Both the position numbers and the translations under genes were made by a program. From positions 2,880,001 through 2,944,000 of the forward strand of contig OZ245817.1 in the NCBI GenBank assembly GCA_965228475.1: a stretch of 64,000 nucleotides of DNA, written 5' to 3'. This DNA comes from Myxococcota bacterium. Its GTDB lineage: Bacteria; Myxococcota_A; UBA9160; JAFDDA01. This document shows, one piece after another, positions 1-64,000 of this stretch. The notes beneath the pieces are model-generated. The model had not been told where the DNA came from. It saw only the letters and a list, made by a program, of their open reading frames with translations, and did not search any database. Positions within the stretch are counted from its first letter, which is position 1. Every line of letters begins with the position of its first letter.

Positions 1-336
1 GAACTGCTCTCGCCCTACCCGCGCGTGACGGATTGGCTCGCGCGCGTCGCCGCCTTCGGGCACGGCAAGCCGGAACCCATCGACGTCGCTGAGGCCATCG
101 AGACCGCGCGCACGCACGCCCCGGTCCCCTTCGAGGGCGAGCCGGTCTTCCCCGACGGCATGGAGGAAGGCACGCCCGTCGTGATCCTGCACGACGAGTA
201 CGGCTCCGGGACCGTCACGGGCGAGCTCGCCGCCTCAGGCCTCCACGAGATCGCCGTACGCCGGCGGACGGAACGGGCCGGCGAGGTCGTCGTGCACTTC
301 CCGCGCGACGACTTCACGGTCATCGCCACGGGCTAA
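1..336 (+). CDS. Glutathione S-transferase family protein, C-terminal part (5' truncated by window edge)
   Basis: Frame is open from base 1 (ELLSPYPRVTDWLARVAAFGHG...). The C-terminus GEVVVHFPR matches the full-length GST paralogue at 5888-6817 (GAVHVHFPR). Confidence 0.75.
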   Translation, partial: ELLSPYPRVTDWLARVAAFGHGKPEPIDVAEAIETARTHAPVPFEGEPVFPDGMEEGTPVVILHDEYGSGTVTGELAASGLHEIAVRRRTERAGEVVVHFPRDDFTVIATG

Positions 337-1385
337 GCGTCGACGACGCGCTCCTCGACGAACTCCCGGAGCGTCGTCAGCGCCTCGGGGAGGTAGGGCA
401 GGAAGCCCATGTGGCTGCACGGGTACCAGGAGATGCCCGGCTCGCCCCAGTCGCGCCAGAGATCTTCGACGAGCTCGGGCCGGAAGAACAGATCGTCGCT
501 TCCTGCGAACAGATGGATCCGTTCCTGCGGGATCACCGGGCGCAGGCGTCCCCAGCCGATGCGCTCCATCCACTTTCCGACGTCCTCGGGTTCCCAGCCG
601 AAGCCGCGCAGGTCTTCCCGCATCGCGCCGAGTACCGGGGCATCCTCGACCACGGCGCCGAGGTCCATGTGCGCGATGAACGGCGCCGCGAAGGCGAAGC
701 CGGGTTCGAGGCACGCCAGCGTGGCCGCGATCGAACCCCCGAGGCTCAGCCCGCAGATGCCGACGGGCGTGGGGCTCTCGGCGCGCATCCACGCGAGCAG
801 CGTACGGGCATCGATCACCGTCTGGCGCAGGGATTCGAAGCTCTGGACGAGGTCCGCGGTCCAGAAGAGTTCGCCGTCGAACCGGGAGCCGCGCGGCTTG
901 CGCGAGCCGTGATACGGAGGCTGGAGCTGGACGATCTCCATGTCGAGCCGCCGCGCCATCCCGGCAATGAGGGTCACTTCCTCGAGCAGGGTCTCGGGCT
1001 GCATGTAGCCGTGGATGTAGAGGAGGCGCGGGCGTCCGCGCGCGGCCGGCGTTCGCACGCGCCGCGCCGTGACGGTCTGGATCCGCCGCCGGCGCGCGTG
1101 GTAGTGGCGGCGGAACGCGGGCTCGAGCGGATCGTGCTCCGAGGGAAAGGAGAGCTGCTCGCTCTCGATCCCCGGCACGCGCCAGCGGGGGTTCCAACGG
1201 ACGGCGGGCACGCCCCTCGGCTCCGGGAAGAGCTCTTCGACGCTCCTGCCCTCGTAGACCCCGAGCCGGTCGAGGGTGTTTCGCGCCGTCGGCCGAAAGA
1301 GCTGCGCGATTCGGGCGAGGCCACCGGTGATGGCGTCGAGATGAAACCCGCTGCGGGCCTCTTCAGCGTCGGAGTCGGGGGGCAT
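333..1385 (-). CDS. Alpha/beta hydrolase family protein
   Basis: IHGY oxyanion-like motif, GLSLGG nucleophile elbow, late Asp (GSDD) and His (SHMG). Confidence 0.75.
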   Translation of the reverse strand: MPPDSDAEEARSGFHLDAITGGLARIAQLFRPTARNTLDRLGVYEGRSVEELFPEPRGVPAVRWNPRWRVPGIESEQLSFPSEHDPLEPAFRRHYHARRRRIQTVTARRVRTPAARGRPRLLYIHGYMQPETLLEEVTLIAGMARRLDMEIVQLQPPYHGSRKPRGSRFDGELFWTADLVQSFESLRQTVIDARTLLAWMRAESPTPVGICGLSLGGSIAATLACLEPGFAFAAPFIAHMDLGAVVEDAPVLGAMREDLRGFGWEPEDVGKWMERIGWGRLRPVIPQERIHLFAGSDDLFFRPELVEDLWRDWGEPGISWYPCSHMGFLPYLPEALTTLREFVEERVVDA

Positions 1386-1440
1386 GGCGTGGGCAGCCTA
1401 CCATGCGCGCGACCGCCGCGGCCGACCCGTCCCGCCTCCG

Positions 1441-2613
1441 CTAGGCCCGGTCGGCGCAGCGGACCGCGGCGCCACCGATGCGGGCGATGCGCGTGTCGCC
1501 GAAGGGCGTCCCGACGCCACTGTTCACGGTCAGCGCCACGGCCAGCTCCCGCTGCGGATCGGCCCAGCCCCCGGATCCACCGAAGCCGAAGTGGCCGAAA
1601 CCCTGGGGCACCCGGCCACGGAACGCGAACACCCGGTGGTAGCCGAGCCGCCAGCGCATGGAGATGGGGATCACCCGCCCGGCCCCGCGGTTCTGCTCCT
1701 CCGCGGCGCGTCGCAGCGTCTCCGGGGAGAGCAGGCGTACGCCGTCGAGCTCCCCGCCCCGGGCGAGGCAGGCATACATCCGCGCCAGCGACCGCGCCGT
1801 GAACATGCCGTTGGCCGCCGGGATGGAGGCGGCGCGGAACTCGGGCGCGTTGAAGTCGAGGTCCTCCATGCTCGGAGCCATCAAGGCCGCGATGCTCTCG
1901 CTCGGGTCGTACCGGAAACCCAGCCGGGAGAGACGGCGGCTCCACCGATCCGCCCGCGCGAGGACCTTCTCCGTGTTGCGGCGGCGACGCTCGACGGGTC
2001 CATCCACGAGGCCGGACATGAGCGTCGCGCAGCGATGCTGCTGATCCGCCGGCACGCCGCAGTACAGACCGTCCAGCCCGAGCGGCCGCGCGATCTCACT
2101 CTCGAGCAGCTCGGCAAAGGGCTTCATGCCGGCAACGCGCCGCACGATCTCACCGACGAGCCAGCCGTAGGTGAGCGCGTGGTAGCCGTGCGCCTCGCCC
2201 GGGGCGTGACGGGGCGAGGCCTTCGCGATCCGTGCGGTGACGTGATCCCAGTCGAGCATCTCGCTGCCGTGCTCGACCATGTCCTGGATCCCGTAGAGCC
2301 CGGCCTCGTGGCACATCACCTGGCGAACGGTGACCCGCTCCTTGCCGGCTTCGGCGAACTCGGGCCAGTAGTCCGAGACGGGCGCGTCGTAGTCGATCAA
2401 CCCGCGGTCCGCGAAGACGTGGAGGAGGGTGGAAGCCACGCCCTTCGTGGTGGAGAAGGAGATACTGAGCGTGTCTTCCTCCCAGGGCGAGCCCGCGGCG
2501 TCCCGCGTGCCGCCCCAGATGTCGACGACCTTCTCGCCGCGGTAGTAGACGCAGGCGGCCGCCCCACCCTGTCGCCCCTCGCGGGGCAGGATGCGACGGA
2601 GATGCAGGGCCAC
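1441..2613 (-). CDS. Serine hydrolase, beta-lactamase/class C esterase family (true start uncertain)
   Basis: SxxK (FSTTK), YHALTYGW, LGLDG, FGHFGFGGS motifs. Coding-like sequence (GTVHPAFAE) continues upstream of the GTG at 2613; see findings. Confidence 0.85.
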   Translation of the reverse strand: MALHLRRILPREGRQGGAAACVYYRGEKVVDIWGGTRDAAGSPWEEDTLSISFSTTKGVASTLLHVFADRGLIDYDAPVSDYWPEFAEAGKERVTVRQVMCHEAGLYGIQDMVEHGSEMLDWDHVTARIAKASPRHAPGEAHGYHALTYGWLVGEIVRRVAGMKPFAELLESEIARPLGLDGLYCGVPADQQHRCATLMSGLVDGPVERRRRNTEKVLARADRWSRRLSRLGFRYDPSESIAALMAPSMEDLDFNAPEFRAASIPAANGMFTARSLARMYACLARGGELDGVRLLSPETLRRAAEEQNRGAGRVIPISMRWRLGYHRVFAFRGRVPQGFGHFGFGGSGGWADPQRELAVALTVNSGVGTPFGDTRIARIGGAAVRCADRA

Positions 2614-2704
2614 CTCGGCGAAGGCGGGATGGACGGTTCCGCATGAGCGACCTCCGCGGGCAGCTTACCGAATGCTCTCCGGCGAACCGTGGGCGGCCTT
2701 CCCT

Positions 2705-3589
2705 TCAGTCGAGCTGCGCGCTCGGGCCCGCGTCGGAGGCTCGGGCGTCGCCCTTGCGGATCATCGCCCGGGACCCCTCGTCCATCCAGCGCCCGCACAT
2801 CGCGAAGACCCCCGCGCCGTCGGTGTCGACGATCGCCCCGTTCAGCCAGCGCGCGGCGGGCGAGCAGAGCAGGACGATGGGCGGCGCTGCGTCCTCGGGC
2901 CTCGCCGCGGTCCGCAGCGGGTGGCTGCGCGACTCGTAGCCGGTCGCGGTAGCGAAGAGCGCGTCACCGAGCATCGTGCGCATGGAGTCGCTCATGATCG
3001 TGCCGGGATTGACCCCGAGCACGGTGATGCCGCGCTGTCCGACTTCGCAGGCGAGGTAGCGGATCATGGCCTCCATCGCGGCCTTCGCACCGGCGAGGAT
3101 GCCATGGGCAGGGATGAGGGTGCGGGTATCCGCGCCGGAGACGCCGATGATCGTCCCGCCGCCGACGGCTTCCATCATGGGGACCGCATTCTGGACGGCG
3201 CGCAGGAAGCCGATGGTCGAGATCGCGTAGGTCTTCTCGAGATGGTGCGGCTTCGCCTCCATCAGCGGCTTGAACGCCGTGGCCGCGGCGTTGAGGACGA
3301 GGATGTCCAAGCGACCCGGGGTCTGCCGCGCGGCCTCGAACAACGCGTCGATGCTCTCGACGTCGCCCATGTCGAGCTCGTGCACGAAGGTCTGCCGCCC
3401 CATCGAGCGGATCTCCTGCGCGACCTCGTCCGCCGCCTCCCGCTGCTTCCGGTAGGTGACGATCACGTCGGCCCCTGCGCCGGCGAGGTCGAGCGCCGTG
3501 GCGCGTCCGAGGCCACGCGATGCTCCGGTGACCAGCGCCGTCTTTCCCGAGAGGTCCGGCAGATCCCGGTCCGGTCGTTCCGTATCCAT
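2705..3589 (-). CDS. SDR family oxidoreductase, FabL/enoyl-reductase-like
   Basis: TGASRGLG Rossmann motif, LVLNAA, VNPG. ATG at 3589 chosen over the longer ORF-track start. Confidence 0.85.
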   Translation of the reverse strand: MDTERPDRDLPDLSGKTALVTGASRGLGRATALDLAGAGADVIVTYRKQREAADEVAQEIRSMGRQTFVHELDMGDVESIDALFEAARQTPGRLDILVLNAAATAFKPLMEAKPHHLEKTYAISTIGFLRAVQNAVPMMEAVGGGTIIGVSGADTRTLIPAHGILAGAKAAMEAMIRYLACEVGQRGITVLGVNPGTIMSDSMRTMLGDALFATATGYESRSHPLRTAARPEDAAPPIVLLCSPAARWLNGAIVDTDGAGVFAMCGRWMDEGSRAMIRKGDARASDAGPSAQLD

Positions 3590-3687
3590 GCAATCACTCC
3601 GGCATTCCGGAAGCGAGACGCTCCCTCTTCTCACACTCTAGGCGATCGGTTCCGTGGAGAGTCCGGGGGAAGCGGCCGGCCGGGGTT

Positions 3688-3731
3688 TTGACAGGACGGG
3701 GGCCGGCTCTAGTCTCCAGACATGCCTGTCT
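3688..3731 (+). promoter_or_regulatory. Sigma70-like promoter with overlapping palindromic operator upstream of pdxH
   Basis: TTGACA (3688-3693), 16 nt spacer, TAGTCT (3710-3715), then inverted repeat AGACA-tgcc-TGTCT (3718-3731). Confidence 0.5.
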
Positions 3732-3750
3732 CATCTTGCGCGGCCGACCC

Positions 3751-4428
3751 ATGAGCACGAAGGCCTCCGAGTGGCCTCACCTCCCGGACCCCCTCCCCCG
3801 GGACCCGTTGCCCTGGGTCGCGAAGTGGTTCGAAGAGGCGCGGGGCGCGGAGCGTTTCCGAAATCCCGACGCCATGGCCCTGGCCACCTGCGACGCGGCG
3901 GGACGCCCCCAGGTCCGCATGGTGCTCTGCCGGGGCTTCGACCCGGCTCGCGGGAGCCTGCGTTTCTACACCCTGCGTGACAGTCCGAAAGGGCAGCAGC
4001 TCGATGCCTCCGGCCGCGCGAGTGGCGTCTTCTACTGGGACGGCTGGGGCCGCCAGCTGCGCATCGAAGGCCGCGTGGCTCGTACCAGCGACGCCGACTC
4101 CGACGCCTACTTCGCGAGCCGCCACCCGCTCTCCCAGATCTCGGCCTGGGCGAGCGAGCAGAGCCGGCCCATCCCCTCACGGCAAGCGCTGATCGAGCGC
4201 CACGAGGCGTTCGCGAAACGTTTCGGTGTGTCCCCGACGGATGGAGTGGCGGAACGCGACGGCCACGATCCCGTCCCCCGGCCGCCGAACTGGGGCGGCT
4301 ACGAGATCCTCGCGGACCGGATCGAGTTCTGGCTCGAGGGCGAGGCCCGGATGCACGAACGCGCCGCCTTCACGCGCAACGCCGGCGCGACGGACGCCAC
4401 CTGGCGGGCCGAGCGCCTCCAACCGTGA
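3751..4428 (+). CDS. pdxH: Pyridoxamine 5'-phosphate oxidase
   Basis: PDAMALAT, RMVL, FYT..DSPKG, RQLRIEG, YFASR, SAWASEQS, PPNWGGY, IEFW..R.HER. Confidence 0.92.
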   Translation: MSTKASEWPHLPDPLPRDPLPWVAKWFEEARGAERFRNPDAMALATCDAAGRPQVRMVLCRGFDPARGSLRFYTLRDSPKGQQLDASGRASGVFYWDGWGRQLRIEGRVARTSDADSDAYFASRHPLSQISAWASEQSRPIPSRQALIERHEAFAKRFGVSPTDGVAERDGHDPVPRPPNWGGYEILADRIEFWLEGEARMHERAAFTRNAGATDATWRAERLQP

Positions 4429-4865
4429 GCGACGCCCCGGATCTTCTCCTGCTCGTCCACGTCGCTGCGACCTGGTACATGGTGGGCCTCTGCTGGCTGA
4501 TCCAAAGGGTCCAGTATCCGCTGATGGCTTCGGTCGGACGCGAGTCCTTCGTGGCGTACGAGCAGGGCCACACGGACCGGATCCGCGCCGTCGTGGTTCC
4601 TGTCATGCTCGTCGAGGTCGCCACGGCCCTGACACTCTTCTTTCGGGGTGGCAGCCCGGCCGAGCGGATCGAGTTCCAGGTCGGCCTGGCCCTGCTCGCA
4701 GCGATCTGGCTCTCGGCCTTCCTGATCCAGGTCCCCCTCCACGCGAAGCTCACGACGGCCTTCGACGCGCGCGCCCACGCCGAACTCGTCCGCAGCAACT
4801 GGATTCGCACCCTCGCCTGGAGCGCCCGCGGTCTGCTGCTCCTGCACCTCCTTTGGGCCGGTTGA
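4425..4865 (+). CDS. Small integral membrane protein of unknown function
   Basis: GTGA overlap with pdxH stop, about four hydrophobic segments, QVPLH...NWIRT motif. Confidence 0.7.
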   Translation: MSDAPDLLLLVHVAATWYMVGLCWLIQRVQYPLMASVGRESFVAYEQGHTDRIRAVVVPVMLVEVATALTLFFRGGSPAERIEFQVGLALLAAIWLSAFLIQVPLHAKLTTAFDARAHAELVRSNWIRTLAWSARGLLLLHLLWAG

Positions 4866-4949
4866 ACCGTTCCGATCGGGCGGGGGCCCGCCCGGGGCCG
4901 CCGGTGCTCGCCGCCCCCGCATCCCGGTCGCGAGTGATACGCTCGCCGG

Positions 4950-5891
4950 ATGGAATTCATCGAAACCCCCGACGAGCGCTTCCTAGGCCTGAAGGACTAT
5001 CCCTTCGAGCCCCACTACCACACGATCGAGCCCGAAGGCCTGCGCATGCACTACGTGGACGAGGGCCCGCGCGACGCCGCGCCGGTGCTGATGCTCCACG
5101 GGGAGCCGTCGTGGTCCTATCTCTACCGCTTCATGATCCCGCCCTGCGCCGCGGCCGGGCACCGCGTCATCGCGCCGGACCTCGTCGGCTTCGGGCGCTC
5201 CTCGAAGCCCACGCGCCTCGAGGACTACACCTACGAGCGTCACTGCGACTGGCTGCGCTCCTTCATCGAAGCCCTCGACCTGCGTGAGATCACGCTCTTC
5301 TGCCAGGACTGGGGTTCGCTCCTCGGGCTGCGCCTCGCCGCCGAGCTCGAGGGCCGCTTCGCGCGGGTGATGGTCGGCAACGGCGGGCTCCCGGACGGAA
5401 AGCCGCCGGGGGGTACCGGGCTTCGCGCGCTCCCGAACGTCGCTGCGTTCCTGGCGTGGCGCACATTCGCGCGTTTCTCACCGCGCCTTCCCGTCGCGCG
5501 CATCCTCCAGTTCGGCACCGGGCGCGAACTCGACGCGGAGGAGCTGCGCGCCTACGACGCCCCCTTCCCCGACGACCGCTTCAAGGCCGGCGCACGGGCC
5601 TTCCCGCTGCTCGTCCCGATCACACCTGGCGACCCCGCCGTTCCGGCGAACCAGCGCGCCTGGCAGATCCTCGAGCGGTGGGAGAAGCCCTTCCTCACCA
5701 CCTTCAGCAGCGGTGACCCGATCACCCGCGGGATGGATCGGGCGCTCCAGCGCCGGATCCCCGGAACGAAGGGCCAGCCTCACCGCACCGTCCGCGGCGG
5801 CCACTTCCTCCAGGAGGACTCCGGCCCCGAGCTCGCCAAGATCCTCACCGAGTGGGTCGCCGCGACCCCTGCCGAGGGAGCCATCGGATGA
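4950..5891 (+). CDS. Haloalkane dehalogenase (HLD-I / DhmA-like)
   Basis: TPDERF, MHYVDEG, LHGEPSWSYLYR, APDLVGFGRS, QDWG (Asp nucleophile plus Trp), GHFLQED. Confidence 0.92.
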   Translation: MEFIETPDERFLGLKDYPFEPHYHTIEPEGLRMHYVDEGPRDAAPVLMLHGEPSWSYLYRFMIPPCAAAGHRVIAPDLVGFGRSSKPTRLEDYTYERHCDWLRSFIEALDLREITLFCQDWGSLLGLRLAAELEGRFARVMVGNGGLPDGKPPGGTGLRALPNVAAFLAWRTFARFSPRLPVARILQFGTGRELDAEELRAYDAPFPDDRFKAGARAFPLLVPITPGDPAVPANQRAWQILERWEKPFLTTFSSGDPITRGMDRALQRRIPGTKGQPHRTVRGGHFLQEDSGPELAKILTEWVAATPAEGAIG

Positions 5892-6817
5892 GCGAGACCC
5901 TGATCCTCCATCACTACGACGCCTCGCCCTACGCCGAGAAGATCCGCCTGATGTTCGGTGCGAAAGGCCTGCGCTGGCAGTCGGTCCTGTCCCCGCCCCA
6001 GCCACCGCGCCCGAACGTGGACCCCCTCTCCGGCGGCTACCGGCGCATCCCGATCGCCCAGATTGGGGCAGACGTCTTCTGCGACACCTACGTGATCGCC
6101 CAGGAGGTGGCCCGGCTGGCCGACGCGCCGGAACTCGACCCCGCACTCGCGAGCGGTGACGCCGCCGAGATCCTCGAACGGGCCGAGGGCGACGTCTTCT
6201 TCGCGGCGATCGGCAGCGTCGCGCCGGCGACCCTGCTCGGAACGCTCCTGCGCACGGTCGGGCCTTTCGGGCTCGTGCGCTTCGCCCTCGACCGCGCGCG
6301 CATGATGCAGACGGCGAACGTCCGGCCCGCCCAGGGCGAAGCCGCCCGGAAGATCATGAAGGAGTTCCTGGCGGACCTCGAGCAGCGTCTCGCGTCCGGC
6401 GCGACCTTCCTGACCGGCGACGGCCCGACGATCGCGGACTTCGCCGCGTTCCATCCGCTCTGGCTCCACGTCCGCAGCCGCCGCGAGCCGCTCGACGAGC
6501 GCTACGCGCGGATCGTTCGCTGGTACGAGCGCATGGAAGACCTCGGCCACGGCACGCGCGAGGAACTCCCTCCCGAACGAGCTCTCGAAGCCGCGCGGTC
6601 CGGCAAGCCGCGCCCGCTCCCGGCGGCCGCCGGCGAAGCCGACCCTCGGGTCGGCCGCCGCGTCCGCGTGGCGCCGAGCGACTACGGGAACGTCCCGGTC
6701 GAGGGGGTTCTCGCGGCGGCCACGCCGGACCGACTGATCCTCGCCCGCGAGAGTGAAGCCGCCGGGGCCGTCCACGTCCACTTTCCGCGGCGCGGGTTCT
6801 CGATCGAAGAGGCCTGA
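5888..6817 (+). CDS. Glutathione S-transferase family protein
   Basis: LHHYDASPYAEKIR, GGYRRIP, QIGADVFCDT, PTIADF. ATGA overlap with the upstream gene. Confidence 0.88.
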   Translation: MSETLILHHYDASPYAEKIRLMFGAKGLRWQSVLSPPQPPRPNVDPLSGGYRRIPIAQIGADVFCDTYVIAQEVARLADAPELDPALASGDAAEILERAEGDVFFAAIGSVAPATLLGTLLRTVGPFGLVRFALDRARMMQTANVRPAQGEAARKIMKEFLADLEQRLASGATFLTGDGPTIADFAAFHPLWLHVRSRREPLDERYARIVRWYERMEDLGHGTREELPPERALEAARSGKPRPLPAAAGEADPRVGRRVRVAPSDYGNVPVEGVLAAATPDRLILARESEAAGAVHVHFPRRGFSIEEA

Positions 6818-6831
6818 GCCGGGACGCCCGA

Positions 6832-7869
6832 TCAGCGGAGGCTGGAGAGTCCGGGCCACCAGAGGTAGTGGAAGCCGGGCTGCTCGAGCATCGCGCCGAG
6901 CGCCGCGGGCAGCGGCGCGCCGGAAGCCGCGGGCGCCGGCGTCGCAGACTTCATGTAGACGTTGCGGCGCCGCTGGTTCGGACGGTGGTAGGAGACGACC
7001 CGGACCTCCGGCACGCCGATCTCCTTCTCGAGCAGCGCGATCGCATCGTTCAGGTTTCCGATGCGGTCGACCAGTCCGTTCTCGAGCGCCTGCGGTGCAC
7101 TGTAGACCCGGCCGTCCGCCAGGGCGTCGACGCGTTCCGGGCCGAGCGCCGGGCGCCCGCGCACGACCACCTCACGGAACCGCGCGTGCAGGTCGTCGAC
7201 GATCGCCTGAAGCTGGGCCCTCTCCTCCGTCGTGAGCGGCCGAAGCGGAGAGCCCATGTCCTTGAGCTCGCCGCCGGTGATCGTCTGGTTCTCGATTCCG
7301 AGCTTGTCCATCAGGCCGGCGACGTTCACGCCGCCGAAGATGACGCCGATCGAGCCGAGCACGCTGGTCGGATGCGCCTGCACGGTGTCTGCGGACATCG
7401 CCACGTAGTAGCCGCCCGAGGCCGCGAGCTGGAGCATCTGCGCCACCACCGGCGCGCCCCGCTCCTCCTTGAAGCGCACGATCTCGCTGTAGATCTGCTC
7501 GGAGCCGGTCGCGGTCCCTCCCGGGCTGTCGATGCGCAGAAGCAGGCCGCGGACCTCGTCGTCCTCGCGCGCGCGATCGAGGGCCTCCCTGACGCGGGCG
7601 ACCATGCTGGGCGCTTCCCGATCGAACAGACCCGACGAAGAGGGTTCACCGCTGATCACCCCGTCGATCTCGACGAGCAGGACCTTGGGCCCGGCGTCGC
7701 CTTCGACCGTGGATTCCCGAAGTGGCGCGTTGGCGCCCCCGGACAGCAGGTCGACGGTGATGCACCCGGTCGCCCCGAGCGCCATCAGCGACAGGGCGAA
7801 TGCACGAATCCAGGAAAGGAGGGGCCGCGCACGGCGCGGCGCGTGCCAGCTAGAGATAGACATCGACAT
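6832..7869 (-). CDS. sppA: Signal peptide peptidase SppA (short, S49 family), probable lipoprotein
   Basis: LRIDSPGG, AASGGYYVA, GSIGV, DGRVYSA.QA...GLVD. Lipobox-like ATGC after a hydrophobic stretch. Confidence 0.88.
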   Translation of the reverse strand: MSMSISSWHAPRRARPLLSWIRAFALSLMALGATGCITVDLLSGGANAPLRESTVEGDAGPKVLLVEIDGVISGEPSSSGLFDREAPSMVARVREALDRAREDDEVRGLLLRIDSPGGTATGSEQIYSEIVRFKEERGAPVVAQMLQLAASGGYYVAMSADTVQAHPTSVLGSIGVIFGGVNVAGLMDKLGIENQTITGGELKDMGSPLRPLTTEERAQLQAIVDDLHARFREVVVRGRPALGPERVDALADGRVYSAPQALENGLVDRIGNLNDAIALLEKEIGVPEVRVVSYHRPNQRRRNVYMKSATPAPAASGAPLPAALGAMLEQPGFHYLWWPGLSSLR

Positions 7870-7913
7870 GGTCAGGAGGATATCCCCTCTCGTCGCTCTC
7901 CGAAGGAGCACGC

Positions 7914-9872
7914 TCAGAGACCGTCCGCGAGATCCTCGAAGGCCCGGAAGCCGGTCTCTTCGCGAAACACGCAGAAGTGTCCGTCGTAGTCGACACTGGG
8001 GGTGCAGCGTTCGAGGCGGCCTTCGCGGCTGGCATCGGCGATCCAGCCGGGGCCGTCGTCGGGGACCTTGCTGTCCCCATCGCCTTGGAAGACGACGATC
8101 GGCACGGGGTGACTCGCCGCTACGGGCAGCGGATCGCCCCCGTCGAGAATCAACTGGAACGGGAAGCCCAGGGGGTGGAAGCGATCGATCCCGTCGAGGG
8201 CCTGGGGCGGCACTCCGAACAGTGCGCCTAGCACCTTGGGAGGCGTCGGGTCGTCGGGAAGCGGCACCCCCGAGAGCAGGAAGATCGTCTCCGCAATGCC
8301 CTCGAGCTCGAACAGGTCCGAGGCAAGGACCGAATGGAGCTGGAAACCGGACGTTCCGTTGATCAGGGCGCGCCGCGGCCCACTCCCGCCGTGGAGGGCC
8401 AGGGCCACGCCGCCGATCTGCGCTCCGATCGAGTGGCCGAACACGCCCAGCCGATGCGGATCGAGCCCGGCCCCCTCCCCGACCGCTGCCAGCACGTCCG
8501 GGAGTCCTTCGCGTGCGAAGCGCACCAGGACGTGTTGGTCGACCGCGCCCTGCTGCATGGCGGCGCGGAAGGCCGGAAGGTTGGGCACGTTCACCACGGC
8601 CAGATTCGTCTCGTAGCCTTCGTCGACGAGGGGATGCCGTCTGCCGAACAGGGGCTGGTCCGAGCTCAGCAACACCGTGCCGCGTTCGGCGAGTCTCCGC
8701 CGGATCTCCGGAATGTCGTTGCCGGGGCTCTTGCGCTGCACCGCCTCGTAGGCGTCCCCGCCGGAACCGTGCCCCCAGAGCACGATGCGCTCCGGCGAGA
8801 CGGCTCTCGGGACCTGGACGACGACGCGCATTGGCTCCGGCATTCCGGTCGAGAGCAGCCCCCCGTCGTCCGCGAACCGGATCCATCCATCGGTGCGATC
8901 GGTATCGGAGAGGATGCCGAGCCCGGGGCTCTGGTACGGACGGCCCTCGGGCGCCTGGAAGACGACGGTGTGCAGGGTGATCTGGAAGACCCGCATCGGA
9001 CCAGCGAGTACGTCGATCTCCTGGGCCGCGCCGCCGCTCACGCGACCGAGGTAGGTCACCTCCTCCCCTCCGTCGACGAAGCGCACCGTCTCGACCGTCG
9101 CCGCTCGCCCGGAGGGTGTCACCCCCTGCGCATAGCCGACGGAGGCCACCTCCCGAGGCGGCTCGAGGGGCTGGAGCGCTTCGGGAAACGCCTCGATGAC
9201 GGCATCCGTGGCACGTCTCAGCTCGAGGAGCTCCGACACCGGATCCTGGACCGTGAAGACCGTCGCGATCCCGGCCCGCCTGGCCAGCCGCCACGGCAAC
9301 TCCGCCGGAGGCTCCCAGCCCTCCGCCGGCCGCACCGCCTGGTGCGAAACGACGCACGCGTAGCGTTCACCGGGCCGGAGCGGGTGACGCTCGTCCGGCG
9401 TCACGATCAGCAGGCCGTCCCTCAAGTACGGATCGCCGAGCGCGTCCGCGCGATAGCGGACGCGGACCGGCACCCGATGCCCCGAATCGAGTGACACCAG
9501 CCGCACCGCGTCCCAGCGGCGGCTCTCGTAGGCCGAAGCCAGATCGGGCTCGCCATCGACGCGGAAGTAGATCGGGGTCATGGCGGAGAAGCCCCGGACG
9601 CTGCCCGCCACCTGGCCGAGCCAGCCTCCGAGGAACAGATCGCCCAGCGCCGGACCCGAGCGCGGAAACCCTTCGAGCGAGACGAGGCCGTCGCCTCCTC
9701 GAAGCTCGTCGGCGGGATACGGCCGATCGAGCAGGTGCCCACTGCGGTCGGGTGCGACGAGCGCGGTCGGCCGCGCGCTGCCGCTCGGCGGACACGCCTC
9801 GGGCGCGAAGCCGAGCCACGCGAGGAGGAGGAAGAAGATCGAGAAGTGGCTCTGGAAGGTGACGGCGTACAT
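7914..9872 (-). CDS. Secreted hypothetical protein with C-terminal alpha/beta hydrolase domain
   Basis: N-terminal hydrophobic segment, WGHGSGG, GHSIG nucleophile elbow, late Asp and GHF His. Confidence 0.65.
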   Translation of the reverse strand: MYAVTFQSHFSIFFLLLAWLGFAPEACPPSGSARPTALVAPDRSGHLLDRPYPADELRGGDGLVSLEGFPRSGPALGDLFLGGWLGQVAGSVRGFSAMTPIYFRVDGEPDLASAYESRRWDAVRLVSLDSGHRVPVRVRYRADALGDPYLRDGLLIVTPDERHPLRPGERYACVVSHQAVRPAEGWEPPAELPWRLARRAGIATVFTVQDPVSELLELRRATDAVIEAFPEALQPLEPPREVASVGYAQGVTPSGRAATVETVRFVDGGEEVTYLGRVSGGAAQEIDVLAGPMRVFQITLHTVVFQAPEGRPYQSPGLGILSDTDRTDGWIRFADDGGLLSTGMPEPMRVVVQVPRAVSPERIVLWGHGSGGDAYEAVQRKSPGNDIPEIRRRLAERGTVLLSSDQPLFGRRHPLVDEGYETNLAVVNVPNLPAFRAAMQQGAVDQHVLVRFAREGLPDVLAAVGEGAGLDPHRLGVFGHSIGAQIGGVALALHGGSGPRRALINGTSGFQLHSVLASDLFELEGIAETIFLLSGVPLPDDPTPPKVLGALFGVPPQALDGIDRFHPLGFPFQLILDGGDPLPVAASHPVPIVVFQGDGDSKVPDDGPGWIADASREGRLERCTPSVDYDGHFCVFREETGFRAFEDLADGL

Positions 9873-10078
9873 CGAGAGATCCGGTGCTGCAGCGGCGGAG
9901 AGGAACGAACCGGGCGCGGCGCTTCGACGCCTCAGCCGAAGGGCATCATTTCATGCGAGCCAGCCGGAGACAATGGCGCAGTGCGCGCCGGGCCTCGCTT
10001 CAAGCCGGTTGCGGCCCGGGCGGGACTCGCCGAACCTGCCCCGAGCGGTGCCCTTCGCAGCCTTGGGAGCAGCTGGCC

Positions 10079-11308
10079 ATGCAGCCCGGAACCGACGACG
10101 ACCGACCCAACGGTCGCTACGACATGGGTAGCTCGGGCGACCAGCGCCGCATTCGCTCGCTGGCGGACGAGTACCTGGCCTCCGGCGCCACGAGCGAAGA
10201 GCTCATCGAACGCGGGCGGCAACCGGGCACCCCGATCGACGTCGCCCTGGCCCTCCGGCTCGCCCGCTCGAAGCGCTACATCCGCGAGATCCGCTGGGAC
10301 GGCGAGCTCGCGGTCGTCATGGCGATGTGGGGTGAACGGCGGCGGCTTCGGCCTCGCGGGCCGGAGAACCCGACGGGAGAGGATTCACTCCACGCGAAGC
10401 TCGACCAGCTCGAGTGGCTCTTCCGCGACTCGGCCGTGCGCTGGAGCCTGCTTCCGGTCGACGATGGCGACCCGGAGGACAGCGCCTCGGTCGCCCGGGA
10501 ACGAGCCGCGGACCACCCGCTCGGAGACCGCGTCCGCGTGCTGCGCCTGGCGGACGCGCTGCCCGCGACCAACGGACCGCTCGCCACGCTTGCGGACGTG
10601 GACCAGTCGCGGAAGGGAGGCGCGATCGTGCTCGGCGCAGCCACCGCTCTCGAGCGGGGGGCCGACGCGATCCTGATCACGGATGCGGACAACTCGGTGC
10701 ACCTCGGACAGGCGGGGCTCCTGCTCGAACCGTTCGTCCGCCGAGGCAGCGACGTCGTCGTCGGCGACCGCAAGCACCCCGATGCCGTCCTCGTGAAGGC
10801 GGAAGCCCGCTGGGGCCCGGGCATCGTGGTCCTCCGGCACATGCAGCGCATGGTGGGGCGCGCCCTCTTCGGACGTGGGCTGCGCGACACCCAGGCCGCC
10901 TTCAAGCTCTACGGGCGCCGGGCGCTCGAGCCGGTGCTTGCAGCCCCCTCGACCTTCGGTTTCTCCTTCGACTCGGACTGGCTGCTCGCGGCCCTGGGCG
11001 CCGGAGCCGAGATCGAACGAATTCCTTTCGTCTTCACCGACTCCTTCGAGGAGTCCGCATCGATCGTGCAGGGCCCGATGACGACCTGGGAGTCCCTGCT
11101 CCAGGGCCTCGTCGCCGCCGCCCGGGCGCGCGGCGCCGACCACGACGAAGAGATGGCCACCGTCGTCGACGACTTCGGCCAGGCCGCCACCCTGGAAAAG
11201 GTCGTCGCCCGGGTCCCCGAAGCGCTCGTCGGCGTCTCGGACGCGGAGCTCGGCCAGCGCTCGACGATGACGCCGTCTGAACTTCGAACCTGGCTGGAGA
11301 CCCTGTGA
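10079..11308 (+). CDS. Glycosyltransferase family 2-like protein (start may be 10124)
   Basis: VDDG, SRKGGA, DAD (DxD), DTQAAFKLY, FSFD motifs resembling polyprenyl-phosphate glycosyltransferases. Confidence 0.7.
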   Translation: MQPGTDDDRPNGRYDMGSSGDQRRIRSLADEYLASGATSEELIERGRQPGTPIDVALALRLARSKRYIREIRWDGELAVVMAMWGERRRLRPRGPENPTGEDSLHAKLDQLEWLFRDSAVRWSLLPVDDGDPEDSASVARERAADHPLGDRVRVLRLADALPATNGPLATLADVDQSRKGGAIVLGAATALERGADAILITDADNSVHLGQAGLLLEPFVRRGSDVVVGDRKHPDAVLVKAEARWGPGIVVLRHMQRMVGRALFGRGLRDTQAAFKLYGRRALEPVLAAPSTFGFSFDSDWLLAALGAGAEIERIPFVFTDSFEESASIVQGPMTTWESLLQGLVAAARARGADHDEEMATVVDDFGQAATLEKVVARVPEALVGVSDAELGQRSTMTPSELRTWLETL

Positions 11309-12906
11309 GCGACACGACGGAGCGCTATGACGTGATCGTCATCGGTGCGGGCGTGAGTGGCATGTATGCGCTGCACCACTTCCGCGAGATGGGCCTGTCC
11401 GTGCGTGTGTACGACGGAGCGAGCGACGTCGGAGGGACGTGGTGGTACAACCGCTACCCGGGCGCGCGCGTCGACGGCCCGGGCAGCCCCTTCTACTGCT
11501 ACACCTTCTCCGACGAACTGATGAAAGAATGGGACTGGGCCGAGACCCAGTCCACGCAGGCCGACGTGCTGGCCTATCTCGAACACGTCGCCGACAAGTT
11601 CGATCTGCGCCGCGACATCCAGTTCGAGACCTGGGTCGAGGACGCGCGCTTCGACGAGACCGCGCGGCGCTGGACCGTCGAGACCCACGCGGGCACCCGG
11701 GCTTCGGCCCCGTTCCTGATCTGCGCGGTCGGCGCCCTCTCCACGGCGAACCGGCCCGACATCCCGGGGATCGAAGACTTCGCGGGCGAGTGTCACCACA
11801 CGGGGCGCTGGCCCCACGACCCGGTCTCCTTCGCCGGCAAACGCGTCGCCGTGATCGGCACCGGCTCTTCGGGGATCCAGGCGATTCCCGAGATCGCGCG
11901 TGAAGCGGCGCACCTGACCGTGCTGCAGCGCACGGCGCAGTTCTCCGCTCCGGCTGGAAACCAGCCCATCACGCCGGAAGAGATGTCCGAGGCCCGGCGG
12001 GACTGGGAAGTCATCCGCGCCCGGATGCTCGCGCACCCCGGCGGCTTCCCGTTCGAGCCCAACCCCCGCTCGGCCCTCGACGAGACGCCCGAGCAGCGCC
12101 GCGAACGGTACGAAGCACTCTGGCAGCGCGGCGGGTTCCGATTCTTCCTCGACGGCTACGCGGACATCCCGATCCACGAGGAGGCCAACGCCTCGCTCTC
12201 GGATTTCGTACGCGACAAGATCCTGGAGATCGTGAAGGACCCGGAGACGGCCCGGAAGCTCCTCCCGGACCACTTCATCATGACCAAGCGGCCGATCCTC
12301 GACAACGGCTACTTCGAGACCTTCAACCGCGAGAACGTCAGCCTCGTCGACCTGCGCGAGGACCCCATCGAGCGTTTCACCCCCACGAGCGTCATCACGC
12401 GAACGGGCGAGCACCCCATCGACATGCTCGTCCTCGCGACCGGCTTCGACGCCATCAGCGGCTCCATGCTTCGCCTGAACCCCATGGGGCGCGGTGGCGC
12501 CCGGCTCGAAGAGCGATGGAAGGACCGATTCCACAACTACCTGGGGCTCACCATCGCGGGCTTCCCCAACCTGTTCGTGATCCACGGCCCGGGCTCGCCC
12601 GGCGTCTTCTACAACATGCCCCTCGGAGCCGAACGACAGATGGAGTGGATCGGCAACCTCGTCCGGCACCTCCAGAAGCACGGACTCGCCGCCGCCGAAC
12701 CCACGAAGGAAAGCGAAGAGTCCTGGGCGAGTGAGGTCGACGCCATCGCGAATGCCACGCTCTTTCCGAGGACCGATTCCTGGTGGACCGGCGCGAACAT
12801 CCCGGGCAAGCCCCGGTATTTCTCGGCGTACCTCGTCGGCATGCTCTACTACCAACGGATCGCCGAGGTCGCCGCCGCGGATTACCCCGGCTTCGTCTTC
12901 GAGTGA
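11305..12906 (+). CDS. Baeyer-Villiger monooxygenase (cyclohexanone/steroid monooxygenase-like)
   Basis: GAGVSG, GGTWWYNRYPGARVD, type I BVMO fingerprint FAGECHHTGRWP, GTGSSG, ATGFD, SWWTGANIPGKP. Confidence 0.93.
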   Translation: MSDTTERYDVIVIGAGVSGMYALHHFREMGLSVRVYDGASDVGGTWWYNRYPGARVDGPGSPFYCYTFSDELMKEWDWAETQSTQADVLAYLEHVADKFDLRRDIQFETWVEDARFDETARRWTVETHAGTRASAPFLICAVGALSTANRPDIPGIEDFAGECHHTGRWPHDPVSFAGKRVAVIGTGSSGIQAIPEIAREAAHLTVLQRTAQFSAPAGNQPITPEEMSEARRDWEVIRARMLAHPGGFPFEPNPRSALDETPEQRRERYEALWQRGGFRFFLDGYADIPIHEEANASLSDFVRDKILEIVKDPETARKLLPDHFIMTKRPILDNGYFETFNRENVSLVDLREDPIERFTPTSVITRTGEHPIDMLVLATGFDAISGSMLRLNPMGRGGARLEERWKDRFHNYLGLTIAGFPNLFVIHGPGSPGVFYNMPLGAERQMEWIGNLVRHLQKHGLAAAEPTKESEESWASEVDAIANATLFPRTDSWWTGANIPGKPRYFSAYLVGMLYYQRIAEVAAADYPGFVFE

Positions 12907-12925
12907 GCGGCGAGAGAGGCCAGGC

Positions 12926-13753
12926 GTGAGCAAGCAAGCGAAGTATCTCGGCATGCGGCCCGGCGACCTCGACGGAAAGCCCTATGCCCGCCACTGGAAC
13001 CCCGACATGGGGCCGATGCAGGAACCGGCCCGCCGCGCCCTCTTGCACGGACCCGAAGCCTCGGAGCTCGGCTTCCCGTTCAGCGAAGTGCACCGGCTCC
13101 TCGAGCCCGGCGATCTGCCCCTCGAGAATGGCTACACGCGCCTTCCCAACGGTCAGGTCTTCGTCGCGGCGCTGACGAAGATGCCGGGTGTCACGAGCGC
13201 GATGATCGACTGGTGGTTCGGCTGGCACTACATGGAGTCCCAGCGGTACAAGCTCTGGCACCCCCGCGCGCACCTGTCGAACGGCGCCGAGAAGATGATC
13301 GGAGACGAGCCCGGCCTCTCCGACCGCGAGAAGTACCTGAACAACCCGAACTACGTGACCGAGTACGTCGGCTCGGAGCGGCTCGACATCGTGATCACCT
13401 TCCGCGACGCCGGCGAGCTCTTCGACGTCGCCCGATTCGAGGAATCCCGGACGGGCACGATCGTCTGCGGGACCGTCAGCCACCCCACCCTGCCGGTGGC
13501 GGTCGCGCGCCTCGTCCACCAGATCCGCGCGACCGACGACGGCTGCGAGATGCGAAGCCGCTTCTGGATGGGCGACGTCGAGCTGAAAGGAGCGGCGCGC
13601 TTCCTGAAGCCCGTGGCCAATGCCGGCTTCGTCACGCGCCGCGCCGTCTCCCTCTCCCAGGGTCGCGACCTCCTCGCGCACTGTGCGGCCGAGATGAACC
13701 ACCTGGCGAGCTTTCTCCCGGCGCTCTACGCGGACTACCACCCCGGGGCGTAG
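12926..13753 (+). CDS. PhlG-family (DAPG hydrolase-like) C-C hydrolase
   Basis: LENGY, MPGVT..MIDWWFGWH, RYKLWHP.AH, EYVG, EMRSRFW, HC..EM.HL metal-binding motif. Confidence 0.82.
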   Translation: MSKQAKYLGMRPGDLDGKPYARHWNPDMGPMQEPARRALLHGPEASELGFPFSEVHRLLEPGDLPLENGYTRLPNGQVFVAALTKMPGVTSAMIDWWFGWHYMESQRYKLWHPRAHLSNGAEKMIGDEPGLSDREKYLNNPNYVTEYVGSERLDIVITFRDAGELFDVARFEESRTGTIVCGTVSHPTLPVAVARLVHQIRATDDGCEMRSRFWMGDVELKGAARFLKPVANAGFVTRRAVSLSQGRDLLAHCAAEMNHLASFLPALYADYHPGA

Positions 13754-13757
13754 CGTG

Positions 13758-13775
13758 TAGAATGAACACGTTCAT
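13758..13775 (+). promoter_or_regulatory. Candidate -10 element and TetR operator
   Basis: TAGAAT (13758-13763) overlapping the inverted repeat ATGAAC-ac-GTTCAT (13762-13775), just upstream of a TetR gene. Confidence 0.55.
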
Positions 13776-13799
13776 CGAATAGCCCGCCCCGAGGAAACC

Positions 13800-14405
13800 G
13801 TGCCGAGGAAGCCGGCGACTCCCGAACAACGCATGGAACTCCGACGCCGCCTCCGGCAGGCCGCGGAGGAGGTGTACGTCGAGAAGGGACTCCAGGGCGT
13901 CTCGGCTCGCGCCATCGCGAAGCGCGCGGGCGTCTCCCCGGGAACGCTCTACCTCCACTTCGAGAACCTCGAAGACCTGATGCGGTCGCTCTGGACCGAG
14001 CCGGTCGCCCGGGCCAACGAACGTCTCGAGCGGATTGCGAAGTCCCGTCGCGATCCGCTCCGGCGGATCCGCGCACTGCTCGAAGCGTACGTCGCCTTCG
14101 CGCGCGAGAACCCCATGGTGTACCGGCGGGTGATCCTCTTCGTGCGTCCGGAGACCCAGCCCTCCCCCGAGCGGCGGCCGCTGTCCGAGTTTCCGATCCA
14201 CGCCCTGCTCTGTGAGGCGATTCGCGAAGGTCAGGAGCGCGGCCAGATCCGCGCCGGCAACCCGCGCCAGATGGCCCAGGTGCTCTGGGCGTCGCTTCAC
14301 GGCGCTCTGGGCCTGCCCATCAACGTCGACGGGGCCGCCTTCGATCCGCCGGAGAAGCTCGCGCGCGCGACGATCCGGCTCCTCCTCCGGGCCATCGAGG
14401 CCTGA
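13800..14405 (+). CDS. TetR/AcrR family regulator
   Basis: SARAIAKRAGVSPGTLYLHF HTH; C-terminal WASLHG. Confidence 0.9.
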   Translation: MPRKPATPEQRMELRRRLRQAAEEVYVEKGLQGVSARAIAKRAGVSPGTLYLHFENLEDLMRSLWTEPVARANERLERIAKSRRDPLRRIRALLEAYVAFARENPMVYRRVILFVRPETQPSPERRPLSEFPIHALLCEAIREGQERGQIRAGNPRQMAQVLWASLHGALGLPINVDGAAFDPPEKLARATIRLLLRAIEA

Positions 14406-14416
14406 CGTCGTCGGGT

Positions 14417-15610
14417 CTAGCTCGCCGGTCGCAGCTCGTTCAGCGCGGCGCCGTTCTCGTAGAGGATCTTCGCCTGGTCGCCGAGCGAGAGGCCGTCGAG
14501 TTCCGCCTCGCCGAGGATGTCCATGGGCTGCTCCATCCCCTCCATGTGGGGCCAGTCGGAGCCGTAGATCACCCGGTCGGCCCCCATGTGCTCCACGACG
14601 TCCGTGATCTTGTCCTCCCAGAACGGGTTGATCCAGACGTTGCGCCGGAAGAGCTCGGCCGGATCTTCCTTGTAGTACCAGGGCATTCGCTGCTTCGAGT
14701 GTTCGAGCTTCACGAACAGATCGCCGAGGAAGCCCGAGCCGTTCTCGACCGAGCAGATCCGCAGGTTCGGGAACCGCTCGAACATCCGGTCGAAGGCAAA
14801 GGTGAGCAGGTAGTCGTAGATCGCACGTTCGGGAATCAGCCCCGCGACGGTCGGCTTCAGTCCTCCGCCGAGGGAGTCGATCGCCGAGTTCCCACCGTAG
14901 CCGTTCGACGTGTACCCGGTGCTCCCGACGTGGGCCACCACCGTGATGCCGGCCTCGTTCACGCGTGACCAGAACGGGTCGAAGCGCTCGTCGGTGTGCG
15001 GGAACCAGCCGTCGCGCGTCAGGATCGGCGACGGGCGCATGACGATCAGGCGCGCATCGTGCTCGAGGGCCCAGTCGAGCTCGCGGCAGGCCCAGTCGAC
15101 GTCGGCCAGGGTCAGATAGGGCGCGCTGAAGAGCTTGTCCTTGTAGCTGAGGCCCCAGTCCTCCTCGAGCCACCGGTTGAAACCCTCGGTCAGCACGCAG
15201 AGTGCCTCGATGTCCCGCGACATGGCCTGCTCGTACAGCACCCCTGCGGTCGGGAACAACCAGGCGCCGGCCAGGCCCTGCGCCTCGGCGCGAGCGACGC
15301 GCGCGTCCCGATCCATGTACTCGGGCGGCATCGGCTCGAGGGCCGAGCGGATGAGTTCGAGGAAGCTCTTCCCTTCCGGATTGCCCTGGTAGTACTCGCG
15401 CAGTACGCCCGGCTTCGAGATCGGGTTGAAGGTCGGGTTGCCGACGGCGTGGTTGAGCTTGCCGGCGACGAGATGGCGGCGCTTCCCGTCCATCTCGACC
15501 CACTGCACGCACCGCTTCTGCATGCGCTTGGGGACGTGGCGCATGAAGGCGTCTTCCGCCTCGTAGTAGTGGTTGTCGCAGTCGAAGAGAGGGCCGTCGT
15601 AGCGCTCCAT
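14417..15610 (-). CDS. Amidohydrolase family protein (Amidohydro_2)
   Basis: DCDNHYYE, FNRWL, VVAH, VENG, YGSDWPH.EG. Confidence 0.88.
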   Translation of the reverse strand: MERYDGPLFDCDNHYYEAEDAFMRHVPKRMQKRCVQWVEMDGKRRHLVAGKLNHAVGNPTFNPISKPGVLREYYQGNPEGKSFLELIRSALEPMPPEYMDRDARVARAEAQGLAGAWLFPTAGVLYEQAMSRDIEALCVLTEGFNRWLEEDWGLSYKDKLFSAPYLTLADVDWACRELDWALEHDARLIVMRPSPILTRDGWFPHTDERFDPFWSRVNEAGITVVAHVGSTGYTSNGYGGNSAIDSLGGGLKPTVAGLIPERAIYDYLLTFAFDRMFERFPNLRICSVENGSGFLGDLFVKLEHSKQRMPWYYKEDPAELFRRNVWINPFWEDKITDVVEHMGADRVIYGSDWPHMEGMEQPMDILGEAELDGLSLGDQAKILYENGAALNELRPAS

Positions 15611-15632
15611 GGGGGACTCCTTGATGGTCGGC

Positions 15633-16442
15633 CTAGCGGCCGCGGAACTCGGGTTTGCGCCGCTCGAGGAAGGAACGGATGCCCTCCTTCACGTCCTCGG
15701 AACGGCTCGCGATCCTCTGGTTGCGCGCTTCGAAATCGAGCAGGCTCTCGAAGGGCCGGTTCGCGCTTTCGTAGACCGCGGCCTTCGCGAAGCCGTAGGC
15801 CACGGTCGGTCCGTGGGCGAGCCGCTCGGCGAACTCGCGGGTCGCGTCGGCCAGCGCATCGGCAGCGACGACCCGGTTGACCAGGCCGAGCTCGAGGGCT
15901 TCGGCGGCGTCGATGATGTCGCCGGTGAACAGGAGCTCGAGTGCCTTGGCCGTCCCGACGAGTTCGCGCAGGAGGTGCGACGCACCCCCGTCGGGCGCAA
16001 GGCCGATCCGCGAGAAGACCACGCCGAAGCGCGCGACCTCCGAGACGATCCGCAGGTCGGCCGCGAGCGCCAGGCTGCAACCGATCCCGACGGCGTCGCC
16101 GTTGACGCTGGCGAGTACCGGTTTGGGGAGCGTGCGAAGGCGGAGGATGCACCGGTTGCCGCGGTCGAGGATGTCGCCCCCTGCGTCGCCCGGGAAGCTC
16201 GGCGCAGCCGTACGGCGGCGTTCCTCCTTGGAGACCGGCTTCAGGTCGGCGCCCGCCGAGAATCCCCGGCCGGCGCCGGCCAGCACCACGACGCGGACCT
16301 CCGGATCCCCCTCGATCTCGAGGAGGATCCGCTCCATGTCGAGAAACATCGCGTTCGTCAGCGCGTTGCGGGCGGCGGGACGATTCAGCGTGAACGTCGC
16401 GATACCACCGTACTTCTCGAAGAGGAGCGCATCGTCCGCCAT
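15633..16442 (-). CDS. Enoyl-CoA hydratase/isomerase
   Basis: LNRP..RNAL, FSAGADL, KPVLASVNGDAVG.G, EGIRSFLERRKPEF.GR. Confidence 0.92.
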   Translation of the reverse strand: MADDALLFEKYGGIATFTLNRPAARNALTNAMFLDMERILLEIEGDPEVRVVVLAGAGRGFSAGADLKPVSKEERRRTAAPSFPGDAGGDILDRGNRCILRLRTLPKPVLASVNGDAVGIGCSLALAADLRIVSEVARFGVVFSRIGLAPDGGASHLLRELVGTAKALELLFTGDIIDAAEALELGLVNRVVAADALADATREFAERLAHGPTVAYGFAKAAVYESANRPFESLLDFEARNQRIASRSEDVKEGIRSFLERRKPEFRGR

Positions 16443-16445
16443 CGG

Positions 16446-17210
16446 CTAGCGGCCCTCCACGCGATGCACCATCGACCAGACCAGGCCCGGTGCGAAGCGG
16501 CGCATCACCTGGGCGAGCTTCGTCTGGGCCGTCGGGAAGCAGAAGGGCTTGCCCTTCGCGAGGTCCCGCTCGATGGCATCGAGCACCTGCCCGGGCGGAA
16601 TCGGCTTGCCCATCTCGAGCACCTTCGGCTTCGAGACGGCCTGGTCGAGCAGCGGCGTCGCCACCGGCGGCGGGCAGACGGCGATGATGCGAACCCCTTT
16701 GCCGAGGTTCTCGTGGTGGAGCACCTCGCTGAACGCCACCACCGCGAACTTCGCCGCGTTGTAGGCGCCGAAGTGCATCGTCGGGCCCCAGCCCGCGATC
16801 GATGCGAAGTTGATCAGGTCCCCGCGCCCCCGTTCGAGCATCCCGGGGAGGATGGCCTTGGCCACGTGCACGACGCCGTCGTAGTCGACGCGCATGATGC
16901 GGGTGATCGTCTCCGTGTCCTGCTCCATCAGGATCCCGGTGGGCATGATGGCCGCCGCATTGTAGACCCGGTCGATGGGCCCGAGCCGATCCTCCACCTC
17001 CTTCACCGTCGCGAGGACCGCCTGGTTGTCGGTCACGTCGAGACGCCACGTGTGAATGGCCTCGCGCCCCTCGGCCGTCTCGGCGAGTCCGGCCTCGTTG
17101 ACGTCGACGGCGGCGACCTTCGCGCCGGCATCCGCCATGCGCTGGGCGGCCAGCCGCCCCATGCCGCTCCCGCCTCCGGTCACGAACACCACCTGGTCTG
17201 CGAAGGGCAT
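16446..17210 (-). CDS. SDR family oxidoreductase
   Basis: TGGGSGMG, NAAAI, YNAAK (YxxxK). Confidence 0.9.
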   Translation of the reverse strand: MPFADQVVFVTGGGSGMGRLAAQRMADAGAKVAAVDVNEAGLAETAEGREAIHTWRLDVTDNQAVLATVKEVEDRLGPIDRVYNAAAIMPTGILMEQDTETITRIMRVDYDGVVHVAKAILPGMLERGRGDLINFASIAGWGPTMHFGAYNAAKFAVVAFSEVLHHENLGKGVRIIAVCPPPVATPLLDQAVSKPKVLEMGKPIPPGQVLDAIERDLAKGKPFCFPTAQTKLAQVMRRFAPGLVWSMVHRVEGR

Positions 17211-17240
17211 CGTGTCTCCTCTCTTCGAGAACGCCTGCCG

Positions 17241-18494
17241 TCAGGCGAGATGCAGCGGCAACCGCGTGATGCCGCCGATGAAGTTGGATTCGAGCCGCTC
17301 GGCCGGCCCCGCGAGCCGGATGGCCGGGAAGCGGCGCAGGAACTCTTCGAGGGTCACGCGCATCTCGAGCCGGGCGATGTGGCTCCCCATGCAGAAGTGC
17401 GTGCCGATGCCGAAGGCCAGGTGCGGGTTCGGGCGCCGCGTGATGTCGAAGGTCTCGGGGCTTTCGAAGACCTCCGGGTCGCGGTTGGCCGCGCCGTAGT
17501 ACATGACGACCTTGTCGCCTTTGCGGATCTTCCGCCCCCCGAGCTCCGTGTCCCGGGTCGCCGTCCGGCGAAACTGCATCACCGGCGAGACCCAGCGCAG
17601 CATCTCCTCGATGGCCTGGGGCAGGAGGGACGGATCCCGGCGCAGGAGCGCCAGCTGCTCGGGATGTTCGCAGAGCGCCTGGATGCCCCCGGAGAGCGCG
17701 TTCCGCGTGGTCTCGTTGCCGGCCACGATCAAGAGGAAGAAGTTCACCTGAAGCATCCGGCGCGTGAGCGGTGCTCCCTGGAACTCCCCGGTGACGAGAC
17801 TCGAGAACGGGTCGTCGAGGGGCCGCTTGCGGCGCTCCCGTTCGAGGAGGGTCGATTGCAGAAAGATCTGGGCCAGCGCGAAGCGCACGCGCAGCCGGTT
17901 CCAGAGCCCGGGCTCGCCGAAGCGCATCGTCTGGTTCGTCCAGCGATAGAAGCGGGCCGTGTACTCGTCGGGTACGCCGAGGAAGTTCGTGAGGATCCGC
18001 AGCGAGATCGGCGCGGAGACGGCGTCCACGAAGTCGCACTCGGTCCGGCCCTCGAGGCGGTCGAGGGTCTCGCACACGACCTTCCGCATGTGGGCTTCGG
18101 TCTCGCGCACGACGGCCGGCTTGAACTTCACGTTCATGAGGTTCCGCAGCTCGGTGTGGCCGGGCGGGTCCATCTGGATGAGCTGGTCGTAGGCCAGCTC
18201 GCGCAGCCGCGGCGGCAGGTCGTTCAGCGCGGAGGTTCCGACCTCGGAGGAGAAGAGCTCCGGGTCTTTCGAGACCTGCACGACGTCCTCGTAGCGCGTG
18301 AGCGCCCAGTAGCCCGGCCAGGGAAGGAAGCCGAAGAGCTCGCGCTCCGGCTGCCAGTGAACCGGGTCTTCTTCCCGCAGGACGCGGTAGTACTCGTGGG
18401 GGATGCCGTCGAGGAAGGTCCGCGGGTCCGAGAGGTCGACGTCGCCGGGGCGGAGTCCGGTCACGAGCGGCTGCTTCAGGGCCGGGGCGCTCAT
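17241..18494 (-). CDS. Cytochrome P450 (CYP125/CYP142-like)
   Basis: MDPPGH, AGNETT I-helix, EEMLR (ExxR), AANRD, FGIGTHFCMG heme Cys. Confidence 0.93.
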   Translation of the reverse strand: MSAPALKQPLVTGLRPGDVDLSDPRTFLDGIPHEYYRVLREEDPVHWQPERELFGFLPWPGYWALTRYEDVVQVSKDPELFSSEVGTSALNDLPPRLRELAYDQLIQMDPPGHTELRNLMNVKFKPAVVRETEAHMRKVVCETLDRLEGRTECDFVDAVSAPISLRILTNFLGVPDEYTARFYRWTNQTMRFGEPGLWNRLRVRFALAQIFLQSTLLERERRKRPLDDPFSSLVTGEFQGAPLTRRMLQVNFFLLIVAGNETTRNALSGGIQALCEHPEQLALLRRDPSLLPQAIEEMLRWVSPVMQFRRTATRDTELGGRKIRKGDKVVMYYGAANRDPEVFESPETFDITRRPNPHLAFGIGTHFCMGSHIARLEMRVTLEEFLRRFPAIRLAGPAERLESNFIGGITRLPLHLA

Positions 18495-19222
18495 CGGTCC
18501 GAATCGATCCAGGCGACGGGCTGCTTGAGCTCTTCGGGGGCGTTCCGCTCGCGATAGCGCGCGGCGGCAGCCAACGACCGGGCGATGATCGCGCGGGCCT
18601 CCTCGGGCTCACCGTTCTCGATGGCGCTGACGACTCTCGCGTAGCTGCGAACGGCCGATGCGCGCTCCCGCTCTCCCCAATCGCCGCTGCCCTCGGACAT
18701 CCGGTGCAGGGCGTCCACCAGCACCGCGAGCACCGGGTTCGCCGAAGCGGTGCCGAGCAGGCTCATGAAGCGGCGGGCTTCTTCGATGAAGAACTCGGGG
18801 TCTGCGGCGCCCTCGCGCAGGCGTGAGACGCTCTCCTTCAAGGCGGCGACGTCTTCGGCGCTCGCGCGCTCCGCCGCCTCGGCCGCCAGGACGGGGTAGA
18901 TGGAACGGCGTGCGTCCACGACGGAACGGAAGGTCGCGCCCGCGAACTGAAGGTGGAGTGAGAGCACGCTCGCCAGGTGGTCGGCACCCGGGACGCTCAC
19001 GACGGGGCCGCCCCCCGGTCCGGCCTTGATGCGGAGCGCGCCCTGGAGCTCCAGGAAGCGAAGCGCTTCGCGAACGGTGGCCCGCGCGACACCGAGGCCC
19101 TCGACCATGCGGTGCTCGGAGGCGAGCTTCGTGCCCGGCCGCAGGCGCCGCCGCCGGATCTCTCCGACGAGCTTGCGCGCAACGCGGATGGCCGCGCGTT
19201 CCTGGGTCGCCTTCGAGCGCAT
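18491..19222 (-). CDS. GntR/FadR family regulator
   Basis: PGTKLASE...LGVARATVREALRFLE..G...GPGGG winged HTH; FCD-like C-terminus. Confidence 0.88.
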   Translation of the reverse strand: MRSKATQERAAIRVARKLVGEIRRRRLRPGTKLASEHRMVEGLGVARATVREALRFLELQGALRIKAGPGGGPVVSVPGADHLASVLSLHLQFAGATFRSVVDARRSIYPVLAAEAAERASAEDVAALKESVSRLREGAADPEFFIEEARRFMSLLGTASANPVLAVLVDALHRMSEGSGDWGERERASAVRSYARVVSAIENGEPEEARAIIARSLAAAARYRERNAPEELKQPVAWIDSDR

Positions 19223-19261
19223 GCGATCGGCGCCTCCGAGAGCTCCGGTTGACCGAGGCTT

Positions 19262-19277
19262 AACTAGTATCATAGTA
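19262..19277. promoter_or_regulatory. Candidate GntR/FadR operator, copy 1
   Basis: AACTAGTATCATAGTA in a divergent intergenic region; first 12 bp identical to the copy at 25558. Confidence 0.6.
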
Positions 19278-19311
19278 TCGCTCGGCCAGGAACCCCACCC
19301 CGCGAGGGCCC

Positions 19312-21477
19312 ATGTCGATCGCACTGACCGAAGAGCACCGGGAGCTCGCCCGCGTGGCGCGCTCGTTCCTCGAGGCCCACGCCGCCCGGGCCGCCTCGCG
19401 AGCCCAGCTCGAGGCCCCGAGCGATCGCCTGCCCGAGTTCTGGAAGGAGATGGCGGAACTCGGCTGGATGGGCCTGCACGTGGACGAGGCCTTCGGCGGC
19501 CAGGGTTTCGGCATCGCGGAGCTCTCGATCGTTCTGGAGGCGCTCGGTCACGCGGCGGCGCCCGGGCCCTTCCTGCCGACCGCCCTCGCCGCGGCGCTCG
19601 TCGCCGAGGCCGGCAGCGACGCCGCGCGCCGCGCGACGCTCCCGGCCCTCGCGGACGGCTCGCTGGTCGGGGGCGTCGGCCTCGGCGGCGATCTCGCCCT
19701 CGGTGGCGACGGCGGGCTCTCGGGCTCGGCCGGGCTCGTGCTCGGCGCCGAGATCGCGGGCCTCCTCGTCGTCTGCGTAGGCGACGACGTCGCCCTGCTC
19801 GCCCCCGACCTGCCCGGCGTGAGCATCGCGCCCCGCAAGAACATCGATCCGACCCGCCGGGTGGCCGCGGTCACGTGCGAGGGCGTAGAGGTCGCCCCCG
19901 AGAACCTCCTCCTCCGCGGGGCCCGCCCTGCCCTCGAACGTCTGGCCCGCACCCTCGCCGCCGCCGAGGCCGCGGGCGGTGCGCGCGCCTGCACCGAGAT
20001 GGCGACGGCGTACGCGAAGGAGCGCCGCCAGTTCGGCCGCCCGATCGGCACCTTCGGCCCGGTCAAGCACCACTGCGCGAACATGCTCGTGGCCACCGAG
20101 CAGGCGACCGCCGGCGCCTGGGGCGCGGCGCGCGGGGACCTCGACGACGCCCAGGCCGAACTCGCCGCAGCCGTCGCCTGCGCCCTCGCCCTGCCCGCCT
20201 TCGCCTTCTGTGCCGAGCGCAACGTCCAGGTGCACGCCGGCATCGGCTACACCTGGGAGCACGACGCCCACCTCTACGTTCGGCGCGCCCTCGCGCTCGA
20301 CGCCCTCTTCGGCCCCGTCGACGCGGCGCGCGAGGACGTCGCGCGGCAGATGGCCGCCGGCGCACGGACCAAGGCGACGATCGAACTCCCGGCCGAAGCC
20401 GAGACCCACCGCGCGGAGGTCCGCGACTTCGTCGAGCAGTACCGCTCGCTCCCGAAAGAGCAGACGCGGCAGGCGCTCTGCGACAGCGGCTACCTCGTGC
20501 CCCACTGGCCGAAGCCCTGGGGGCGCAATGCGGGCCCCGTCGAGCAGCTCGTGATCGAGGAGGAGTTCGAAGGGATCCGCCGCCCGGACCTCTCGGTGAG
20601 CGCCTGGAACACGCTGACCATCGCCCAGCACGGCAACCCCGATCAGCTCGAACGCTTCGTACGGCCGAGCCTCGAGGGCGCGATCGAGTTCTGCCAGCTC
20701 TTCAGCGAGCCGGCCGCGGGCTCGGACGCGGCCGCGGTGCAGACCCGCGGCGTGAAGGTCGAGGGCGGCTGGCGCGTCTCGGGCCAGAAGGTCTGGACGA
20801 GTCTCGCCCACCGCTGCACCCACGGATTCGCCACGGTGCGGACCGACCCGGACGCTCCGAAGCACCAGGGCATCACCATGATGGTGATCGATCTGCGCGC
20901 CGAGGGCGTCGACGTGCGCCCCCTGCGCCAGCTGACCGGACACTCGCACTTCAACGAGGTCTTCCTCGACGACGTCTTCGTCCCGGACGCCGACGTCGTC
21001 GGCCCCGTCGACCAGGGCTGGACGGTCGCCCGCAGCACGCTCGGTAACGAACGGATCTCCCTCGGTGGTGGCACGGAGGGCGGCATGGAGGGCGGTCCCG
21101 ACCTCCTCGCGCTGCTCGAGCAGCACGCCGCCGGAGACCGGGGCCTCGCCCGTGAGGTCGGCACCGCCCTGGCCGAGACGCAATCGATCGTGCTGATGAA
21201 CCTGCGCGGCGTGATCCGTGCCGTGGAAGGCTCGGAGCCCGGCGCCGAAGCCAACGTCACGAAGCTCCTGGGCTCGGAGCTCGCCCAGCGCAAGGCCGAG
21301 CTCATGGTGAAGCTCGTCGGCCCGGGCGCCGCCGTGCGCGACGGCGAGGACCGGCGGGTGGCCACCTGGCGGATGGCGACCCTCGGCGCCACGATCGGCG
21401 GCGGCACGTCGGAGATCCTGCGCAACCAGATCGCCGAGCGGCTGCTCGGCCTTCCGCGCGACCCCCTGATCCAGTAG
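19312..21477 (+). CDS. Two-domain (fused) acyl-CoA dehydrogenase, FadE34/ChsE3-like
   Basis: 721 aa with two ACAD modules: RRQFGRPIG.F..VKH, GIGYTWEHD, then FCQLFSEP.AGSD, GQKVWTS, FNEVF, TIGGGTSEI.RN.IAER.LGLPRDP. Confidence 0.9.
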   Translation: MSIALTEEHRELARVARSFLEAHAARAASRAQLEAPSDRLPEFWKEMAELGWMGLHVDEAFGGQGFGIAELSIVLEALGHAAAPGPFLPTALAAALVAEAGSDAARRATLPALADGSLVGGVGLGGDLALGGDGGLSGSAGLVLGAEIAGLLVVCVGDDVALLAPDLPGVSIAPRKNIDPTRRVAAVTCEGVEVAPENLLLRGARPALERLARTLAAAEAAGGARACTEMATAYAKERRQFGRPIGTFGPVKHHCANMLVATEQATAGAWGAARGDLDDAQAELAAAVACALALPAFAFCAERNVQVHAGIGYTWEHDAHLYVRRALALDALFGPVDAAREDVARQMAAGARTKATIELPAEAETHRAEVRDFVEQYRSLPKEQTRQALCDSGYLVPHWPKPWGRNAGPVEQLVIEEEFEGIRRPDLSVSAWNTLTIAQHGNPDQLERFVRPSLEGAIEFCQLFSEPAAGSDAAAVQTRGVKVEGGWRVSGQKVWTSLAHRCTHGFATVRTDPDAPKHQGITMMVIDLRAEGVDVRPLRQLTGHSHFNEVFLDDVFVPDADVVGPVDQGWTVARSTLGNERISLGGGTEGGMEGGPDLLALLEQHAAGDRGLAREVGTALAETQSIVLMNLRGVIRAVEGSEPGAEANVTKLLGSELAQRKAELMVKLVGPGAAVRDGEDRRVATWRMATLGATIGGGTSEILRNQIAERLLGLPRDPLIQ

Positions 21478-21485
21478 GCCGGGGG

Positions 21486-22382
21486 TCAGCGCTCCTCTCG
21501 CGCCTTCCGCACCGCTTCGCTTCGGCCCTCGGGCTCGTCCACCCGCGCGTAGCCCTCACCGAAGGGTTCGTCGCGCCGGCGCAGGGTTTCTCGCAGACCG
21601 TGGTCGCGCACGTCGCGACCGTACTGCCGAACGGCCGGCGCGCGGTGGGCGCGCGCGTCGTTCTCGCCCGCCAGGCGCTGGAGGGTCTGGGCTCCCATCA
21701 GCTCGAGCGCGAGGTTCGTGATGCGCTTGTTCGCCGAGAGCAGATCCGGGTCGATCAGCGCGAAGCGATCGGCCAGCCCCTCGACCTCGTCCTCCAGGGC
21801 TTCGGCGGGGACGGCCTTCAGCGCGAGGCCGATCTTGGCGGCGTCGGCGCCGGTGACGGAGTCCCCCGTCAGCTGCAGGCGCTTCGCCCACTGCGGTCCG
21901 CAGTGGTACATCCAGAGATTGTTCGGCAGGGCGCCCATCGCGCGCGCGGCCGGAAAACCGATGCGCGCATCCTCCGCAACGACCACCAGGTCGCAGGCCA
22001 TGGCCAGGTCGGTCCCACCCGCGAGGCAGTTCCCGTGGACCTGGGCGATCACGGGCTTGTGGATCTCCCACAGGGCACGGATGCGGCGGTTGTTCTGCTC
22101 GATCAGCCAGGCGTCGTCGTCGTGGGTCCGGCCGGTGCGATGCCCGTCGCGGGGTTTCTCGGTGAGCGCGGTGAGGTCGTAGCCCGAACAGAACGAAGGG
22201 CCCTGCCCTCTCAGGATCACGCCGTGCACCGCGAGATCCGAGTCCGCTTCCCAGAGTGCGTGTTCGAGCTCCTCGAGCAGCCGGGGGGTCATCGCATTGT
22301 GTTTGTCGGGCCGCGCAAGCGTGATGCGCGCCCGGCCCTCTCCCACCTCGTAGTGGATCTCGCGGTAGTCGCCGGTCTCCAT
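21486..22382 (-). CDS. Crotonase/enoyl-CoA hydratase family protein
   Basis: RPDKHNA, FCSGYDL, KPVIAQVHGNCLAGG. Confidence 0.9.
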   Translation of the reverse strand: METGDYREIHYEVGEGRARITLARPDKHNAMTPRLLEELEHALWEADSDLAVHGVILRGQGPSFCSGYDLTALTEKPRDGHRTGRTHDDDAWLIEQNNRRIRALWEIHKPVIAQVHGNCLAGGTDLAMACDLVVVAEDARIGFPAARAMGALPNNLWMYHCGPQWAKRLQLTGDSVTGADAAKIGLALKAVPAEALEDEVEGLADRFALIDPDLLSANKRITNLALELMGAQTLQRLAGENDARAHRAPAVRQYGRDVRDHGLRETLRRRDEPFGEGYARVDEPEGRSEAVRKAREER

Positions 22383-22396
22383 GGATCGTCCGTCCC

Positions 22397-23191
22397 CTAG
22401 CGCCCGGTGAACTCGGGCTTGCGTTTCTCGAAGATGGCCTTCACGGCCTCGCGGCCGTCCTCGCTGCGCAGGGCCTGCCTCGCGAGGTCGAGCTCCATCC
22501 GCAGGTGATCTTCCAGGTCCTCGATCAAGCCGGCCCGCGCCACCAGACGCTTGGTCTGCCGGGCGGCGAGCGGCGCGACCTCGGCGAGCCTGCCGCAGTA
22601 GGCACGAAACGCGTCCGCGAACCGGCTCTCGGGCACGACTTCACCCACCAGTCCGAGCGCGAGGGCCGTCTCCGCGTCGTTCATCCTGGGCTCGAGGAGA
22701 AAGCGCATCGCGCGCTCGCGCCCGATCGCCTCGGGAAGCGTGAAGGAGAGCCCGCAATCCGGGGAAGCGCCGGCGCGCGCGTAGCCCGGATGGAAGCGTG
22801 CAGCCGCGCTGGCGATCCGCATGTCCGCGCACATCGCGAGGGAGAGACCCGCGCCGATCGCGATGCCGTTGACGCCGGCGACGACGGGCTTCTCGCAGTC
22901 GATGCGCAGGCCCCGCACGAGGCGGACGACCTGCTCGGTTCCGTCCCGGTCCGACGAGGCGTCGGGCGCCGGTTGCGGCGAGAGATCCGCCCCGGAACAG
23001 AAGGCATCACCGGCACCGGTGAGGCCGACGACACGGACCGCGGCGTCCTCGGCGGCCGCCACGATGCCTTCGACGATCGCATCGATGAGCTCGGCCGAGA
23101 GCGCGTTCTTCCTCGCGGGCCGGTTCATCGTCAGGATCCGCACGTGCCCGAGGTTCTCTTCGAGCAGCACCGCTTCCGTGGAATCGCTCAT
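22397..23191 (-). CDS. Enoyl-CoA hydratase/isomerase
   Basis: NRPARKNAL, FCSGADL, KPVVAGVNG.AIGAG, EKRKPEFTGR. ATG overlaps the upstream stop. Confidence 0.9.
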   Translation of the reverse strand: MSDSTEAVLLEENLGHVRILTMNRPARKNALSAELIDAIVEGIVAAAEDAAVRVVGLTGAGDAFCSGADLSPQPAPDASSDRDGTEQVVRLVRGLRIDCEKPVVAGVNGIAIGAGLSLAMCADMRIASAAARFHPGYARAGASPDCGLSFTLPEAIGRERAMRFLLEPRMNDAETALALGLVGEVVPESRFADAFRAYCGRLAEVAPLAARQTKRLVARAGLIEDLEDHLRMELDLARQALRSEDGREAVKAIFEKRKPEFTGR

Positions 23192-24240
23192 GCACCCTCC
23201 CGATCGCGACACCCCGTGAGTTCCGACATCAGCTCCATCGCCTCGGGCTGGAGGTTCGCGAGGATCAAGCCCGTCGCACCGGAGCGCTCCCACTCCGGGT
23301 AGCGCTCGCGGATGCGCTGGACGGGGCCCACCAGGGACGACTCGTCGCAGTACTCGTCGGGGACGGCATCGATGGCCTCGCGCTTGCGTCCGGCGAGGTA
23401 GAGCTCCTGGATCTTCGCTGCCGCTTCCGGGTAGCCCCGGCGAACCATCATGTCGTTGTGGAAGTTCTTGTCGCGGTGCCCCATGCCACCGACGTAGAGC
23501 GCAATGCCCGGCTTCATGCGCGCGAGGCTGCCCCGGACGTCGTCCGTGACGCGGACGGAGACCATGGGTTGGATCTCGAAGTCCGGGAAGCCCTTCCCCG
23601 TACCCGCACGCCGGAAGCCCGCCTCGAGCCACGGACGGTAGAGCTCCATCATGCCGGGCACGAAGGCGAGCGGAAACCAGCCGTCGGCGATCTCGGCCGT
23701 GAGCCGCACGTTGCTCTCGCTCCCGGTGCCGAGCCAGATCGGGATGTCCGGGTTCATGTGGAGGATCGACTTCAGCGGCTTGCCGATCCCCAGGGAACCC
23801 TCGCCGGTGTAGGGCAGTGAGATCTCCCTGCCCTCGTGGGACACCGGCTCCTCTCGCTCGAAGATCTTGCGCATGATCGAGACGTAGTCGCGGATGCGCC
23901 AGTACGGCCGCCCCCAGGGCTGCCCGTACCAGCCTTCGACGATCTGTGGCCCGCTCACGCCGAGCCCGGCGATGAAGCGGTTGCCGCCGGCGAGCGCGTC
24001 GATGGTCGCCGCCTGCATCGCCGCCATGGCCGGCGTGCGCCCGGCCAGCTGCATGATCGCCGTGCCGAGCCGGATGCGCTCCGTCACCGCGGCCAGATAC
24101 GCGAGCGGCGAGGTGGCATCGGAGCCGTACGCCTCGGCCGTCCAGACCGAATCGAACCCGAGCGCCTCGGCGCGCATCACGAGCTCGACCGGGAGCGCCA
24201 GCTCGGCCCCCGAGTACCCGAGCATCAGACCGAGCTTCAC
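23188..24240 (-). CDS. LLM class oxidoreductase, probably F420-dependent
   Basis: GFDSVWTAEAYGSD, RLGTAIMQ..GRTP, GLGVSGPQIVEGWYG, ADGW, LYVGGMG...NFH. Confidence 0.88.
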   Translation of the reverse strand: MKLGLMLGYSGAELALPVELVMRAEALGFDSVWTAEAYGSDATSPLAYLAAVTERIRLGTAIMQLAGRTPAMAAMQAATIDALAGGNRFIAGLGVSGPQIVEGWYGQPWGRPYWRIRDYVSIMRKIFEREEPVSHEGREISLPYTGEGSLGIGKPLKSILHMNPDIPIWLGTGSESNVRLTAEIADGWFPLAFVPGMMELYRPWLEAGFRRAGTGKGFPDFEIQPMVSVRVTDDVRGSLARMKPGIALYVGGMGHRDKNFHNDMMVRRGYPEAAAKIQELYLAGRKREAIDAVPDEYCDESSLVGPVQRIRERYPEWERSGATGLILANLQPEAMELMSELTGCRDREGA

Positions 24241-25505
24241 GGCCGCGCCTCGCCGCTCACCCGATAGCGCAGCGGCAGCTTCTTCAAACCCACTACGAAG
24301 CTCGAATGGATCCGCTCCGGCTCACCGGCCAGTTCGACCGAATCGAGGCGCCGCACCAGCTCGGCGAGAAGCGCCCGCTGGGAGCGGCGCGCCAGGTGGG
24401 CACCCAGACAGAAGTGCTGACCGATCCCGAACGCCAGGTGCGGGTTCGGGTGACGATCGACGCGGAAGCTCGAGGGATCCTCGAAGACGGCCTCGTCGCG
24501 GTTCGCCGAACCGTAGAAGAGCACGAGGTTGTCCCCCTTGCGAAGCTTCTGGCCGCGGAAGTCGGCGTCGTGGCCGACGACACGCTTCATGTAGTTCACC
24601 GGCGAGACGTAGCGCAGGATCTCCTCGACTGCGCTCGGAACCAGTTCCGGGCGTCGCTTCAGCTTCTCGAACTCCTCGGGATGCTCGGCCAGGGCGTGGA
24701 GCCCACCGACCAGCGCGTTCTTCGTCGTGTCGTGGCCCGCCGTGAAGACGATCAAGAAGTAGCCGAGGGTTTCGAGCGGTGGCATCGGCTCGCCGTTCAC
24801 ACGGCCGTTCGCGAGCACGGTCGCCAGATCGTCGCGTGGGTTCGCCCGTCGGTCCGCGATGATTTCGTTGAAGAGCTTCAGGAAGTCGACGGCAAGGCCC
24901 TTCGCCGCGGCCAGGCGATCCTCCCCCTCGCGCTGGAGATCCGGATCGTCCGAGGCGAAGAGCTGATTGGTCAGTTCGAGAAGCTCGGGCTCCCGCTCCC
25001 GCGGCAGACCGAGGATCGTCGAGAGGATACGCAGCGGGTGCTGCGCCGCGATCTCGTTCGCGAACTCGCACTCCCCCTCCCCTCCAGCCGCGCGCTCGAC
25101 CAGCCGGTCCACGAGCCCGCGGGCGCTCTCCTTCGCGATCGGATCCACGCGCTCGATGGCCCGGGGCGTGAACCAGGACGAGGCGACCTTCCGGTAGTCG
25201 CGGTGCTCGGGCGGGTCCATGACGAGAATCGCGCGCAGGTTCCCGAGCCCGGACTCGGCCTCGAGAATCGTCCGCTGCTGTCTGCTCTCGAGCACGATGC
25301 CCTTGCGGTTCCAGAAGAGGTCCGGCCGCTTCGAGATCTCGCAAATGTCACGGTGGCGTACCACGGCGTGAAAAGCGTCGTAGCCCTCGGGCTCGAAGCG
25401 TTGCAAGCGATCACGCTGGCGAAGCCGCGCCCAGGCGCCGTGAGGAGTCCCCCGCGCGGCGTAGGCGCGCGGCGCGATGAGGTCCCGGCCATCGATCTCG
25501 GTCAC
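24237..25505 (-). CDS. Cytochrome P450
   Basis: MDPPEH, AGHDTT, EEILR, SANRDE, FGIGQHFCLG. Confidence 0.93.
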   Translation of the reverse strand: MTEIDGRDLIAPRAYAARGTPHGAWARLRQRDRLQRFEPEGYDAFHAVVRHRDICEISKRPDLFWNRKGIVLESRQQRTILEAESGLGNLRAILVMDPPEHRDYRKVASSWFTPRAIERVDPIAKESARGLVDRLVERAAGGEGECEFANEIAAQHPLRILSTILGLPREREPELLELTNQLFASDDPDLQREGEDRLAAAKGLAVDFLKLFNEIIADRRANPRDDLATVLANGRVNGEPMPPLETLGYFLIVFTAGHDTTKNALVGGLHALAEHPEEFEKLKRRPELVPSAVEEILRYVSPVNYMKRVVGHDADFRGQKLRKGDNLVLFYGSANRDEAVFEDPSSFRVDRHPNPHLAFGIGQHFCLGAHLARRSQRALLAELVRRLDSVELAGEPERIHSSFVVGLKKLPLRYRVSGEARP

Positions 25506-25557
25506 GTGGACTCCGCTCGTTCGGGGCGGTGCTTTCTTCTTCCCAGCCCGCGAAGGA

Positions 25558-25573
25558 AACTAGTATCATGGTT
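25558..25573. promoter_or_regulatory. Candidate GntR/FadR operator, copy 2
   Basis: AACTAGTATCATGGTT between the divergent P450 and acyl-CoA synthetase genes. Confidence 0.6.
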
Positions 25574-25608
25574 TTCGGGATCCGCAAAGCAGGTCCCAGG
25601 AGGGCCGC

Positions 25609-27177
25609 TTGTACCCCGGACAGCACGCGAAGACCCATCCGGACAAGCCGGCCGCCATCCACGGGCGCAGCGGAGAGGTGCTGACCTACGGCGAGCTCGA
25701 CGCCCGCTCGAACCGCCTGGCCCAGCTCTTCTGGGCCGAAGGTCTGCGCCGCGGCGACCACGTGGCGGTCTTCCTCGAGAATCACCTCCGCTACTTCGAG
25801 GTGTTCTGGGCCACCTTCCGTTCGGGCCTCTACCTCACCACCGTCAACCGCTACCTGACCGGGCCCGAGGCGGCGTACATCGTGGACGATTGCGAGGCGC
25901 GGGTGCTGATCTCCTCGCGGGCGCTCCACGACGTGTCGGCCGAGATCCCCGCTGCGGCACCACGCTGCCGGCGCTTCCTCGTCGTCGACGGACTACCCGA
26001 CGGCGCCTCGGGCCCCTTCGAACCCTACGAGGACGCGATCGAAGCGCATCCCGCGGACCCGCTCGCCGAAGAGCCGCTCGGCGAGTTCATGCTCTACAGC
26101 TCGGGCACCACGGGTCGGCCCAAGGGAATCACGCGCCCCCTACCGGAGCGGTCGGTCTCGAAAGGCCTGGCGATGAACGCCGTGCTGAAGGGCCTCTTCC
26201 ACGTCGACGCGAGTGCGGTCTACCTCTCGCCCGCGCCGATGTACCACTCCGCACCGATCGGGTTCTCGTCGGCGACGCAGTCCCTCGGCGGCACGGTGGT
26301 CATGATGGATCGCTTCGATCCCCTTCGCGCGCTCGAAGCCATGGAGAGGTACGCCATCACCCACAGCCAGTGGGTTCCGACGATGTTCTCGCGCATGCTG
26401 AAGCTCCCCGAGGAGGAGCGCGCCCGCTTCGACCTCTCGGCGCACCGCGTTGCGATCCACGCTGCGGCCCCCTGCCCTCGCAAGGTGAAGGAGCAGATGT
26501 TCGCCTGGTGGGGGCCGATCCTGCACGAGTACTACGGCGGCACCGAGCTGAACGGCCTGACCTACGTGGGCCCCGAGGACTGGCTCGCCCACCCGGGCAC
26601 CGTCGGCCGGGCCGTCATGGGGACGCTCCGCATCTGCGACGAGAGCGGCGAGGAGCAGCCGGCCGGAGAGCCGGGCATCGTCTACTTCGAACGGGACAAG
26701 CCGCCCTTCCGCTATCACAACGATTCGGAGAAGACGCGCAGCGCGCAGCACCCGAAGCACCCGGGCTGGACCGCCCTCGGCGACGTCGGCTACGTCGACG
26801 AGGAGGGTTTCCTCTACCTCACCGACCGCGCGACCTTCATGATCATCTCCGGCGGCGTCAACATCTACCCGCAGGAGATCGAGAACGAGCTGATCCTGCA
26901 TCCGAAGGTCGAAGACGTCGCGGTGATCGGCGTTCCGCACGAGGAGTTCGGGGAGGAAGTGAAGGCCGTCGTGCAGCCCGTGGCCGGCGTCGAGGGCGAC
27001 GAGGCCCTGGCCGAGGAGCTCCTCGCCTTCGCGCGCAAGCACCTCGCGGCCTACAAGTGCCCCCGCTCCATCGACTTCGAGCGCGAGCTTCCACGCCTTC
27101 CCACCGGAAAGCTCTACAAACGCCTGCTCAAGGACCGCTACTGGGGGCGTGGCGAGTCGAAGATCGTGCAAGAATGA
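25609..27177 (+). CDS. Acyl-CoA synthetase (AMP-binding, FadD4-like)
   Basis: YSSGTTGRPKG, YYGGTE, GDVGY.D, SGGVNIYPQEIE, PTGKL. TTG start after a GGAGG-like RBS. Confidence 0.92.
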   Translation: MYPGQHAKTHPDKPAAIHGRSGEVLTYGELDARSNRLAQLFWAEGLRRGDHVAVFLENHLRYFEVFWATFRSGLYLTTVNRYLTGPEAAYIVDDCEARVLISSRALHDVSAEIPAAAPRCRRFLVVDGLPDGASGPFEPYEDAIEAHPADPLAEEPLGEFMLYSSGTTGRPKGITRPLPERSVSKGLAMNAVLKGLFHVDASAVYLSPAPMYHSAPIGFSSATQSLGGTVVMMDRFDPLRALEAMERYAITHSQWVPTMFSRMLKLPEEERARFDLSAHRVAIHAAAPCPRKVKEQMFAWWGPILHEYYGGTELNGLTYVGPEDWLAHPGTVGRAVMGTLRICDESGEEQPAGEPGIVYFERDKPPFRYHNDSEKTRSAQHPKHPGWTALGDVGYVDEEGFLYLTDRATFMIISGGVNIYPQEIENELILHPKVEDVAVIGVPHEEFGEEVKAVVQPVAGVEGDEALAEELLAFARKHLAAYKCPRSIDFERELPRLPTGKLYKRLLKDRYWGRGESKIVQE

Positions 27178-27194
27178 ACGCGCAAGCCGCGATG

Positions 27195-27833
27195 TCAGGC
27201 AGTGCCCACGAGGTACGCGCGAACGAGGTCGGTGAGTTCCTCGGCGAGGCGCTCGCCGAAGTCTTCCTCGCTGACCGTGGCCCCCACGCCCTCGACCGAC
27301 GCCACGACCACGAATGCGGCGAGTTCGAGATCGGCGACGCGGAGCTCGGCCCGGTGCTCGGCGAGGAGGTCGCGTATGAACCCCACGCTGGCCGCGCGCG
27401 CTGCGGCGAGCTTCGTCCGGAACGTCGCGTTCGGCACCTGCTCGAGAGAGCGGTAGAAGCTCGGACCGTGTCGCATGGCCGCCATGGCGGCCCGCACGAC
27501 CTGCCCGAGCTTCGCGTCGATCGAGGCCCGCGCCGGCAGCGGCTCGCTCGCGATCGCACCGACGAGGCGTTCGAGTTCGCGGTCGATCAGGGCTTCGTAG
27601 ACCTCGGCCTTGTTGGCGAAGTACTCGTAGACGGTTCCGACGCTGACCCCGGCCTCCTCGGCGATCCGGTTCGTCGTGGCGGCGGCGTAGCCTCGCTGCG
27701 TCAGAACCCGAGCCGACGCCTCCAGAACGACGTCCACGGTCTCCCGCGCGCGACGCTGTTTCGCTTTTCTTCTCGGACGGTTAGGGCCCGCCAGACGAGC
27801 CCCCTCCGAAGATCGGAAACCCGAGTTGAGCAA
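27195..27833 (-). CDS. TetR/AcrR family regulator (start uncertain)
   Basis: Q.RARETVD..LEA, TTNRIAEEAGVSVGTVYEYFANK. Confidence 0.88.
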   Translation of the reverse strand: MLNSGFRSSEGARLAGPNRPRRKAKQRRARETVDVVLEASARVLTQRGYAAATTNRIAEEAGVSVGTVYEYFANKAEVYEALIDRELERLVGAIASEPLPARASIDAKLGQVVRAAMAAMRHGPSFYRSLEQVPNATFRTKLAAARAASVGFIRDLLAEHRAELRVADLELAAFVVVASVEGVGATVSEEDFGERLAEELTDLVRAYLVGTA

Positions 27834-27842
27834 AGTTGAGCA
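27824..27842. promoter_or_regulatory. Direct repeat in the tetR/coq4-like divergent region, possible regulator site
   Basis: AGTTGAGCA twice with a 10 bp period (27824-27832 and 27834-27842) in an AT-rich patch. Confidence 0.4.
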
Positions 27843-27915
27843 TTTCTTCAATTTAGGCGCATCGCCCCAACCTCTCAAGGAGGCGCCCAGTGGGGCGCGT
27901 GAGGGAGATCCCGCC

Positions 27916-28638
27916 ATGGACCCGACCCAGGCCCGCTACTCGGGGGAGCCGACCCGCAACCCCTTCCGCTACGCGCGCGCCGCGTGGCGACTCATCCGCA
28001 ACGACCCTGCCGAGACCACGGACGAGGCCGCCATCATCGAGATCGGATTCGCCCGTTCCCGATTCGGCCGGCGCTTCGCGCGCTGGGAGCAGACCCTCGC
28101 GCACCTGAAGCGCGACCCGCGCACGGCGGCGGCGATGGAGGCACGCCGGGTCTTCGAACCGATCGACCTCGCCGCCCTCGAGCGGCTGCCGGCGGGCACG
28201 CTCGGCCGCGTCTTCGCGGAACACTGCCGAACGCGCGAGATCGACCCGAACCTCATCCACGTCCCGCCCGACGACGAGGTCGGCTGGTTCCTGAATCACC
28301 TCTACCGAACCCACGACGTCTGGCACGTCGTGACCGGCTGGGGAAACGACCTCCCCGGCGAAGTGGGCCTCGGCGCCTTCTACGCCGCGCAGCTCGGCTC
28401 CCCGCCGTTCTTCGGGTACATGTCGGCGCTGATCTTCTTGAACGTGATCTCGCGCCGAGCGGATCTCGACGGGGTCTTCGCCGCTTTCAGTGCCGGCTAT
28501 CGGATGGGAAAGACCTGCGAGCCGCTTTTCGGCGTCGCGTGGGACGAGCTGTGGGATGGGCCGATGAGCGACATCCGTGCCCGGTTCACGACCGACCGGT
28601 CGCAGGTCGTCGGCGAGGGGATCCTGCATGCCGCCTGA
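27916..28638 (+). CDS. Coq4 family protein
   Basis: LERLPAGTLG and the Coq4 metal motif HDxxH...E (THDVWHVVTGW...GEVGL.AF..AQ). Confidence 0.82.
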   Translation: MDPTQARYSGEPTRNPFRYARAAWRLIRNDPAETTDEAAIIEIGFARSRFGRRFARWEQTLAHLKRDPRTAAAMEARRVFEPIDLAALERLPAGTLGRVFAEHCRTREIDPNLIHVPPDDEVGWFLNHLYRTHDVWHVVTGWGNDLPGEVGLGAFYAAQLGSPPFFGYMSALIFLNVISRRADLDGVFAAFSAGYRMGKTCEPLFGVAWDELWDGPMSDIRARFTTDRSQVVGEGILHAA

Positions 28639-29512
28639 GCTCGCGACGCTCCCGGAAGCCCCCGAACCGGCGCCGATGGCAAGAGAGGCCGTGGTTCCGC
28701 GCCGTTTCATCGGCCCGCCCGACTCGGCGTGGAATCCGACGCTCTCCCTGATGCTCGGGTGCGTCCTCGGTTTCCTCGCCATGGCCTTCGCGATGCGGGG
28801 CGCTCACCTGCCCGCGTGGATCGCCATCGCAGGGCTCGCCGTCTCCTACTACGTCGTCTTCACCGTCCTGCACGACGCCATGCACGGCGTCGCTCACCGG
28901 AACCGCACCGTCAACGCGTGGCTCGGCCGGGTCGCGGGCTTCGCGTTGATGCTGCCGTACCCGCTCTTCCGCGCGGCGCACCTGGCCCACCACACCCACA
29001 CGAACGACCCCGAGCGCGACCCGGACATCATGGTCGCCTACCGCCCGGCGTGGCTCCGGCCGGTGTGGTTCCTCCTGACGCCCGCCCACTACCGGCGAAT
29101 CGTCTATGGCACGGGGCCCCTGCGAGACGCGGCCGCGCGCCGCGAAGCCTTCGCCACCGAAGCGCTGCTCCTCGCGAGCATGGGCGCCGCCGTGGCGCTC
29201 GGGCACGGCATGACGCTCCTGCAGCTCTGGGTGATCCCCGCCGTCCTGGCCATCCTCTGGCTCGCCCTCGCCTTCGATCTGCTGCCGCACCACCCTCACA
29301 CGACCCGCGAGCGCTACTACGACACGCGCGCCTACCCCGGGCGCTTCCTGAACGCCGTACTGCTCGGCCAGAACTACCACCTGGTCCATCACCTCTGGAC
29401 GACGATCCCGTGGTACCGCTACCGCCACGCCTACCGAGAGGTCGAGGCCGACCTCCTCTCGCGCGGCGCCCCGATCGGATGGGGACGCCTCGCAGAGCGG
29501 CCGCCCGGTTGA
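28628..29512 (+). CDS. Membrane fatty acid desaturase / carotenoid hydroxylase-like di-iron enzyme
   Basis: His boxes HDAMH, HLAHH, PHHP and NYHLVHH; TNDPERDPD; hydrophobic segments. Confidence 0.88.
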   Translation: MPPELATLPEAPEPAPMAREAVVPRRFIGPPDSAWNPTLSLMLGCVLGFLAMAFAMRGAHLPAWIAIAGLAVSYYVVFTVLHDAMHGVAHRNRTVNAWLGRVAGFALMLPYPLFRAAHLAHHTHTNDPERDPDIMVAYRPAWLRPVWFLLTPAHYRRIVYGTGPLRDAAARREAFATEALLLASMGAAVALGHGMTLLQLWVIPAVLAILWLALAFDLLPHHPHTTRERYYDTRAYPGRFLNAVLLGQNYHLVHHLWTTIPWYRYRHAYREVEADLLSRGAPIGWGRLAERPPG

Positions 29513-29517
29513 GAGAC

Positions 29518-30828
29518 GTGCTGAACTCCCCCCGGATTCCGTTGTGGGCGGCGGCCCTCCTGCTCGCGAGCGGCGTTGCTTCCGCGGCGGAGGATGCCCT
29601 GCCGGGCAATGCGCCCCTTCGCGAGGGGGAGGTCATCTCCTTCGACGCCATCGACCGGCTCGAACCCCACCTGCCGCCCGAACTGTGGCCCTACCGGGAG
29701 TTCGTCTTCTACGAGGGAATGCAGCTCGAGATCGGACCGCCCTTCCGCGAGTACGGCCCGCCGCCCGTCTATCGGGAGGCGACCGAGACGAACCGCGGCA
29801 AGGCGCGCATCGGCCCCGACGGGAGCCTCGAGAACTACGCCGCCGGCCAGCCTTTCCCCATGGAGGAGATCGACTGCGAGGGCGACCCCCAGGCCGGCGA
29901 GAAGATCATCTGGAACTTCGACTACCGCTGGCAGGGCGCCGGAACGGCCGGCCACGGCTACTACTCCTATTGGGATCGTGGGGAAGAACTGCCCCTGTAC
30001 TACGAAGGATGGGCCCGCCAGGTCTGGCTCGCCCACCGGCCCGAGCCTCAGTACGCCGGGAACGGAGGCGATCTCTTTCGCGGCGAAAAGCGCAAGCTCG
30101 CCTACGGCGTCGAGGTCTGGGCGCCCTTCGACGCCAAGGGCATCTCGCTCCTCAGCTACCGCTACAAGTCGGCCGACGGCCCGCTCGCGGACGCGAAGAA
30201 CGACGATACCTGGGTCTACGTCCCGGCCCTGCGGCGCGTGAGGCGCATCTCGACGGCCCAGCGCACCGACGCCGTCTCCGGCACGGACTTCACGTTCGAC
30301 GACTTCTCGGGCTTCTTCGGAATCCCCCCGCAATACGAATGGAGCTGCCTCGGCCGGGTGGACGTCCTCGCCACGGTGAACTCGAAGGTCAAGGCCTACC
30401 CCTACACGAAGGATCACAACTTCGGGCCCTACGGCCTGTCCTTCGCCAACGATCGCTGGGAGATGCGGCGCGCCTTCAAGATCCGTTTCGTCCCCAAGAA
30501 CGACGACCACCCGTACGCCTACAAGACGCTCTACATCGATCGGGACACCGCAGAGATGCTCTACTCCTTTGCCTACGACCGGAAGGAGGAGCTCTGGAAG
30601 ATCATCTACCACAACAAGCGCTGGAGTGAGGACGGCCACGAGTTCTACGAGGGCTGGAAGGACGTCCCGAAACCCATGGACAGCGTCTCGATCGCCGACG
30701 TCGTCTTGAACGTCCAGACGGGAACGGGCAACCGGATCGAGTTCTGGGACGCCCACGGCACGCCGCTCAAGAGCAAGGGAAAGACCCGGCGCTTCATCGA
30801 CATCGGCCGCCTGAACCAGGGGCGCTGA
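29518..30828 (+). CDS. DUF1329 family periplasmic protein (start 29509 or 29518)
   Basis: Signal peptide; AGQPFP, DPQAG.KI.WN, DDTWVYVPALRRVRRIS, YDRK.ELWK. Confidence 0.82.
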   Translation: MLNSPRIPLWAAALLLASGVASAAEDALPGNAPLREGEVISFDAIDRLEPHLPPELWPYREFVFYEGMQLEIGPPFREYGPPPVYREATETNRGKARIGPDGSLENYAAGQPFPMEEIDCEGDPQAGEKIIWNFDYRWQGAGTAGHGYYSYWDRGEELPLYYEGWARQVWLAHRPEPQYAGNGGDLFRGEKRKLAYGVEVWAPFDAKGISLLSYRYKSADGPLADAKNDDTWVYVPALRRVRRISTAQRTDAVSGTDFTFDDFSGFFGIPPQYEWSCLGRVDVLATVNSKVKAYPYTKDHNFGPYGLSFANDRWEMRRAFKIRFVPKNDDHPYAYKTLYIDRDTAEMLYSFAYDRKEELWKIIYHNKRWSEDGHEFYEGWKDVPKPMDSVSIADVVLNVQTGTGNRIEFWDAHGTPLKSKGKTRRFIDIGRLNQGR

Positions 30829-30832
30829 GCCG

Positions 30833-33778
30833 GTGCGTCGCGCTCCCCTCCTGCTCGCCGCGGTCCTCGCCCTCCTGTCCGCCAGCGCCGCGGCGGATTC
30901 CCGCCCCAAGCTGGTCTCGCCGGATGCGGGGCGATTCCGGGTCGGCGGATACGTCGAACAGCAGCTCCGGGCCCTGGCGGACGGCTTCGACATGGACCGG
31001 GGCTACCTGAGCCAATGGGCGTGGGTGCTCGACGTCGAGCCGGAGTTCGAGATCGCGCCCGACGGCTGGGGACCCTTCGACAGTCTCTCCGCCTTCGCCC
31101 GCATCGAGGCGCGCTACGAGTGCGTCTTCACGGGCTGCGGCAGCACGACCTGGCAGCACTTCGGCAACCGCGCGCGCCGGGCCCCCGCGCGCAACTGGGC
31201 CGATGCCGAGACCGAGCGCTTCGTCGGCGGCATCGGGCTTGCGGGCGTCGGCGTGGGACAGCGCGACGTCCACACCAACGCGCTGAAGCTCCTCGATGCC
31301 ACCTTCACACCGCGCTTCGAGCGCTTCTTCGACGTCGGGATCCCGCGCTCGACGGTACGCTCGGCGCTCGGCCCCCTCGGCGACGACCGCTTCGCCTTCA
31401 AGCGCATCGACGGGCCCCGCGAGGGTCTCGCCCTCCCCCTCGGGCCGTGGAACCCCTCGTCGGAGATCGAATCCGTCTCCCCTCTCGCCGGCCGACCGTC
31501 GTCGACGCTCGCCCTGCCCCTGCGGCCCTCCACCGGCGACCTCTACACGCCGAGCGCCGCGCTACTTCGCCGGATCGACGAGTTCGACGACTTCGACCAG
31601 AACTTCCGGCAGAGCGATCTCGAGTGGAACCACGGGGCGAGCCAGGACGAGTACGAGTTGAAGGAGGCGTACATCGACGCCGAGCTGTTCGACGGCCGGC
31701 TCTGGATCCGGGCGGGCAAGCAGAACGTCGTCTGGGGGAAGACCGAGCTCTTCCGCACCACCGACCAGATGAACCCGATCGACATCGGGCTCGCCTCACT
31801 CCCGAGCCTCGAGGAGAGCCGCGTAGCGCTCTGGGCGTTCCGGGCGACCTGGTCGGCCTACGAGATCGGCCCTCTCGAAGACGTGCGGCTCGAAGTGGCG
31901 GTGAACCTCGACGACTTCGAACCCATCGACACCGGACGGTGCGGGGAACCCTATACCGTGTGGCTCATCTGCGCGAAGTCGACGGGACTCTGGGCACACG
32001 GCGCACTCGGAGCGGGCATTGCCGGCGAGATCAAACCCCCGGACCCCTGGGACGACATCGCCGGCCTCGAGTTCGGCGCGCGCATCGAGTTCCGATGGGG
32101 GCGGTTCAGCGTCGCCATCACGGACTTCTACGGCTTCGACGACGTCCCCGCGATCGAGCTCTTCAACGAGTACGAGCGCAAGGTCGACCCGCAGACCGGG
32201 CGGCCCCTCGCCGGCGACGGTTCCCGTCTCACGGCCTCGAACGCACTCCTGGGTGCTGCGGCCAACCGGCAGGGATTCGACGTCGGCTGCGCCGCGAGCC
32301 AGGGCTTTGGCCAACGCGCCCTGCTCGCCCTCGTCGGCGGGAGCGGCATCGTCCCGGACATCAGCGACCGCTGCCTCGGTGACGTCGTGAACCTGCGCGA
32401 CCCGGTCACGCTGATCACGAACCTGCTCGGCCCACCGATCGGCATCGTGGGCGAGGTCCCGAACGTGATCGGGGCCGTTCTCGCTGGCCAGACCGCCGGC
32501 AACCTCATCCTCGAGGGCGCCCTGAACGGACTCGATGCAGCCCTGATCTCCTTCGTCGGCATGACCCTCCCCCAGCGCCTGGCGCCGCTCAACCGGGACG
32601 CCGCGAGCGACGGCGCCCTCGGCGGCGGCCTCTTCGGCACGAACTGCCCGGGCGGCGCGATCGGCCTGGTGCTCTGCCCCGCGCTCTCGGACGACAACCT
32701 GAGCTTCTACCTGAGCGACGCCCAGGAAGCCCTGCTCGGCTGCGGGCCCTTCTACGGGACGGACTGCGACGTCCAAGGCATCGACTTCTTCCACACCGAA
32801 GCGAGCGTCCTGCTCCAGGCGGTACCCGGCTTCGAGGACAACCCGGTCGCCACGCGCTTCGTCGACGGGCGGCTCGTGATGCTCCCCGGCTCGCGCGGCC
32901 CGGGCGACCCGGGCTACGACGTGCGGGTCGACGGAACCCCCCCGGCCGGTTTCCGGAGCGAGATGGCCGCGGTCTCCTTCAACGCGATGCAGGCCATTGC
33001 CGTCCTCGGCATCGCCGAGGGCGACACCGCCTGCAACCTGCTCGACGTCTCCACCTGCGCGGCCGTGCGCGCCTTCGTCGCCCTGACCGGCTCCCAGCGG
33101 CCAGAGCTCCGTTCCGGCGGCAACGGCGCCTACGGACGCCGCGACTTCACCTGGCACGGCGGCGGCCAGGCGCTGATCCGCTACGACCGGCGGAACGTCT
33201 TCGGGGTCTCCTTCGATTTCCCGGAGGACCGCACGAAGAGCAACTGGAGCTTCGAATTCACCTGGGTCGAAGACCAGACCTTCGCGAGCAACACGTCCGA
33301 AGACCTGCTCCAGAAGGCCGACGTGCTGAATCTCACGATCTCCGCCGACCGGCCGACCTTCGTGAACTTCCTCAATGCCAACCGGACGATCTTCCTGAAC
33401 TCCCAGGTCTTCTTCCGCTACATCCCCGACCACGACTCGAGCTTCGACACGAACGGGCCACTCTCGATCCTTGCCACGCTTGCCATCGTGACGGGCTACT
33501 ACCAGGACCGGCTGCTGCCCGCCCTCGTCCTCGTGCACGACTTCTGGTCGGCCTCGGGCGGCGCGATCTTCCAGACCACCTACCGGATCAACGAGGCCTT
33601 CTCGATCACGGCGGGGCTCCTCGCCTTCTACGGGAAGCCCGAGAACAACCGCATCCCGCGCCACCCGATCCAGCTCTTCGACACCCAGACCGAGTTCGAC
33701 GTCGGGACCCGCTTCGACGGTCTCTCGGCGATCTCGGAGCGGGACGAGATCTTCCTGACGCTCCGCTATACGTTCTGA
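30833..33778 (+). CDS. DUF1302 family outer-membrane protein with large Cys-containing insertions
   Basis: Signal peptide; ELKEAYID, RAGKQNVVWGKTELFRTTD.NP.D; C-terminal aromatic beta-strand LRYTF; adjacent to DUF1329. Confidence 0.72.
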   Translation: MRRAPLLLAAVLALLSASAAADSRPKLVSPDAGRFRVGGYVEQQLRALADGFDMDRGYLSQWAWVLDVEPEFEIAPDGWGPFDSLSAFARIEARYECVFTGCGSTTWQHFGNRARRAPARNWADAETERFVGGIGLAGVGVGQRDVHTNALKLLDATFTPRFERFFDVGIPRSTVRSALGPLGDDRFAFKRIDGPREGLALPLGPWNPSSEIESVSPLAGRPSSTLALPLRPSTGDLYTPSAALLRRIDEFDDFDQNFRQSDLEWNHGASQDEYELKEAYIDAELFDGRLWIRAGKQNVVWGKTELFRTTDQMNPIDIGLASLPSLEESRVALWAFRATWSAYEIGPLEDVRLEVAVNLDDFEPIDTGRCGEPYTVWLICAKSTGLWAHGALGAGIAGEIKPPDPWDDIAGLEFGARIEFRWGRFSVAITDFYGFDDVPAIELFNEYERKVDPQTGRPLAGDGSRLTASNALLGAAANRQGFDVGCAASQGFGQRALLALVGGSGIVPDISDRCLGDVVNLRDPVTLITNLLGPPIGIVGEVPNVIGAVLAGQTAGNLILEGALNGLDAALISFVGMTLPQRLAPLNRDAASDGALGGGLFGTNCPGGAIGLVLCPALSDDNLSFYLSDAQEALLGCGPFYGTDCDVQGIDFFHTEASVLLQAVPGFEDNPVATRFVDGRLVMLPGSRGPGDPGYDVRVDGTPPAGFRSEMAAVSFNAMQAIAVLGIAEGDTACNLLDVSTCAAVRAFVALTGSQRPELRSGGNGAYGRRDFTWHGGGQALIRYDRRNVFGVSFDFPEDRTKSNWSFEFTWVEDQTFASNTSEDLLQKADVLNLTISADRPTFVNFLNANRTIFLNSQVFFRYIPDHDSSFDTNGPLSILATLAIVTGYYQDRLLPALVLVHDFWSASGGAIFQTTYRINEAFSITAGLLAFYGKPENNRIPRHPIQLFDTQTEFDVGTRFDGLSAISERDEIFLTLRYTF

Positions 33779-33799
33779 CTCGGAACGGAGGGCCCAAGG

Positions 33800-34783
33800 A
33801 TGAGCGTCAACGAAGCAGAGCCATCGGATCCTCGCCTCGAACCCCGCCTGCGCCCGCTGCTGGCCATCTTCGGCCGGCTGCGGGACGACCCGGACGCCAA
33901 CATGGCCACGCTCCGCGAGCAGGGCGCGAGGCTGAACCGCGCGGCCGGCTGGCTGCTCGTCCGGCACGGGCCCCGCGACGTCGAGACCTCGGAGGTCTCG
34001 GCTCCGGTCGACGGCGGAGAGATCCGCATCCGCATCTACCGTCCGCGTTCGACCGCCGGCCAGCGCCTTCCGCTCTACGTCTTCCTGCACGGCGGTGGCT
34101 GGTGCGTCGGCAACCTCGACGAACGCGACCCCCGGTGCCGGACCATCGCGGCCGAAGCCCGCTGCGTCGTCGCCTCGGTCGACTACCGGCTGGCGCCCGA
34201 GAACCGCTACCCCGTTCCCCTCGAGGACTGCTACGCCGCGCTCTGCTGGCTCGCCGGAAACGGCGACCGTTTCGAGATCGATCCAACGCGGATCGCGATC
34301 GGTGGGGAATCCGCGGGCGGGAACCTCGCCGCTGCGGTGTGCCTTCTCGCGCGGAATCGGTCGGGCCCGGCGCTGTGCCACCAATGGCTGGACGTCCCGT
34401 CGGTGGATGCGACGTGTACGCAGGAAGGGTTCGCCAACGTCGAGGACGGCTACATGCTCGACACCGCGATGATCGACCGCTTCCTCGCGTGCTACCTCGA
34501 CGACGCCCAGGATCGCAGGGACCCCCTCGTCTCGCCGCTGTTCGCGGCGGACCACTCGGGCCTCCCGCCGGCCTTCATCACCACCTGCGAGTTCGACCAC
34601 CTGCGCGGAGACGGCGCCGCCTACGCCGAGGTCTTGACCAAGGCCGGCGTCGCCGCGGAGCACGCTCGCCTGGCGGGCCACATCCACGCCTCCTTCGCGC
34701 TCACCCGCCTGCTTCCGTCGGCGCGCGCGCACGAAGAGCGAGCGATCGAGGCGCTCGCAGCGGCCTTCCGCCGCGCCGCCTGA
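33800..34783 (+). CDS. Alpha/beta hydrolase, HSL (family IV) esterase
   Basis: HGGGW, VDYRLAPE, GESAGG, FD.LR, H. Confidence 0.92.
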   Translation: MSVNEAEPSDPRLEPRLRPLLAIFGRLRDDPDANMATLREQGARLNRAAGWLLVRHGPRDVETSEVSAPVDGGEIRIRIYRPRSTAGQRLPLYVFLHGGGWCVGNLDERDPRCRTIAAEARCVVASVDYRLAPENRYPVPLEDCYAALCWLAGNGDRFEIDPTRIAIGGESAGGNLAAAVCLLARNRSGPALCHQWLDVPSVDATCTQEGFANVEDGYMLDTAMIDRFLACYLDDAQDRRDPLVSPLFAADHSGLPPAFITTCEFDHLRGDGAAYAEVLTKAGVAAEHARLAGHIHASFALTRLLPSARAHEERAIEALAAAFRRAA

Positions 34784-34787
34784 CGGC

Positions 34788-34991
34788 TCAGTCGATCGGG
34801 CGGTCCCAATCGGCCGGGTGGTCGAGCTCCGGGTCCGGCTCGGCGTCTCCACCGAGCTGCCGCTCGAGCATCTTCTTGGCAAGACCATCGAGGCCCGTGG
34901 TCCGGGTCGTCATGGCCCGCCGCGCCAGCCGGGTCAACAGCTCGACCTTCAGCTCGCGCACGCGCTGATCCCGCTCGCTGCGAATCGTCAT
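34788..34991 (-). CDS. Small hypothetical protein (67 aa), coupled to the upstream oxidoreductase
   Basis: ATGA overlap with the stop at 34988; helical-looking sequence MTIRSERDQRVRELKVELL...; fills the gap to the convergent esterase. Confidence 0.6.
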   Translation of the reverse strand: MTIRSERDQRVRELKVELLTRLARRAMTTRTTGLDGLAKKMLERQLGGDAEPDPELDHPADWDRPID

Positions 34992-37213
34992 TGCGCCCCC
35001 AGGGTCGTCGCGGACATGCCCTCGGGCGGGTCGCAAGGCACGAGCCTTCCCGGGTAGCCCTTGAAGTGCGGGATCCCCTGCTCGCGGTCGAGCAGCTCGT
35101 CGGTGTCGACGGTGAGGACGGCATCCGAGGAAACGAAGGCACCGGCGAGATCGAGATTCCCGCGGGTTTCCGGGTACCACCAGCCGTGCGGGACCCGCAC
35201 GTGGCCCGGCCGCATCCCGGCCTGCACGCTGACCTTGGCGTGGACGTGGCCGTGCTCGGTTTCGAGCCGCGCCCACGCGCCGTCGACGAGCCCCTCGCGC
35301 GCGGCGTCCTCGGGATGGACGTAGAAGTGCGGAGCCGGCTGGCGTCGGCGCAAGACGCCGACGTTGCGCTGCCCGGTCTGGAAGAACGGGTCCTCGCGCA
35401 CCCCCGAGAACACGAGGTAGGGGTACTCCGCGGTCGGCGCCGGCGCGGGCCGGTGATAGGGAAGCGGGTCGAAGCCGAGGTCCGCGAGGATCGAAGAAGA
35501 GAGCTCGACCTTGCCCGACGGCGTCGCGAAGCCCTTCTTGCGGTACTTGCGGAACTTCGGGACCGGCAGGTCCATCACGGTCGTCTCGCGGAACTCCTTC
35601 CAGGTGCGCCCGGAGGGCTCGAGCCGATGGTCGTGGAGCGCCTCGGCCGTCTCCCAGGGGAAATGCGCGCCGAGGCCCATCCGGTGGGCGAGATCCGTCC
35701 AGAACCGGAAGGTCGAGCTCGCCTCCTCGGGCGCCTCCGCAACGGCCTCCGAGAGGGCCAGGCGGTCGCTCCAGGCCCAGGTGTCGGCGATGTGGTTGCG
35801 TTCGCTGAATACGTCGCCCGGCAGCACGTAGTCGGCGAGCATCGCCGTCGGCGTCATGAAGATCTCGTGGGCGACGATCAGGTCCTGGTTCATCAGCGCG
35901 CGGCGGATCTGATGCTGGTTCGGGTACGAGAGCAGCGTGTTGTTGCCGAGCGTGAAGAAGGCCTTCACCGGGTACGGGTCCCCGTCCGCCATCGCGCGGA
36001 AGACCTCGGTCGGGTTGGCCATGTGGCAGCCCATGACCTGGTCGACCCACGGCTCGCCCCAGACGCGCTCGAGGTGGGGCTTCAGGATCTCCGCCGTCCG
36101 GTAGGTGTAGACCGGGTGCTTCTCGTAGCCGAGCTGCTTCTTGCGCTGCTCGGGCGAGATCACGTCGTGGAGCTGGAGCTCCGCCTCGCTGCGCCAATCG
36201 TCACGAAGCCCGTGCAGGAGCTCGCCGCCCACGACGTCGAGGTTCCCGGTGATCGCACGAAGGATCGATTGCAGGCGGATCCCCGAGGTCGAGTCGAGCT
36301 GCTGGTCGGTGATCGGGGTCCAGGGAATGACGGCGCCGTCGGCATTCGCGTAGATGCGCGCGGCCTCGGCGATCTTCTCCGCGTCGACGCCGGTGATCTC
36401 GGCGACCCGCTCGAGGGGGTACTCGTCGACGCGCTCGGCGAGCTCCTTGAAGCCGACGCACCAATCGCGGACGAAGTCCTTGTCGTAGAGCCCCTCGTCG
36501 ATGATCACCTTGGTCATGCCGAGCAGCAGCGCGGCGTCCGTTCCGGCGCGGATCTGCAGGTGGAGCGTCGCGCGCTCGGCCTGCTCCGAGACCCGGGGGT
36601 CGACGACGATCGTCTTGGCGCCGCGCTTCCGGGCCGCTTCGATCATGTTGTAGATCGGCGTCCAGGAGTGCTTGCGCGGATTGTGGCCGAGCAGGAGGAT
36701 GCAGTTCGAGGCGGCGATGTCGGGGAACGGCATCCAGCCGTAGGTCAGGCGGTTCACCGCGGCGGTGTTGCCCGCGCAGAGCGCCACGCCCGAAATCCAG
36801 TTGGGCGCGCCGAGCAGGTTCATGAGCCGCCGATCGAGGCCGTAGGTGGTCTGGGTGTTCCAGCCCGAGGTCGAGACGGCGAAGGCCTCCGCGCCGTGGG
36901 CATCGATCACGCCGCGGAGGCGCTCGGCGATCTCGTCCATCGCCTGCTCGTAGGAGATCTCCTCCCAGCGGTCCTCACCGCGGGCGCCGACGCGCTTCAG
37001 CGGCACGCGCAGGCGGTCGGCATGGTTGTGGACGTGCGGCGCGGCCGTCCCCTTGTAACAGACGTTCTTCGCGAGCACGGGCGAGTCGTGGGCTCGCATC
37101 CGCTCGAGCCGTCCATCGACGGACTCGGCGCGCAGCTGGCAGCCGATGTCGCAGATCGAGCAGACGGTGTAGCCGGTTCGCCGCTCGGAGCCGTTGGCGT
37201 GCGGTGCGGTCAT
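34988..37213 (-). CDS. Mo/W bis-PGD enzyme, acetylene hydratase-like
   Basis: CSICDIGC...CYKG [4Fe-4S] motif with Asp next to Cys, NW.S...CAGN, IPW...DQ, MANPT, ADYVLPGD, ATPSGKVEL, VRED, PHGWW, LD.EQG.P; collinear with acetylene hydratase as I recall it. Confidence 0.85.
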   Translation of the reverse strand: MTAPHANGSERRTGYTVCSICDIGCQLRAESVDGRLERMRAHDSPVLAKNVCYKGTAAPHVHNHADRLRVPLKRVGARGEDRWEEISYEQAMDEIAERLRGVIDAHGAEAFAVSTSGWNTQTTYGLDRRLMNLLGAPNWISGVALCAGNTAAVNRLTYGWMPFPDIAASNCILLLGHNPRKHSWTPIYNMIEAARKRGAKTIVVDPRVSEQAERATLHLQIRAGTDAALLLGMTKVIIDEGLYDKDFVRDWCVGFKELAERVDEYPLERVAEITGVDAEKIAEAARIYANADGAVIPWTPITDQQLDSTSGIRLQSILRAITGNLDVVGGELLHGLRDDWRSEAELQLHDVISPEQRKKQLGYEKHPVYTYRTAEILKPHLERVWGEPWVDQVMGCHMANPTEVFRAMADGDPYPVKAFFTLGNNTLLSYPNQHQIRRALMNQDLIVAHEIFMTPTAMLADYVLPGDVFSERNHIADTWAWSDRLALSEAVAEAPEEASSTFRFWTDLAHRMGLGAHFPWETAEALHDHRLEPSGRTWKEFRETTVMDLPVPKFRKYRKKGFATPSGKVELSSSILADLGFDPLPYHRPAPAPTAEYPYLVFSGVREDPFFQTGQRNVGVLRRRQPAPHFYVHPEDAAREGLVDGAWARLETEHGHVHAKVSVQAGMRPGHVRVPHGWWYPETRGNLDLAGAFVSSDAVLTVDTDELLDREQGIPHFKGYPGRLVPCDPPEGMSATTLGAQ

Positions 37214-37809
37214 CGCGGGGTCTCCCCTTCTCGCCCGATCCGGGCGTCGTGTTCGTGAGCCAGGCGCAGGAGCTGCTCGAGGACGCGCGCCTCGTGTCCC
37301 ACCGGGCCGCCGCTCGTCGCGCGGCCGAGCGCGAGGCCGAGCATCGTCTCCCGCGCCAGCAGGACGAAGGTTTGCGCGGGCTCGTCGACCAGCACATCCG
37401 GGCGCGTCTCGGGGGAGACGAGCTTCGCGAAGCGTTCGACCACCGGCCCGATCGAGGCCCCGAGCGCCGGATCGTTCGCCGCCGCGAGCCAGGCCTCGAT
37501 CACGACCTTGAAATCGATCGTCGTCATCGTCTCCCAGGTCGTGGTCACGAGATCCGTGACGCTGGCGGGCGACGGCCGGGCCGCCGCCGCGGCCGAGAGC
37601 GCGGCGTAGCGATGCTCGAGGGCGGCGGCGAAGAGCCCCGGCAGCCCCTGGAAGTGGTGGACGAAGGCGCCGCGGGTCAGGCCGGCCCGGCCGCAGACGG
37701 CCACCGAGGTGACGCCTCCCCAGCCGCTTTCGACCAGAAGCTCGAGGGTCGCCCGAATGAGGGCTTCTCTCGTGCCCGCAGAACGCTCGGCCTGGGTTCG
37801 TCTCGCCAT
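37210..37809 (-). CDS. TetR/AcrR family regulator
   Basis: RRTQAERS..TREALI.AT, RAGLTRGAFVHHF; stop overlaps the oxidoreductase start. Confidence 0.88.
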   Translation of the reverse strand: MARRTQAERSAGTREALIRATLELLVESGWGGVTSVAVCGRAGLTRGAFVHHFQGLPGLFAAALEHRYAALSAAAAARPSPASVTDLVTTTWETMTTIDFKVVIEAWLAAANDPALGASIGPVVERFAKLVSPETRPDVLVDEPAQTFVLLARETMLGLALGRATSGGPVGHEARVLEQLLRLAHEHDARIGREGETPR

Positions 37810-37830
37810 GGAGGGAACCCTAGCATAATT

Positions 37831-37844
37831 ATTCATCGATGTAT
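37831..37844. promoter_or_regulatory. Candidate TetR operator
   Basis: Imperfect palindrome ATTCATCGATGTAT in an AT-rich divergent intergenic region. Confidence 0.45.
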
Positions 37845-37873
37845 GTATCTTTCTACCCTGCTATCGTGAGGCC

Positions 37874-38569
37874 GTGCCCGGCGGCTTCGCGCGGCTGAGG
37901 GGCGAACACGCCCTCGCCGTCTACATCGATCTCAAGAGTCCCTACGCCTACCTCGCGATCGACCCGACGCGGGCCATGGCCGCGCGCCTCGGCGTACCGA
38001 TCGACTGGCGCCCCTTCACCCTCGACATCCCGAGCTATCTCGGCTCCGCCAAGCTCGCCAAGGGCGGCCGCAAGGTCGAGAAGGCGGAGCGCAGTGCGAC
38101 CCAGTGGTCGGGCGTGAAGTACGCCTACATGGACGCCCGCCGCTACGCGAACCTCACCGGCAAGACGGTGCGCGGCACGGTGAAGATCTGGGATTCGAAC
38201 CTCGCCGGGATCGCCATGCTCTGGGCGAAGCGGCACGGCGCCGAAGCGCTCGACCGCGTGCTCGACGCGGCCTACCCGGTGTTCTGGCGCCGCGAGCTCG
38301 ACATCGAAGACCTCGCCGTCCTCGAGGGCGTGCTCACCGCGGCGCGCGTTCCGCTCGACGGTTTCCGCCCCTACGTCGAGGGCGAAGGCCGCACGGAGCA
38401 CGACGCCCTGAACGAGGCCGCGTTCGATGCGGGGGTCTACGGCGTACCGACCTACCTCGCCGGGGACGAGGCCTGGTTCGGCCGGGAGCACCTTCCGCGG
38501 GTGTCCTGGCTCCTGGCGGGCCGTCCGGGGCCCCCGCCCGACGTCGCCAATCGGAGCTTCGCCCCGTGA
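37874..38569 (+). CDS. DsbA-fold HCCA isomerase / kappa-GST-like protein
   Basis: YIDLKSPYAYLA, W.PF.LD, GVYGVPTY....WFGREHLP. Confidence 0.82.
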   Translation: MPGGFARLRGEHALAVYIDLKSPYAYLAIDPTRAMAARLGVPIDWRPFTLDIPSYLGSAKLAKGGRKVEKAERSATQWSGVKYAYMDARRYANLTGKTVRGTVKIWDSNLAGIAMLWAKRHGAEALDRVLDAAYPVFWRRELDIEDLAVLEGVLTAARVPLDGFRPYVEGEGRTEHDALNEAAFDAGVYGVPTYLAGDEAWFGREHLPRVSWLLAGRPGPPPDVANRSFAP

Positions 38570-39210
38570 GCTTCGGGGATCGCATCGACGCGTCCACGCT
38601 GACCGTGCTGCTCGACGTGCGCCAGCCGCTCGCGTACCTGGCGCTCGGGCCCGCGGCGGCTTTCGGCGACGAGCGCGGCGTCGCGATCAACTGGCTCCCC
38701 TTCGCGGTACCGCCGCTTCGCGCGCCGAGCGAGCCCGGCCCGGACGACGACCGCAGCACCCGCCACCGCCGAAACCGAGCGCGAATGATCGCGCGGGAGA
38801 TCGAGACCTACGCCGCAGCGCAGGGGCTCACGCTACGCGAGTACTACCGGGACGGCGGAGCGACCGCCGTCGAGCTCGGTTGGCTCTGGATGCGTGAGCA
38901 CGCACCGCGGCAGCTCGTTCCCTTCCTCTCGGAGGTGTTCCGGGCCTACTGGGCCGTCGAGCTCGACCCGGAGGACATCGCTGCCGTCGCGCGCGTGGTC
39001 GGCGCGGAAGGCGGCGACGCCGACGCCTTCGCCGCATGGGCCGCCGAAGACGGGCCGGAGCACACGCGCCGCCTTCGGGAAGCGCTGCGCGAGCGCGGCG
39101 TCAGCGGAGCACCGAGCTACCTCGTCGAGGGCGAATACTTTCAGGGGAGGCAGCACCTCCCGATGATCGGCTGGATCCTCGACGGCCGGAACGGCCCGGG
39201 ACCGATCTGA
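38566..39210 (+). CDS. DsbA-fold HCCA isomerase-like protein, second paralogue
   Basis: LLDVRQPLAYLA, WLPF, GVSGAPSY....FQGRQHLP; GTGA overlap. Confidence 0.78.
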   Translation: MSFGDRIDASTLTVLLDVRQPLAYLALGPAAAFGDERGVAINWLPFAVPPLRAPSEPGPDDDRSTRHRRNRARMIAREIETYAAAQGLTLREYYRDGGATAVELGWLWMREHAPRQLVPFLSEVFRAYWAVELDPEDIAAVARVVGAEGGDADAFAAWAAEDGPEHTRRLREALRERGVSGAPSYLVEGEYFQGRQHLPMIGWILDGRNGPGPI

Positions 39211-39316
39211 TCGACCGGGGATATAGGCCCTTCGCGAAGTTCCCACCGGGCCGCCATCCGGGGCGATCGCGAGTCGCGCGAGCTCGTGGGCTTCGTGCGC
39301 CGGCCACACCAGAGGC

Positions 39317-40381
39317 TCACCCCCAGGAGAGAACCGCCGCCCGCTGCGGCGGGACGCCGCCGGCCACCACCCGCCCGTACGCGGCCTCGATGGCCTCCGG
39401 CCCGGCACCCGGCTCGATCTCCAACCAACCCGCCGCCCAGGCCGCGAAGGGATGCCAGGCGTCCGCGAACCTTCGGTGATAGGCCTCGAGCCCCTCCTCG
39501 GCGGCACGCTCCTCGGCCAGGTTCGGGATGAAGAAGAACCGGGGCGAAGGCCCAGGCATCGGGAGCGGCTCCGCGGACGGCGCGCGATGCGTGGCACCGA
39601 GCAGGACGGAGTCGACGAGCCTGTCACCGAGGGCCACGTGGGCCGCGGAAGTCGCGGCGGCGTTCCCCGCGATGTCGACGTAGGCGGTGCGACTCGGGGC
39701 GTCGATGGAGCCGAGCGAGTCGTACGTCAGGACCTCGGAGTACGTGGCGAGGCCCTCGACGAACCCGCGGTGGGTTTCCGAGGTGATGCCGATGCACCGC
39801 GTCGGTGAGCCCAGCCGAGAAATCGACCCCGCGAGCGACAGTGCCGTCTTGCTCGAAGCACTCGAGACGTAGACCGCATCGACGGCACCCGCGAGTTCTT
39901 GCGCGAGCATCCAGCCCGTCATGAAGAGCGCCCACAGGACGGGCTGGACTTCGCTGCCCTCCGCCGTCGAGACGGGGTCGCCCGCGCACCGGTAGTAGCG
40001 GTTGTACCAGGGGTGGAGCGCCTCGCGGTGCGGGCTCGCATCCGAGAAGCAGAGTGGAGTCAACGAGCTCGGGGTGACCACGAGATGAGACGCCAGCGGC
40101 AGGAAGCCGAACACGCGCTCCCCCACCTCGAGCTCGGTCGCGCTTGCTGCGACGCGCCCGAACCCCCAGACGGGTACGCACCCCCACCCGTCTTCCGCCG
40201 GGAAGTAGGCCCAGTATCCCAGGGCGTCTCCCATGGCCGCGTAGCTCACGTTGTTCGCCGTCAGTCCGAAGCGCTCGACCTCGATCAAGGCCTGCCCCTC
40301 CCCGATCGGGGGCGGCGCGTTTCGGGAGCGCCTCTGCGTCTTGCCGAGCTCGGACTTGCTGACCCAGATCTCCTCGAACAC
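39317..40381 (-). CDS. DUF2855 family protein
   Basis: FGLTANNVSYA..G..LGYW.YFP, VPVWGFG, G.RVFGFLP, SSASSKTA, FFF.P. Confidence 0.82.
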   Translation of the reverse strand: MFEEIWVSKSELGKTQRRSRNAPPPIGEGQALIEVERFGLTANNVSYAAMGDALGYWAYFPAEDGWGCVPVWGFGRVAASATELEVGERVFGFLPLASHLVVTPSSLTPLCFSDASPHREALHPWYNRYYRCAGDPVSTAEGSEVQPVLWALFMTGWMLAQELAGAVDAVYVSSASSKTALSLAGSISRLGSPTRCIGITSETHRGFVEGLATYSEVLTYDSLGSIDAPSRTAYVDIAGNAAATSAAHVALGDRLVDSVLLGATHRAPSAEPLPMPGPSPRFFFIPNLAEERAAEEGLEAYHRRFADAWHPFAAWAAGWLEIEPGAGPEAIEAAYGRVVAGGVPPQRAAVLSWG

Positions 40382-40491
40382 GGCGACCCCTCCCTATCTC
40401 GCGAGACCCGCGGGCCCGGTCCGGCAAGATCCTCACGCGGCTATCGGATGGATGTAGAGTACCCGTCCAACTAGCAGGAAGGAGAGCGATC

Positions 40492-41049
40492 GTGACGGCC
40501 GACGAAAGATGGGGGCCGCTCGCGGCCTTGGCGGGGAAGTGGGAAGGGTCCGAGGGGCTCGACGTCGCGTTCTGCCACGCGGAGAACAAGGTGCTCGAGA
40601 CTCCCTTTCGGGAGGAGATCACGTTCGAGCCCTTCGGGCCGGTGGACAACGGATCCCAGCAGATGTTCGGCCTGGACTACCGCATGACGGCATGGCCGAA
40701 CGGAGAGGCCGAGCCCTTCCACATGGAGATCGGGTACTGGCTGTGGGAGCCGAAGGCCCAGGAGGTCTATCGCTGCTTCATGGTGCCGCGGACGACGACG
40801 CTGCTCGCGATGGGAAGTGCGGCGGCGGACAGCACCGCGTTCCGGCTCGAGGCGCGGAACGGTGAAACCACGAACGGCATCTTGTCGAATCCCTACCTGC
40901 AGAAGGCGGCGCGTTGCACGCGCTACTGGGTCGACGTGCGCATCGAGGGCGACGCGTTCTCCTACGAAGAGACCACCGAACTCCAGATGACGGGGCGCGA
41001 CGAACCGCTGGCCCATACGGATCGGAACCGGCTCACGCGCGTCGGCTAG
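40492..41049 (+). CDS. Nitrobindin/FABP-like heme-binding beta-barrel (DUF1794)
   Basis: WGPLAALAG.WEG..G.D, FH.E.GYWLWE, HTDRN.L C-terminal His. Confidence 0.8.
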   Translation: MTADERWGPLAALAGKWEGSEGLDVAFCHAENKVLETPFREEITFEPFGPVDNGSQQMFGLDYRMTAWPNGEAEPFHMEIGYWLWEPKAQEVYRCFMVPRTTTLLAMGSAAADSTAFRLEARNGETTNGILSNPYLQKAARCTRYWVDVRIEGDAFSYEETTELQMTGRDEPLAHTDRNRLTRVG

Positions 41050-42326
41050 CCGGCGTCGGACCGGCGGGCCCATTCCTCGAGGACGTCGCCCGCGCGTTCG
41101 AGGTAGCCCTCGCCCCGGACGAGTTCGCGATAGCCCGGGACGGCGCCCACCCACTTGCCCAACCGGACGTTCGGCGCATCGGTGAGGTACAGGGTGGCGA
41201 GTCCCATCAACGCGGGGCCGTCCATCCCCGCGGTGGTGACCCCCACCTGACCGACCAGACCGTGCGTTCGCCTCAGGTGCTCGAAGAGCTGGAGCTGGGC
41301 ACGCCGCATGTCGGCCCCTTGGAAGAGCGGGTCCTTCCAGAAGAGCGTGAGATCCACGGCGCCCGCCGGGACCGGCCCGTCGAGGGCGTCGCCCACGAAG
41401 ATCGGCGTCAGTCCGGCCGCGCCCGATCGCGCCGCGAGCTCGAGCAGCTCCTCCTCCGACGAGTTGCGCCACTTCTGATAGGCGCTGTGACGAACCCAGA
41501 CGAGGACCTTGCCGCGGAGCAGAGCGTCCCCCATCGCGCGATCGGCCCAGTCGACGATCCGCCGAGGGACCGGCCCGTCGCCGAGGAACGCGGCCCGGAG
41601 CTTCCGCTGCGAAGCGCGCGGATCGGCGCGGAAGGCCTGCGCCACGATCGCGGGGAGCTGTTTGTTCGCACGAGGGCGCGACCGTGGCGGGACCAGCCGC
41701 CCCCGGAGCCCGGCATCGTGGAGGAAGCGCTCCGCCTGGTGTGTCTGCGGTTGGTCGGGCTCGATCTGGATCGCGACGCCCGCGAGCACCGCCGCAGCTC
41801 CCAGATACCAACCCTCACCGAAGGAGAACCCCGGATCGGCGTGGAAGGTGTACGCGTCGTTGCGTTGGTCGACGATGCGTCGTGCATCTCGCGCCGCAGT
41901 CTCCGCCGCGCGCGAGGACTCCCACACAGCGGAGTCGTCCAACCGGGATACCAACTCCTTGGCTTGCCTTGCAGCCGCCTCGGCACCGGCCACGATGGCG
42001 TCGACCCGTCGCCAACCGTCGTCGCAGGCTTCCCGGGTCGGCGCGCGCTGAGCGCTCATCGAGAGCTGCCCCGCCCCGTAGCGGGCGTCAGCAGCACGAG
42101 CAGCGAGCGAGCGCACCAGGGTGCCGCGCGCGCATGCAATCGCCTCGGGCGTCGCGTCGGCTTTCGCAAGGGCGGCCCGCGCCAGCTCGATCGCCTGCAC
42201 GATCAGGCTTCGGTGGCTCTCGCGCCCGCCGGGCAACCCGACCCTGCGCAGCGCCTCCGCGAGAAGGTCCGCCGCACGACGCCCCAAGGCGTGCGCGTCG
42301 CCGGGGACGCGACTCGGAGAAGTCAT
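41046..42326 (-). CDS. Hypothetical protein (426 aa)
   Basis: Long ORF filling the space between two genes; helical N-terminal half and globular C-terminal half; no family recognised. Confidence 0.55.
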   Translation of the reverse strand: MTSPSRVPGDAHALGRRAADLLAEALRRVGLPGGRESHRSLIVQAIELARAALAKADATPEAIACARGTLVRSLAARAADARYGAGQLSMSAQRAPTREACDDGWRRVDAIVAGAEAAARQAKELVSRLDDSAVWESSRAAETAARDARRIVDQRNDAYTFHADPGFSFGEGWYLGAAAVLAGVAIQIEPDQPQTHQAERFLHDAGLRGRLVPPRSRPRANKQLPAIVAQAFRADPRASQRKLRAAFLGDGPVPRRIVDWADRAMGDALLRGKVLVWVRHSAYQKWRNSSEEELLELAARSGAAGLTPIFVGDALDGPVPAGAVDLTLFWKDPLFQGADMRRAQLQLFEHLRRTHGLVGQVGVTTAGMDGPALMGLATLYLTDAPNVRLGKWVGAVPGYRELVRGEGYLERAGDVLEEWARRSDAG

Positions 42327-42385
42327 CTCGCCCAAGCGAGTGGATGGCCAAGCATGAACCGAGCATAGCGGCGGGCGCCGCCGAC

Positions 42386-43483
42386 CTAACGCGTGGCGTC
42401 CTGGAACTCGAGGCCGACCCAGCGGACCTTCGGTGCGATGTACGCCACCCAGGCCCCGAGCGCGACGGCGACCGGCAGGGTCGGCAGCGCCCAGAACGCG
42501 AGCGCCCAGGCCCCGACGAAGCCGACGAGCTTCGCCATCGCCCACGGAATGAGCTCGGGGCGGATGAAGCCACGCGGGCGGAGGAACGAGCCGTTCGCCA
42601 CGAGCAGCGCGGCGAAGATCGGCCACGGAAAGCCCCTCGAATCGAGCGCCGGGGCGTCGTCGTGGGCCGCGTCGCCCGCGCCGGGCCCGGCGGCGAGCGC
42701 TTCTTCGACCCGCCCCCACACGTGCTCGGGCGTCGGACGCTCGAGCGCACCACCGACGTTCTTGTGGGTCGGCACGCTCCGCCAGCGGTAAAGGACGCGG
42801 CCTTCGCCGGACAGGGCGAGCACGCCCGGCTGGAAATAACCCTTCGGGTGCTGGGGCGCGTCCTTGCCGTAGTCCGCGGCGCTCCGCTCGAGGAACCCGA
42901 GGCGCCGGTTCACGAAGATCTCGAGCCACCCCCGCTCGTTGCAGACCGCGGAGATCTCCTGGTGCGGATCCCCGACGCACTCGAAGGGAAGATCCCATTC
43001 GCGCCGGGCGCGGTCGGCCAGGGCCTGCGGCTCACTGGTGACGGCGTAGACCTCGCCGCCCGCTGCGCGGATCGCTTCGACCGTTCCCGACTTCGCATAG
43101 CTTCGCAACTCGAAGCGACAGGGCGGTCACCAGAAGCCGCGATAGAACAGCACGACGCTGAAGGGGTGGCGGAGCGCAACGTCATCGAGCCACGCGCGCC
43201 GCGGACCGGGCGGCGGGTCGAGCTCGGCGACGCCGGCGGCCTCGGACGCGGCCCCGTCCCCGAGCCATTCGACCTGCGCCCCGTCGACGCGGAAGGTCTC
43301 TTGCCGGCACGTCCCTTCGCCGCACAGGACGAGGCGGAGATCCCGCTCGGCGCCCGGGGCAGCGGGCGGATCGACGATGCCCGTCACCTCGAACTCACCC
43401 GCGCCCCGTGCGTTGAACCAGGCCAGGGCCGCCTGGACGTCGCGCGCGAGGGGTTCGGGGATGCTGTCGAGAACCGTCGTCAC
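42386..43483 (-). CDS. Selenocysteine-containing AhpC/TSA (peroxiredoxin-like) protein, 365 aa, Sec at residue 119
   Basis: ORFs 43127-43483 and 42386-43108 are in frame: VVLFYRGFW-TGA-PPCRFEL gives UxxC. Downstream AhpC-like motifs AVTSEP, VGDP, QPGVLAL, RP; SECIS-like hairpin. Confidence 0.85.
43100..43116 (-). promoter_or_regulatory. Bacterial SECIS-like hairpin
   Basis: Ten nt after the UGA: GCUUCG-AGUUG-CGAAGC, a 6 bp perfect stem with G at loop position 2. Confidence 0.7.
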
Positions 43484-43511
43484 GAACGAGACCGTAGCCC
43501 AGCTCTCCCGG

Positions 43512-44492
43512 CTAGAGCCTGCCCGAGGCTCCCGGGCCAGCGCCCGCCGCGAGGTACCCGCCGTCGATCCACGCGGTCAGGACCTCCACGTACTCCTCGC
43601 CCGCGTCCTCGTGGGAGAAGTGCCCGGCGTCCTCGAACACGACGAGTCGGCTCGAAGGGAGGCGTTCGTGAAGGCGCTCGGCGTTCTCGGGAAGGACGAA
43701 GGCATCCGCGCCGCCCCAGGTGATCAGGACGGGCGTCTCGGTCTCGGGGAGCATCTCTCCGAGCGCGGTGAGTTCCCGTTCATAGGAGGCCAGGAAGGCG
43801 AGACCGAGGCGATGCGAAGCCGGATTGTGCGTGATGGCGTAGTACTCGGCGCGCGCGGCGGCCGAGGGCTCGGCGCTCGCGTAGCCCGTCTCCGTGGCGA
43901 TCTCGTAGGTCTGGCGCATGGCCGTTCCCGTGACCACGTTGCCCACGAGCCAGCGGTAGGCCCCCGAGCGGACCAGGCGGTCGAGCCCCGGGCCCATGGC
44001 CGGCGGGTAGTACCCCGGCCCGTTGAACACGTTCGCGCTCTGCACCCGGTCGCCGTGCTTCGCGGCAAGCCAGAGCGCGACCGGCGCCCCGACGTCGGGA
44101 CCCGCGACGTGGAAGGGGCCGATCCCGAACTCGTCCGCCATGCGAAGCACGACCTCCCCCGCCGCGGACGGAGACATCCTTTCTTCGGACCCCTCCGACA
44201 GGCCGAAGCCCGGCAGGTCGAGGGCCAGCAGGTCGTATCGCGCGGAGAGCGCCGGCCAGGCGGCGTCCCAGGCGCGGATCGATTGCGGGTAGGGCCCGAG
44301 CAGGACCAGGGAGGGCGCGCCGTCTCGCGTGCTTCGGCGGTACCGGATCTCCAATCCGTCGACGGTCGCCGTCGTCGCGGCCGCCCTCGCCTCTTCCCAG
44401 GACGGCCCGCCCTGTTCCTCTTTCGGGTTCGCACAGCCCAGAACGAGCACCGCCAGCAGCGGCGCGGATACCAGTGTGGCCTTCGTATTCAT
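43512..44492 (-). CDS. Alpha/beta hydrolase (Asp nucleophile, epoxide hydrolase-like), probable lipoprotein
   Basis: Lipobox VLGC, DLPGFGLS, GPDVG, WGGAD, AGHFSHED. Confidence 0.82.
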   Translation of the reverse strand: MNTKATLVSAPLLAVLVLGCANPKEEQGGPSWEEARAAATTATVDGLEIRYRRSTRDGAPSLVLLGPYPQSIRAWDAAWPALSARYDLLALDLPGFGLSEGSEERMSPSAAGEVVLRMADEFGIGPFHVAGPDVGAPVALWLAAKHGDRVQSANVFNGPGYYPPAMGPGLDRLVRSGAYRWLVGNVVTGTAMRQTYEIATETGYASAEPSAAARAEYYAITHNPASHRLGLAFLASYERELTALGEMLPETETPVLITWGGADAFVLPENAERLHERLPSSRLVVFEDAGHFSHEDAGEEYVEVLTAWIDGGYLAAGAGPGASGRL

Positions 44493-44510
44493 CGGAGCCC
44501 TCCTCGATTT

Positions 44511-44533
44511 GTTAGTCTTGATTATAGACTTAC
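44511..44533. promoter_or_regulatory. Candidate HxlR operator
   Basis: GTTAGTCT-N7-AGACTTAC, 8 bp arms with one mismatch, between the divergent hydrolase and HxlR genes. Confidence 0.5.
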
Positions 44534-44668
44534 TCGACCGAGGAGTGCAACCAACCTCCCTGAGCGTGTTTCGCTAGGCTTCAGAGCGCCTGGACCGAGG
44601 CCTGCAGATCCGCCACGCACGCGCTGTCGGTCTGGTTCCGAGACTCTCAGGACGGAAGGAAGCCAGCC

Positions 44669-45172
44669 ATGAAATGGAACGAGGTCGGCACCCAGGTCTG
44701 CTCGCTCGCGCGCAGCCTGTCCGTCGTCGGCGACCCCTGGACCCTCCTCTTCCTCCGGGAGGCCTTCGCCGGGACCACGAAGTTCGAGGATTTCCTCTCC
44801 GGGACGGGCGCGAGCCGGGCCATCGCCACGGAGCGCCTCGGTGGACTCGTCGCGCACGGGGTCCTCGAGCGGCGCGAGTACCTCGATGCGCCGCGGCGGT
44901 TCGAGTACCGGCTGACGCCGATGGGGCTCGAGCTCCTGCCCGTGGTGCTCTCGCTCGTGAAGTGGGGCGACGAGTGGCTCAGCGACGGCGGCCCGCCACC
45001 GGTAGAGCTCACCCACTCCGCGTGCGGCGGATCGGCCGGATACGAACTGCGCTGCAAGTCGTGCGGCGACCCCCTCGGCAATGAAGTCGCAGCGACCTAC
45101 CGGCCCGGAACCTGGGCCACCGGCCGAAAGACGACGAAGAAGCGCCTCCGGCCAGCCCGCGCCTCGCGCTAG
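44669..45172 (+). CDS. HxlR family winged-helix regulator
   Basis: CSLARSLSVVGDPWTLL.LRE, EYRLT..G.EL.PV...L..WGD; C-terminal H..CG...C..CG. Confidence 0.9.
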   Translation: MKWNEVGTQVCSLARSLSVVGDPWTLLFLREAFAGTTKFEDFLSGTGASRAIATERLGGLVAHGVLERREYLDAPRRFEYRLTPMGLELLPVVLSLVKWGDEWLSDGGPPPVELTHSACGGSAGYELRCKSCGDPLGNEVAATYRPGTWATGRKTTKKRLRPARASR

Positions 45173-45178
45173 CCCCGG

Positions 45179-46942
45179 CTAGCGGCCCGCGTCGATCGGA
45201 ATCACCGGCACCAGCAGGTGGGAGTCGTACGGACCGCCCGCGTGGAGGACGTGGGTGCCGCGGTTGATCGTCTTCTCGTGCGCCAGGGCGGGGTGAGCGT
45301 AGATGTCGCGACCCTGGACCACGACCTCGAGCACCTCGCCCGGCCCGAAGCGCGTACTGCTGGGGAGGATCTCGATCTCGACGGGCACGATCTCGCCATC
45401 GCCGAGCGGAAGGCTGCGCTCGTGCGCAAGGACGGGCTGGGCCGGCGTCGACCGGCCTGGGTCGAGCTCCCGCTGGGAGACGCGCAGCCAGCCAAGCGCG
45501 ACCGGCCCGCGCGAGTAGCCGGCCTTGGCGTAGAAGGTCTGCTCCTCGCCGCGCGCGTCGTACTTCTTCACGGCGACGAAGAGGTCCATGTCCCGGGCGC
45601 CCTCGGCCTCGACCCAGAGCTTGAGCTTCATGTTCCCGGTGATCTCGGTCTCCTCCTCGAAGGCCGTGCGAAAGACCGCCCTGCCCTCCCGCGCGCCGTA
45701 GCGGACGGCAGCGGCCGCCTCTGCCCGACGCGGCCCGAGCGACCCGGCGGTGGCGTCGAGATGGAGCGGTGTGTAGACGGTGGAAGGCAGCGGCCAATCG
45801 GCCTCCCCACGCACGGCGTACTCGTCGCGCGCGTTGCGAACCTCGAGCCGCACGCGGGGCCGGGCGTCGAACCCGTTCGCCTCGCCCTTCAGGAAGTGAT
45901 CGAAGAAGGCGGTCTGCATCTCGAGCGCCTCTTCGCTGTAGTAGACCGCCCACTTCGGTCGGCCGTGCGTGAAGAGCCATTTCTGCTCCGAAGCGATGCG
46001 CTTGAAACCTTCGAAGGAGCCGCGCGTGTGCATGCCGTGATCGGACCAGCTCGCGCAGATCAACGCGGGGACGGTGATCTCCTCGAGCGCGATGCCCGAG
46101 GGCGGCATGAAGCGCTCCTGGAGACGTTTCATGAGCATCGGCCGGACGCCGGCGAAGGACACCACCGAGGCGGGCGGAAGGTTCGCCTCGTTGGCTTTGC
46201 TGCGCACGCGGGTCAGCCAGAACTCGGTGAAGGCGGTCTCGGGGATGCCGCCATGGAAGAGCACCTCGCGGAAGTTGTCGCTCTGGCCTTCCCAGGGCGT
46301 GATCGCCTTGAGGTGTTCCGGCGCCCCGCTGCCCGCGACCCACTGCGCGATGGCGAGGTAGGACACGCCGGTCAGGCCGACGTTGCCGTTGCTCCAGTCC
46401 TGCGTCCCCGCCCAGGTGATGGCGTCGTGGAAGTCGTGCCGATCCTGCAGGCTGAGCACGGTCGCGACGCCGCCGGACTTCCCGTAGCCGCGCGCGTCGA
46501 GGGTGACCACGGCGTAGCCCTGCTGCACCCAGTAGGCCGGATCGGGGCCCTCCCAGGGCGTCCAGGGGCTGATCGCGAAGCGGCCCATGTCGAAGTCCGG
46601 CTTCAGCGCGTTACGCAGGTGGTCCGGGTAGCGCCGCGGCCCGTCGTCTTTGTGGTAGGCGGTGATCGTCATGACCACCGGGTACCGCCCGGGCGCCGTC
46701 GGGCGGAAGACGTTCGCCGAAAGGCGCGTCCCGTCGCGGGTCGTCACCGCGACGTCGCGTTCGATCGCGATCTCCTTCTCGAGCGCCGAGACGTCGAGAA
46801 CGCGGATCGGACTCCCGGGCGAGGCGAGCAGGTCCGAGATGTCCGAAGGCGGGTGAAGGGCCGGCCCGGTTCCGAAGACCAGGTAGAGGCCGAGTGCGGC
46901 CGCGCCCGCGACCAGCGCCAACCCCCATCTCATCCAACCCAT
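45179..46942 (-). CDS. CocE/NonD family hydrolase with N-terminal signal or anchor
   Basis: RDGTRLSANVFRP, DARGYGKS.G, WSNGNVG..GVSYLA, WSDHG.H, PepX-like C-terminal domain. Confidence 0.9.
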   Translation of the reverse strand: MGWMRWGLALVAGAAALGLYLVFGTGPALHPPSDISDLLASPGSPIRVLDVSALEKEIAIERDVAVTTRDGTRLSANVFRPTAPGRYPVVMTITAYHKDDGPRRYPDHLRNALKPDFDMGRFAISPWTPWEGPDPAYWVQQGYAVVTLDARGYGKSGGVATVLSLQDRHDFHDAITWAGTQDWSNGNVGLTGVSYLAIAQWVAGSGAPEHLKAITPWEGQSDNFREVLFHGGIPETAFTEFWLTRVRSKANEANLPPASVVSFAGVRPMLMKRLQERFMPPSGIALEEITVPALICASWSDHGMHTRGSFEGFKRIASEQKWLFTHGRPKWAVYYSEEALEMQTAFFDHFLKGEANGFDARPRVRLEVRNARDEYAVRGEADWPLPSTVYTPLHLDATAGSLGPRRAEAAAAVRYGAREGRAVFRTAFEEETEITGNMKLKLWVEAEGARDMDLFVAVKKYDARGEEQTFYAKAGYSRGPVALGWLRVSQRELDPGRSTPAQPVLAHERSLPLGDGEIVPVEIEILPSSTRFGPGEVLEVVVQGRDIYAHPALAHEKTINRGTHVLHAGGPYDSHLLVPVIPIDAGR

Positions 46943-46985
46943 GGTCCGCCCTCCTTCGCTGCGCCCTTGCGTGCGTACCGTTATC

Positions 46986-47001
46986 CGATACAACTGTATC
47001 G
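46986..47001. promoter_or_regulatory. Candidate IclR operator
   Basis: Perfect 7 bp arms CGATACA-ac-TGTATCG between the divergent CocE and IclR genes. Confidence 0.6.
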
Positions 47002-47028
47002 TATCATGGAACATGAGGAGCCGCCGCC

Positions 47029-47781
47029 ATTCCCGTCGCCACCCCGGAAAAGGCCCGTCGTGGCACCGGAATCCGCTCCATTGCCCGGGCCGCCGACGTG
47101 CTCCGCTCCCTCAAGGGCAGCGAGGGTCTCAGCCTCGGAGAGATCGCCGGACGGGTCGGTCTGCCGCGCTCGACGGTCCAGCGCCTCGTCGACGCCCTGA
47201 TCGCGGAGGGGCTGGTCGTGGCCTCCGCCGCCGAGGGCGGCCTGCGGCTGGGCCCGGAGATCCAGGCGCTCGCGGCGGCCGACCGGTCCGCCGTGCTCGA
47301 CGTGGTCCGCCCCTTCCTCGAGACGCTGTCCGCGAAGACGGGCGAGACCGTCGATCTCTCCGCCTTCCACGCAGATCACATGCTCTTCGTCGACCAGGTC
47401 GTGGGCACGCACCGGCTGCGCGCCGTCTCCGCCGTCGGCGAGCGCTTCCCGATGACGACGACGGCCAACGGCAAGGCCGCCCTCGCCCTGCTCGACGACG
47501 GGACCCTCGACGCCATCGCGACCCGCCAGCTCGCCGGGCGCAGGAAGGCGCTCCCCTCGTTTCGCGCGGAGATCGATCGCATCCGAAGCAGCGGCTACGC
47601 GCTCGATCTCGACGAACACAGCGAGGGGATCTCGGCCGTCGGTGCGGCCTTCCGCGCACCGACCGGGATGCTCTACGCGATCTCCATTCCGGTTCCCTCG
47701 GAGCGATTCGCTCGGAGCCGGGAAGGACTCGTCGAAGCGCTGCTGGGCACGATGGCTTCGCTTCGGGCAACGCTCGGCTGA
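47029..47781 (+). CDS. IclR family regulator (probable ATT start at 47029)
   Basis: GIRSIARAADVL, GLPRSTVQRLV, TGETVDL, TANGKA, GYALD.DEH..GISAV. GAGGAG RBS 8 nt before an in-frame ATT. Confidence 0.88.
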   Translation: MPVATPEKARRGTGIRSIARAADVLRSLKGSEGLSLGEIAGRVGLPRSTVQRLVDALIAEGLVVASAAEGGLRLGPEIQALAAADRSAVLDVVRPFLETLSAKTGETVDLSAFHADHMLFVDQVVGTHRLRAVSAVGERFPMTTTANGKAALALLDDGTLDAIATRQLAGRRKALPSFRAEIDRIRSSGYALDLDEHSEGISAVGAAFRAPTGMLYAISIPVPSERFARSREGLVEALLGTMASLRATLG

Positions 47782-47818
47782 GCTTCGCGGCCCCGCCCAC
47801 GCGCCAGCATCGGGAGCC

Positions 47819-48706
47819 TCAGCGCGGCGTCGCCATGATCGCGTCGATCAGCGTGATCAGCCGATGGATCGCGGGCCCGAGCGTCCAGACGAGGATTCCC
47901 GGCAGGAAGCCCGAGACCAGGGGAAACACGAGCTTCTCGGGCAGGGCTTCGGCGCGTGCGAGGGCGCGCTCGCGGGCCCGGCGCGCCAGGTCGTCCGCGA
48001 TGTTCCGCACGATCTCGACCAGACCGGCCCCGGCCTCCTCCGCCTGGATCCACGCCGAGACGAAGCTCCGGATCGCGTCGACTTCCGTCCGGGTGGCCTG
48101 CCGCCGCATCGCCGTCGAGCGGTTTTCGCCCGCGCGGATCTCGTTCTGGACCCGCGCGAACTCCCGAACGAGGGGCCGGTCCGGCGTGGCCGAGACGTAG
48201 CGTTCGAGCGCGGCTTCGAACCCCATCCCCGACTCGGCCAGCGTCGCCAGCGTCTCGAGGGCGGGCGGCAGGTCCCGCTCGAGGGAAGCCACGCGCTCGC
48301 GACGGGCGGCCCTCACGCGAAGCGCCGGCACCGAAGCGATGCCCAACGCGACGAGGACCGGCGCGAAGGCGACGAAGTAGGACAGCGCCGTCCCGAAGAC
48401 GGGGATCGTCCGGGCCTGCCACTGGAGCCCGGTCGCCATCGCACTCGCTCCCCAGGCCCAGGCGATCGCCACGCCCAGGAACAGGGCGATGCCCTGCCGA
48501 ACCGAGAAACGGCGGACGGCGTCCTCGCCCTCGTAGCCGGCCAGGGCGAGCCAGTGCGCGAGGCGCGAGCTCCGGGGCGTCGAGACATCCTTCTCCCAGA
48601 GCCGGGCTTCCGCCCCGCGGCTCCGCTCGGTCCACCACGCGAGGCCCGCGGCGCCGACGATCAGCAGCAGCCCGAACAGCAGGGTGAGGAAGTCCAGGGC
48701 CGACAT
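47819..48706 (-). CDS. tadC: Tad inner-membrane platform protein TadC (T2SS F family)
   Basis: LP.ALE.LA...ESGMGFEAAL, E.RAG..R..A, EKLVFPLV..FLP. Confidence 0.82.
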   Translation of the reverse strand: MSALDFLTLLFGLLLIVGAAGLAWWTERSRGAEARLWEKDVSTPRSSRLAHWLALAGYEGEDAVRRFSVRQGIALFLGVAIAWAWGASAMATGLQWQARTIPVFGTALSYFVAFAPVLVALGIASVPALRVRAARRERVASLERDLPPALETLATLAESGMGFEAALERYVSATPDRPLVREFARVQNEIRAGENRSTAMRRQATRTEVDAIRSFVSAWIQAEEAGAGLVEIVRNIADDLARRARERALARAEALPEKLVFPLVSGFLPGILVWTLGPAIHRLITLIDAIMATPR

Positions 48707-49557
48707 CAGACGGTGATCCTGGAGATGCGCCACATCCAGAGGAGTGAGAGCGCCTGCACGAGCAGGGTTCCGCCGACGAGCCCCTCCCCGACCCCGCTCG
48801 CCAGGAACGAAGCGATGCCGGGCGGATCGTTCAGCCAGACGACCACGGCGATCGCCAGGTTCGCGGCCATGAGCACGAGGACGGAGCCTCGGGTCGGCGC
48901 CGCCTGGGATTCGATGCGCCGCAGGACGTCGGCCCGGTCGCGTACCGAGCGCGAGACCACCGCGAGGCTCCGCGAGAGCTGGCCGCCGGCGTGCCACTGG
49001 ATCGCGAGGCAGAGCGCGAGCAAGCGGAACGATTCGAGGGGGACTTCCTGTGTCAGGCGAGCCGTGGCCTCGGAGGGGTTCTCTCCGGTGGCCAGGCGAC
49101 CCGTCATGTCGGAGAGCAGGCGGCGCAAGGGTTCGCGCGCGTCGCGTGCCGCTCGCTGGAACGCATCGAGCGGGCTGGCACCGGACCGGAGGGCCGAGGT
49201 GACGAGGTCGAGCGCGTCGGCCAGACCCTCTTCGAGTGCGAGCGCGGCCCGGTCGACGCGCGCGCGGTGGGCGATGAACGCGAGCGCCCCCACCACGGCG
49301 CCCAACCCCAGACCGACCACCACCTGAGCCAGGGCGACGACGGCGATGGCCCCGGCGCCGGCCCCGACGAGCAACCCGACCTGGATGCTGCGCTGACCGG
49401 CGAGCGAGCCGGCGACGGGTTCGGGCGAATCGGCGTCGTCGGGACGGCTGTGCAGCCGCTGCGCCGCCCGGGAGCGCTGCTGCCAGGCGCGGGCAGCCGC
49501 TCCCGAGACCGCCAGAACCCCCGCGAAGGTGAGTGCTGCGAGCCCTGCACTACTCAT
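48706..49557 (-). CDS. tadB: Tad inner-membrane platform protein TadB (T2SS F family)
   Basis: LADALDLVTSALRSG.S, GGQL..SL......VRDR; directly upstream of tadC. Confidence 0.82.
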   Translation of the reverse strand: MSSAGLAALTFAGVLAVSGAAARAWQQRSRAAQRLHSRPDDADSPEPVAGSLAGQRSIQVGLLVGAGAGAIAVVALAQVVVGLGLGAVVGALAFIAHRARVDRAALALEEGLADALDLVTSALRSGASPLDAFQRAARDAREPLRRLLSDMTGRLATGENPSEATARLTQEVPLESFRLLALCLAIQWHAGGQLSRSLAVVSRSVRDRADVLRRIESQAAPTRGSVLVLMAANLAIAVVVWLNDPPGIASFLASGVGEGLVGGTLLVQALSLLWMWRISRITV

Positions 49558-49583
49558 CCGACCCACCTCCGCCCGAACGCAAG

Positions 49584-49615
49584 AGGCGCGGCCCCTCTTC
49601 CGAGGAGCCGCGCCT
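49584..49615 (-). terminator. Strong stem-loop between the PEP-CTERM gene and tadB (terminator, attenuator or stabiliser)
   Basis: 14 bp arms with one mismatch (AGGCGCGGCCCCTC / GAGGAGCCGCGCCT) and a 4 nt loop; no clean U-tract. Confidence 0.45.
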
Positions 49616-49668
49616 GATGAAGGGCGACTGCCCGCCGCGACGGTTCGACCGGCACGGCAGGCCCCTGG

Positions 49669-50451
49669 CTAGTCGCGCTTGCGGCCGAGCGCCGCGAGGC
49701 CCGCGAAGCCGGAGAGCAGCAGCAGCAGGCTGCCCGGCTCGGGCACGAGGTTGCTCTCGACCCAGCCCTCGGCGAGTTCGAGCGCCTCTTCGAGGTCCTC
49801 TTCGTTCGCCGGCGTGAGGGTGGCGAAGAGGATGAAGAGCGAGTTCGACGGGTCGACGAAGCCGTCCGCCTGGAACACGGCCTCGACCAGGTAGATGCCC
49901 TCGGTCGCGAAGTCGGGCGTGACCGTGGCATCGCCGAGCAGCGTGAAGTCGTGGTGCTCGTGGAGCAGACCGTTGGCCGCCGTCGTGCCGAGTTCGATCC
50001 CGGTCACGGCCGCCGAGCCGTCCAGCACGGACGTGCCGCCGAAGTGCGCGATCTCGAGGACCTCGCCGTCCGGAGTCGCGCCGAAGTCCACCGCGCCGAC
50101 GCCATCCCAGTACGAAAGGCTCCGGCCCTCGTAGCCCAGGATGATGTCGAGCTCGACGTCGGTGCTGCCGGGGATGTTGTCCGCGCCGAGCGGCAGCTGC
50201 AGGGGAGCCACCGTGTCGCTGAACGAGTTCCAGCCGGGCTCGTCGCCCGAGAAGGAGCCGTCGAGCTCCGGGTCGAAGAGCTCCCCTTCGAAGATGTTCG
50301 CATCGACGAACAAGAGATCGTCGAAGTCCATGCCTCCGACGACGAGCTCGCCGCCCTGCTGGTAGACGTTCGCATCGACGTGCTGGGCCTGTGCCGATTC
50401 CGTCCCAAGGAACAACAGCGAGGCCGCCAGAGCCAAATTCAAGATCCGCAT
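49669..50451 (-). CDS. PEP-CTERM surface protein with His-motif putative metal-binding domain
   Basis: Signal peptide ending AQA then QHVD; internal LSYWDG.GAV, HEHH, GIYLV; canonical VPEPGSLLLLLSGFAGLAALGRKR tail. Confidence 0.85.
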   Translation of the reverse strand: MRILNLALAASLLFLGTESAQAQHVDANVYQQGGELVVGGMDFDDLLFVDANIFEGELFDPELDGSFSGDEPGWNSFSDTVAPLQLPLGADNIPGSTDVELDIILGYEGRSLSYWDGVGAVDFGATPDGEVLEIAHFGGTSVLDGSAAVTGIELGTTAANGLLHEHHDFTLLGDATVTPDFATEGIYLVEAVFQADGFVDPSNSLFILFATLTPANEEDLEEALELAEGWVESNLVPEPGSLLLLLSGFAGLAALGRKRD

Positions 50452-50525
50452 GATCGTGTTTTCTCCTTTTCGGTTCGGGGCCGGCCGATGGACGTACCGC
50501 CACGATGCCCCTTCCCGAAAACTCC

Positions 50526-50551
50526 AGTGCCGCTCGGGCGCCGACGGTTCC
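50526..50551 (-). promoter_or_regulatory. Candidate ECF sigma promoter, copy 1
   Basis: GGAACC-N14-GGCACT on the minus strand upstream of the PEP-CTERM gene. Confidence 0.6.
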
Positions 50552-50563
50552 ATGGCACGCCGA

Positions 50564-51682
50564 TCAGGCGAGCAGCCGGCGCCTCCTGGCGGCGGCAAGC
50601 AGCGGCAGGAGGACCGCGATCTCCGTTCCGAGGCCGCAGCCCGAGCTCGCCTCGACGTCTCCGTCGGCGCTCGCGCACTGCGGGTCGTTCGGGAAGTCGA
50701 TCAGGCCGTCGTTGTCGTTGTCGATCCCGTCGGCGCACTGGAAGGCCTCGGAGGGATCGTTGAGTCCCTTGCAGCCCGGGTCGTCGGGGTGGTCCGCGAG
50801 GCCGTCGCCGTCGTTGTCGATCCCGTCGTCGCAGGCGAGCGCGAGGGAGTACTCGGATTCGTCCGAGGCGCCGTCGCAGCCCGGGTCGTCGAAGCCCAGG
50901 CCCAGGTTCCCACCGTCATGGTCGGCGCGGCCGTCGCCATCGTTGTCGTAGCCGTCCTGGCAATCCGGCACGTCGAGGTTGGCCTCGACCCACGCGACGG
51001 CGGTGTCCAGGGTCGACTGGAACTCGTTGTACGCGAAGACCATCCAGAAGCGCGGGGAAGGCGCGACTGCGTCCGCGGCGAGCACCGGGTCGATGGACGC
51101 CTCGAGGGCAACGAGGTAGATGCCGCTCGCTGCGCCGCCGGTCGGCCGCAGGTGGTAGTCGATGTGGCGGTGGATGCCTCCGGTGGAGGGCTCCGTCGCG
51201 ATCAGGAAACCGGAGACCGGTGCCGTTCCTCCGTCCGCGATGGCCAGGTTGGCGCCACGGGAAATCTCGACGGTCTCACTCCCTGGGACCGGCCCCCAGC
51301 TGACGGCGCCGTCGCCGTCCCAGTAGGAGAGGTTCCGCCCCGTCAGGGGCTCCACCACGATGTCGAAGTAGAGATCAGCGTCGTCCGGCAGGCCGACCAT
51401 CCCCGGCGGGGAGTCGTTCGAAGTGTGGCCCGGCGCGTCCGTCCACAGCCCGCCCTGGCCCGAGTTGAAGTTGAACGTGTCCGAGAAGACGCGGACGTCG
51501 GGAACGAGCTGCAAGAGGTCGAAATCGGTGGCGCCCGTCTTCACGTGGCCGTCATCGATCCCGTAGAGCATGTCGAGGTGCTGGGCGTTCGAGGGCCCTG
51601 CCGTGAAAGCGAACCCCGCCAGGATTGCGGCCCCAAGCTGGACCTTCGCGATCCGCAACCGATTCGACGCCCGGTTCGACAC
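50564..51682 (-). CDS. Surface protein paralogous to the PEP-CTERM protein, with three Cys/Asp repeats and a CGLG-TM-Arg tail
   Basis: GGAGGGAGG RBS before GTG 51682; signal ending SNA then QHLD; LSYWDGDGAV, HRH, GIYLV; tail SSGCGLGTEIAVLLPLLAAARRRR. Confidence 0.82.
   Translation of the reverse strand: MSNRASNRLRIAKVQLGAAILAGFAFTAGPSNAQHLDMLYGIDDGHVKTGATDFDLLQLVPDVRVFSDTFNFNSGQGGLWTDAPGHTSNDSPPGMVGLPDDADLYFDIVVEPLTGRNLSYWDGDGAVSWGPVPGSETVEISRGANLAIADGGTAPVSGFLIATEPSTGGIHRHIDYHLRPTGGAASGIYLVALEASIDPVLAADAVAPSPRFWMVFAYNEFQSTLDTAVAWVEANLDVPDCQDGYDNDGDGRADHDGGNLGLGFDDPGCDGASDESEYSLALACDDGIDNDGDGLADHPDDPGCKGLNDPSEAFQCADGIDNDNDGLIDFPNDPQCASADGDVEASSGCGLGTEIAVLLPLLAAARRRRLLA
50675..50962 (-). repeat. 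Three intragenic CxDGxDNDxDGxxD...DPxC repeats
   Basis: CQDGYDNDGDGRAD..DPGC, CDDGIDNDGDGLAD..DPGC, CADGIDNDNDGLID..DPQC; Asp spacing resembles Ca-binding loops. Confidence 0.85.
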
Positions 51683-51704
51683 CCAGTACCTCCCTCCGCG
51701 CTCG

Positions 51705-51722
51705 TGTGCGCACTTGTGCACA
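51705..51722. promoter_or_regulatory. Palindromic/tandem element in the divergent control region
   Basis: TGTGCGCA-ct-TGTGCACA, both an imperfect inverted repeat and a 10 bp-period direct repeat. Confidence 0.35.
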
Positions 51723-51739
51723 GGTCCGTGCGGTGAGGT

Positions 51740-51765
51740 AGTGCCGGCCGGCCCCGAAGGGTTCC
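51740..51765 (-). promoter_or_regulatory. Candidate ECF sigma promoter, copy 2
   Basis: GGAACC-N14-GGCACT on the minus strand upstream of the CGLG-anchored gene; both hexamers and the spacing are identical to copy 1. Confidence 0.6.
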
Positions 51766-51839
51766 CGTCGATCCCCGCTTTTCTCGTCAGAACGAGGCCC
51801 CCTAGACCGATCGGAACGCATCGAGTAGGGTCGGCGCTC

Positions 51840-52163
51840 ATGGGCCTCCGTCGAACCAGCACGTGGATCCTGATCGCGAGCTTCATTGCGTCCGTGCATC
51901 TGATGCCGGGCGTTCACGAGCTCTCGCACGACGGACATCCCGCGCACGCGGAAGCGAGTGACAACGCGGAGACCTCTGCCGCCGAGGCGGAGTGCGATTT
52001 CTGCGCGCTCTTGTCCGGTGCCCGGCTCGGACTCACGGGAGCCTCGAGCCACGCGGATCGCACCGTCCCTGCTCCGACCCGCCTCGAGGCTCTTCCGGAA
52101 AGCCCGCACTTCGCTGCGCGCTTCGATTCGCCCGCCTCGCCGAGAGCCCCGCCCGCCGCCTAG
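51840..52163 (+). CDS. DUF2946-like leader peptide (signal segment, His patch, CxxC, C-terminal RAPP)
   Basis: 107 aa: hydrophobic N-terminus, HELSHDGHPAH, CDFC, ...PRAPPAA-stop. Confidence 0.82.
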   Translation: MGLRRTSTWILIASFIASVHLMPGVHELSHDGHPAHAEASDNAETSAAEAECDFCALLSGARLGLTGASSHADRTVPAPTRLEALPESPHFAARFDSPASPRAPPAA

Positions 52164-52178
52164 TACCTGGGCTGTGGC

Positions 52179-52198
52179 AGGGACGCACCTGCGTCCCT
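52179..52198 (+). promoter_or_regulatory. Perfect inverted repeat between the RAPP ORF and the ECF gene
   Basis: AGGGACGCA-cc-TGCGTCCCT, beginning 15 nt after the RAPP ORF stop. Confidence 0.55.
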
Positions 52199-52231
52199 TG
52201 GTTCCGACTTCGAACCTGCGGGCGAACCGCC

Positions 52232-52837
52232 ATGAAAACATCGACCTGTCGAGACGGGGGCGCACTCCGCTCCCATTCAGGTTCCGTGCACCGCCGAGAG
52301 GCCGACCGCCTCGAGTCCGTGCGCGATCATCTCAGTGAACTCCGTTCCGTCGCCACGCGCGTGCTGGGCTGTCGGGACGCGGCCGAGGATGCCGTTCAGG
52401 AGGCCCTCGTCACGCTGTGGGGCCTGCGCGATTCGCCGCCGAACCAGCGCGCGTGGCTCGTCCGGACCGTCCTGCATCGGAGCCTTCACGCGCGCCGCAC
52501 CGCGATGCGCAGGCGGAAGTGGGAGACGCGCGCGGGCGAGGAGCTGACCCGTTGGTGCGCCCTCTGCGCCCCCGGCGACGAGCTCGAGCGGCGGGAGCTG
52601 AGGCGCACGCTCGACCGCGCCCTCGAGGGCCTCTCGGAGGAGCACCGCACGGTGCTCGCGCTGCGCGAGATCGAAGACCTCGACTACGAGGAGATCTCCC
52701 GCGCGCTGGAGGTCCCGGTCGGAACGGTGCGATCCCGGCTGAACCGGGCCCGGGCCGCCTTCCGGTCGCAGCTGCAGAGCCAGGCGTCGGCCCTGGGGCA
52801 CGAGGCGCCGCAACCCGCCCGCCAGGGGATGCGATGA
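52232..52837 (+). CDS. ECF sigma factor (start uncertain) with CxxC in the sigma2-sigma4 linker
   Basis: AAEDAVQEAL..LW, RAWL; R.VL.LRE.EDLDYEEIS.AL.VP.GTVRSRLNRAR; linker WCALCAP. Confidence 0.9.
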   Translation: MKTSTCRDGGALRSHSGSVHRREADRLESVRDHLSELRSVATRVLGCRDAAEDAVQEALVTLWGLRDSPPNQRAWLVRTVLHRSLHARRTAMRRRKWETRAGEELTRWCALCAPGDELERRELRRTLDRALEGLSEEHRTVLALREIEDLDYEEISRALEVPVGTVRSRLNRARAAFRSQLQSQASALGHEAPQPARQGMR

Positions 52838-54777
52838 GCTGCGCCGCACGCATGGCGGCGCTGATCCTGGCGCTCGGGCTGGTTCCCGGTGTCGCCGCCG
52901 CGGCCAAGGGCGACCGCTCGGTCCGCATCGGCACCCATGCTCGCGTGCTTCTCGAGCAGGCGGTGACGCGCGTCTCCGTGGCGGACCCGTCGATCGTCGA
53001 CGTCCAGATCCTGAACGCGCGGGAGCTCCTGGTGCTGGGGCGCCGCGTCGGCCAGACCAACGTGATCCTCTGGCTCGACGACGGCTCCGTCGACGACCGG
53101 CTCTGGACGGTCCACCGCGACCTCTCCTTGCTGAACTCCGTGCTGCGCGACATCCACCGCGGCGTGCGCGCCGAGAGCGCCGCCGATCGCGACGCGATCG
53201 TGCTGCGCGGCCGCGTGCCGAACGTCCGCTTCTCGCGCGCCGCCGAGGAGGCCGCGCTGCGCTTCTTCTCGGGCGGCGCCACGCAGACCGAGGGCGGGCT
53301 CGTCGTCCAGGTGCCCGGTGGCGGAGCGCCGGAGCCCTCGGGTGGGGCCTCGGCCCAGGAAGGCGAAGGGGCGGCCGAGCCGGCCGTCCGCGCGGCGACG
53401 AGCCGCCGAACCACCGGCCAGACCGTGCGCGTTCTCAACCTGATCCGCGTTCAGGAGCTCCCCGAGACCCTCGAGGAACGGATCCTCTCGGCCACCCGCC
53501 CGATCGGAGGCGAAGAGGTGCGGGTGCGCCGGATCGCCCGGGGCGACGCACCCGACGACCGTGCGGACAGCTTCATCCTGGAAGGACACGTCCAGAACCA
53601 GGTCACCCTCGTCCGCGTCCTGACCGTCGCCGCGCAGGTGCTCGGCGGCGGGGCCGGCACGACGGACATCCGCACGATTGCCGACGAGGCCGGTTCCCTG
53701 CGACAGGGCGGCGGCGGGGGCGGCAGCGGCGGAAACGTCGCCGCCGTGGTCTCGACCGCGGGCAGCCGCTCGGGAGGCGCCGGGGGGTCGAGCAGCGTGC
53801 GAACCAATCCGGCCCGGGCGCCCGCGCTGACCGCGGCCGGCGGCCGGATCCTCTCGTTCCTGGAAGTGCGCGACCTCCCGCAGGTCCGGATCGAGGCGCG
53901 CCTCTACGAGGTCAGCCGGGCGCGGCTCCGGGACTGGGATCCGAGTGCGAACCTGCTGCTCGGCGATTTCTCGCAGGGCGCGCTCCTGCCCTCTCCTCTC
54001 GCCGCCCTCTCCCAGGGCGCCGGAGCCGCGAGCGTGGGCACCGGGAGCTCGACCGTCCAGAACGTGCTCTCCCTGATCGGCGGCGGCCTCGCAAACAGCT
54101 TCCAGGTCCAGAGCGGCATCGTCGCACTCGACCTGCTCTTCTCCCTCCTCGAAGAGGAAGGGATCGCGCGCAGCCTCGCCACGCCGTCGCTCACGGTGCT
54201 CTCGGGCGAAACGGCGAACCTGAACGTCGGAGGCCAGATCCCGATCGCCACGACGATCGAGACCCAGACGAGCGCCGCCAGCGGCACGCTCTTCAGCTCC
54301 ACGGTCTTCGCCGACTTCGGCGTCAACCTGAGCGTGGTGCCCCGGGTGGGCGAGAACGACTTCGTGACCCTCGACGTCACGCCGAGCATCTCGGCGCCGG
54401 ACCTCACGTTGACCTCGAACATCTCGAACGCCACGGGCGCGACCCAGACGACGACCGCCTTCGAGACGCGCAGCCTCAGCACGAGCGCGCGCCTCCTCGA
54501 CGGCCACGCCCTGGTCCTCGCGGGGCTGCTCCAGCAGAACGCCTCCGAGGACGCGCGTTTCACCCCGGGGCTCCACCGCGTTCCGGGCCTCGGCTGGCTG
54601 GCACGCAGCCAGGGGCGCCAGCGGGACGACCTCGAACTGGTGATCGTGATCAGCCCGAACATCGTGCGCGACCCGGCCCCGCGGGTTGCGCTCTGGGAGT
54701 TCGCCTCGACGGCGGAGCTCTTGCGAGACGACCTACCGGCGATCCCGGCCCCGCGGCCGGCGCCGGTGATTCCCTGA
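52834..54777 (+). CDS. cpaC: Tad secretin RcpA/CpaC
   Basis: Signal peptide; VSVADPSIVDV..ELLVLG..VGQTNVILW; QV.IEAR.YEV, LA.PSL.VLSGETA...VGG.IP, FGV.L.V.P, VPGLGWL, ELVI.I.P.IV. Confidence 0.88.
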   Translation: MSCAARMAALILALGLVPGVAAAAKGDRSVRIGTHARVLLEQAVTRVSVADPSIVDVQILNARELLVLGRRVGQTNVILWLDDGSVDDRLWTVHRDLSLLNSVLRDIHRGVRAESAADRDAIVLRGRVPNVRFSRAAEEAALRFFSGGATQTEGGLVVQVPGGGAPEPSGGASAQEGEGAAEPAVRAATSRRTTGQTVRVLNLIRVQELPETLEERILSATRPIGGEEVRVRRIARGDAPDDRADSFILEGHVQNQVTLVRVLTVAAQVLGGGAGTTDIRTIADEAGSLRQGGGGGGSGGNVAAVVSTAGSRSGGAGGSSSVRTNPARAPALTAAGGRILSFLEVRDLPQVRIEARLYEVSRARLRDWDPSANLLLGDFSQGALLPSPLAALSQGAGAASVGTGSSTVQNVLSLIGGGLANSFQVQSGIVALDLLFSLLEEEGIARSLATPSLTVLSGETANLNVGGQIPIATTIETQTSAASGTLFSSTVFADFGVNLSVVPRVGENDFVTLDVTPSISAPDLTLTSNISNATGATQTTTAFETRSLSTSARLLDGHALVLAGLLQQNASEDARFTPGLHRVPGLGWLARSQGRQRDDLELVIVISPNIVRDPAPRVALWEFASTAELLRDDLPAIPAPRPAPVIP

Positions 54778-54792
54778 CGAGAAGTGAAGACC

Positions 54793-54812
54793 GCCCGGTG
54801 AGCGCACCGGGC
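54793..54812 (+). other. Perfect hairpin in the 5' UTR of the pilin gene
   Basis: GCCCGGTG-agcg-CACCGGGC just before a strong AAGGAGG RBS. Confidence 0.5.
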
Positions 54813-54829
54813 ACCAAGGAGGAAGAAGG

Positions 54830-55246
54830 ATGCGATTGAAGAAGCGCGGACTGCGGGACGAGCGAGGTGCCGCCCTGGCCGAGTACGGACTGCTGCTCGC
54901 CGGCGTCGCGATGGTCTGCATGCTGGCCGTCTCGGTGCTCGGCACGAAGGTCGGCGGCCTGATCGGCTCGGTGGCGACGATGATCCCGGGAACCACCATC
55001 GACCTCGATGCCCCGGTGCTCGTGGGCACGCTGCTCGAGACCCAGGCCACGGACATCAACGGCGACCAGATCAAGGAGATCAACATGCCGCTCGACTCCG
55101 TGGTCGACCGCAACTCGGCCACCGTGCGCGAAGAGGGCCTCTCGCCTCGCCTCGGCCAGGGCATGGGACTCGACCCGCACGCCACCTCCCACGCGGTCCA
55201 GGTGGGATCGGGCCAGAACCCCTTCCACGCCGGCGGCGGGAACTAG
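54830..55246 (+). CDS. flp: Flp/type IV (Tad) pilin with long C-terminal extension
   Basis: Leader ending RDERG then AALAEYGLL (Glu5/Tyr6 Flp motif), hydrophobic helix; 138 aa; strong RBS. Confidence 0.8.
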   Translation: MRLKKRGLRDERGAALAEYGLLLAGVAMVCMLAVSVLGTKVGGLIGSVATMIPGTTIDLDAPVLVGTLLETQATDINGDQIKEINMPLDSVVDRNSATVREEGLSPRLGQGMGLDPHATSHAVQVGSGQNPFHAGGGN

Positions 55247-55265
55247 CGGAGCCGAGAGCGGGAAC

Positions 55266-56228
55266 GTGGATCGGCGTCGACGCAGAGAAGGCGGGGGCGT
55301 GCTGCTCGAGTTCGCCCTCGTGATGGGCGTGCTCTGGATGCTGGTGGCCGGGACCATCGAGCTCGGTCGCATGGTCGCGGCCGGCCACCTCATCCAGGGC
55401 GCCGCCCGTTCCGTGGCGCGAAGCATGGCGCTCGAGCCAACGGGTGCGAACACGTCCTTCGCGATGGCGATCCAGAACTTCTTCGACCCCGACTACCTCG
55501 TGATCGACATGGCCGCGTGCAGGGCCTTGGACATCACACCCGAGCAGCTCGCTCGCGGTGACGAGGCCGAGGAGTTCGACGGACTCCCGCTCCTGAACCG
55601 CCTGCTCTTTCCGCTGATGATTCGGGAAGACCGGGACGTCGATGGCGAAGAACGCAGCTTCCTGCGCTATCCGGGGACGCTCGTTCGACACCTCTCCGCG
55701 CCGCCGGCCAAGCCCTGCGCCACCGCCTACACGGTGGCCGTCCCCGAGCTCCGCTCGGAAGGCGGCTCGACGCGGGTGTGTTGGCACCGGGTGGTCGAAG
55801 AGCTCGTGAGTGGCGGGACGGACGGGACTCGTTTCGCGCTGTCCTGTGCGGGCGAACCCTGCGGGATGGCCGGCGTCCAGGTTCGCTTCCCGTTCCAATC
55901 GGCCGCATTCCCCGCATGGCGGGAGACCGGAGAGATCCTCCCCGACGGCCGGCCGCAACAGCGCGTCGCCGCCTGGAACGAAGGCGCGCCCGGCGAGCCC
56001 ATCTCCGCCAGCGGAGGCAGCGAAGGCTGTTCGGATCTCTCCGGGAAGTTCGACAACACCGCGCGCGTCGGGATCCTCGGCATCGAGGACGGCCGCGTCG
56101 ACGCCTACGGCGGCCCGCTCGGCCTGGGCGCCCTCCGCGTCCTCCCCGAGATCGCCTCGGGGCCGAGCCGCGCCTATCGCAAGGTGCTCGCCGGGAGCGC
56201 CCTCTACCCCCGCGAAGGATTCCTCTGA
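55266..56228 (+). CDS. TadE-family pseudopilin with large Cys-containing domain
   Basis: RRRREGG then GVLLEFALV...IELGR...AAR..AR TadE motif. Confidence 0.78.
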   Translation: MDRRRRREGGGVLLEFALVMGVLWMLVAGTIELGRMVAAGHLIQGAARSVARSMALEPTGANTSFAMAIQNFFDPDYLVIDMAACRALDITPEQLARGDEAEEFDGLPLLNRLLFPLMIREDRDVDGEERSFLRYPGTLVRHLSAPPAKPCATAYTVAVPELRSEGGSTRVCWHRVVEELVSGGTDGTRFALSCAGEPCGMAGVQVRFPFQSAAFPAWRETGEILPDGRPQQRVAAWNEGAPGEPISASGGSEGCSDLSGKFDNTARVGILGIEDGRVDAYGGPLGLGALRVLPEIASGPSRAYRKVLAGSALYPREGFL

Positions 56229-57094
56229 TGCGACGACGATCGAGCACGTTTTCCGACTGGCCCTTCCGGCTCGGCCTCGTGGCGTTTGCCGCGCTCGGCG
56301 CCGCCCTCGTGTACGTCGTGGCCGAGCGTTCGAACGACGACTCCGATCGGCTGGCCGGCCCGCCGCCGGGGACCACCGCCGTCCCGGTCCTCGCCCGCCC
56401 GCTTCCCGCGTTCACCGCGATCGAGCTCGAGCATCTGATCGATCCGGCCACGGGCGGGTTCGCCGCGATCTACCTCCCGACGGATTCCCTCTTCGACTCC
56501 ACGCTCACGGAGCCCCAGGCCCTGCTCGGCCGCGTGCTGGCCAACGACAAGCGGGCCGGCCTCGTGTTCTCGGAGAACGACTTCATGCCTCGCGGCACGC
56601 GGCCCGGCCTGGTCGCCGGCATCCCGGCCGGGAAGCGCGCCGTTCGCCTCGAGGCGAGTCGCGTCTCGGGCCTGGTCGGTCTCCGCCGGGGCGATCGGCT
56701 CGATCTCATGGTGAGCGGCCGGAGCCGGAACGCCGCGGCGCGCCCGGGCCAGCTCCTCGGCCGCCGCAGCCGCGCCGTGGTCCAGAACGGCATGATCGTC
56801 GAGCCCGCGCGGGCGCGCCGGTCGGCGGCCGACGGCAAGATCATCGAGGAGGTCGTGATCGCGATCGATCCTTCGGAGGTCGCCGGCCTGACGGCCGCGC
56901 TCGACGACGGACTGCGCATCGACACCCTGCCCCGCTCCGGCCAGGGAGGCGCCACCCAGGAAGAGGACGCCTACGGCGGCCGCGCCCACGAGGAGATTGC
57001 CGAGATCGACCTCATCCGCGGAACGCGCCGCACCGTCGAGACCACCACCGGCGGGCCGCGCCCTCCGGCCGTCGCCAGCGGCCCTCCTCTCTGA
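56228..57094 (+). CDS. cpaB: CpaB/RcpC-like pilus assembly protein
   Basis: N-terminal TM, SAF-like VPVLARPLPAF, IPAGKRAV.L, GLRRGDRLDL. Confidence 0.78.
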   Translation: MRRRSSTFSDWPFRLGLVAFAALGAALVYVVAERSNDDSDRLAGPPPGTTAVPVLARPLPAFTAIELEHLIDPATGGFAAIYLPTDSLFDSTLTEPQALLGRVLANDKRAGLVFSENDFMPRGTRPGLVAGIPAGKRAVRLEASRVSGLVGLRRGDRLDLMVSGRSRNAAARPGQLLGRRSRAVVQNGMIVEPARARRSAADGKIIEEVVIAIDPSEVAGLTAALDDGLRIDTLPRSGQGGATQEEDAYGGRAHEEIAEIDLIRGTRRTVETTTGGPRPPAVASGPPL

Positions 57095-57097
57095 CCC

Positions 57098-58189
57098 ATG
57101 CTGGCCTGGTTCTCGCTCCTCCTGTTCGCCCTGATGGGCGTCTCGGCCCTCGCGCTCGACCTGGGCGTGGCGCGCCTGGCCCAGACGCGCCTCGAGACCG
57201 CGGCCGAGTTCGCGGCCCTCGGGCGCACCCACGGCATGACGGAGGCGGAGCTGCGCGCACTCGCCGGCGAGGTGCTGGCGGAAGGGGTCACGCCCGCGAG
57301 CCGGGTTCGCCTCGGCCCGATCGGCCCCCTCGACCCGGCCGACGCGGGCTGCCCGGGCAACCTGCCGGCGGAGGCCGGAACCCCCGCGGTCCTCGCGCGG
57401 CGCATCCCCCTGCTCTTCGGCCACGGCAGCATGGTGGCCTTCGCCTCCCCGACCGGCCTCACCGACATCCTCGCGATTCGGAACGATCCCACCATCGAAG
57501 ATCCGGCCGACCGCAACCCGACACCGGTCCTCCCCGATGCATCGCTTCCACCGGACGTCCTCGCCCTGCGCGAACAGGGCCTGTGCGTCGACGGTCGCGG
57601 CCAGGCGGAGCTCGTCCCGGCCCTCGCCGTCGCGGGCGTCACCCAGCGCACGCTGCCCGGCGGGCTGCGAGGGCTGGCGGTTGCCATCAACAGCGACCTG
57701 TGGCTCAGCCGAGAGGCCACCCTCGAGACGGAGTGCACCGCGGACCGCCAAGCAGGCCCGTGGTTCGAGGTCCAGGCAATTCCGGGCGGATGCGACTCGG
57801 GAGTCGAAGCATGTTCGATCCCCGTCGGAGACGAAGCCTTCCACATCGGGGCGACGGTGGAAGGCGATCCCCGCAACCTCGCAGCGGCCCCGGAACCGCT
57901 GGAACCCGACCTGCATCAGCGGGTCATCGCACCGCTCAGCCGCGGCGGGGTGACCGAGGGCTTCGTCGCGCTCTGTGCGCGTCTCAAGGACGCCCGGATC
58001 TACGTCTCACCTCGCTGGAACGACGCTCCGACCCGGTTCACCTCCTACACGGCCGAGGTCCGGCGCGATCCGATGGTTCTGAGCCGGCTGACCACCGATC
58101 CCACCGATCTCGAACCGCACCCGCTCGACGGCAACCTCCGCCCTCTCGTCCAATCCGCGCGCCTGACACTCCCGGAGGCCGGCTCGTGA
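57098..58189 (+). CDS. TadG-like protein
   Basis: ALALDLG......RLETAAEFAAL, matching the Tad domain pattern D.G....LQ.AAD.AAL. Confidence 0.68.
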   Translation: MLAWFSLLLFALMGVSALALDLGVARLAQTRLETAAEFAALGRTHGMTEAELRALAGEVLAEGVTPASRVRLGPIGPLDPADAGCPGNLPAEAGTPAVLARRIPLLFGHGSMVAFASPTGLTDILAIRNDPTIEDPADRNPTPVLPDASLPPDVLALREQGLCVDGRGQAELVPALAVAGVTQRTLPGGLRGLAVAINSDLWLSREATLETECTADRQAGPWFEVQAIPGGCDSGVEACSIPVGDEAFHIGATVEGDPRNLAAAPEPLEPDLHQRVIAPLSRGGVTEGFVALCARLKDARIYVSPRWNDAPTRFTSYTAEVRRDPMVLSRLTTDPTDLEPHPLDGNLRPLVQSARLTLPEAGS

Positions 58190-59367
58190 GTTCGGGGCGC
58201 ATCGAGATCCTCGTCGTCGGCACCGACGCCTCGCTGCTCGACGAGCTCGACCAGGCCGCGACCGGCACCGAGGAGGTCCAGCCCTCGATCCGCTTCGCCG
58301 AAGGCCCGCGCGACGCTCTCGCGACGGCGCGACGGCGGCGCGTGGACCTCGTCTGCATCGAACTCGGGAGCGATCCCAAGCCGGTGCGCGAACTCGCCGC
58401 AGAACTCCGCGCCATCGACCCGGGCGTGGCGCTCCTCGGGCTCCACGCGGGCGGCGAGGAGCACGCCGAGAGCCCGGTTCTCATCGAGGCGGTGCGCTCG
58501 CGTTTCGTCGACGTGCTGCGGCGCCCGATCTCCGGAACGGAGCTTCGCCCGATCCTGCGTGACCTCGGCGAGACGACGACCGAGCGACGCCGGGCCGAGG
58601 GCACCCTCGTGGCCTTCCACAGCACGAAGGGTGGCGTCGGCAAGTCGACCCTCGCGATCAACACCGCCTGCGCCCTCGCCGAGAGCCGGCCCGGCCGGGT
58701 GCTGCTCGTCGATGCCTCGCTCCAGCTCGGGGTCTGCGCGGCCGCACTCGATCTCGCCCCGGAGACGAGCCTCGCCGACGCCGCCCGCGAATGCGAACGG
58801 CTCGACGCCGGCCTGCTGCGCGGCCTGACCGCGCGGCACGAAAGCGGGCTCCACCTCCTGGCCGCGCCGCGGGATGCCGTCGAGGCCGCCGAGGTCGACG
58901 AAGCGGCACTCTCGCGCGTCCTCGGTACGGCCCGCCAGTGCTTCGACGTCGTGATCGTGGACACGCTGCCCATGGTCGACGAGCTGATGATCGCGATCCT
59001 CGATCAGGCCGAACGGATCTTCCTGGTGAACCAGGCCACGGTGCCCGACGTGATCGGCGCGAGCCGCCTGCTCGACGTCCTGCGCCGCCTCGAGATCGAC
59101 CCGGAACGCTGGCGCATCGTGGTGAACCGCACGATGCCGCGCTTCCCGGGCGCCCTCGGCACCCGCGAGATCGAAGCCCGCCTCGACATGCCCGTCGGCT
59201 ACGAGGTGCCCTTCGACCGCCGCGTGCTGAGCGCCCTCAACCTCGGCGAACCCTACGTCCTGCGCGCGAGCCAGCGCCGCGGCTGGGGCCGCGCGGTGGC
59301 GGGAATCGTCGCGGACGTCGAGCGCGCCCTCGAGATGGTGCGCTCCGAGCGGGGCGCGGACCGATGA
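58186..59367 (+). CDS. cpaE: CpaE/TadZ (receiver-like domain plus MinD/ParA ATPase)
   Basis: KGGVGKST deviant Walker A, VLLVD..LQ.G, SGLHLLAAP, FDVVIVD, A.N.G.P. Confidence 0.88.
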   Translation: MSSGRIEILVVGTDASLLDELDQAATGTEEVQPSIRFAEGPRDALATARRRRVDLVCIELGSDPKPVRELAAELRAIDPGVALLGLHAGGEEHAESPVLIEAVRSRFVDVLRRPISGTELRPILRDLGETTTERRRAEGTLVAFHSTKGGVGKSTLAINTACALAESRPGRVLLVDASLQLGVCAAALDLAPETSLADAARECERLDAGLLRGLTARHESGLHLLAAPRDAVEAAEVDEAALSRVLGTARQCFDVVIVDTLPMVDELMIAILDQAERIFLVNQATVPDVIGASRLLDVLRRLEIDPERWRIVVNRTMPRFPGALGTREIEARLDMPVGYEVPFDRRVLSALNLGEPYVLRASQRRGWGRAVAGIVADVERALEMVRSERGADR

Positions 59368-59383
59368 GCAGACGGAGGATGCC

Positions 59384-60778
59384 GTGACGGGCGACCCGCG
59401 AGAAGAGAGCGCGCGCAGCCGCCTCACCCGCGCGCGCCGGGACGTCGTCTCGACGCGCGTCTCGAGCGCCGCGGCCCGCCGCCGGGCCGCTCCGGAGCCC
59501 CCCGCCGCCAACGCGGCCGCGAGCCTGCGGGCCTCCCTGCACGCGCGCCTCCTCGACGAGCTCGCGGAACGCAACCTCCTCCACGCCGACGACGAGGCCA
59601 TCCGGACCGCGGCGCGCGAGCTGATCGAGCGCGCGCGGGCCGAGGGCGACCTCCCGGTGAATCACGAAGAGGAGCGGGATCTCGTCCGAAGCCTCACGGA
59701 AGAAGCCATCGGGCTCGGACCGCTCGCGCCCTTCGTCTCCGACCCCGCCGTCACGGACATCCTCGTGAACGGGCCGCACAAGGTCTGGGTCGAGCGCTTC
59801 GGCCGGCTCGAGCCCGTCCACGCGCCGTTCCAGGACGAGGCGCACCTCCTCCGGATCATCGAGCGGATCGCGGGCCGCGTCGGGCGGCGGATCGACGCCG
59901 CCTCCCCGATGGTGGATCTCCGCCTCCCCGATGGAAGCCGCGTCCACGCGACGCTTCCGCCGGTGACCCCCGACGGCCCGACGCTCTCGATCCGCCGCTT
60001 CGGCGCGCGGCGCCTCGAGGCCGCCGATCTCGTCAAGACGGGGAGCTTCTCGCCGACGATGTCCGACGCCCTCGAGGCCTTCGTGCTCGGCCGGCGCAAC
60101 ATCCTCATCTCGGGCGGCACCGGGGCGGGCAAGTCGACCCTGCTCGGCGTCCTCGCCGCGCACATCCCGGCCTCGGAGCGGGTCATCACCATCGAGGACA
60201 CGCTCGAGCTCCAGCTCGACCACCCGCACTGGGTGCGCATGGAGTCGCGCCCGGCCAACGTCGAAGGCCGCGGCGAGCTCACCGCGCGCGACCTCGTCCG
60301 CAACAGCCTGCGGATGCGTCCGGACCGCGTGATCGTCGGCGAGGTTCGCGGCGCCGAAGCGCTCGACATGCTCCAGGCCATGAACACGGGCCACGAGGGA
60401 AGTCTCGGGACGATCCACGCCAACTCGCCGCGCGACGCGCTCGCGCGGCTCGAAACGATGGTGCTGATGGCCGGGATGGACCTGCCCTCGCGCGCGATCC
60501 GCGAGCAGATGGTCTCCGCGATCGACCTGATCGTCCACGTGAGCCGGGACGAGGACGGCGTCCGCCGGGTCGGGTCGATCTGCGAGGTCGTGGGGCTCGA
60601 GGGCACCGTCCCTCAGCTTCAGGACCTCTTCGTCTTCCGGCGCAGCGGCCACCGCGAAGGCCGCGTCCTCGGGCGACACACCGCCAGCGGAATCGTTCCC
60701 CGTTTCGGGGACGAGATCCGCCGCCGCGGCATCGCACTTCCGAACGAATGGTTCCAACCCTCCGAGGTTTCCTCATGA
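59384..60778 (+). CDS. cpaF: CpaF/TadA pilus assembly ATPase
   Basis: GLGPL, DILVNG, PMVD.RLPDGSRV, SGGTGAGKST, TIEDTLEL, LRMRPDR.IVGEVRG.EA, MNTGHEGS.GTIHANS. Confidence 0.95.
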   Translation: MTGDPREESARSRLTRARRDVVSTRVSSAAARRRAAPEPPAANAAASLRASLHARLLDELAERNLLHADDEAIRTAARELIERARAEGDLPVNHEEERDLVRSLTEEAIGLGPLAPFVSDPAVTDILVNGPHKVWVERFGRLEPVHAPFQDEAHLLRIIERIAGRVGRRIDAASPMVDLRLPDGSRVHATLPPVTPDGPTLSIRRFGARRLEAADLVKTGSFSPTMSDALEAFVLGRRNILISGGTGAGKSTLLGVLAAHIPASERVITIEDTLELQLDHPHWVRMESRPANVEGRGELTARDLVRNSLRMRPDRVIVGEVRGAEALDMLQAMNTGHEGSLGTIHANSPRDALARLETMVLMAGMDLPSRAIREQMVSAIDLIVHVSRDEDGVRRVGSICEVVGLEGTVPQLQDLFVFRRSGHREGRVLGRHTASGIVPRFGDEIRRRGIALPNEWFQPSEVSS

Positions 60779-61491
60779 GCTTCTCCACGCCGCGCCGACT
60801 GCTCGCGCTCGCCCTGCCCCTCGGCCTGCTCGTCGCGGGCGGCTGCGCCCGGACGCCGGGCCCGCCTTCGGACCCCAACGTGCGTCTCTCCCAAATCATG
60901 GAGGCCTGGCACGACCAGCGCGCCGCCGGCGTGACGTGCCAGGACGGCTACGAGCCCGGGCGCCCGGTGGTCGACTGCCGGCGGCTGATGAAGGCCCTCG
61001 AGGGGCTCGCCCTCGAGTTCCCGCGCCACCCCGGCGTCCTGTTCGCGGCGGCCACGCTGGCGCGCGAGGAAGGCGCGCCCGAGAAAGCGCAGGGCTACCT
61101 CGCCGCCCTGTTCACGGTGCGCCCCACGCACCCCGCCGCCGCGATCCTGCGCGCACGGATTGCAATGGACCAGGGCAATCTCCCCCAGGCCGAGCGCACC
61201 CTGAGCCACCAGATCCTGCTGGCACCGGACCACGCGGGCCTGCGGGAGGCGTTCGCCTCCGTCGCGTACCTGAAGGGCGACTGGAAGGCATCGGAAGAGC
61301 GCCTGCGGGCGGCCGAGCAGCTCGGCGCTCCGGATTGGCGCGTGGCCTACCACCGCGGCCTCATCGCCGAGGCGCGGGGCCAGCTCGACGAAGCGGCCGC
61401 GCACTACCGGCGCTCGCTCGACGCCTCGCCGGGGTTCGAGCGCGCGCAGATGCGGCTCGCGGGGCTCGCCGTCCGGCCGCGCGTGGACTAG
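60775..61491 (+). CDS. TPR lipoprotein, TadD/pilotin-like
   Basis: Lipobox AGGC, several TPR-like helical repeats, last gene of the Tad arm, ATGA overlap. Confidence 0.72.
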   Translation: MSFSTPRRLLALALPLGLLVAGGCARTPGPPSDPNVRLSQIMEAWHDQRAAGVTCQDGYEPGRPVVDCRRLMKALEGLALEFPRHPGVLFAAATLAREEGAPEKAQGYLAALFTVRPTHPAAAILRARIAMDQGNLPQAERTLSHQILLAPDHAGLREAFASVAYLKGDWKASEERLRAAEQLGAPDWRVAYHRGLIAEARGQLDEAAAHYRRSLDASPGFERAQMRLAGLAVRPRVD

Positions 61492-61578
61492 TCGCGCCAG
61501 CGCAGGCGGGCCACACGGAATCGCGCTCCCCCCGGACGTCCGGTCCGGTACCCTCCGGCGAATTCACGGGAGGGATCC

Positions 61579-61884
61579 ATGAAGCGCTTCTCGCTCCTCA
61601 TCACGGCCGTCGCCGCACTGGCCCTCGGCTGCGCGACCGGCGGCGGCCACGCCGACGACCACGAGCACCACCACGGCAACGACGGCCACGCCAACGCCCA
61701 CGAGCACCATCACGGCGACGACGGCCACGCCAGCGAACACGAACACCACCACGGCAACGACGGGCATTCGAGCGAGCACCAGCACCACCACGGCGACGAC
61801 GGCCACGCCAACGAGCACGAACACCACCACCACGGCGACGCCTCCGAGCGCGAAGACTCCGATCACCACCACCACGCCGAGTAG
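61579..61884 (+). CDS. His-rich repeat lipoprotein (30 His in 84 mature residues)
   Basis: GGGAGG RBS, MKR plus hydrophobic core plus lipobox ALGC, then five 13-aa His repeats. Confidence 0.85.
   Translation: MKRFSLLITAVAALALGCATGGGHADDHEHHHGNDGHANAHEHHHGDDGHASEHEHHHGNDGHSSEHQHHHGDDGHANEHEHHHHGDASEREDSDHHHHAE
61645..61839 (+). repeat. Five imperfect 39 bp tandem repeats encoding GHxxxHEHHHG(N/D)D
   Basis: Units start at 61645, 61684, 61723, 61762 and 61801. Confidence 0.9.
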
Positions 61885-61977
61885 GGGCCGCCTGCCATGG
61901 CCCGTTCCGGCCCCGCCCATGTTCGTGGCGGGGTCTGGTAGCCTTCTGGGTGCCGCAACCGAAAAGGAGCCGCCGCC

Positions 61978-62865
61978 ATGGCCACCGCAGCGCACCCGAC
62001 CGACGGAATCGACGTCCAGCGCCTCACGGGCTCTCTCGGGGCGGAGGTCCGGGGGATCGACCTGCGCAGCGCAGGTGCCGCCGAGGCCGAGACCATCCTC
62101 GAGCTCGTTGCCCAGCACCTGGTCCTGTTCTTCCCCGACCAGCACCTGACGCCCGACGAGCACATCGCCTTCGGCCGGCTGTTCGGGAAGCTCGAGGGTC
62201 ACCCGAACCTCTCGCTCGATGCCGAGCGCCCGGAGTTCTTCGAGCTGCGCGCCGAAGGCGGATCCGGGGCGATCGCCGACGAGTGGCACAGCGACCTCAC
62301 CTGCCAGGCCGAGCCCTCGATCTTCGCGATCCTGCACATGAAGAAGTGCCCGCCCTTCGGCGGCGACACGCTCTGGGCCAACATGTACAAGGCCTACGAA
62401 GCGCTCTCCCCGCCGATGAAGGACCTCTGCGAGAGCCTCACGGCGATGCACGACGCGAGCCCCCACTACACGCCGGAGCGTCGCGCCGTCCACCCCGTCG
62501 TTCGCGTGCACCCCGTGACCGGCCGCCGCTCGCTGTTCGTGAACGAACACTTCACCCGGCGCATCGTCGAGCTGAGTCACCCCGAGAGCGAAGCGCTGCT
62601 GCGCTTCCTCACCGGTTGGGCCACGAACGACCGTTTCACCGTCCGCTACCGCTGGAGCGAGGGCACGATCGCCATGTGGGACAACCGGTGCACGCAGCAC
62701 CACGTGCTCGACGACTTCGAGGGCGAGCGGGTCATCCAGCGCGTCACCGTCATGGGCGACCGGCCCGAGGCCGCCACGCCGCCGCGCTACGAGCCCTTCG
62801 GCGGAAGCTTCAGCGCCGCCAGCTGGCGCGACAAGCCGCTCAAGGACTTCCTGCGCAAGGGCTGA
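61978..62865 (+). CDS. TauD/TfdA family Fe(II)/2-oxoglutarate dioxygenase
   Basis: LGAEVRGIDL, WHSD (HxD), GGDTLWAN, HPVVRVHP.TGR, WDNRCTQH, R...R. Confidence 0.92.
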   Translation: MATAAHPTDGIDVQRLTGSLGAEVRGIDLRSAGAAEAETILELVAQHLVLFFPDQHLTPDEHIAFGRLFGKLEGHPNLSLDAERPEFFELRAEGGSGAIADEWHSDLTCQAEPSIFAILHMKKCPPFGGDTLWANMYKAYEALSPPMKDLCESLTAMHDASPHYTPERRAVHPVVRVHPVTGRRSLFVNEHFTRRIVELSHPESEALLRFLTGWATNDRFTVRYRWSEGTIAMWDNRCTQHHVLDDFEGERVIQRVTVMGDRPEAATPPRYEPFGGSFSAASWRDKPLKDFLRKG

Positions 62866-62926
62866 CCCTCCGACGGCAGCTATGCTCCCCTGCCCGCCGC
62901 ACGCCGGCGGAGCAGGAGGAGCGGAC

Positions 62927-63838
62927 ATGGCCGACCGGACGGTCTCGGAGATCTTCGACCCCACGCGCTGGGAGGCCGTCCCCGGCTTCGACTTCGAGGA
63001 CATCACCTACCACCGTGCCGTCGACCAGGGCACGGTTCGCATCGCCTTCGACCGCCCCGAGGTACGGAACGCCTTCCGCCCGCGCACCGTCGACGAGCTC
63101 GACCGCGCCCTCGACCACGCGCGGATGACGACCGACGTCGGCTGCGTCCTGTTGACCGGGAACGGCCCCTCGCCCAAGGACGGCGTCTGGGCCTTCTGCA
63201 GCGGCGGCGACCAGCGCATCCGCGGCCGGGACGGCTACAAGTACGCCGAGGGCGAGACGGCCGAGACGATCGAGCCCGGCCGGGCGGGCCGCCTCCACAT
63301 CCTCGAGGTCCAGCGCCTGATCCGCTTCATGCCGAAGGTCGTGATCGCCGTGGTGCCGGGCTTCGCCGTCGGCGGCGGCCACAGCCTCCACGTCACCTGC
63401 GACCTCACCCTCGCGAGCGCCGAGCACGCCGTCTTCAAGCAGACGGACACGGACGTCGCGAGCTTCGACGGGGGCTTCGGTTCCGCCTATCTCGCCAAGC
63501 AGATCGGCCAGAAGTTCGCCCGGGAGATCTTCTTCCTCGGCCAGGGCTACTCCGCCGAGCAAGCGCACCACATGGGGATGGTGAACCGCGTCGTCCCCCA
63601 CGCCGAGCTCGAACGCGTCGCCCTCGAGTGGGCCCGCGAGATCAACACCAAGAGCCCGACGGCCCAGCGCATGGCCAAGTTCGCGATGAACCTCGTCGAC
63701 GACGGCCTCGTCGGCCAGCAGGTCTTCGCGGGCGAGGCCACCCGGCTGGCCTACATGACGGACGAGGCCGAGGAAGGGCGCGACGCCTTCCTCGAGAAGC
63801 GGGATCGGGACTTCTCGAAGTTCCCCTGGCACTTCTGA
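62927..63838 (+). CDS. menB: 1,4-dihydroxy-2-naphthoyl-CoA synthase
   Basis: FDRPEVRNAFRP.T, AFCSGGDQRIRG, RLHILEVQRLIR.MPK, VGGGHSLHVTCDLT, SFDGGFGS, EGRDAFLEKR. Confidence 0.95.
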   Translation: MADRTVSEIFDPTRWEAVPGFDFEDITYHRAVDQGTVRIAFDRPEVRNAFRPRTVDELDRALDHARMTTDVGCVLLTGNGPSPKDGVWAFCSGGDQRIRGRDGYKYAEGETAETIEPGRAGRLHILEVQRLIRFMPKVVIAVVPGFAVGGGHSLHVTCDLTLASAEHAVFKQTDTDVASFDGGFGSAYLAKQIGQKFAREIFFLGQGYSAEQAHHMGMVNRVVPHAELERVALEWAREINTKSPTAQRMAKFAMNLVDDGLVGQQVFAGEATRLAYMTDEAEEGRDAFLEKRDRDFSKFPWHF

Positions 63839-64000
63839 GGCCGGGTCGGCCCCTCGGGGGCCGGTGGCCGGCCGATCCCGCCCAAGCTTTCGGATTCACG
63901 GGGGTTTCGCCGATCGCGGGGCCGGAGCGGATCGGATAAACTGCAGCGCGCGTTCGACTCGCCCCGAGTTCCGGACGCAGCCCGAAGGAAACCACCGGGG

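Follow-up and report, generated by a model that had tools for sequence, protein, structure and literature searches.

We found a leader open reading frame of the DUF2946 family directly ahead of an ECF sigma factor gene and a set of Tad pilus genes in the window (the whole 64,000-nucleotide stretch of DNA that was analysed). We propose, with a probability of roughly 60%, that this leader stalls at low zinc and allows synthesis of the sigma factor, which then switches on a zinc-starvation regulon. It is very likely that the leader gates the sigma factor, and it is probable that the signal is zinc shortage. A broader version is put forward tentatively, in which the nascent peptide is the master zinc sensor, the leader and a self-amplifying ECF factor replace Zur, and the Tad/Flp machinery displays or delivers His-bearing, zinc-scavenging surface proteins. 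In the proposed mechanism, the ribosome would stall at the leader RAPP motif when zinc is scarce, the ECF sigma factor would then be made, and it would turn on the regulon, the Tad pilus machine included. Binding of metal by the nascent CxxC, together with the His cluster, would release the stall by analogy with CruR, and metal would thus turn the operon off; this on-without-metal sign is taken from CruR and from the nature of the predicted targets. The features of the locus are given in the table.

Table. Features of the leader-ECF locus, in window positions
Feature	Position	Strand	Remarks
TadB and TadC (two T2SSF proteins)	47819-49557	-	Pfam
PEP-CTERM surface protein	49669-50451	-	conserved His; predicted beta-sandwich, no clear solved relative
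Predicted ECF promoter GGAAC-N16-GCACT	50525-50551	-	22.0 bits, best score in genome
Exported His-motif surface protein	50564-51658	-	acidic disulfide repeats, C-terminal sorting tail; start codon uncertain
Predicted ECF promoter GGAAC-N16-GCACT, divergent arm	51739-51765	-	21.9 bits
Weak motif copy ending at leader ATG	51813-51839	+	14.2 bits; overlaps TAnnnT, a -10-like hexamer at 51826-51831
DUF2946 leader ORF	51840-52163	+	107 aa; hydrophobic N-terminus, His cluster, CxxC, RAPP
Leader-ECF spacer	52164-52231	+	68 nt; three tandem hairpins predicted at 52179-52198, 52200-52216 and 52218-52230
ECF sigma factor	52232-52837	+	201 aa; sigma regions 2 and 4; stop overlaps secretin start (ATGA)
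RcpA/CpaC-type secretin	52834-54777	+	Pfam Secretin and T2SS-T3SS_pil_N over cut-off
Flp-like pilin	54830-55246	+	Pfam Flp_Fap E 6.9e-5, under cut-off
TadE-like, CpaB/RcpC-like, TadG-like, CpaE-like, CpaF/TadA ATPase, TPR lipoprotein	55299-61491	+	RcpC and Tad under cut-off; order conserved
Exported His-rich peptide	61579-61884	+	30 His in 101 aa; homologue in L026

The leader and its pairing with the sigma factor gene

An earlier note on this DNA, made from the sequence alone, had described a DUF2946-like frame with a hydrophobic N-terminus, a His cluster, CDFC and a RAPP close to the stop, and each of these was observed where it had placed them. The hydrophobic segment, a 15-mer at residues 8-22 with a mean Kyte-Doolittle value of 1.81, is the only one in the leader, which does not have four transmembrane segments. 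Histidines were found at residues 20, 26, 30, 33 and 36, CDFC at residues 52-55 (DNA 51993-52004) and RAPP at residues 102-105 (DNA 52143-52154), followed by two residues and then TAG. The Pfam check that the note had called for placed the leader within DUF2946 (PF11162) at 26.2 bits against a gathering cut-off of 23.7, and this was the sole over-cut-off match in the whole genome (5.0 Mb in one contig, 96% complete, 70% GC), while one of eight orthologous leaders scanned was over the cut-off, three gave weaker matches and four gave none. The resemblance to CruR that it had drawn also held for layout, with 46 residues from CxxC to RAPP here and 45 in CruR (Bp2923) of Bordetella pertussis, a distance conserved within one or two residues across that family (PMC9426467, in part).

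A profile search observed the ECF orthologue, one per genome, in 27 of 193 genomes of the order, the window's genome included, and in a 401-genome sample of the phylum the profile matched in this order only. A hydrophobic, His-bearing CxxC..R[AS]PP leader was directly upstream in 25 of the 27 (24 RAPP, one RSPP), with 44-48 residues from CxxC to the arginine in all 25. The contig of one of the remaining two ended 106 nt upstream of the gene, and the other (G045) had the ECF gene without an upstream leader; an opposite-strand CxxC..RGPP frame in G045 headed a divergent DUF3299/ABC operon. C52, C55, R102, P104 and P105 were invariant among 26 aligned leaders and H26 and A103 were conserved in at least 90%, while mean column identity was 27%. 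None of 71 unrelated ECF loci (L036-L106, a few of them with less than 600 nt upstream) was preceded by a leader with the CxxC spacing, and four chance RxPP frames were observed; L035 was left out of these controls because it proved to be a member of the ECF family. The position ahead of a sigma factor, to which the note had drawn attention, is thus kept among orthologues. In Planctomycetota the ECF homologue was observed in 21 of 401 genomes, with a His-rich leader before 17 of the 21 (RAPP or RGPP in nine, RAPS in one, xSPP or NSPT in seven) and none before the other four. Tad genes were present in two orders and some genomes had the leader and ECF gene without Tad; the leader-ECF link was kept throughout.

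The sigma factor has a CxxC (C109, C112) in the linker between regions 2 and 4, with no Cys after residue 112, and conserved His82 and His86. In the order all 27 orthologues had this linker CxxC; in the wider ECF family 39 of the 129 members that could be scored had it. That family comprised 178 clusters (50% identity, E up to 1e-30) and includes a protein of the cultured Paludisphaera rhizosphaerae; its tree has one outgroup row and a weak backbone, and no direction of transfer is claimed from it. Among the best 25 NCBIfam matches of the sigma factor, the superfamily model alone was over its cut-off. We do not count it as a CorE member, as it is without CxC and without a Cys-rich tail, and its own CxxC may add post-translational control. 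No adjacent anti-sigma gene was recognised after the ECF gene in the loci examined, where the next recognised gene was a secretin, TadB or MerC gene or an unrelated gene on the opposite strand, so gating in place of an anti-sigma factor is a plausible function for the leader.

Candidate promoter, Tad genes and zinc context

A motif, GGAAC-N16-GC[AG]C, was derived by comparing the divergent regions. In the 31 loci (425 kb) GGAAC..xC[AG]CT gave 34 matches at the 16-nt spacer against 5-13 at spacers of 10-23, and intergenic matches numbered 23 at spacer 16 against 0-7 at the others. With a scoring matrix built without the window's three sites, the two strong sites, which precede the genes of the two surface proteins, ranked among the three highest in the genome, and the other one, tied, lies inside a coding region. 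All 17 PEP-CTERM genes had the motif in front of them, as did 14 of 19 pilin genes; for genes not used in training the figures were 10 of 10 and 8 of 13. It preceded none of 54 TadE, CpaB, CpaE and TPR genes. A secretin promoter predicted after inversion was not borne out, with the motif at 13 bits or more in just one of 25 secretin genes. We infer that GGAAC-N16-GCAC is the promoter read by the ECF sigma factor, an assignment made from co-location only in a genome with 11 ECF-like matches. Four loci (L116, L118, L133 and L029) also have the motif ahead of the leader-ECF unit, and the window has its weak copy there, which suggests positive feedback of the sigma factor on its own unit. The motif was within 330 nt upstream of one of 31 ECF-like genes, the leaderless one of G045. 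No full sigma-70 consensus was found at the weak copy, and a leaderless message for the leader frame is possible.

The Tad/Flp set at the locus comprises a secretin, Flp pilin, TadE/G, CpaB, CpaE, CpaF, TadB, TadC and a TPR lipoprotein; no prepilin peptidase gene was recognised at the window locus. The minus-strand arm, with the two surface proteins, TadB and TadC, is divergent from the leader. A homologue of the Flp-like pilin was observed in 19 of the 31 loci, and the His-rich peptide had no Pfam match. The PEP-CTERM proteins matched no specific NCBIfam family, and their Atlas matches were below 0.9. We considered them as adhesin lectin domains and rejected this, the best structural match (Z 6.9, rmsd 3.5 over 134 residues) being in the range of a common fold. 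The zinc-scavenging exoproteins ZepA/All3515 carry the motif H-X2-9-H-F/Y-H (PMC10957091, in part); the comparison was of motifs and not of folds, and this motif was absent from the alignment of the PEP-CTERM proteins, which were accordingly not assigned to that type.

The neighbourhood points to zinc, not copper, as the context of the leader-ECF pair, judged by the genes found there. Neighbours of ECF loci included ZigA (626 bits, cut-off 600), ZnuA/ZnuB-type, CobW_C, DUF3299 and MerC proteins, as well as dihydroorotase, TonB receptors, DUF1826 and DUF4198, while no copper ATPase, multicopper oxidase or PCuAC was observed among the clusters present in at least two of the 31 loci (only some of them HMM-named). 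Typical targets of Zur are COG0523/ZigA, ZnuABC, C-minus ribosomal paralogues and PyrC2 (PMC11672702, in part). Among the other ECF-bearing genomes 23 of 26 had CobW_C, and among the ECF-lacking ones 7 of 29 (kin, not independent); at E<1e-15 the numbers were 22 and three. With the matrix of Tad and PEP-CTERM sites only, 13 of 26 COG0523 genes of ECF-bearing genomes had an upstream motif scoring at least 14 bits, compared with none of 30 control stretches and none of five scorable COG0523 genes of ECF-lacking genomes; 30 of 72 COG0523 matches were taken as loci, 26 of these had upstream DNA, and several of the misses were internal operon genes. In the window's genome a 15.4-bit site, 19 kb from the ECF gene (promoter at genome position 2951152), heads an operon of CobW_C, a flavoprotein, a methyltransferase and a CxxC-less L28, a CxxC-bearing L28 copy being elsewhere; this site ranks 16th of 39 motif matches, below several inside coding regions.

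No Zur repressor was found in this one-contig, 96% complete genome. Its single Fur-family gene (PF01475) was closest to iron Fur, with 97-111 bits to iron Fur models and 49 to Zur, none over cut-off. ZnuA had no match in the genome, and L31, L33 and S14 were single Cys-poor copies and thus give no information on the regulon. Two ECF-bearing genomes had an unclassified Fur-family gene beside a gene that we take to be CbiM-like, and a Fur-family gene adjoined the leader in three Planctomycetota loci, so that replacement of Zur is not general. In one ECF-lacking genome a Fur-family gene adjoined a COG0523 gene. No pattern of mutual exclusion between Zur and the ECF factor was observed across the order, second Fur-family genes being mostly PerR-like by neighbourhood in both groups (all 10 matches covered in ECF-bearing genomes, one without a clear class, and 15 of 23 in the others). 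In four Planctomycetota loci a ZIP-ArsP permease follows, and the one scanned had an efflux family as its best NCBIfam match.

Routes from stall to sigma factor, and competing explanations

The perfect 9-bp inverted repeat that the earlier note had reported in the spacer was confirmed at 52179-52198. It arose in 0.34% of 5000 spacer shuffles, and a 9-bp inverted repeat was also observed in 26 of 539 co-oriented spacers of 50-100 nt in the genome. Three tandem hairpins were predicted in the spacer of the closest orthologue (L112) as well. A role as terminator was rejected, there being no U-tract and no terminator called. GCGGGCG at 52218-52224 (-14 to -8 of the ECF start) can pair with the Pro-Pro-Ala codons at 52150-52156, and a local hairpin replaces this pairing in the window. 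The hairpin or the Pro codons as a ribosome-binding-site switch were likewise not favoured for this genome, as folding varied with the segment chosen and gave no net opening. Stalling was predicted to open the ECF start neither here (8.9 vs 9.5 kcal/mol) nor in L112 (10.6 vs 10.6 kcal/mol), and the 9-bp hairpin, though real, is no more than a candidate for the switch. Its description of the ECF gene as lacking an obvious ribosome-binding site stood in part: the site is weak here (-2.9 kcal/mol to the anti-Shine-Dalgarno) and in L112, but this is a peculiarity of the lineage, with a clear site of -5.5 kcal/mol or stronger in 23 of 28 loci, where starts were chosen partly by Shine-Dalgarno strength. 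A contig from another public run reproduced 51412-52453 with zero differences, which rules out an assembly error as the source of the weak site.

Among the orthologues, 19 of 28 loci had a final T in both the Ala and the first Pro codon of RAPP, which makes CUCC; the same leaders give an expectation of 24%. The footprint paired with its own ECF start at -17.7 kcal/mol against -15.0 kcal/mol for cross pairs (0 of 20000 permutations). When RNA under and before the stalled ribosome was removed, 14 of 28 loci showed a fall of over 1 kcal in the opening cost and two showed a rise, and the natural RAPP codons gave more masking than synonymous recodings in 12 loci and less in three (p=0.03); the genomes compared are kin and not independent, so all p-values overstate the significance. 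These folding models support SecM-like unmasking of the sigma Shine-Dalgarno by the stall in about half of the orthologues, where the stalled ribosome would cover CUCC-rich RAPP codons that otherwise pair with it. In the window's genome Rho attenuation of the CruR type, with the stall protecting against Rho termination, appears likelier than unmasking, given that no opening of the start was predicted, that a Rho gene is present, and that all 28 loci have more C than G around RAPP (partly forced by the Pro codons).

Several other explanations were weighed against gating of the sigma factor at low zinc. The leader could gate it by stalling and answer to a different input, be it Cu, Ni or Co, an excess of metal like that sensed by CutF, or the export or disulfide state of the nascent chain. 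Characterised DUF2946 members do sense copper, with opposite signs, and His-rich CutF-like clusters precede Ni/Co genes (PMC9973294, in part); the leader N-terminus is hydrophobic, many of the targets are exported, and the MerC and ZIP-ArsP neighbours are ambiguous in direction. We nevertheless regard a different input as unlikely, in view of the missing copper genes among the recurrent clusters and of ZigA, ZnuA/B and the CxxC-less L28, which are typical of Zur regulons (PMC11672702, in part). It is improbable, in our judgement, that sensing rests mainly with the sigma factor itself and its linker CxxC, as in CorE, and that the leader only trims expression. The constancy of this CxxC within the order, the two conserved histidines and the family members without a leader would fit such a role, and CorE and CorE2 work with no anti-sigma factor and depend on a CxC in the linker (PMC8999054 and PMC6851896, in part). 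Yet a C-terminal Cys-rich domain is missing, fewer than a third of the wider family have the linker CxxC while leaders persist before CxxC-less members, and CorE-type factors are activated by metal excess.

Binding of the leader product to the sigma factor in trans, as a true anti-sigma or accessory protein, seems very improbable. There is no other adjacent candidate for an anti-sigma factor, and a peptide with His and CxxC might be one. The motif of zinc-binding anti-sigma (ZAS) factors is HxxxCxxC in a cytoplasmic domain; the window's leader has no HxxxCxxC, there being no His four residues before C52, and its N-terminus resembles an export signal. Conservation is limited to CxxC, RAPP and the distance between them, which fits action on the ribosome and not a binding surface, and neither CopL nor CutF works in trans. 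Equally remote is a leader that is a bystander or a chance frame, with ECF transcription starting at a separate promoter within the spacer. RAPP or RGPP near a stop is common in a 70% GC genome, with 505 cases in the six-frame translation, and the spacer hairpin is of a common kind. However, only 22 of the 505 have CxxC, and by inspection the window's leader alone among them also has the hydrophobic start and the right spacing; the leader kept in 25 of 27 orthologues largely refutes a bystander, and the one ECF-like gene with the motif close upstream is the leaderless one. Neither a sigma-70 consensus nor a copy of GGAAC-N16-GCAC was found at 52164-52231. Gating of the sigma factor by the leader in response to zinc shortage remains our preferred reading.

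Comparison with known systems

The placement of an arrest peptide ahead of a sigma factor, which the earlier note had stressed, has a precedent. CruR and seven RAPP/RGPP proteins of S. lividans arrest in vitro, and two of the seven, with four transmembrane segments, lie upstream of ECF genes (PMC12992588, in part). The table of that paper places RAPP frames before zinc-regulated TonB receptors and, in the part searched, has no 'sigma' row. Sigma genes are not named as neighbours in the text passages and supplements of the CruR and CutF surveys (PMC9426467, PMC9973294) that were covered. A DUF2946 gene heads a Caulobacter zinc efflux operon (table of PMC4176598, in part). DUF2946, CobW, Flp and secretin were absent from the part of the supplement of PMC7826278 that was searched, and the review PMC6851896, in part, describes metal-starvation ECF factors for iron, controlled by Fur and anti-sigma factors. 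We found no paper on the combination of a DUF2946 leader, an ECF factor and a zinc regulon in a search that covered few subscription journals and the supplements of PMC12992588 and PMC7826278 in part.

Characterised DUF2946 leaders control one copper operon each, and the copper-type targets that the earlier note named for them do not apply here, where the next gene encodes an ECF sigma factor and the neighbours are Tad and zinc-limitation genes. If our reading is right, a metal-sensing arrest peptide would sit atop a regulon, an ECF factor would receive its input without an anti-sigma factor, the response to zinc starvation would have a Zur-independent route, and Tad pili would be tied to zinc supply. 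The parts, from an uncultured host, are small and portable: the leader, the 68-nt spacer, the sigma factor and a 27-nt promoter. Each element has precedent; their combination, the predicted regulon and promoter, and the finding of no Zur in the window's genome had no published counterpart in the literature that the search covered.

The leader resembles CruR in its Pfam family, in the distance of about 45 residues from CxxC to the RAPP near the C-terminus, in being the first gene of its operon and in the predicted on-without-metal logic. It differs in that CruR is followed by a TonB-dependent copper transporter and not a sigma factor, in a spacer of 162 nt in CruR against 68 here, in its extra His cluster, and in its predicted targets of zinc-limitation and Tad genes. 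CutF of Rhodobacter capsulatus is also a DUF2946-type leader, and the Shine-Dalgarno unmasking predicted in about half of the orthologues recalls it. CutF, however, has CxxxC and a proline run, stalls with copper and controls a copper oxidase (PMC9973294; bioRxiv 10.1101/2025.02.05.636593, both in part), its sign is opposite, and no unmasking was predicted in the window's genome. SLIV_33595 and SLIV_33605 of Streptomyces lividans are RAPP/RGPP peptides with demonstrated arrest upstream of ECF genes, but they belong to a different protein family, have four transmembrane segments and, in the parts of PMC12992588 covered, are assigned no signal or regulon, whereas a regulon is predicted for the window's leader, which has a putative CxxC/His sensor and a single hydrophobic segment.

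CorE and CorE2 (ECF44/ECF238) come from Myxococcus xanthus, which has the same phylum label as related records, and share with the window's ECF factor the lack of an anti-sigma factor, linker cysteines and a metal context. The window's factor differs in its linker CxxC in place of CxC, the lack of a Cys-rich tail, the leader in front of it and a predicted role in shortage and not in excess. The target-gene classes are the same as those of Zur regulons (PMC11672702, in part), but the predicted control is positive, by a sigma factor, and not by repression, no Zur-like gene being found in the window's genome, and Tad pilus and PEP-CTERM genes are here core members of the predicted regulon.

Variant leaders and leaders of other operons

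Not all leaders preceding this ECF family end in RAPP. A leader subtype with HxxCxxH near its start was found at eight loci (L284, L286, L287, L288, L292, L296, L304, L136), where LAPKxSPP-type ends replace RAPP and the gene that follows encodes the same family of sigma factor. DUF2946 gave no match to the three members of this subtype that were scanned, and we regard the LAPKxSPP-type end as a candidate new arrest motif. The database protein P0027 carries an RGPP leader in frame with its ECF sigma factor with no stop codon separating them; the fusion may reflect genuine read-through or a fault in the assembly.

Two further leaders of the module's type, in L214 and L225, each stand first, before the gene for a His-bearing exported protein (followed in L214 by DUF3299 and ABC genes). 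Since these leaders head genes other than a sigma factor, gating by such leaders is predicted from sequence for non-sigma operons in this order as well.

Coordinates of features in the window, its genome (G000) and compared loci
Feature	Location	Strand	Remark
Small His/Cys-rich protein	L025:13621-13950; L280:69-401		
Further leaders	L214:9079-9450; L225:363-662	(-)	type as in module
CobW_C/L28 unit	G000:C1:2951152-2954522 = L263:7152-10522		7 kb beyond window end
TauD-family dioxygenase and next gene	window 61978-63838	(+)	3' of His-rich peptide gene
Two adjoining ORFs	window 42386-43483	(-)	
Regulator, M56-like gene, TonB-dependent receptor, TonB-like protein	G000:C1:2961237-2965244		
S14, L31, L33	G000:C1:159435-160002 and 1403451-1403591		

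Promoter motif and neighboring genes

The CobW_C/L28 unit of G000 runs from a predicted ECF promoter through a CobW_C protein, lacking the GTPase N-terminus by Pfam, to a flavoprotein, a methyltransferase and a CxxC-less L28. The gene transcribed away from this unit has a motif of lower score (15.8 bits) directed towards it. An ECF and Tad locus in Planctomycetota (L034/L285) has neither leader nor linker CxxC, and the motif is still present 5' of its pilin.

The small His/Cys-rich protein, without a match in Pfam or NCBIfam, occurs in two settings: in one genome its gene is divergent from that of the leader, and in a genome lacking the ECF it adjoins a Fur-family and a COG0523 gene. The TauD-family dioxygenase and its companion, which we take to be MenB-like, were not found beside the module in the other loci compared. 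Two adjoining ORFs in the window have no connection to the module.

TonB receptor and ribosomal proteins

Relatives of the TonB-dependent receptor, whose locus presumably includes a BlaI/MecI-like regulator and an M56-like gene, were found near the ECF in L214 and L222. S14, L31 and L33 are each present in G000 solely as one Cys-poor form, with S14 and L31 forming a two-gene unit, and these single forms suggest a standing zinc economy.
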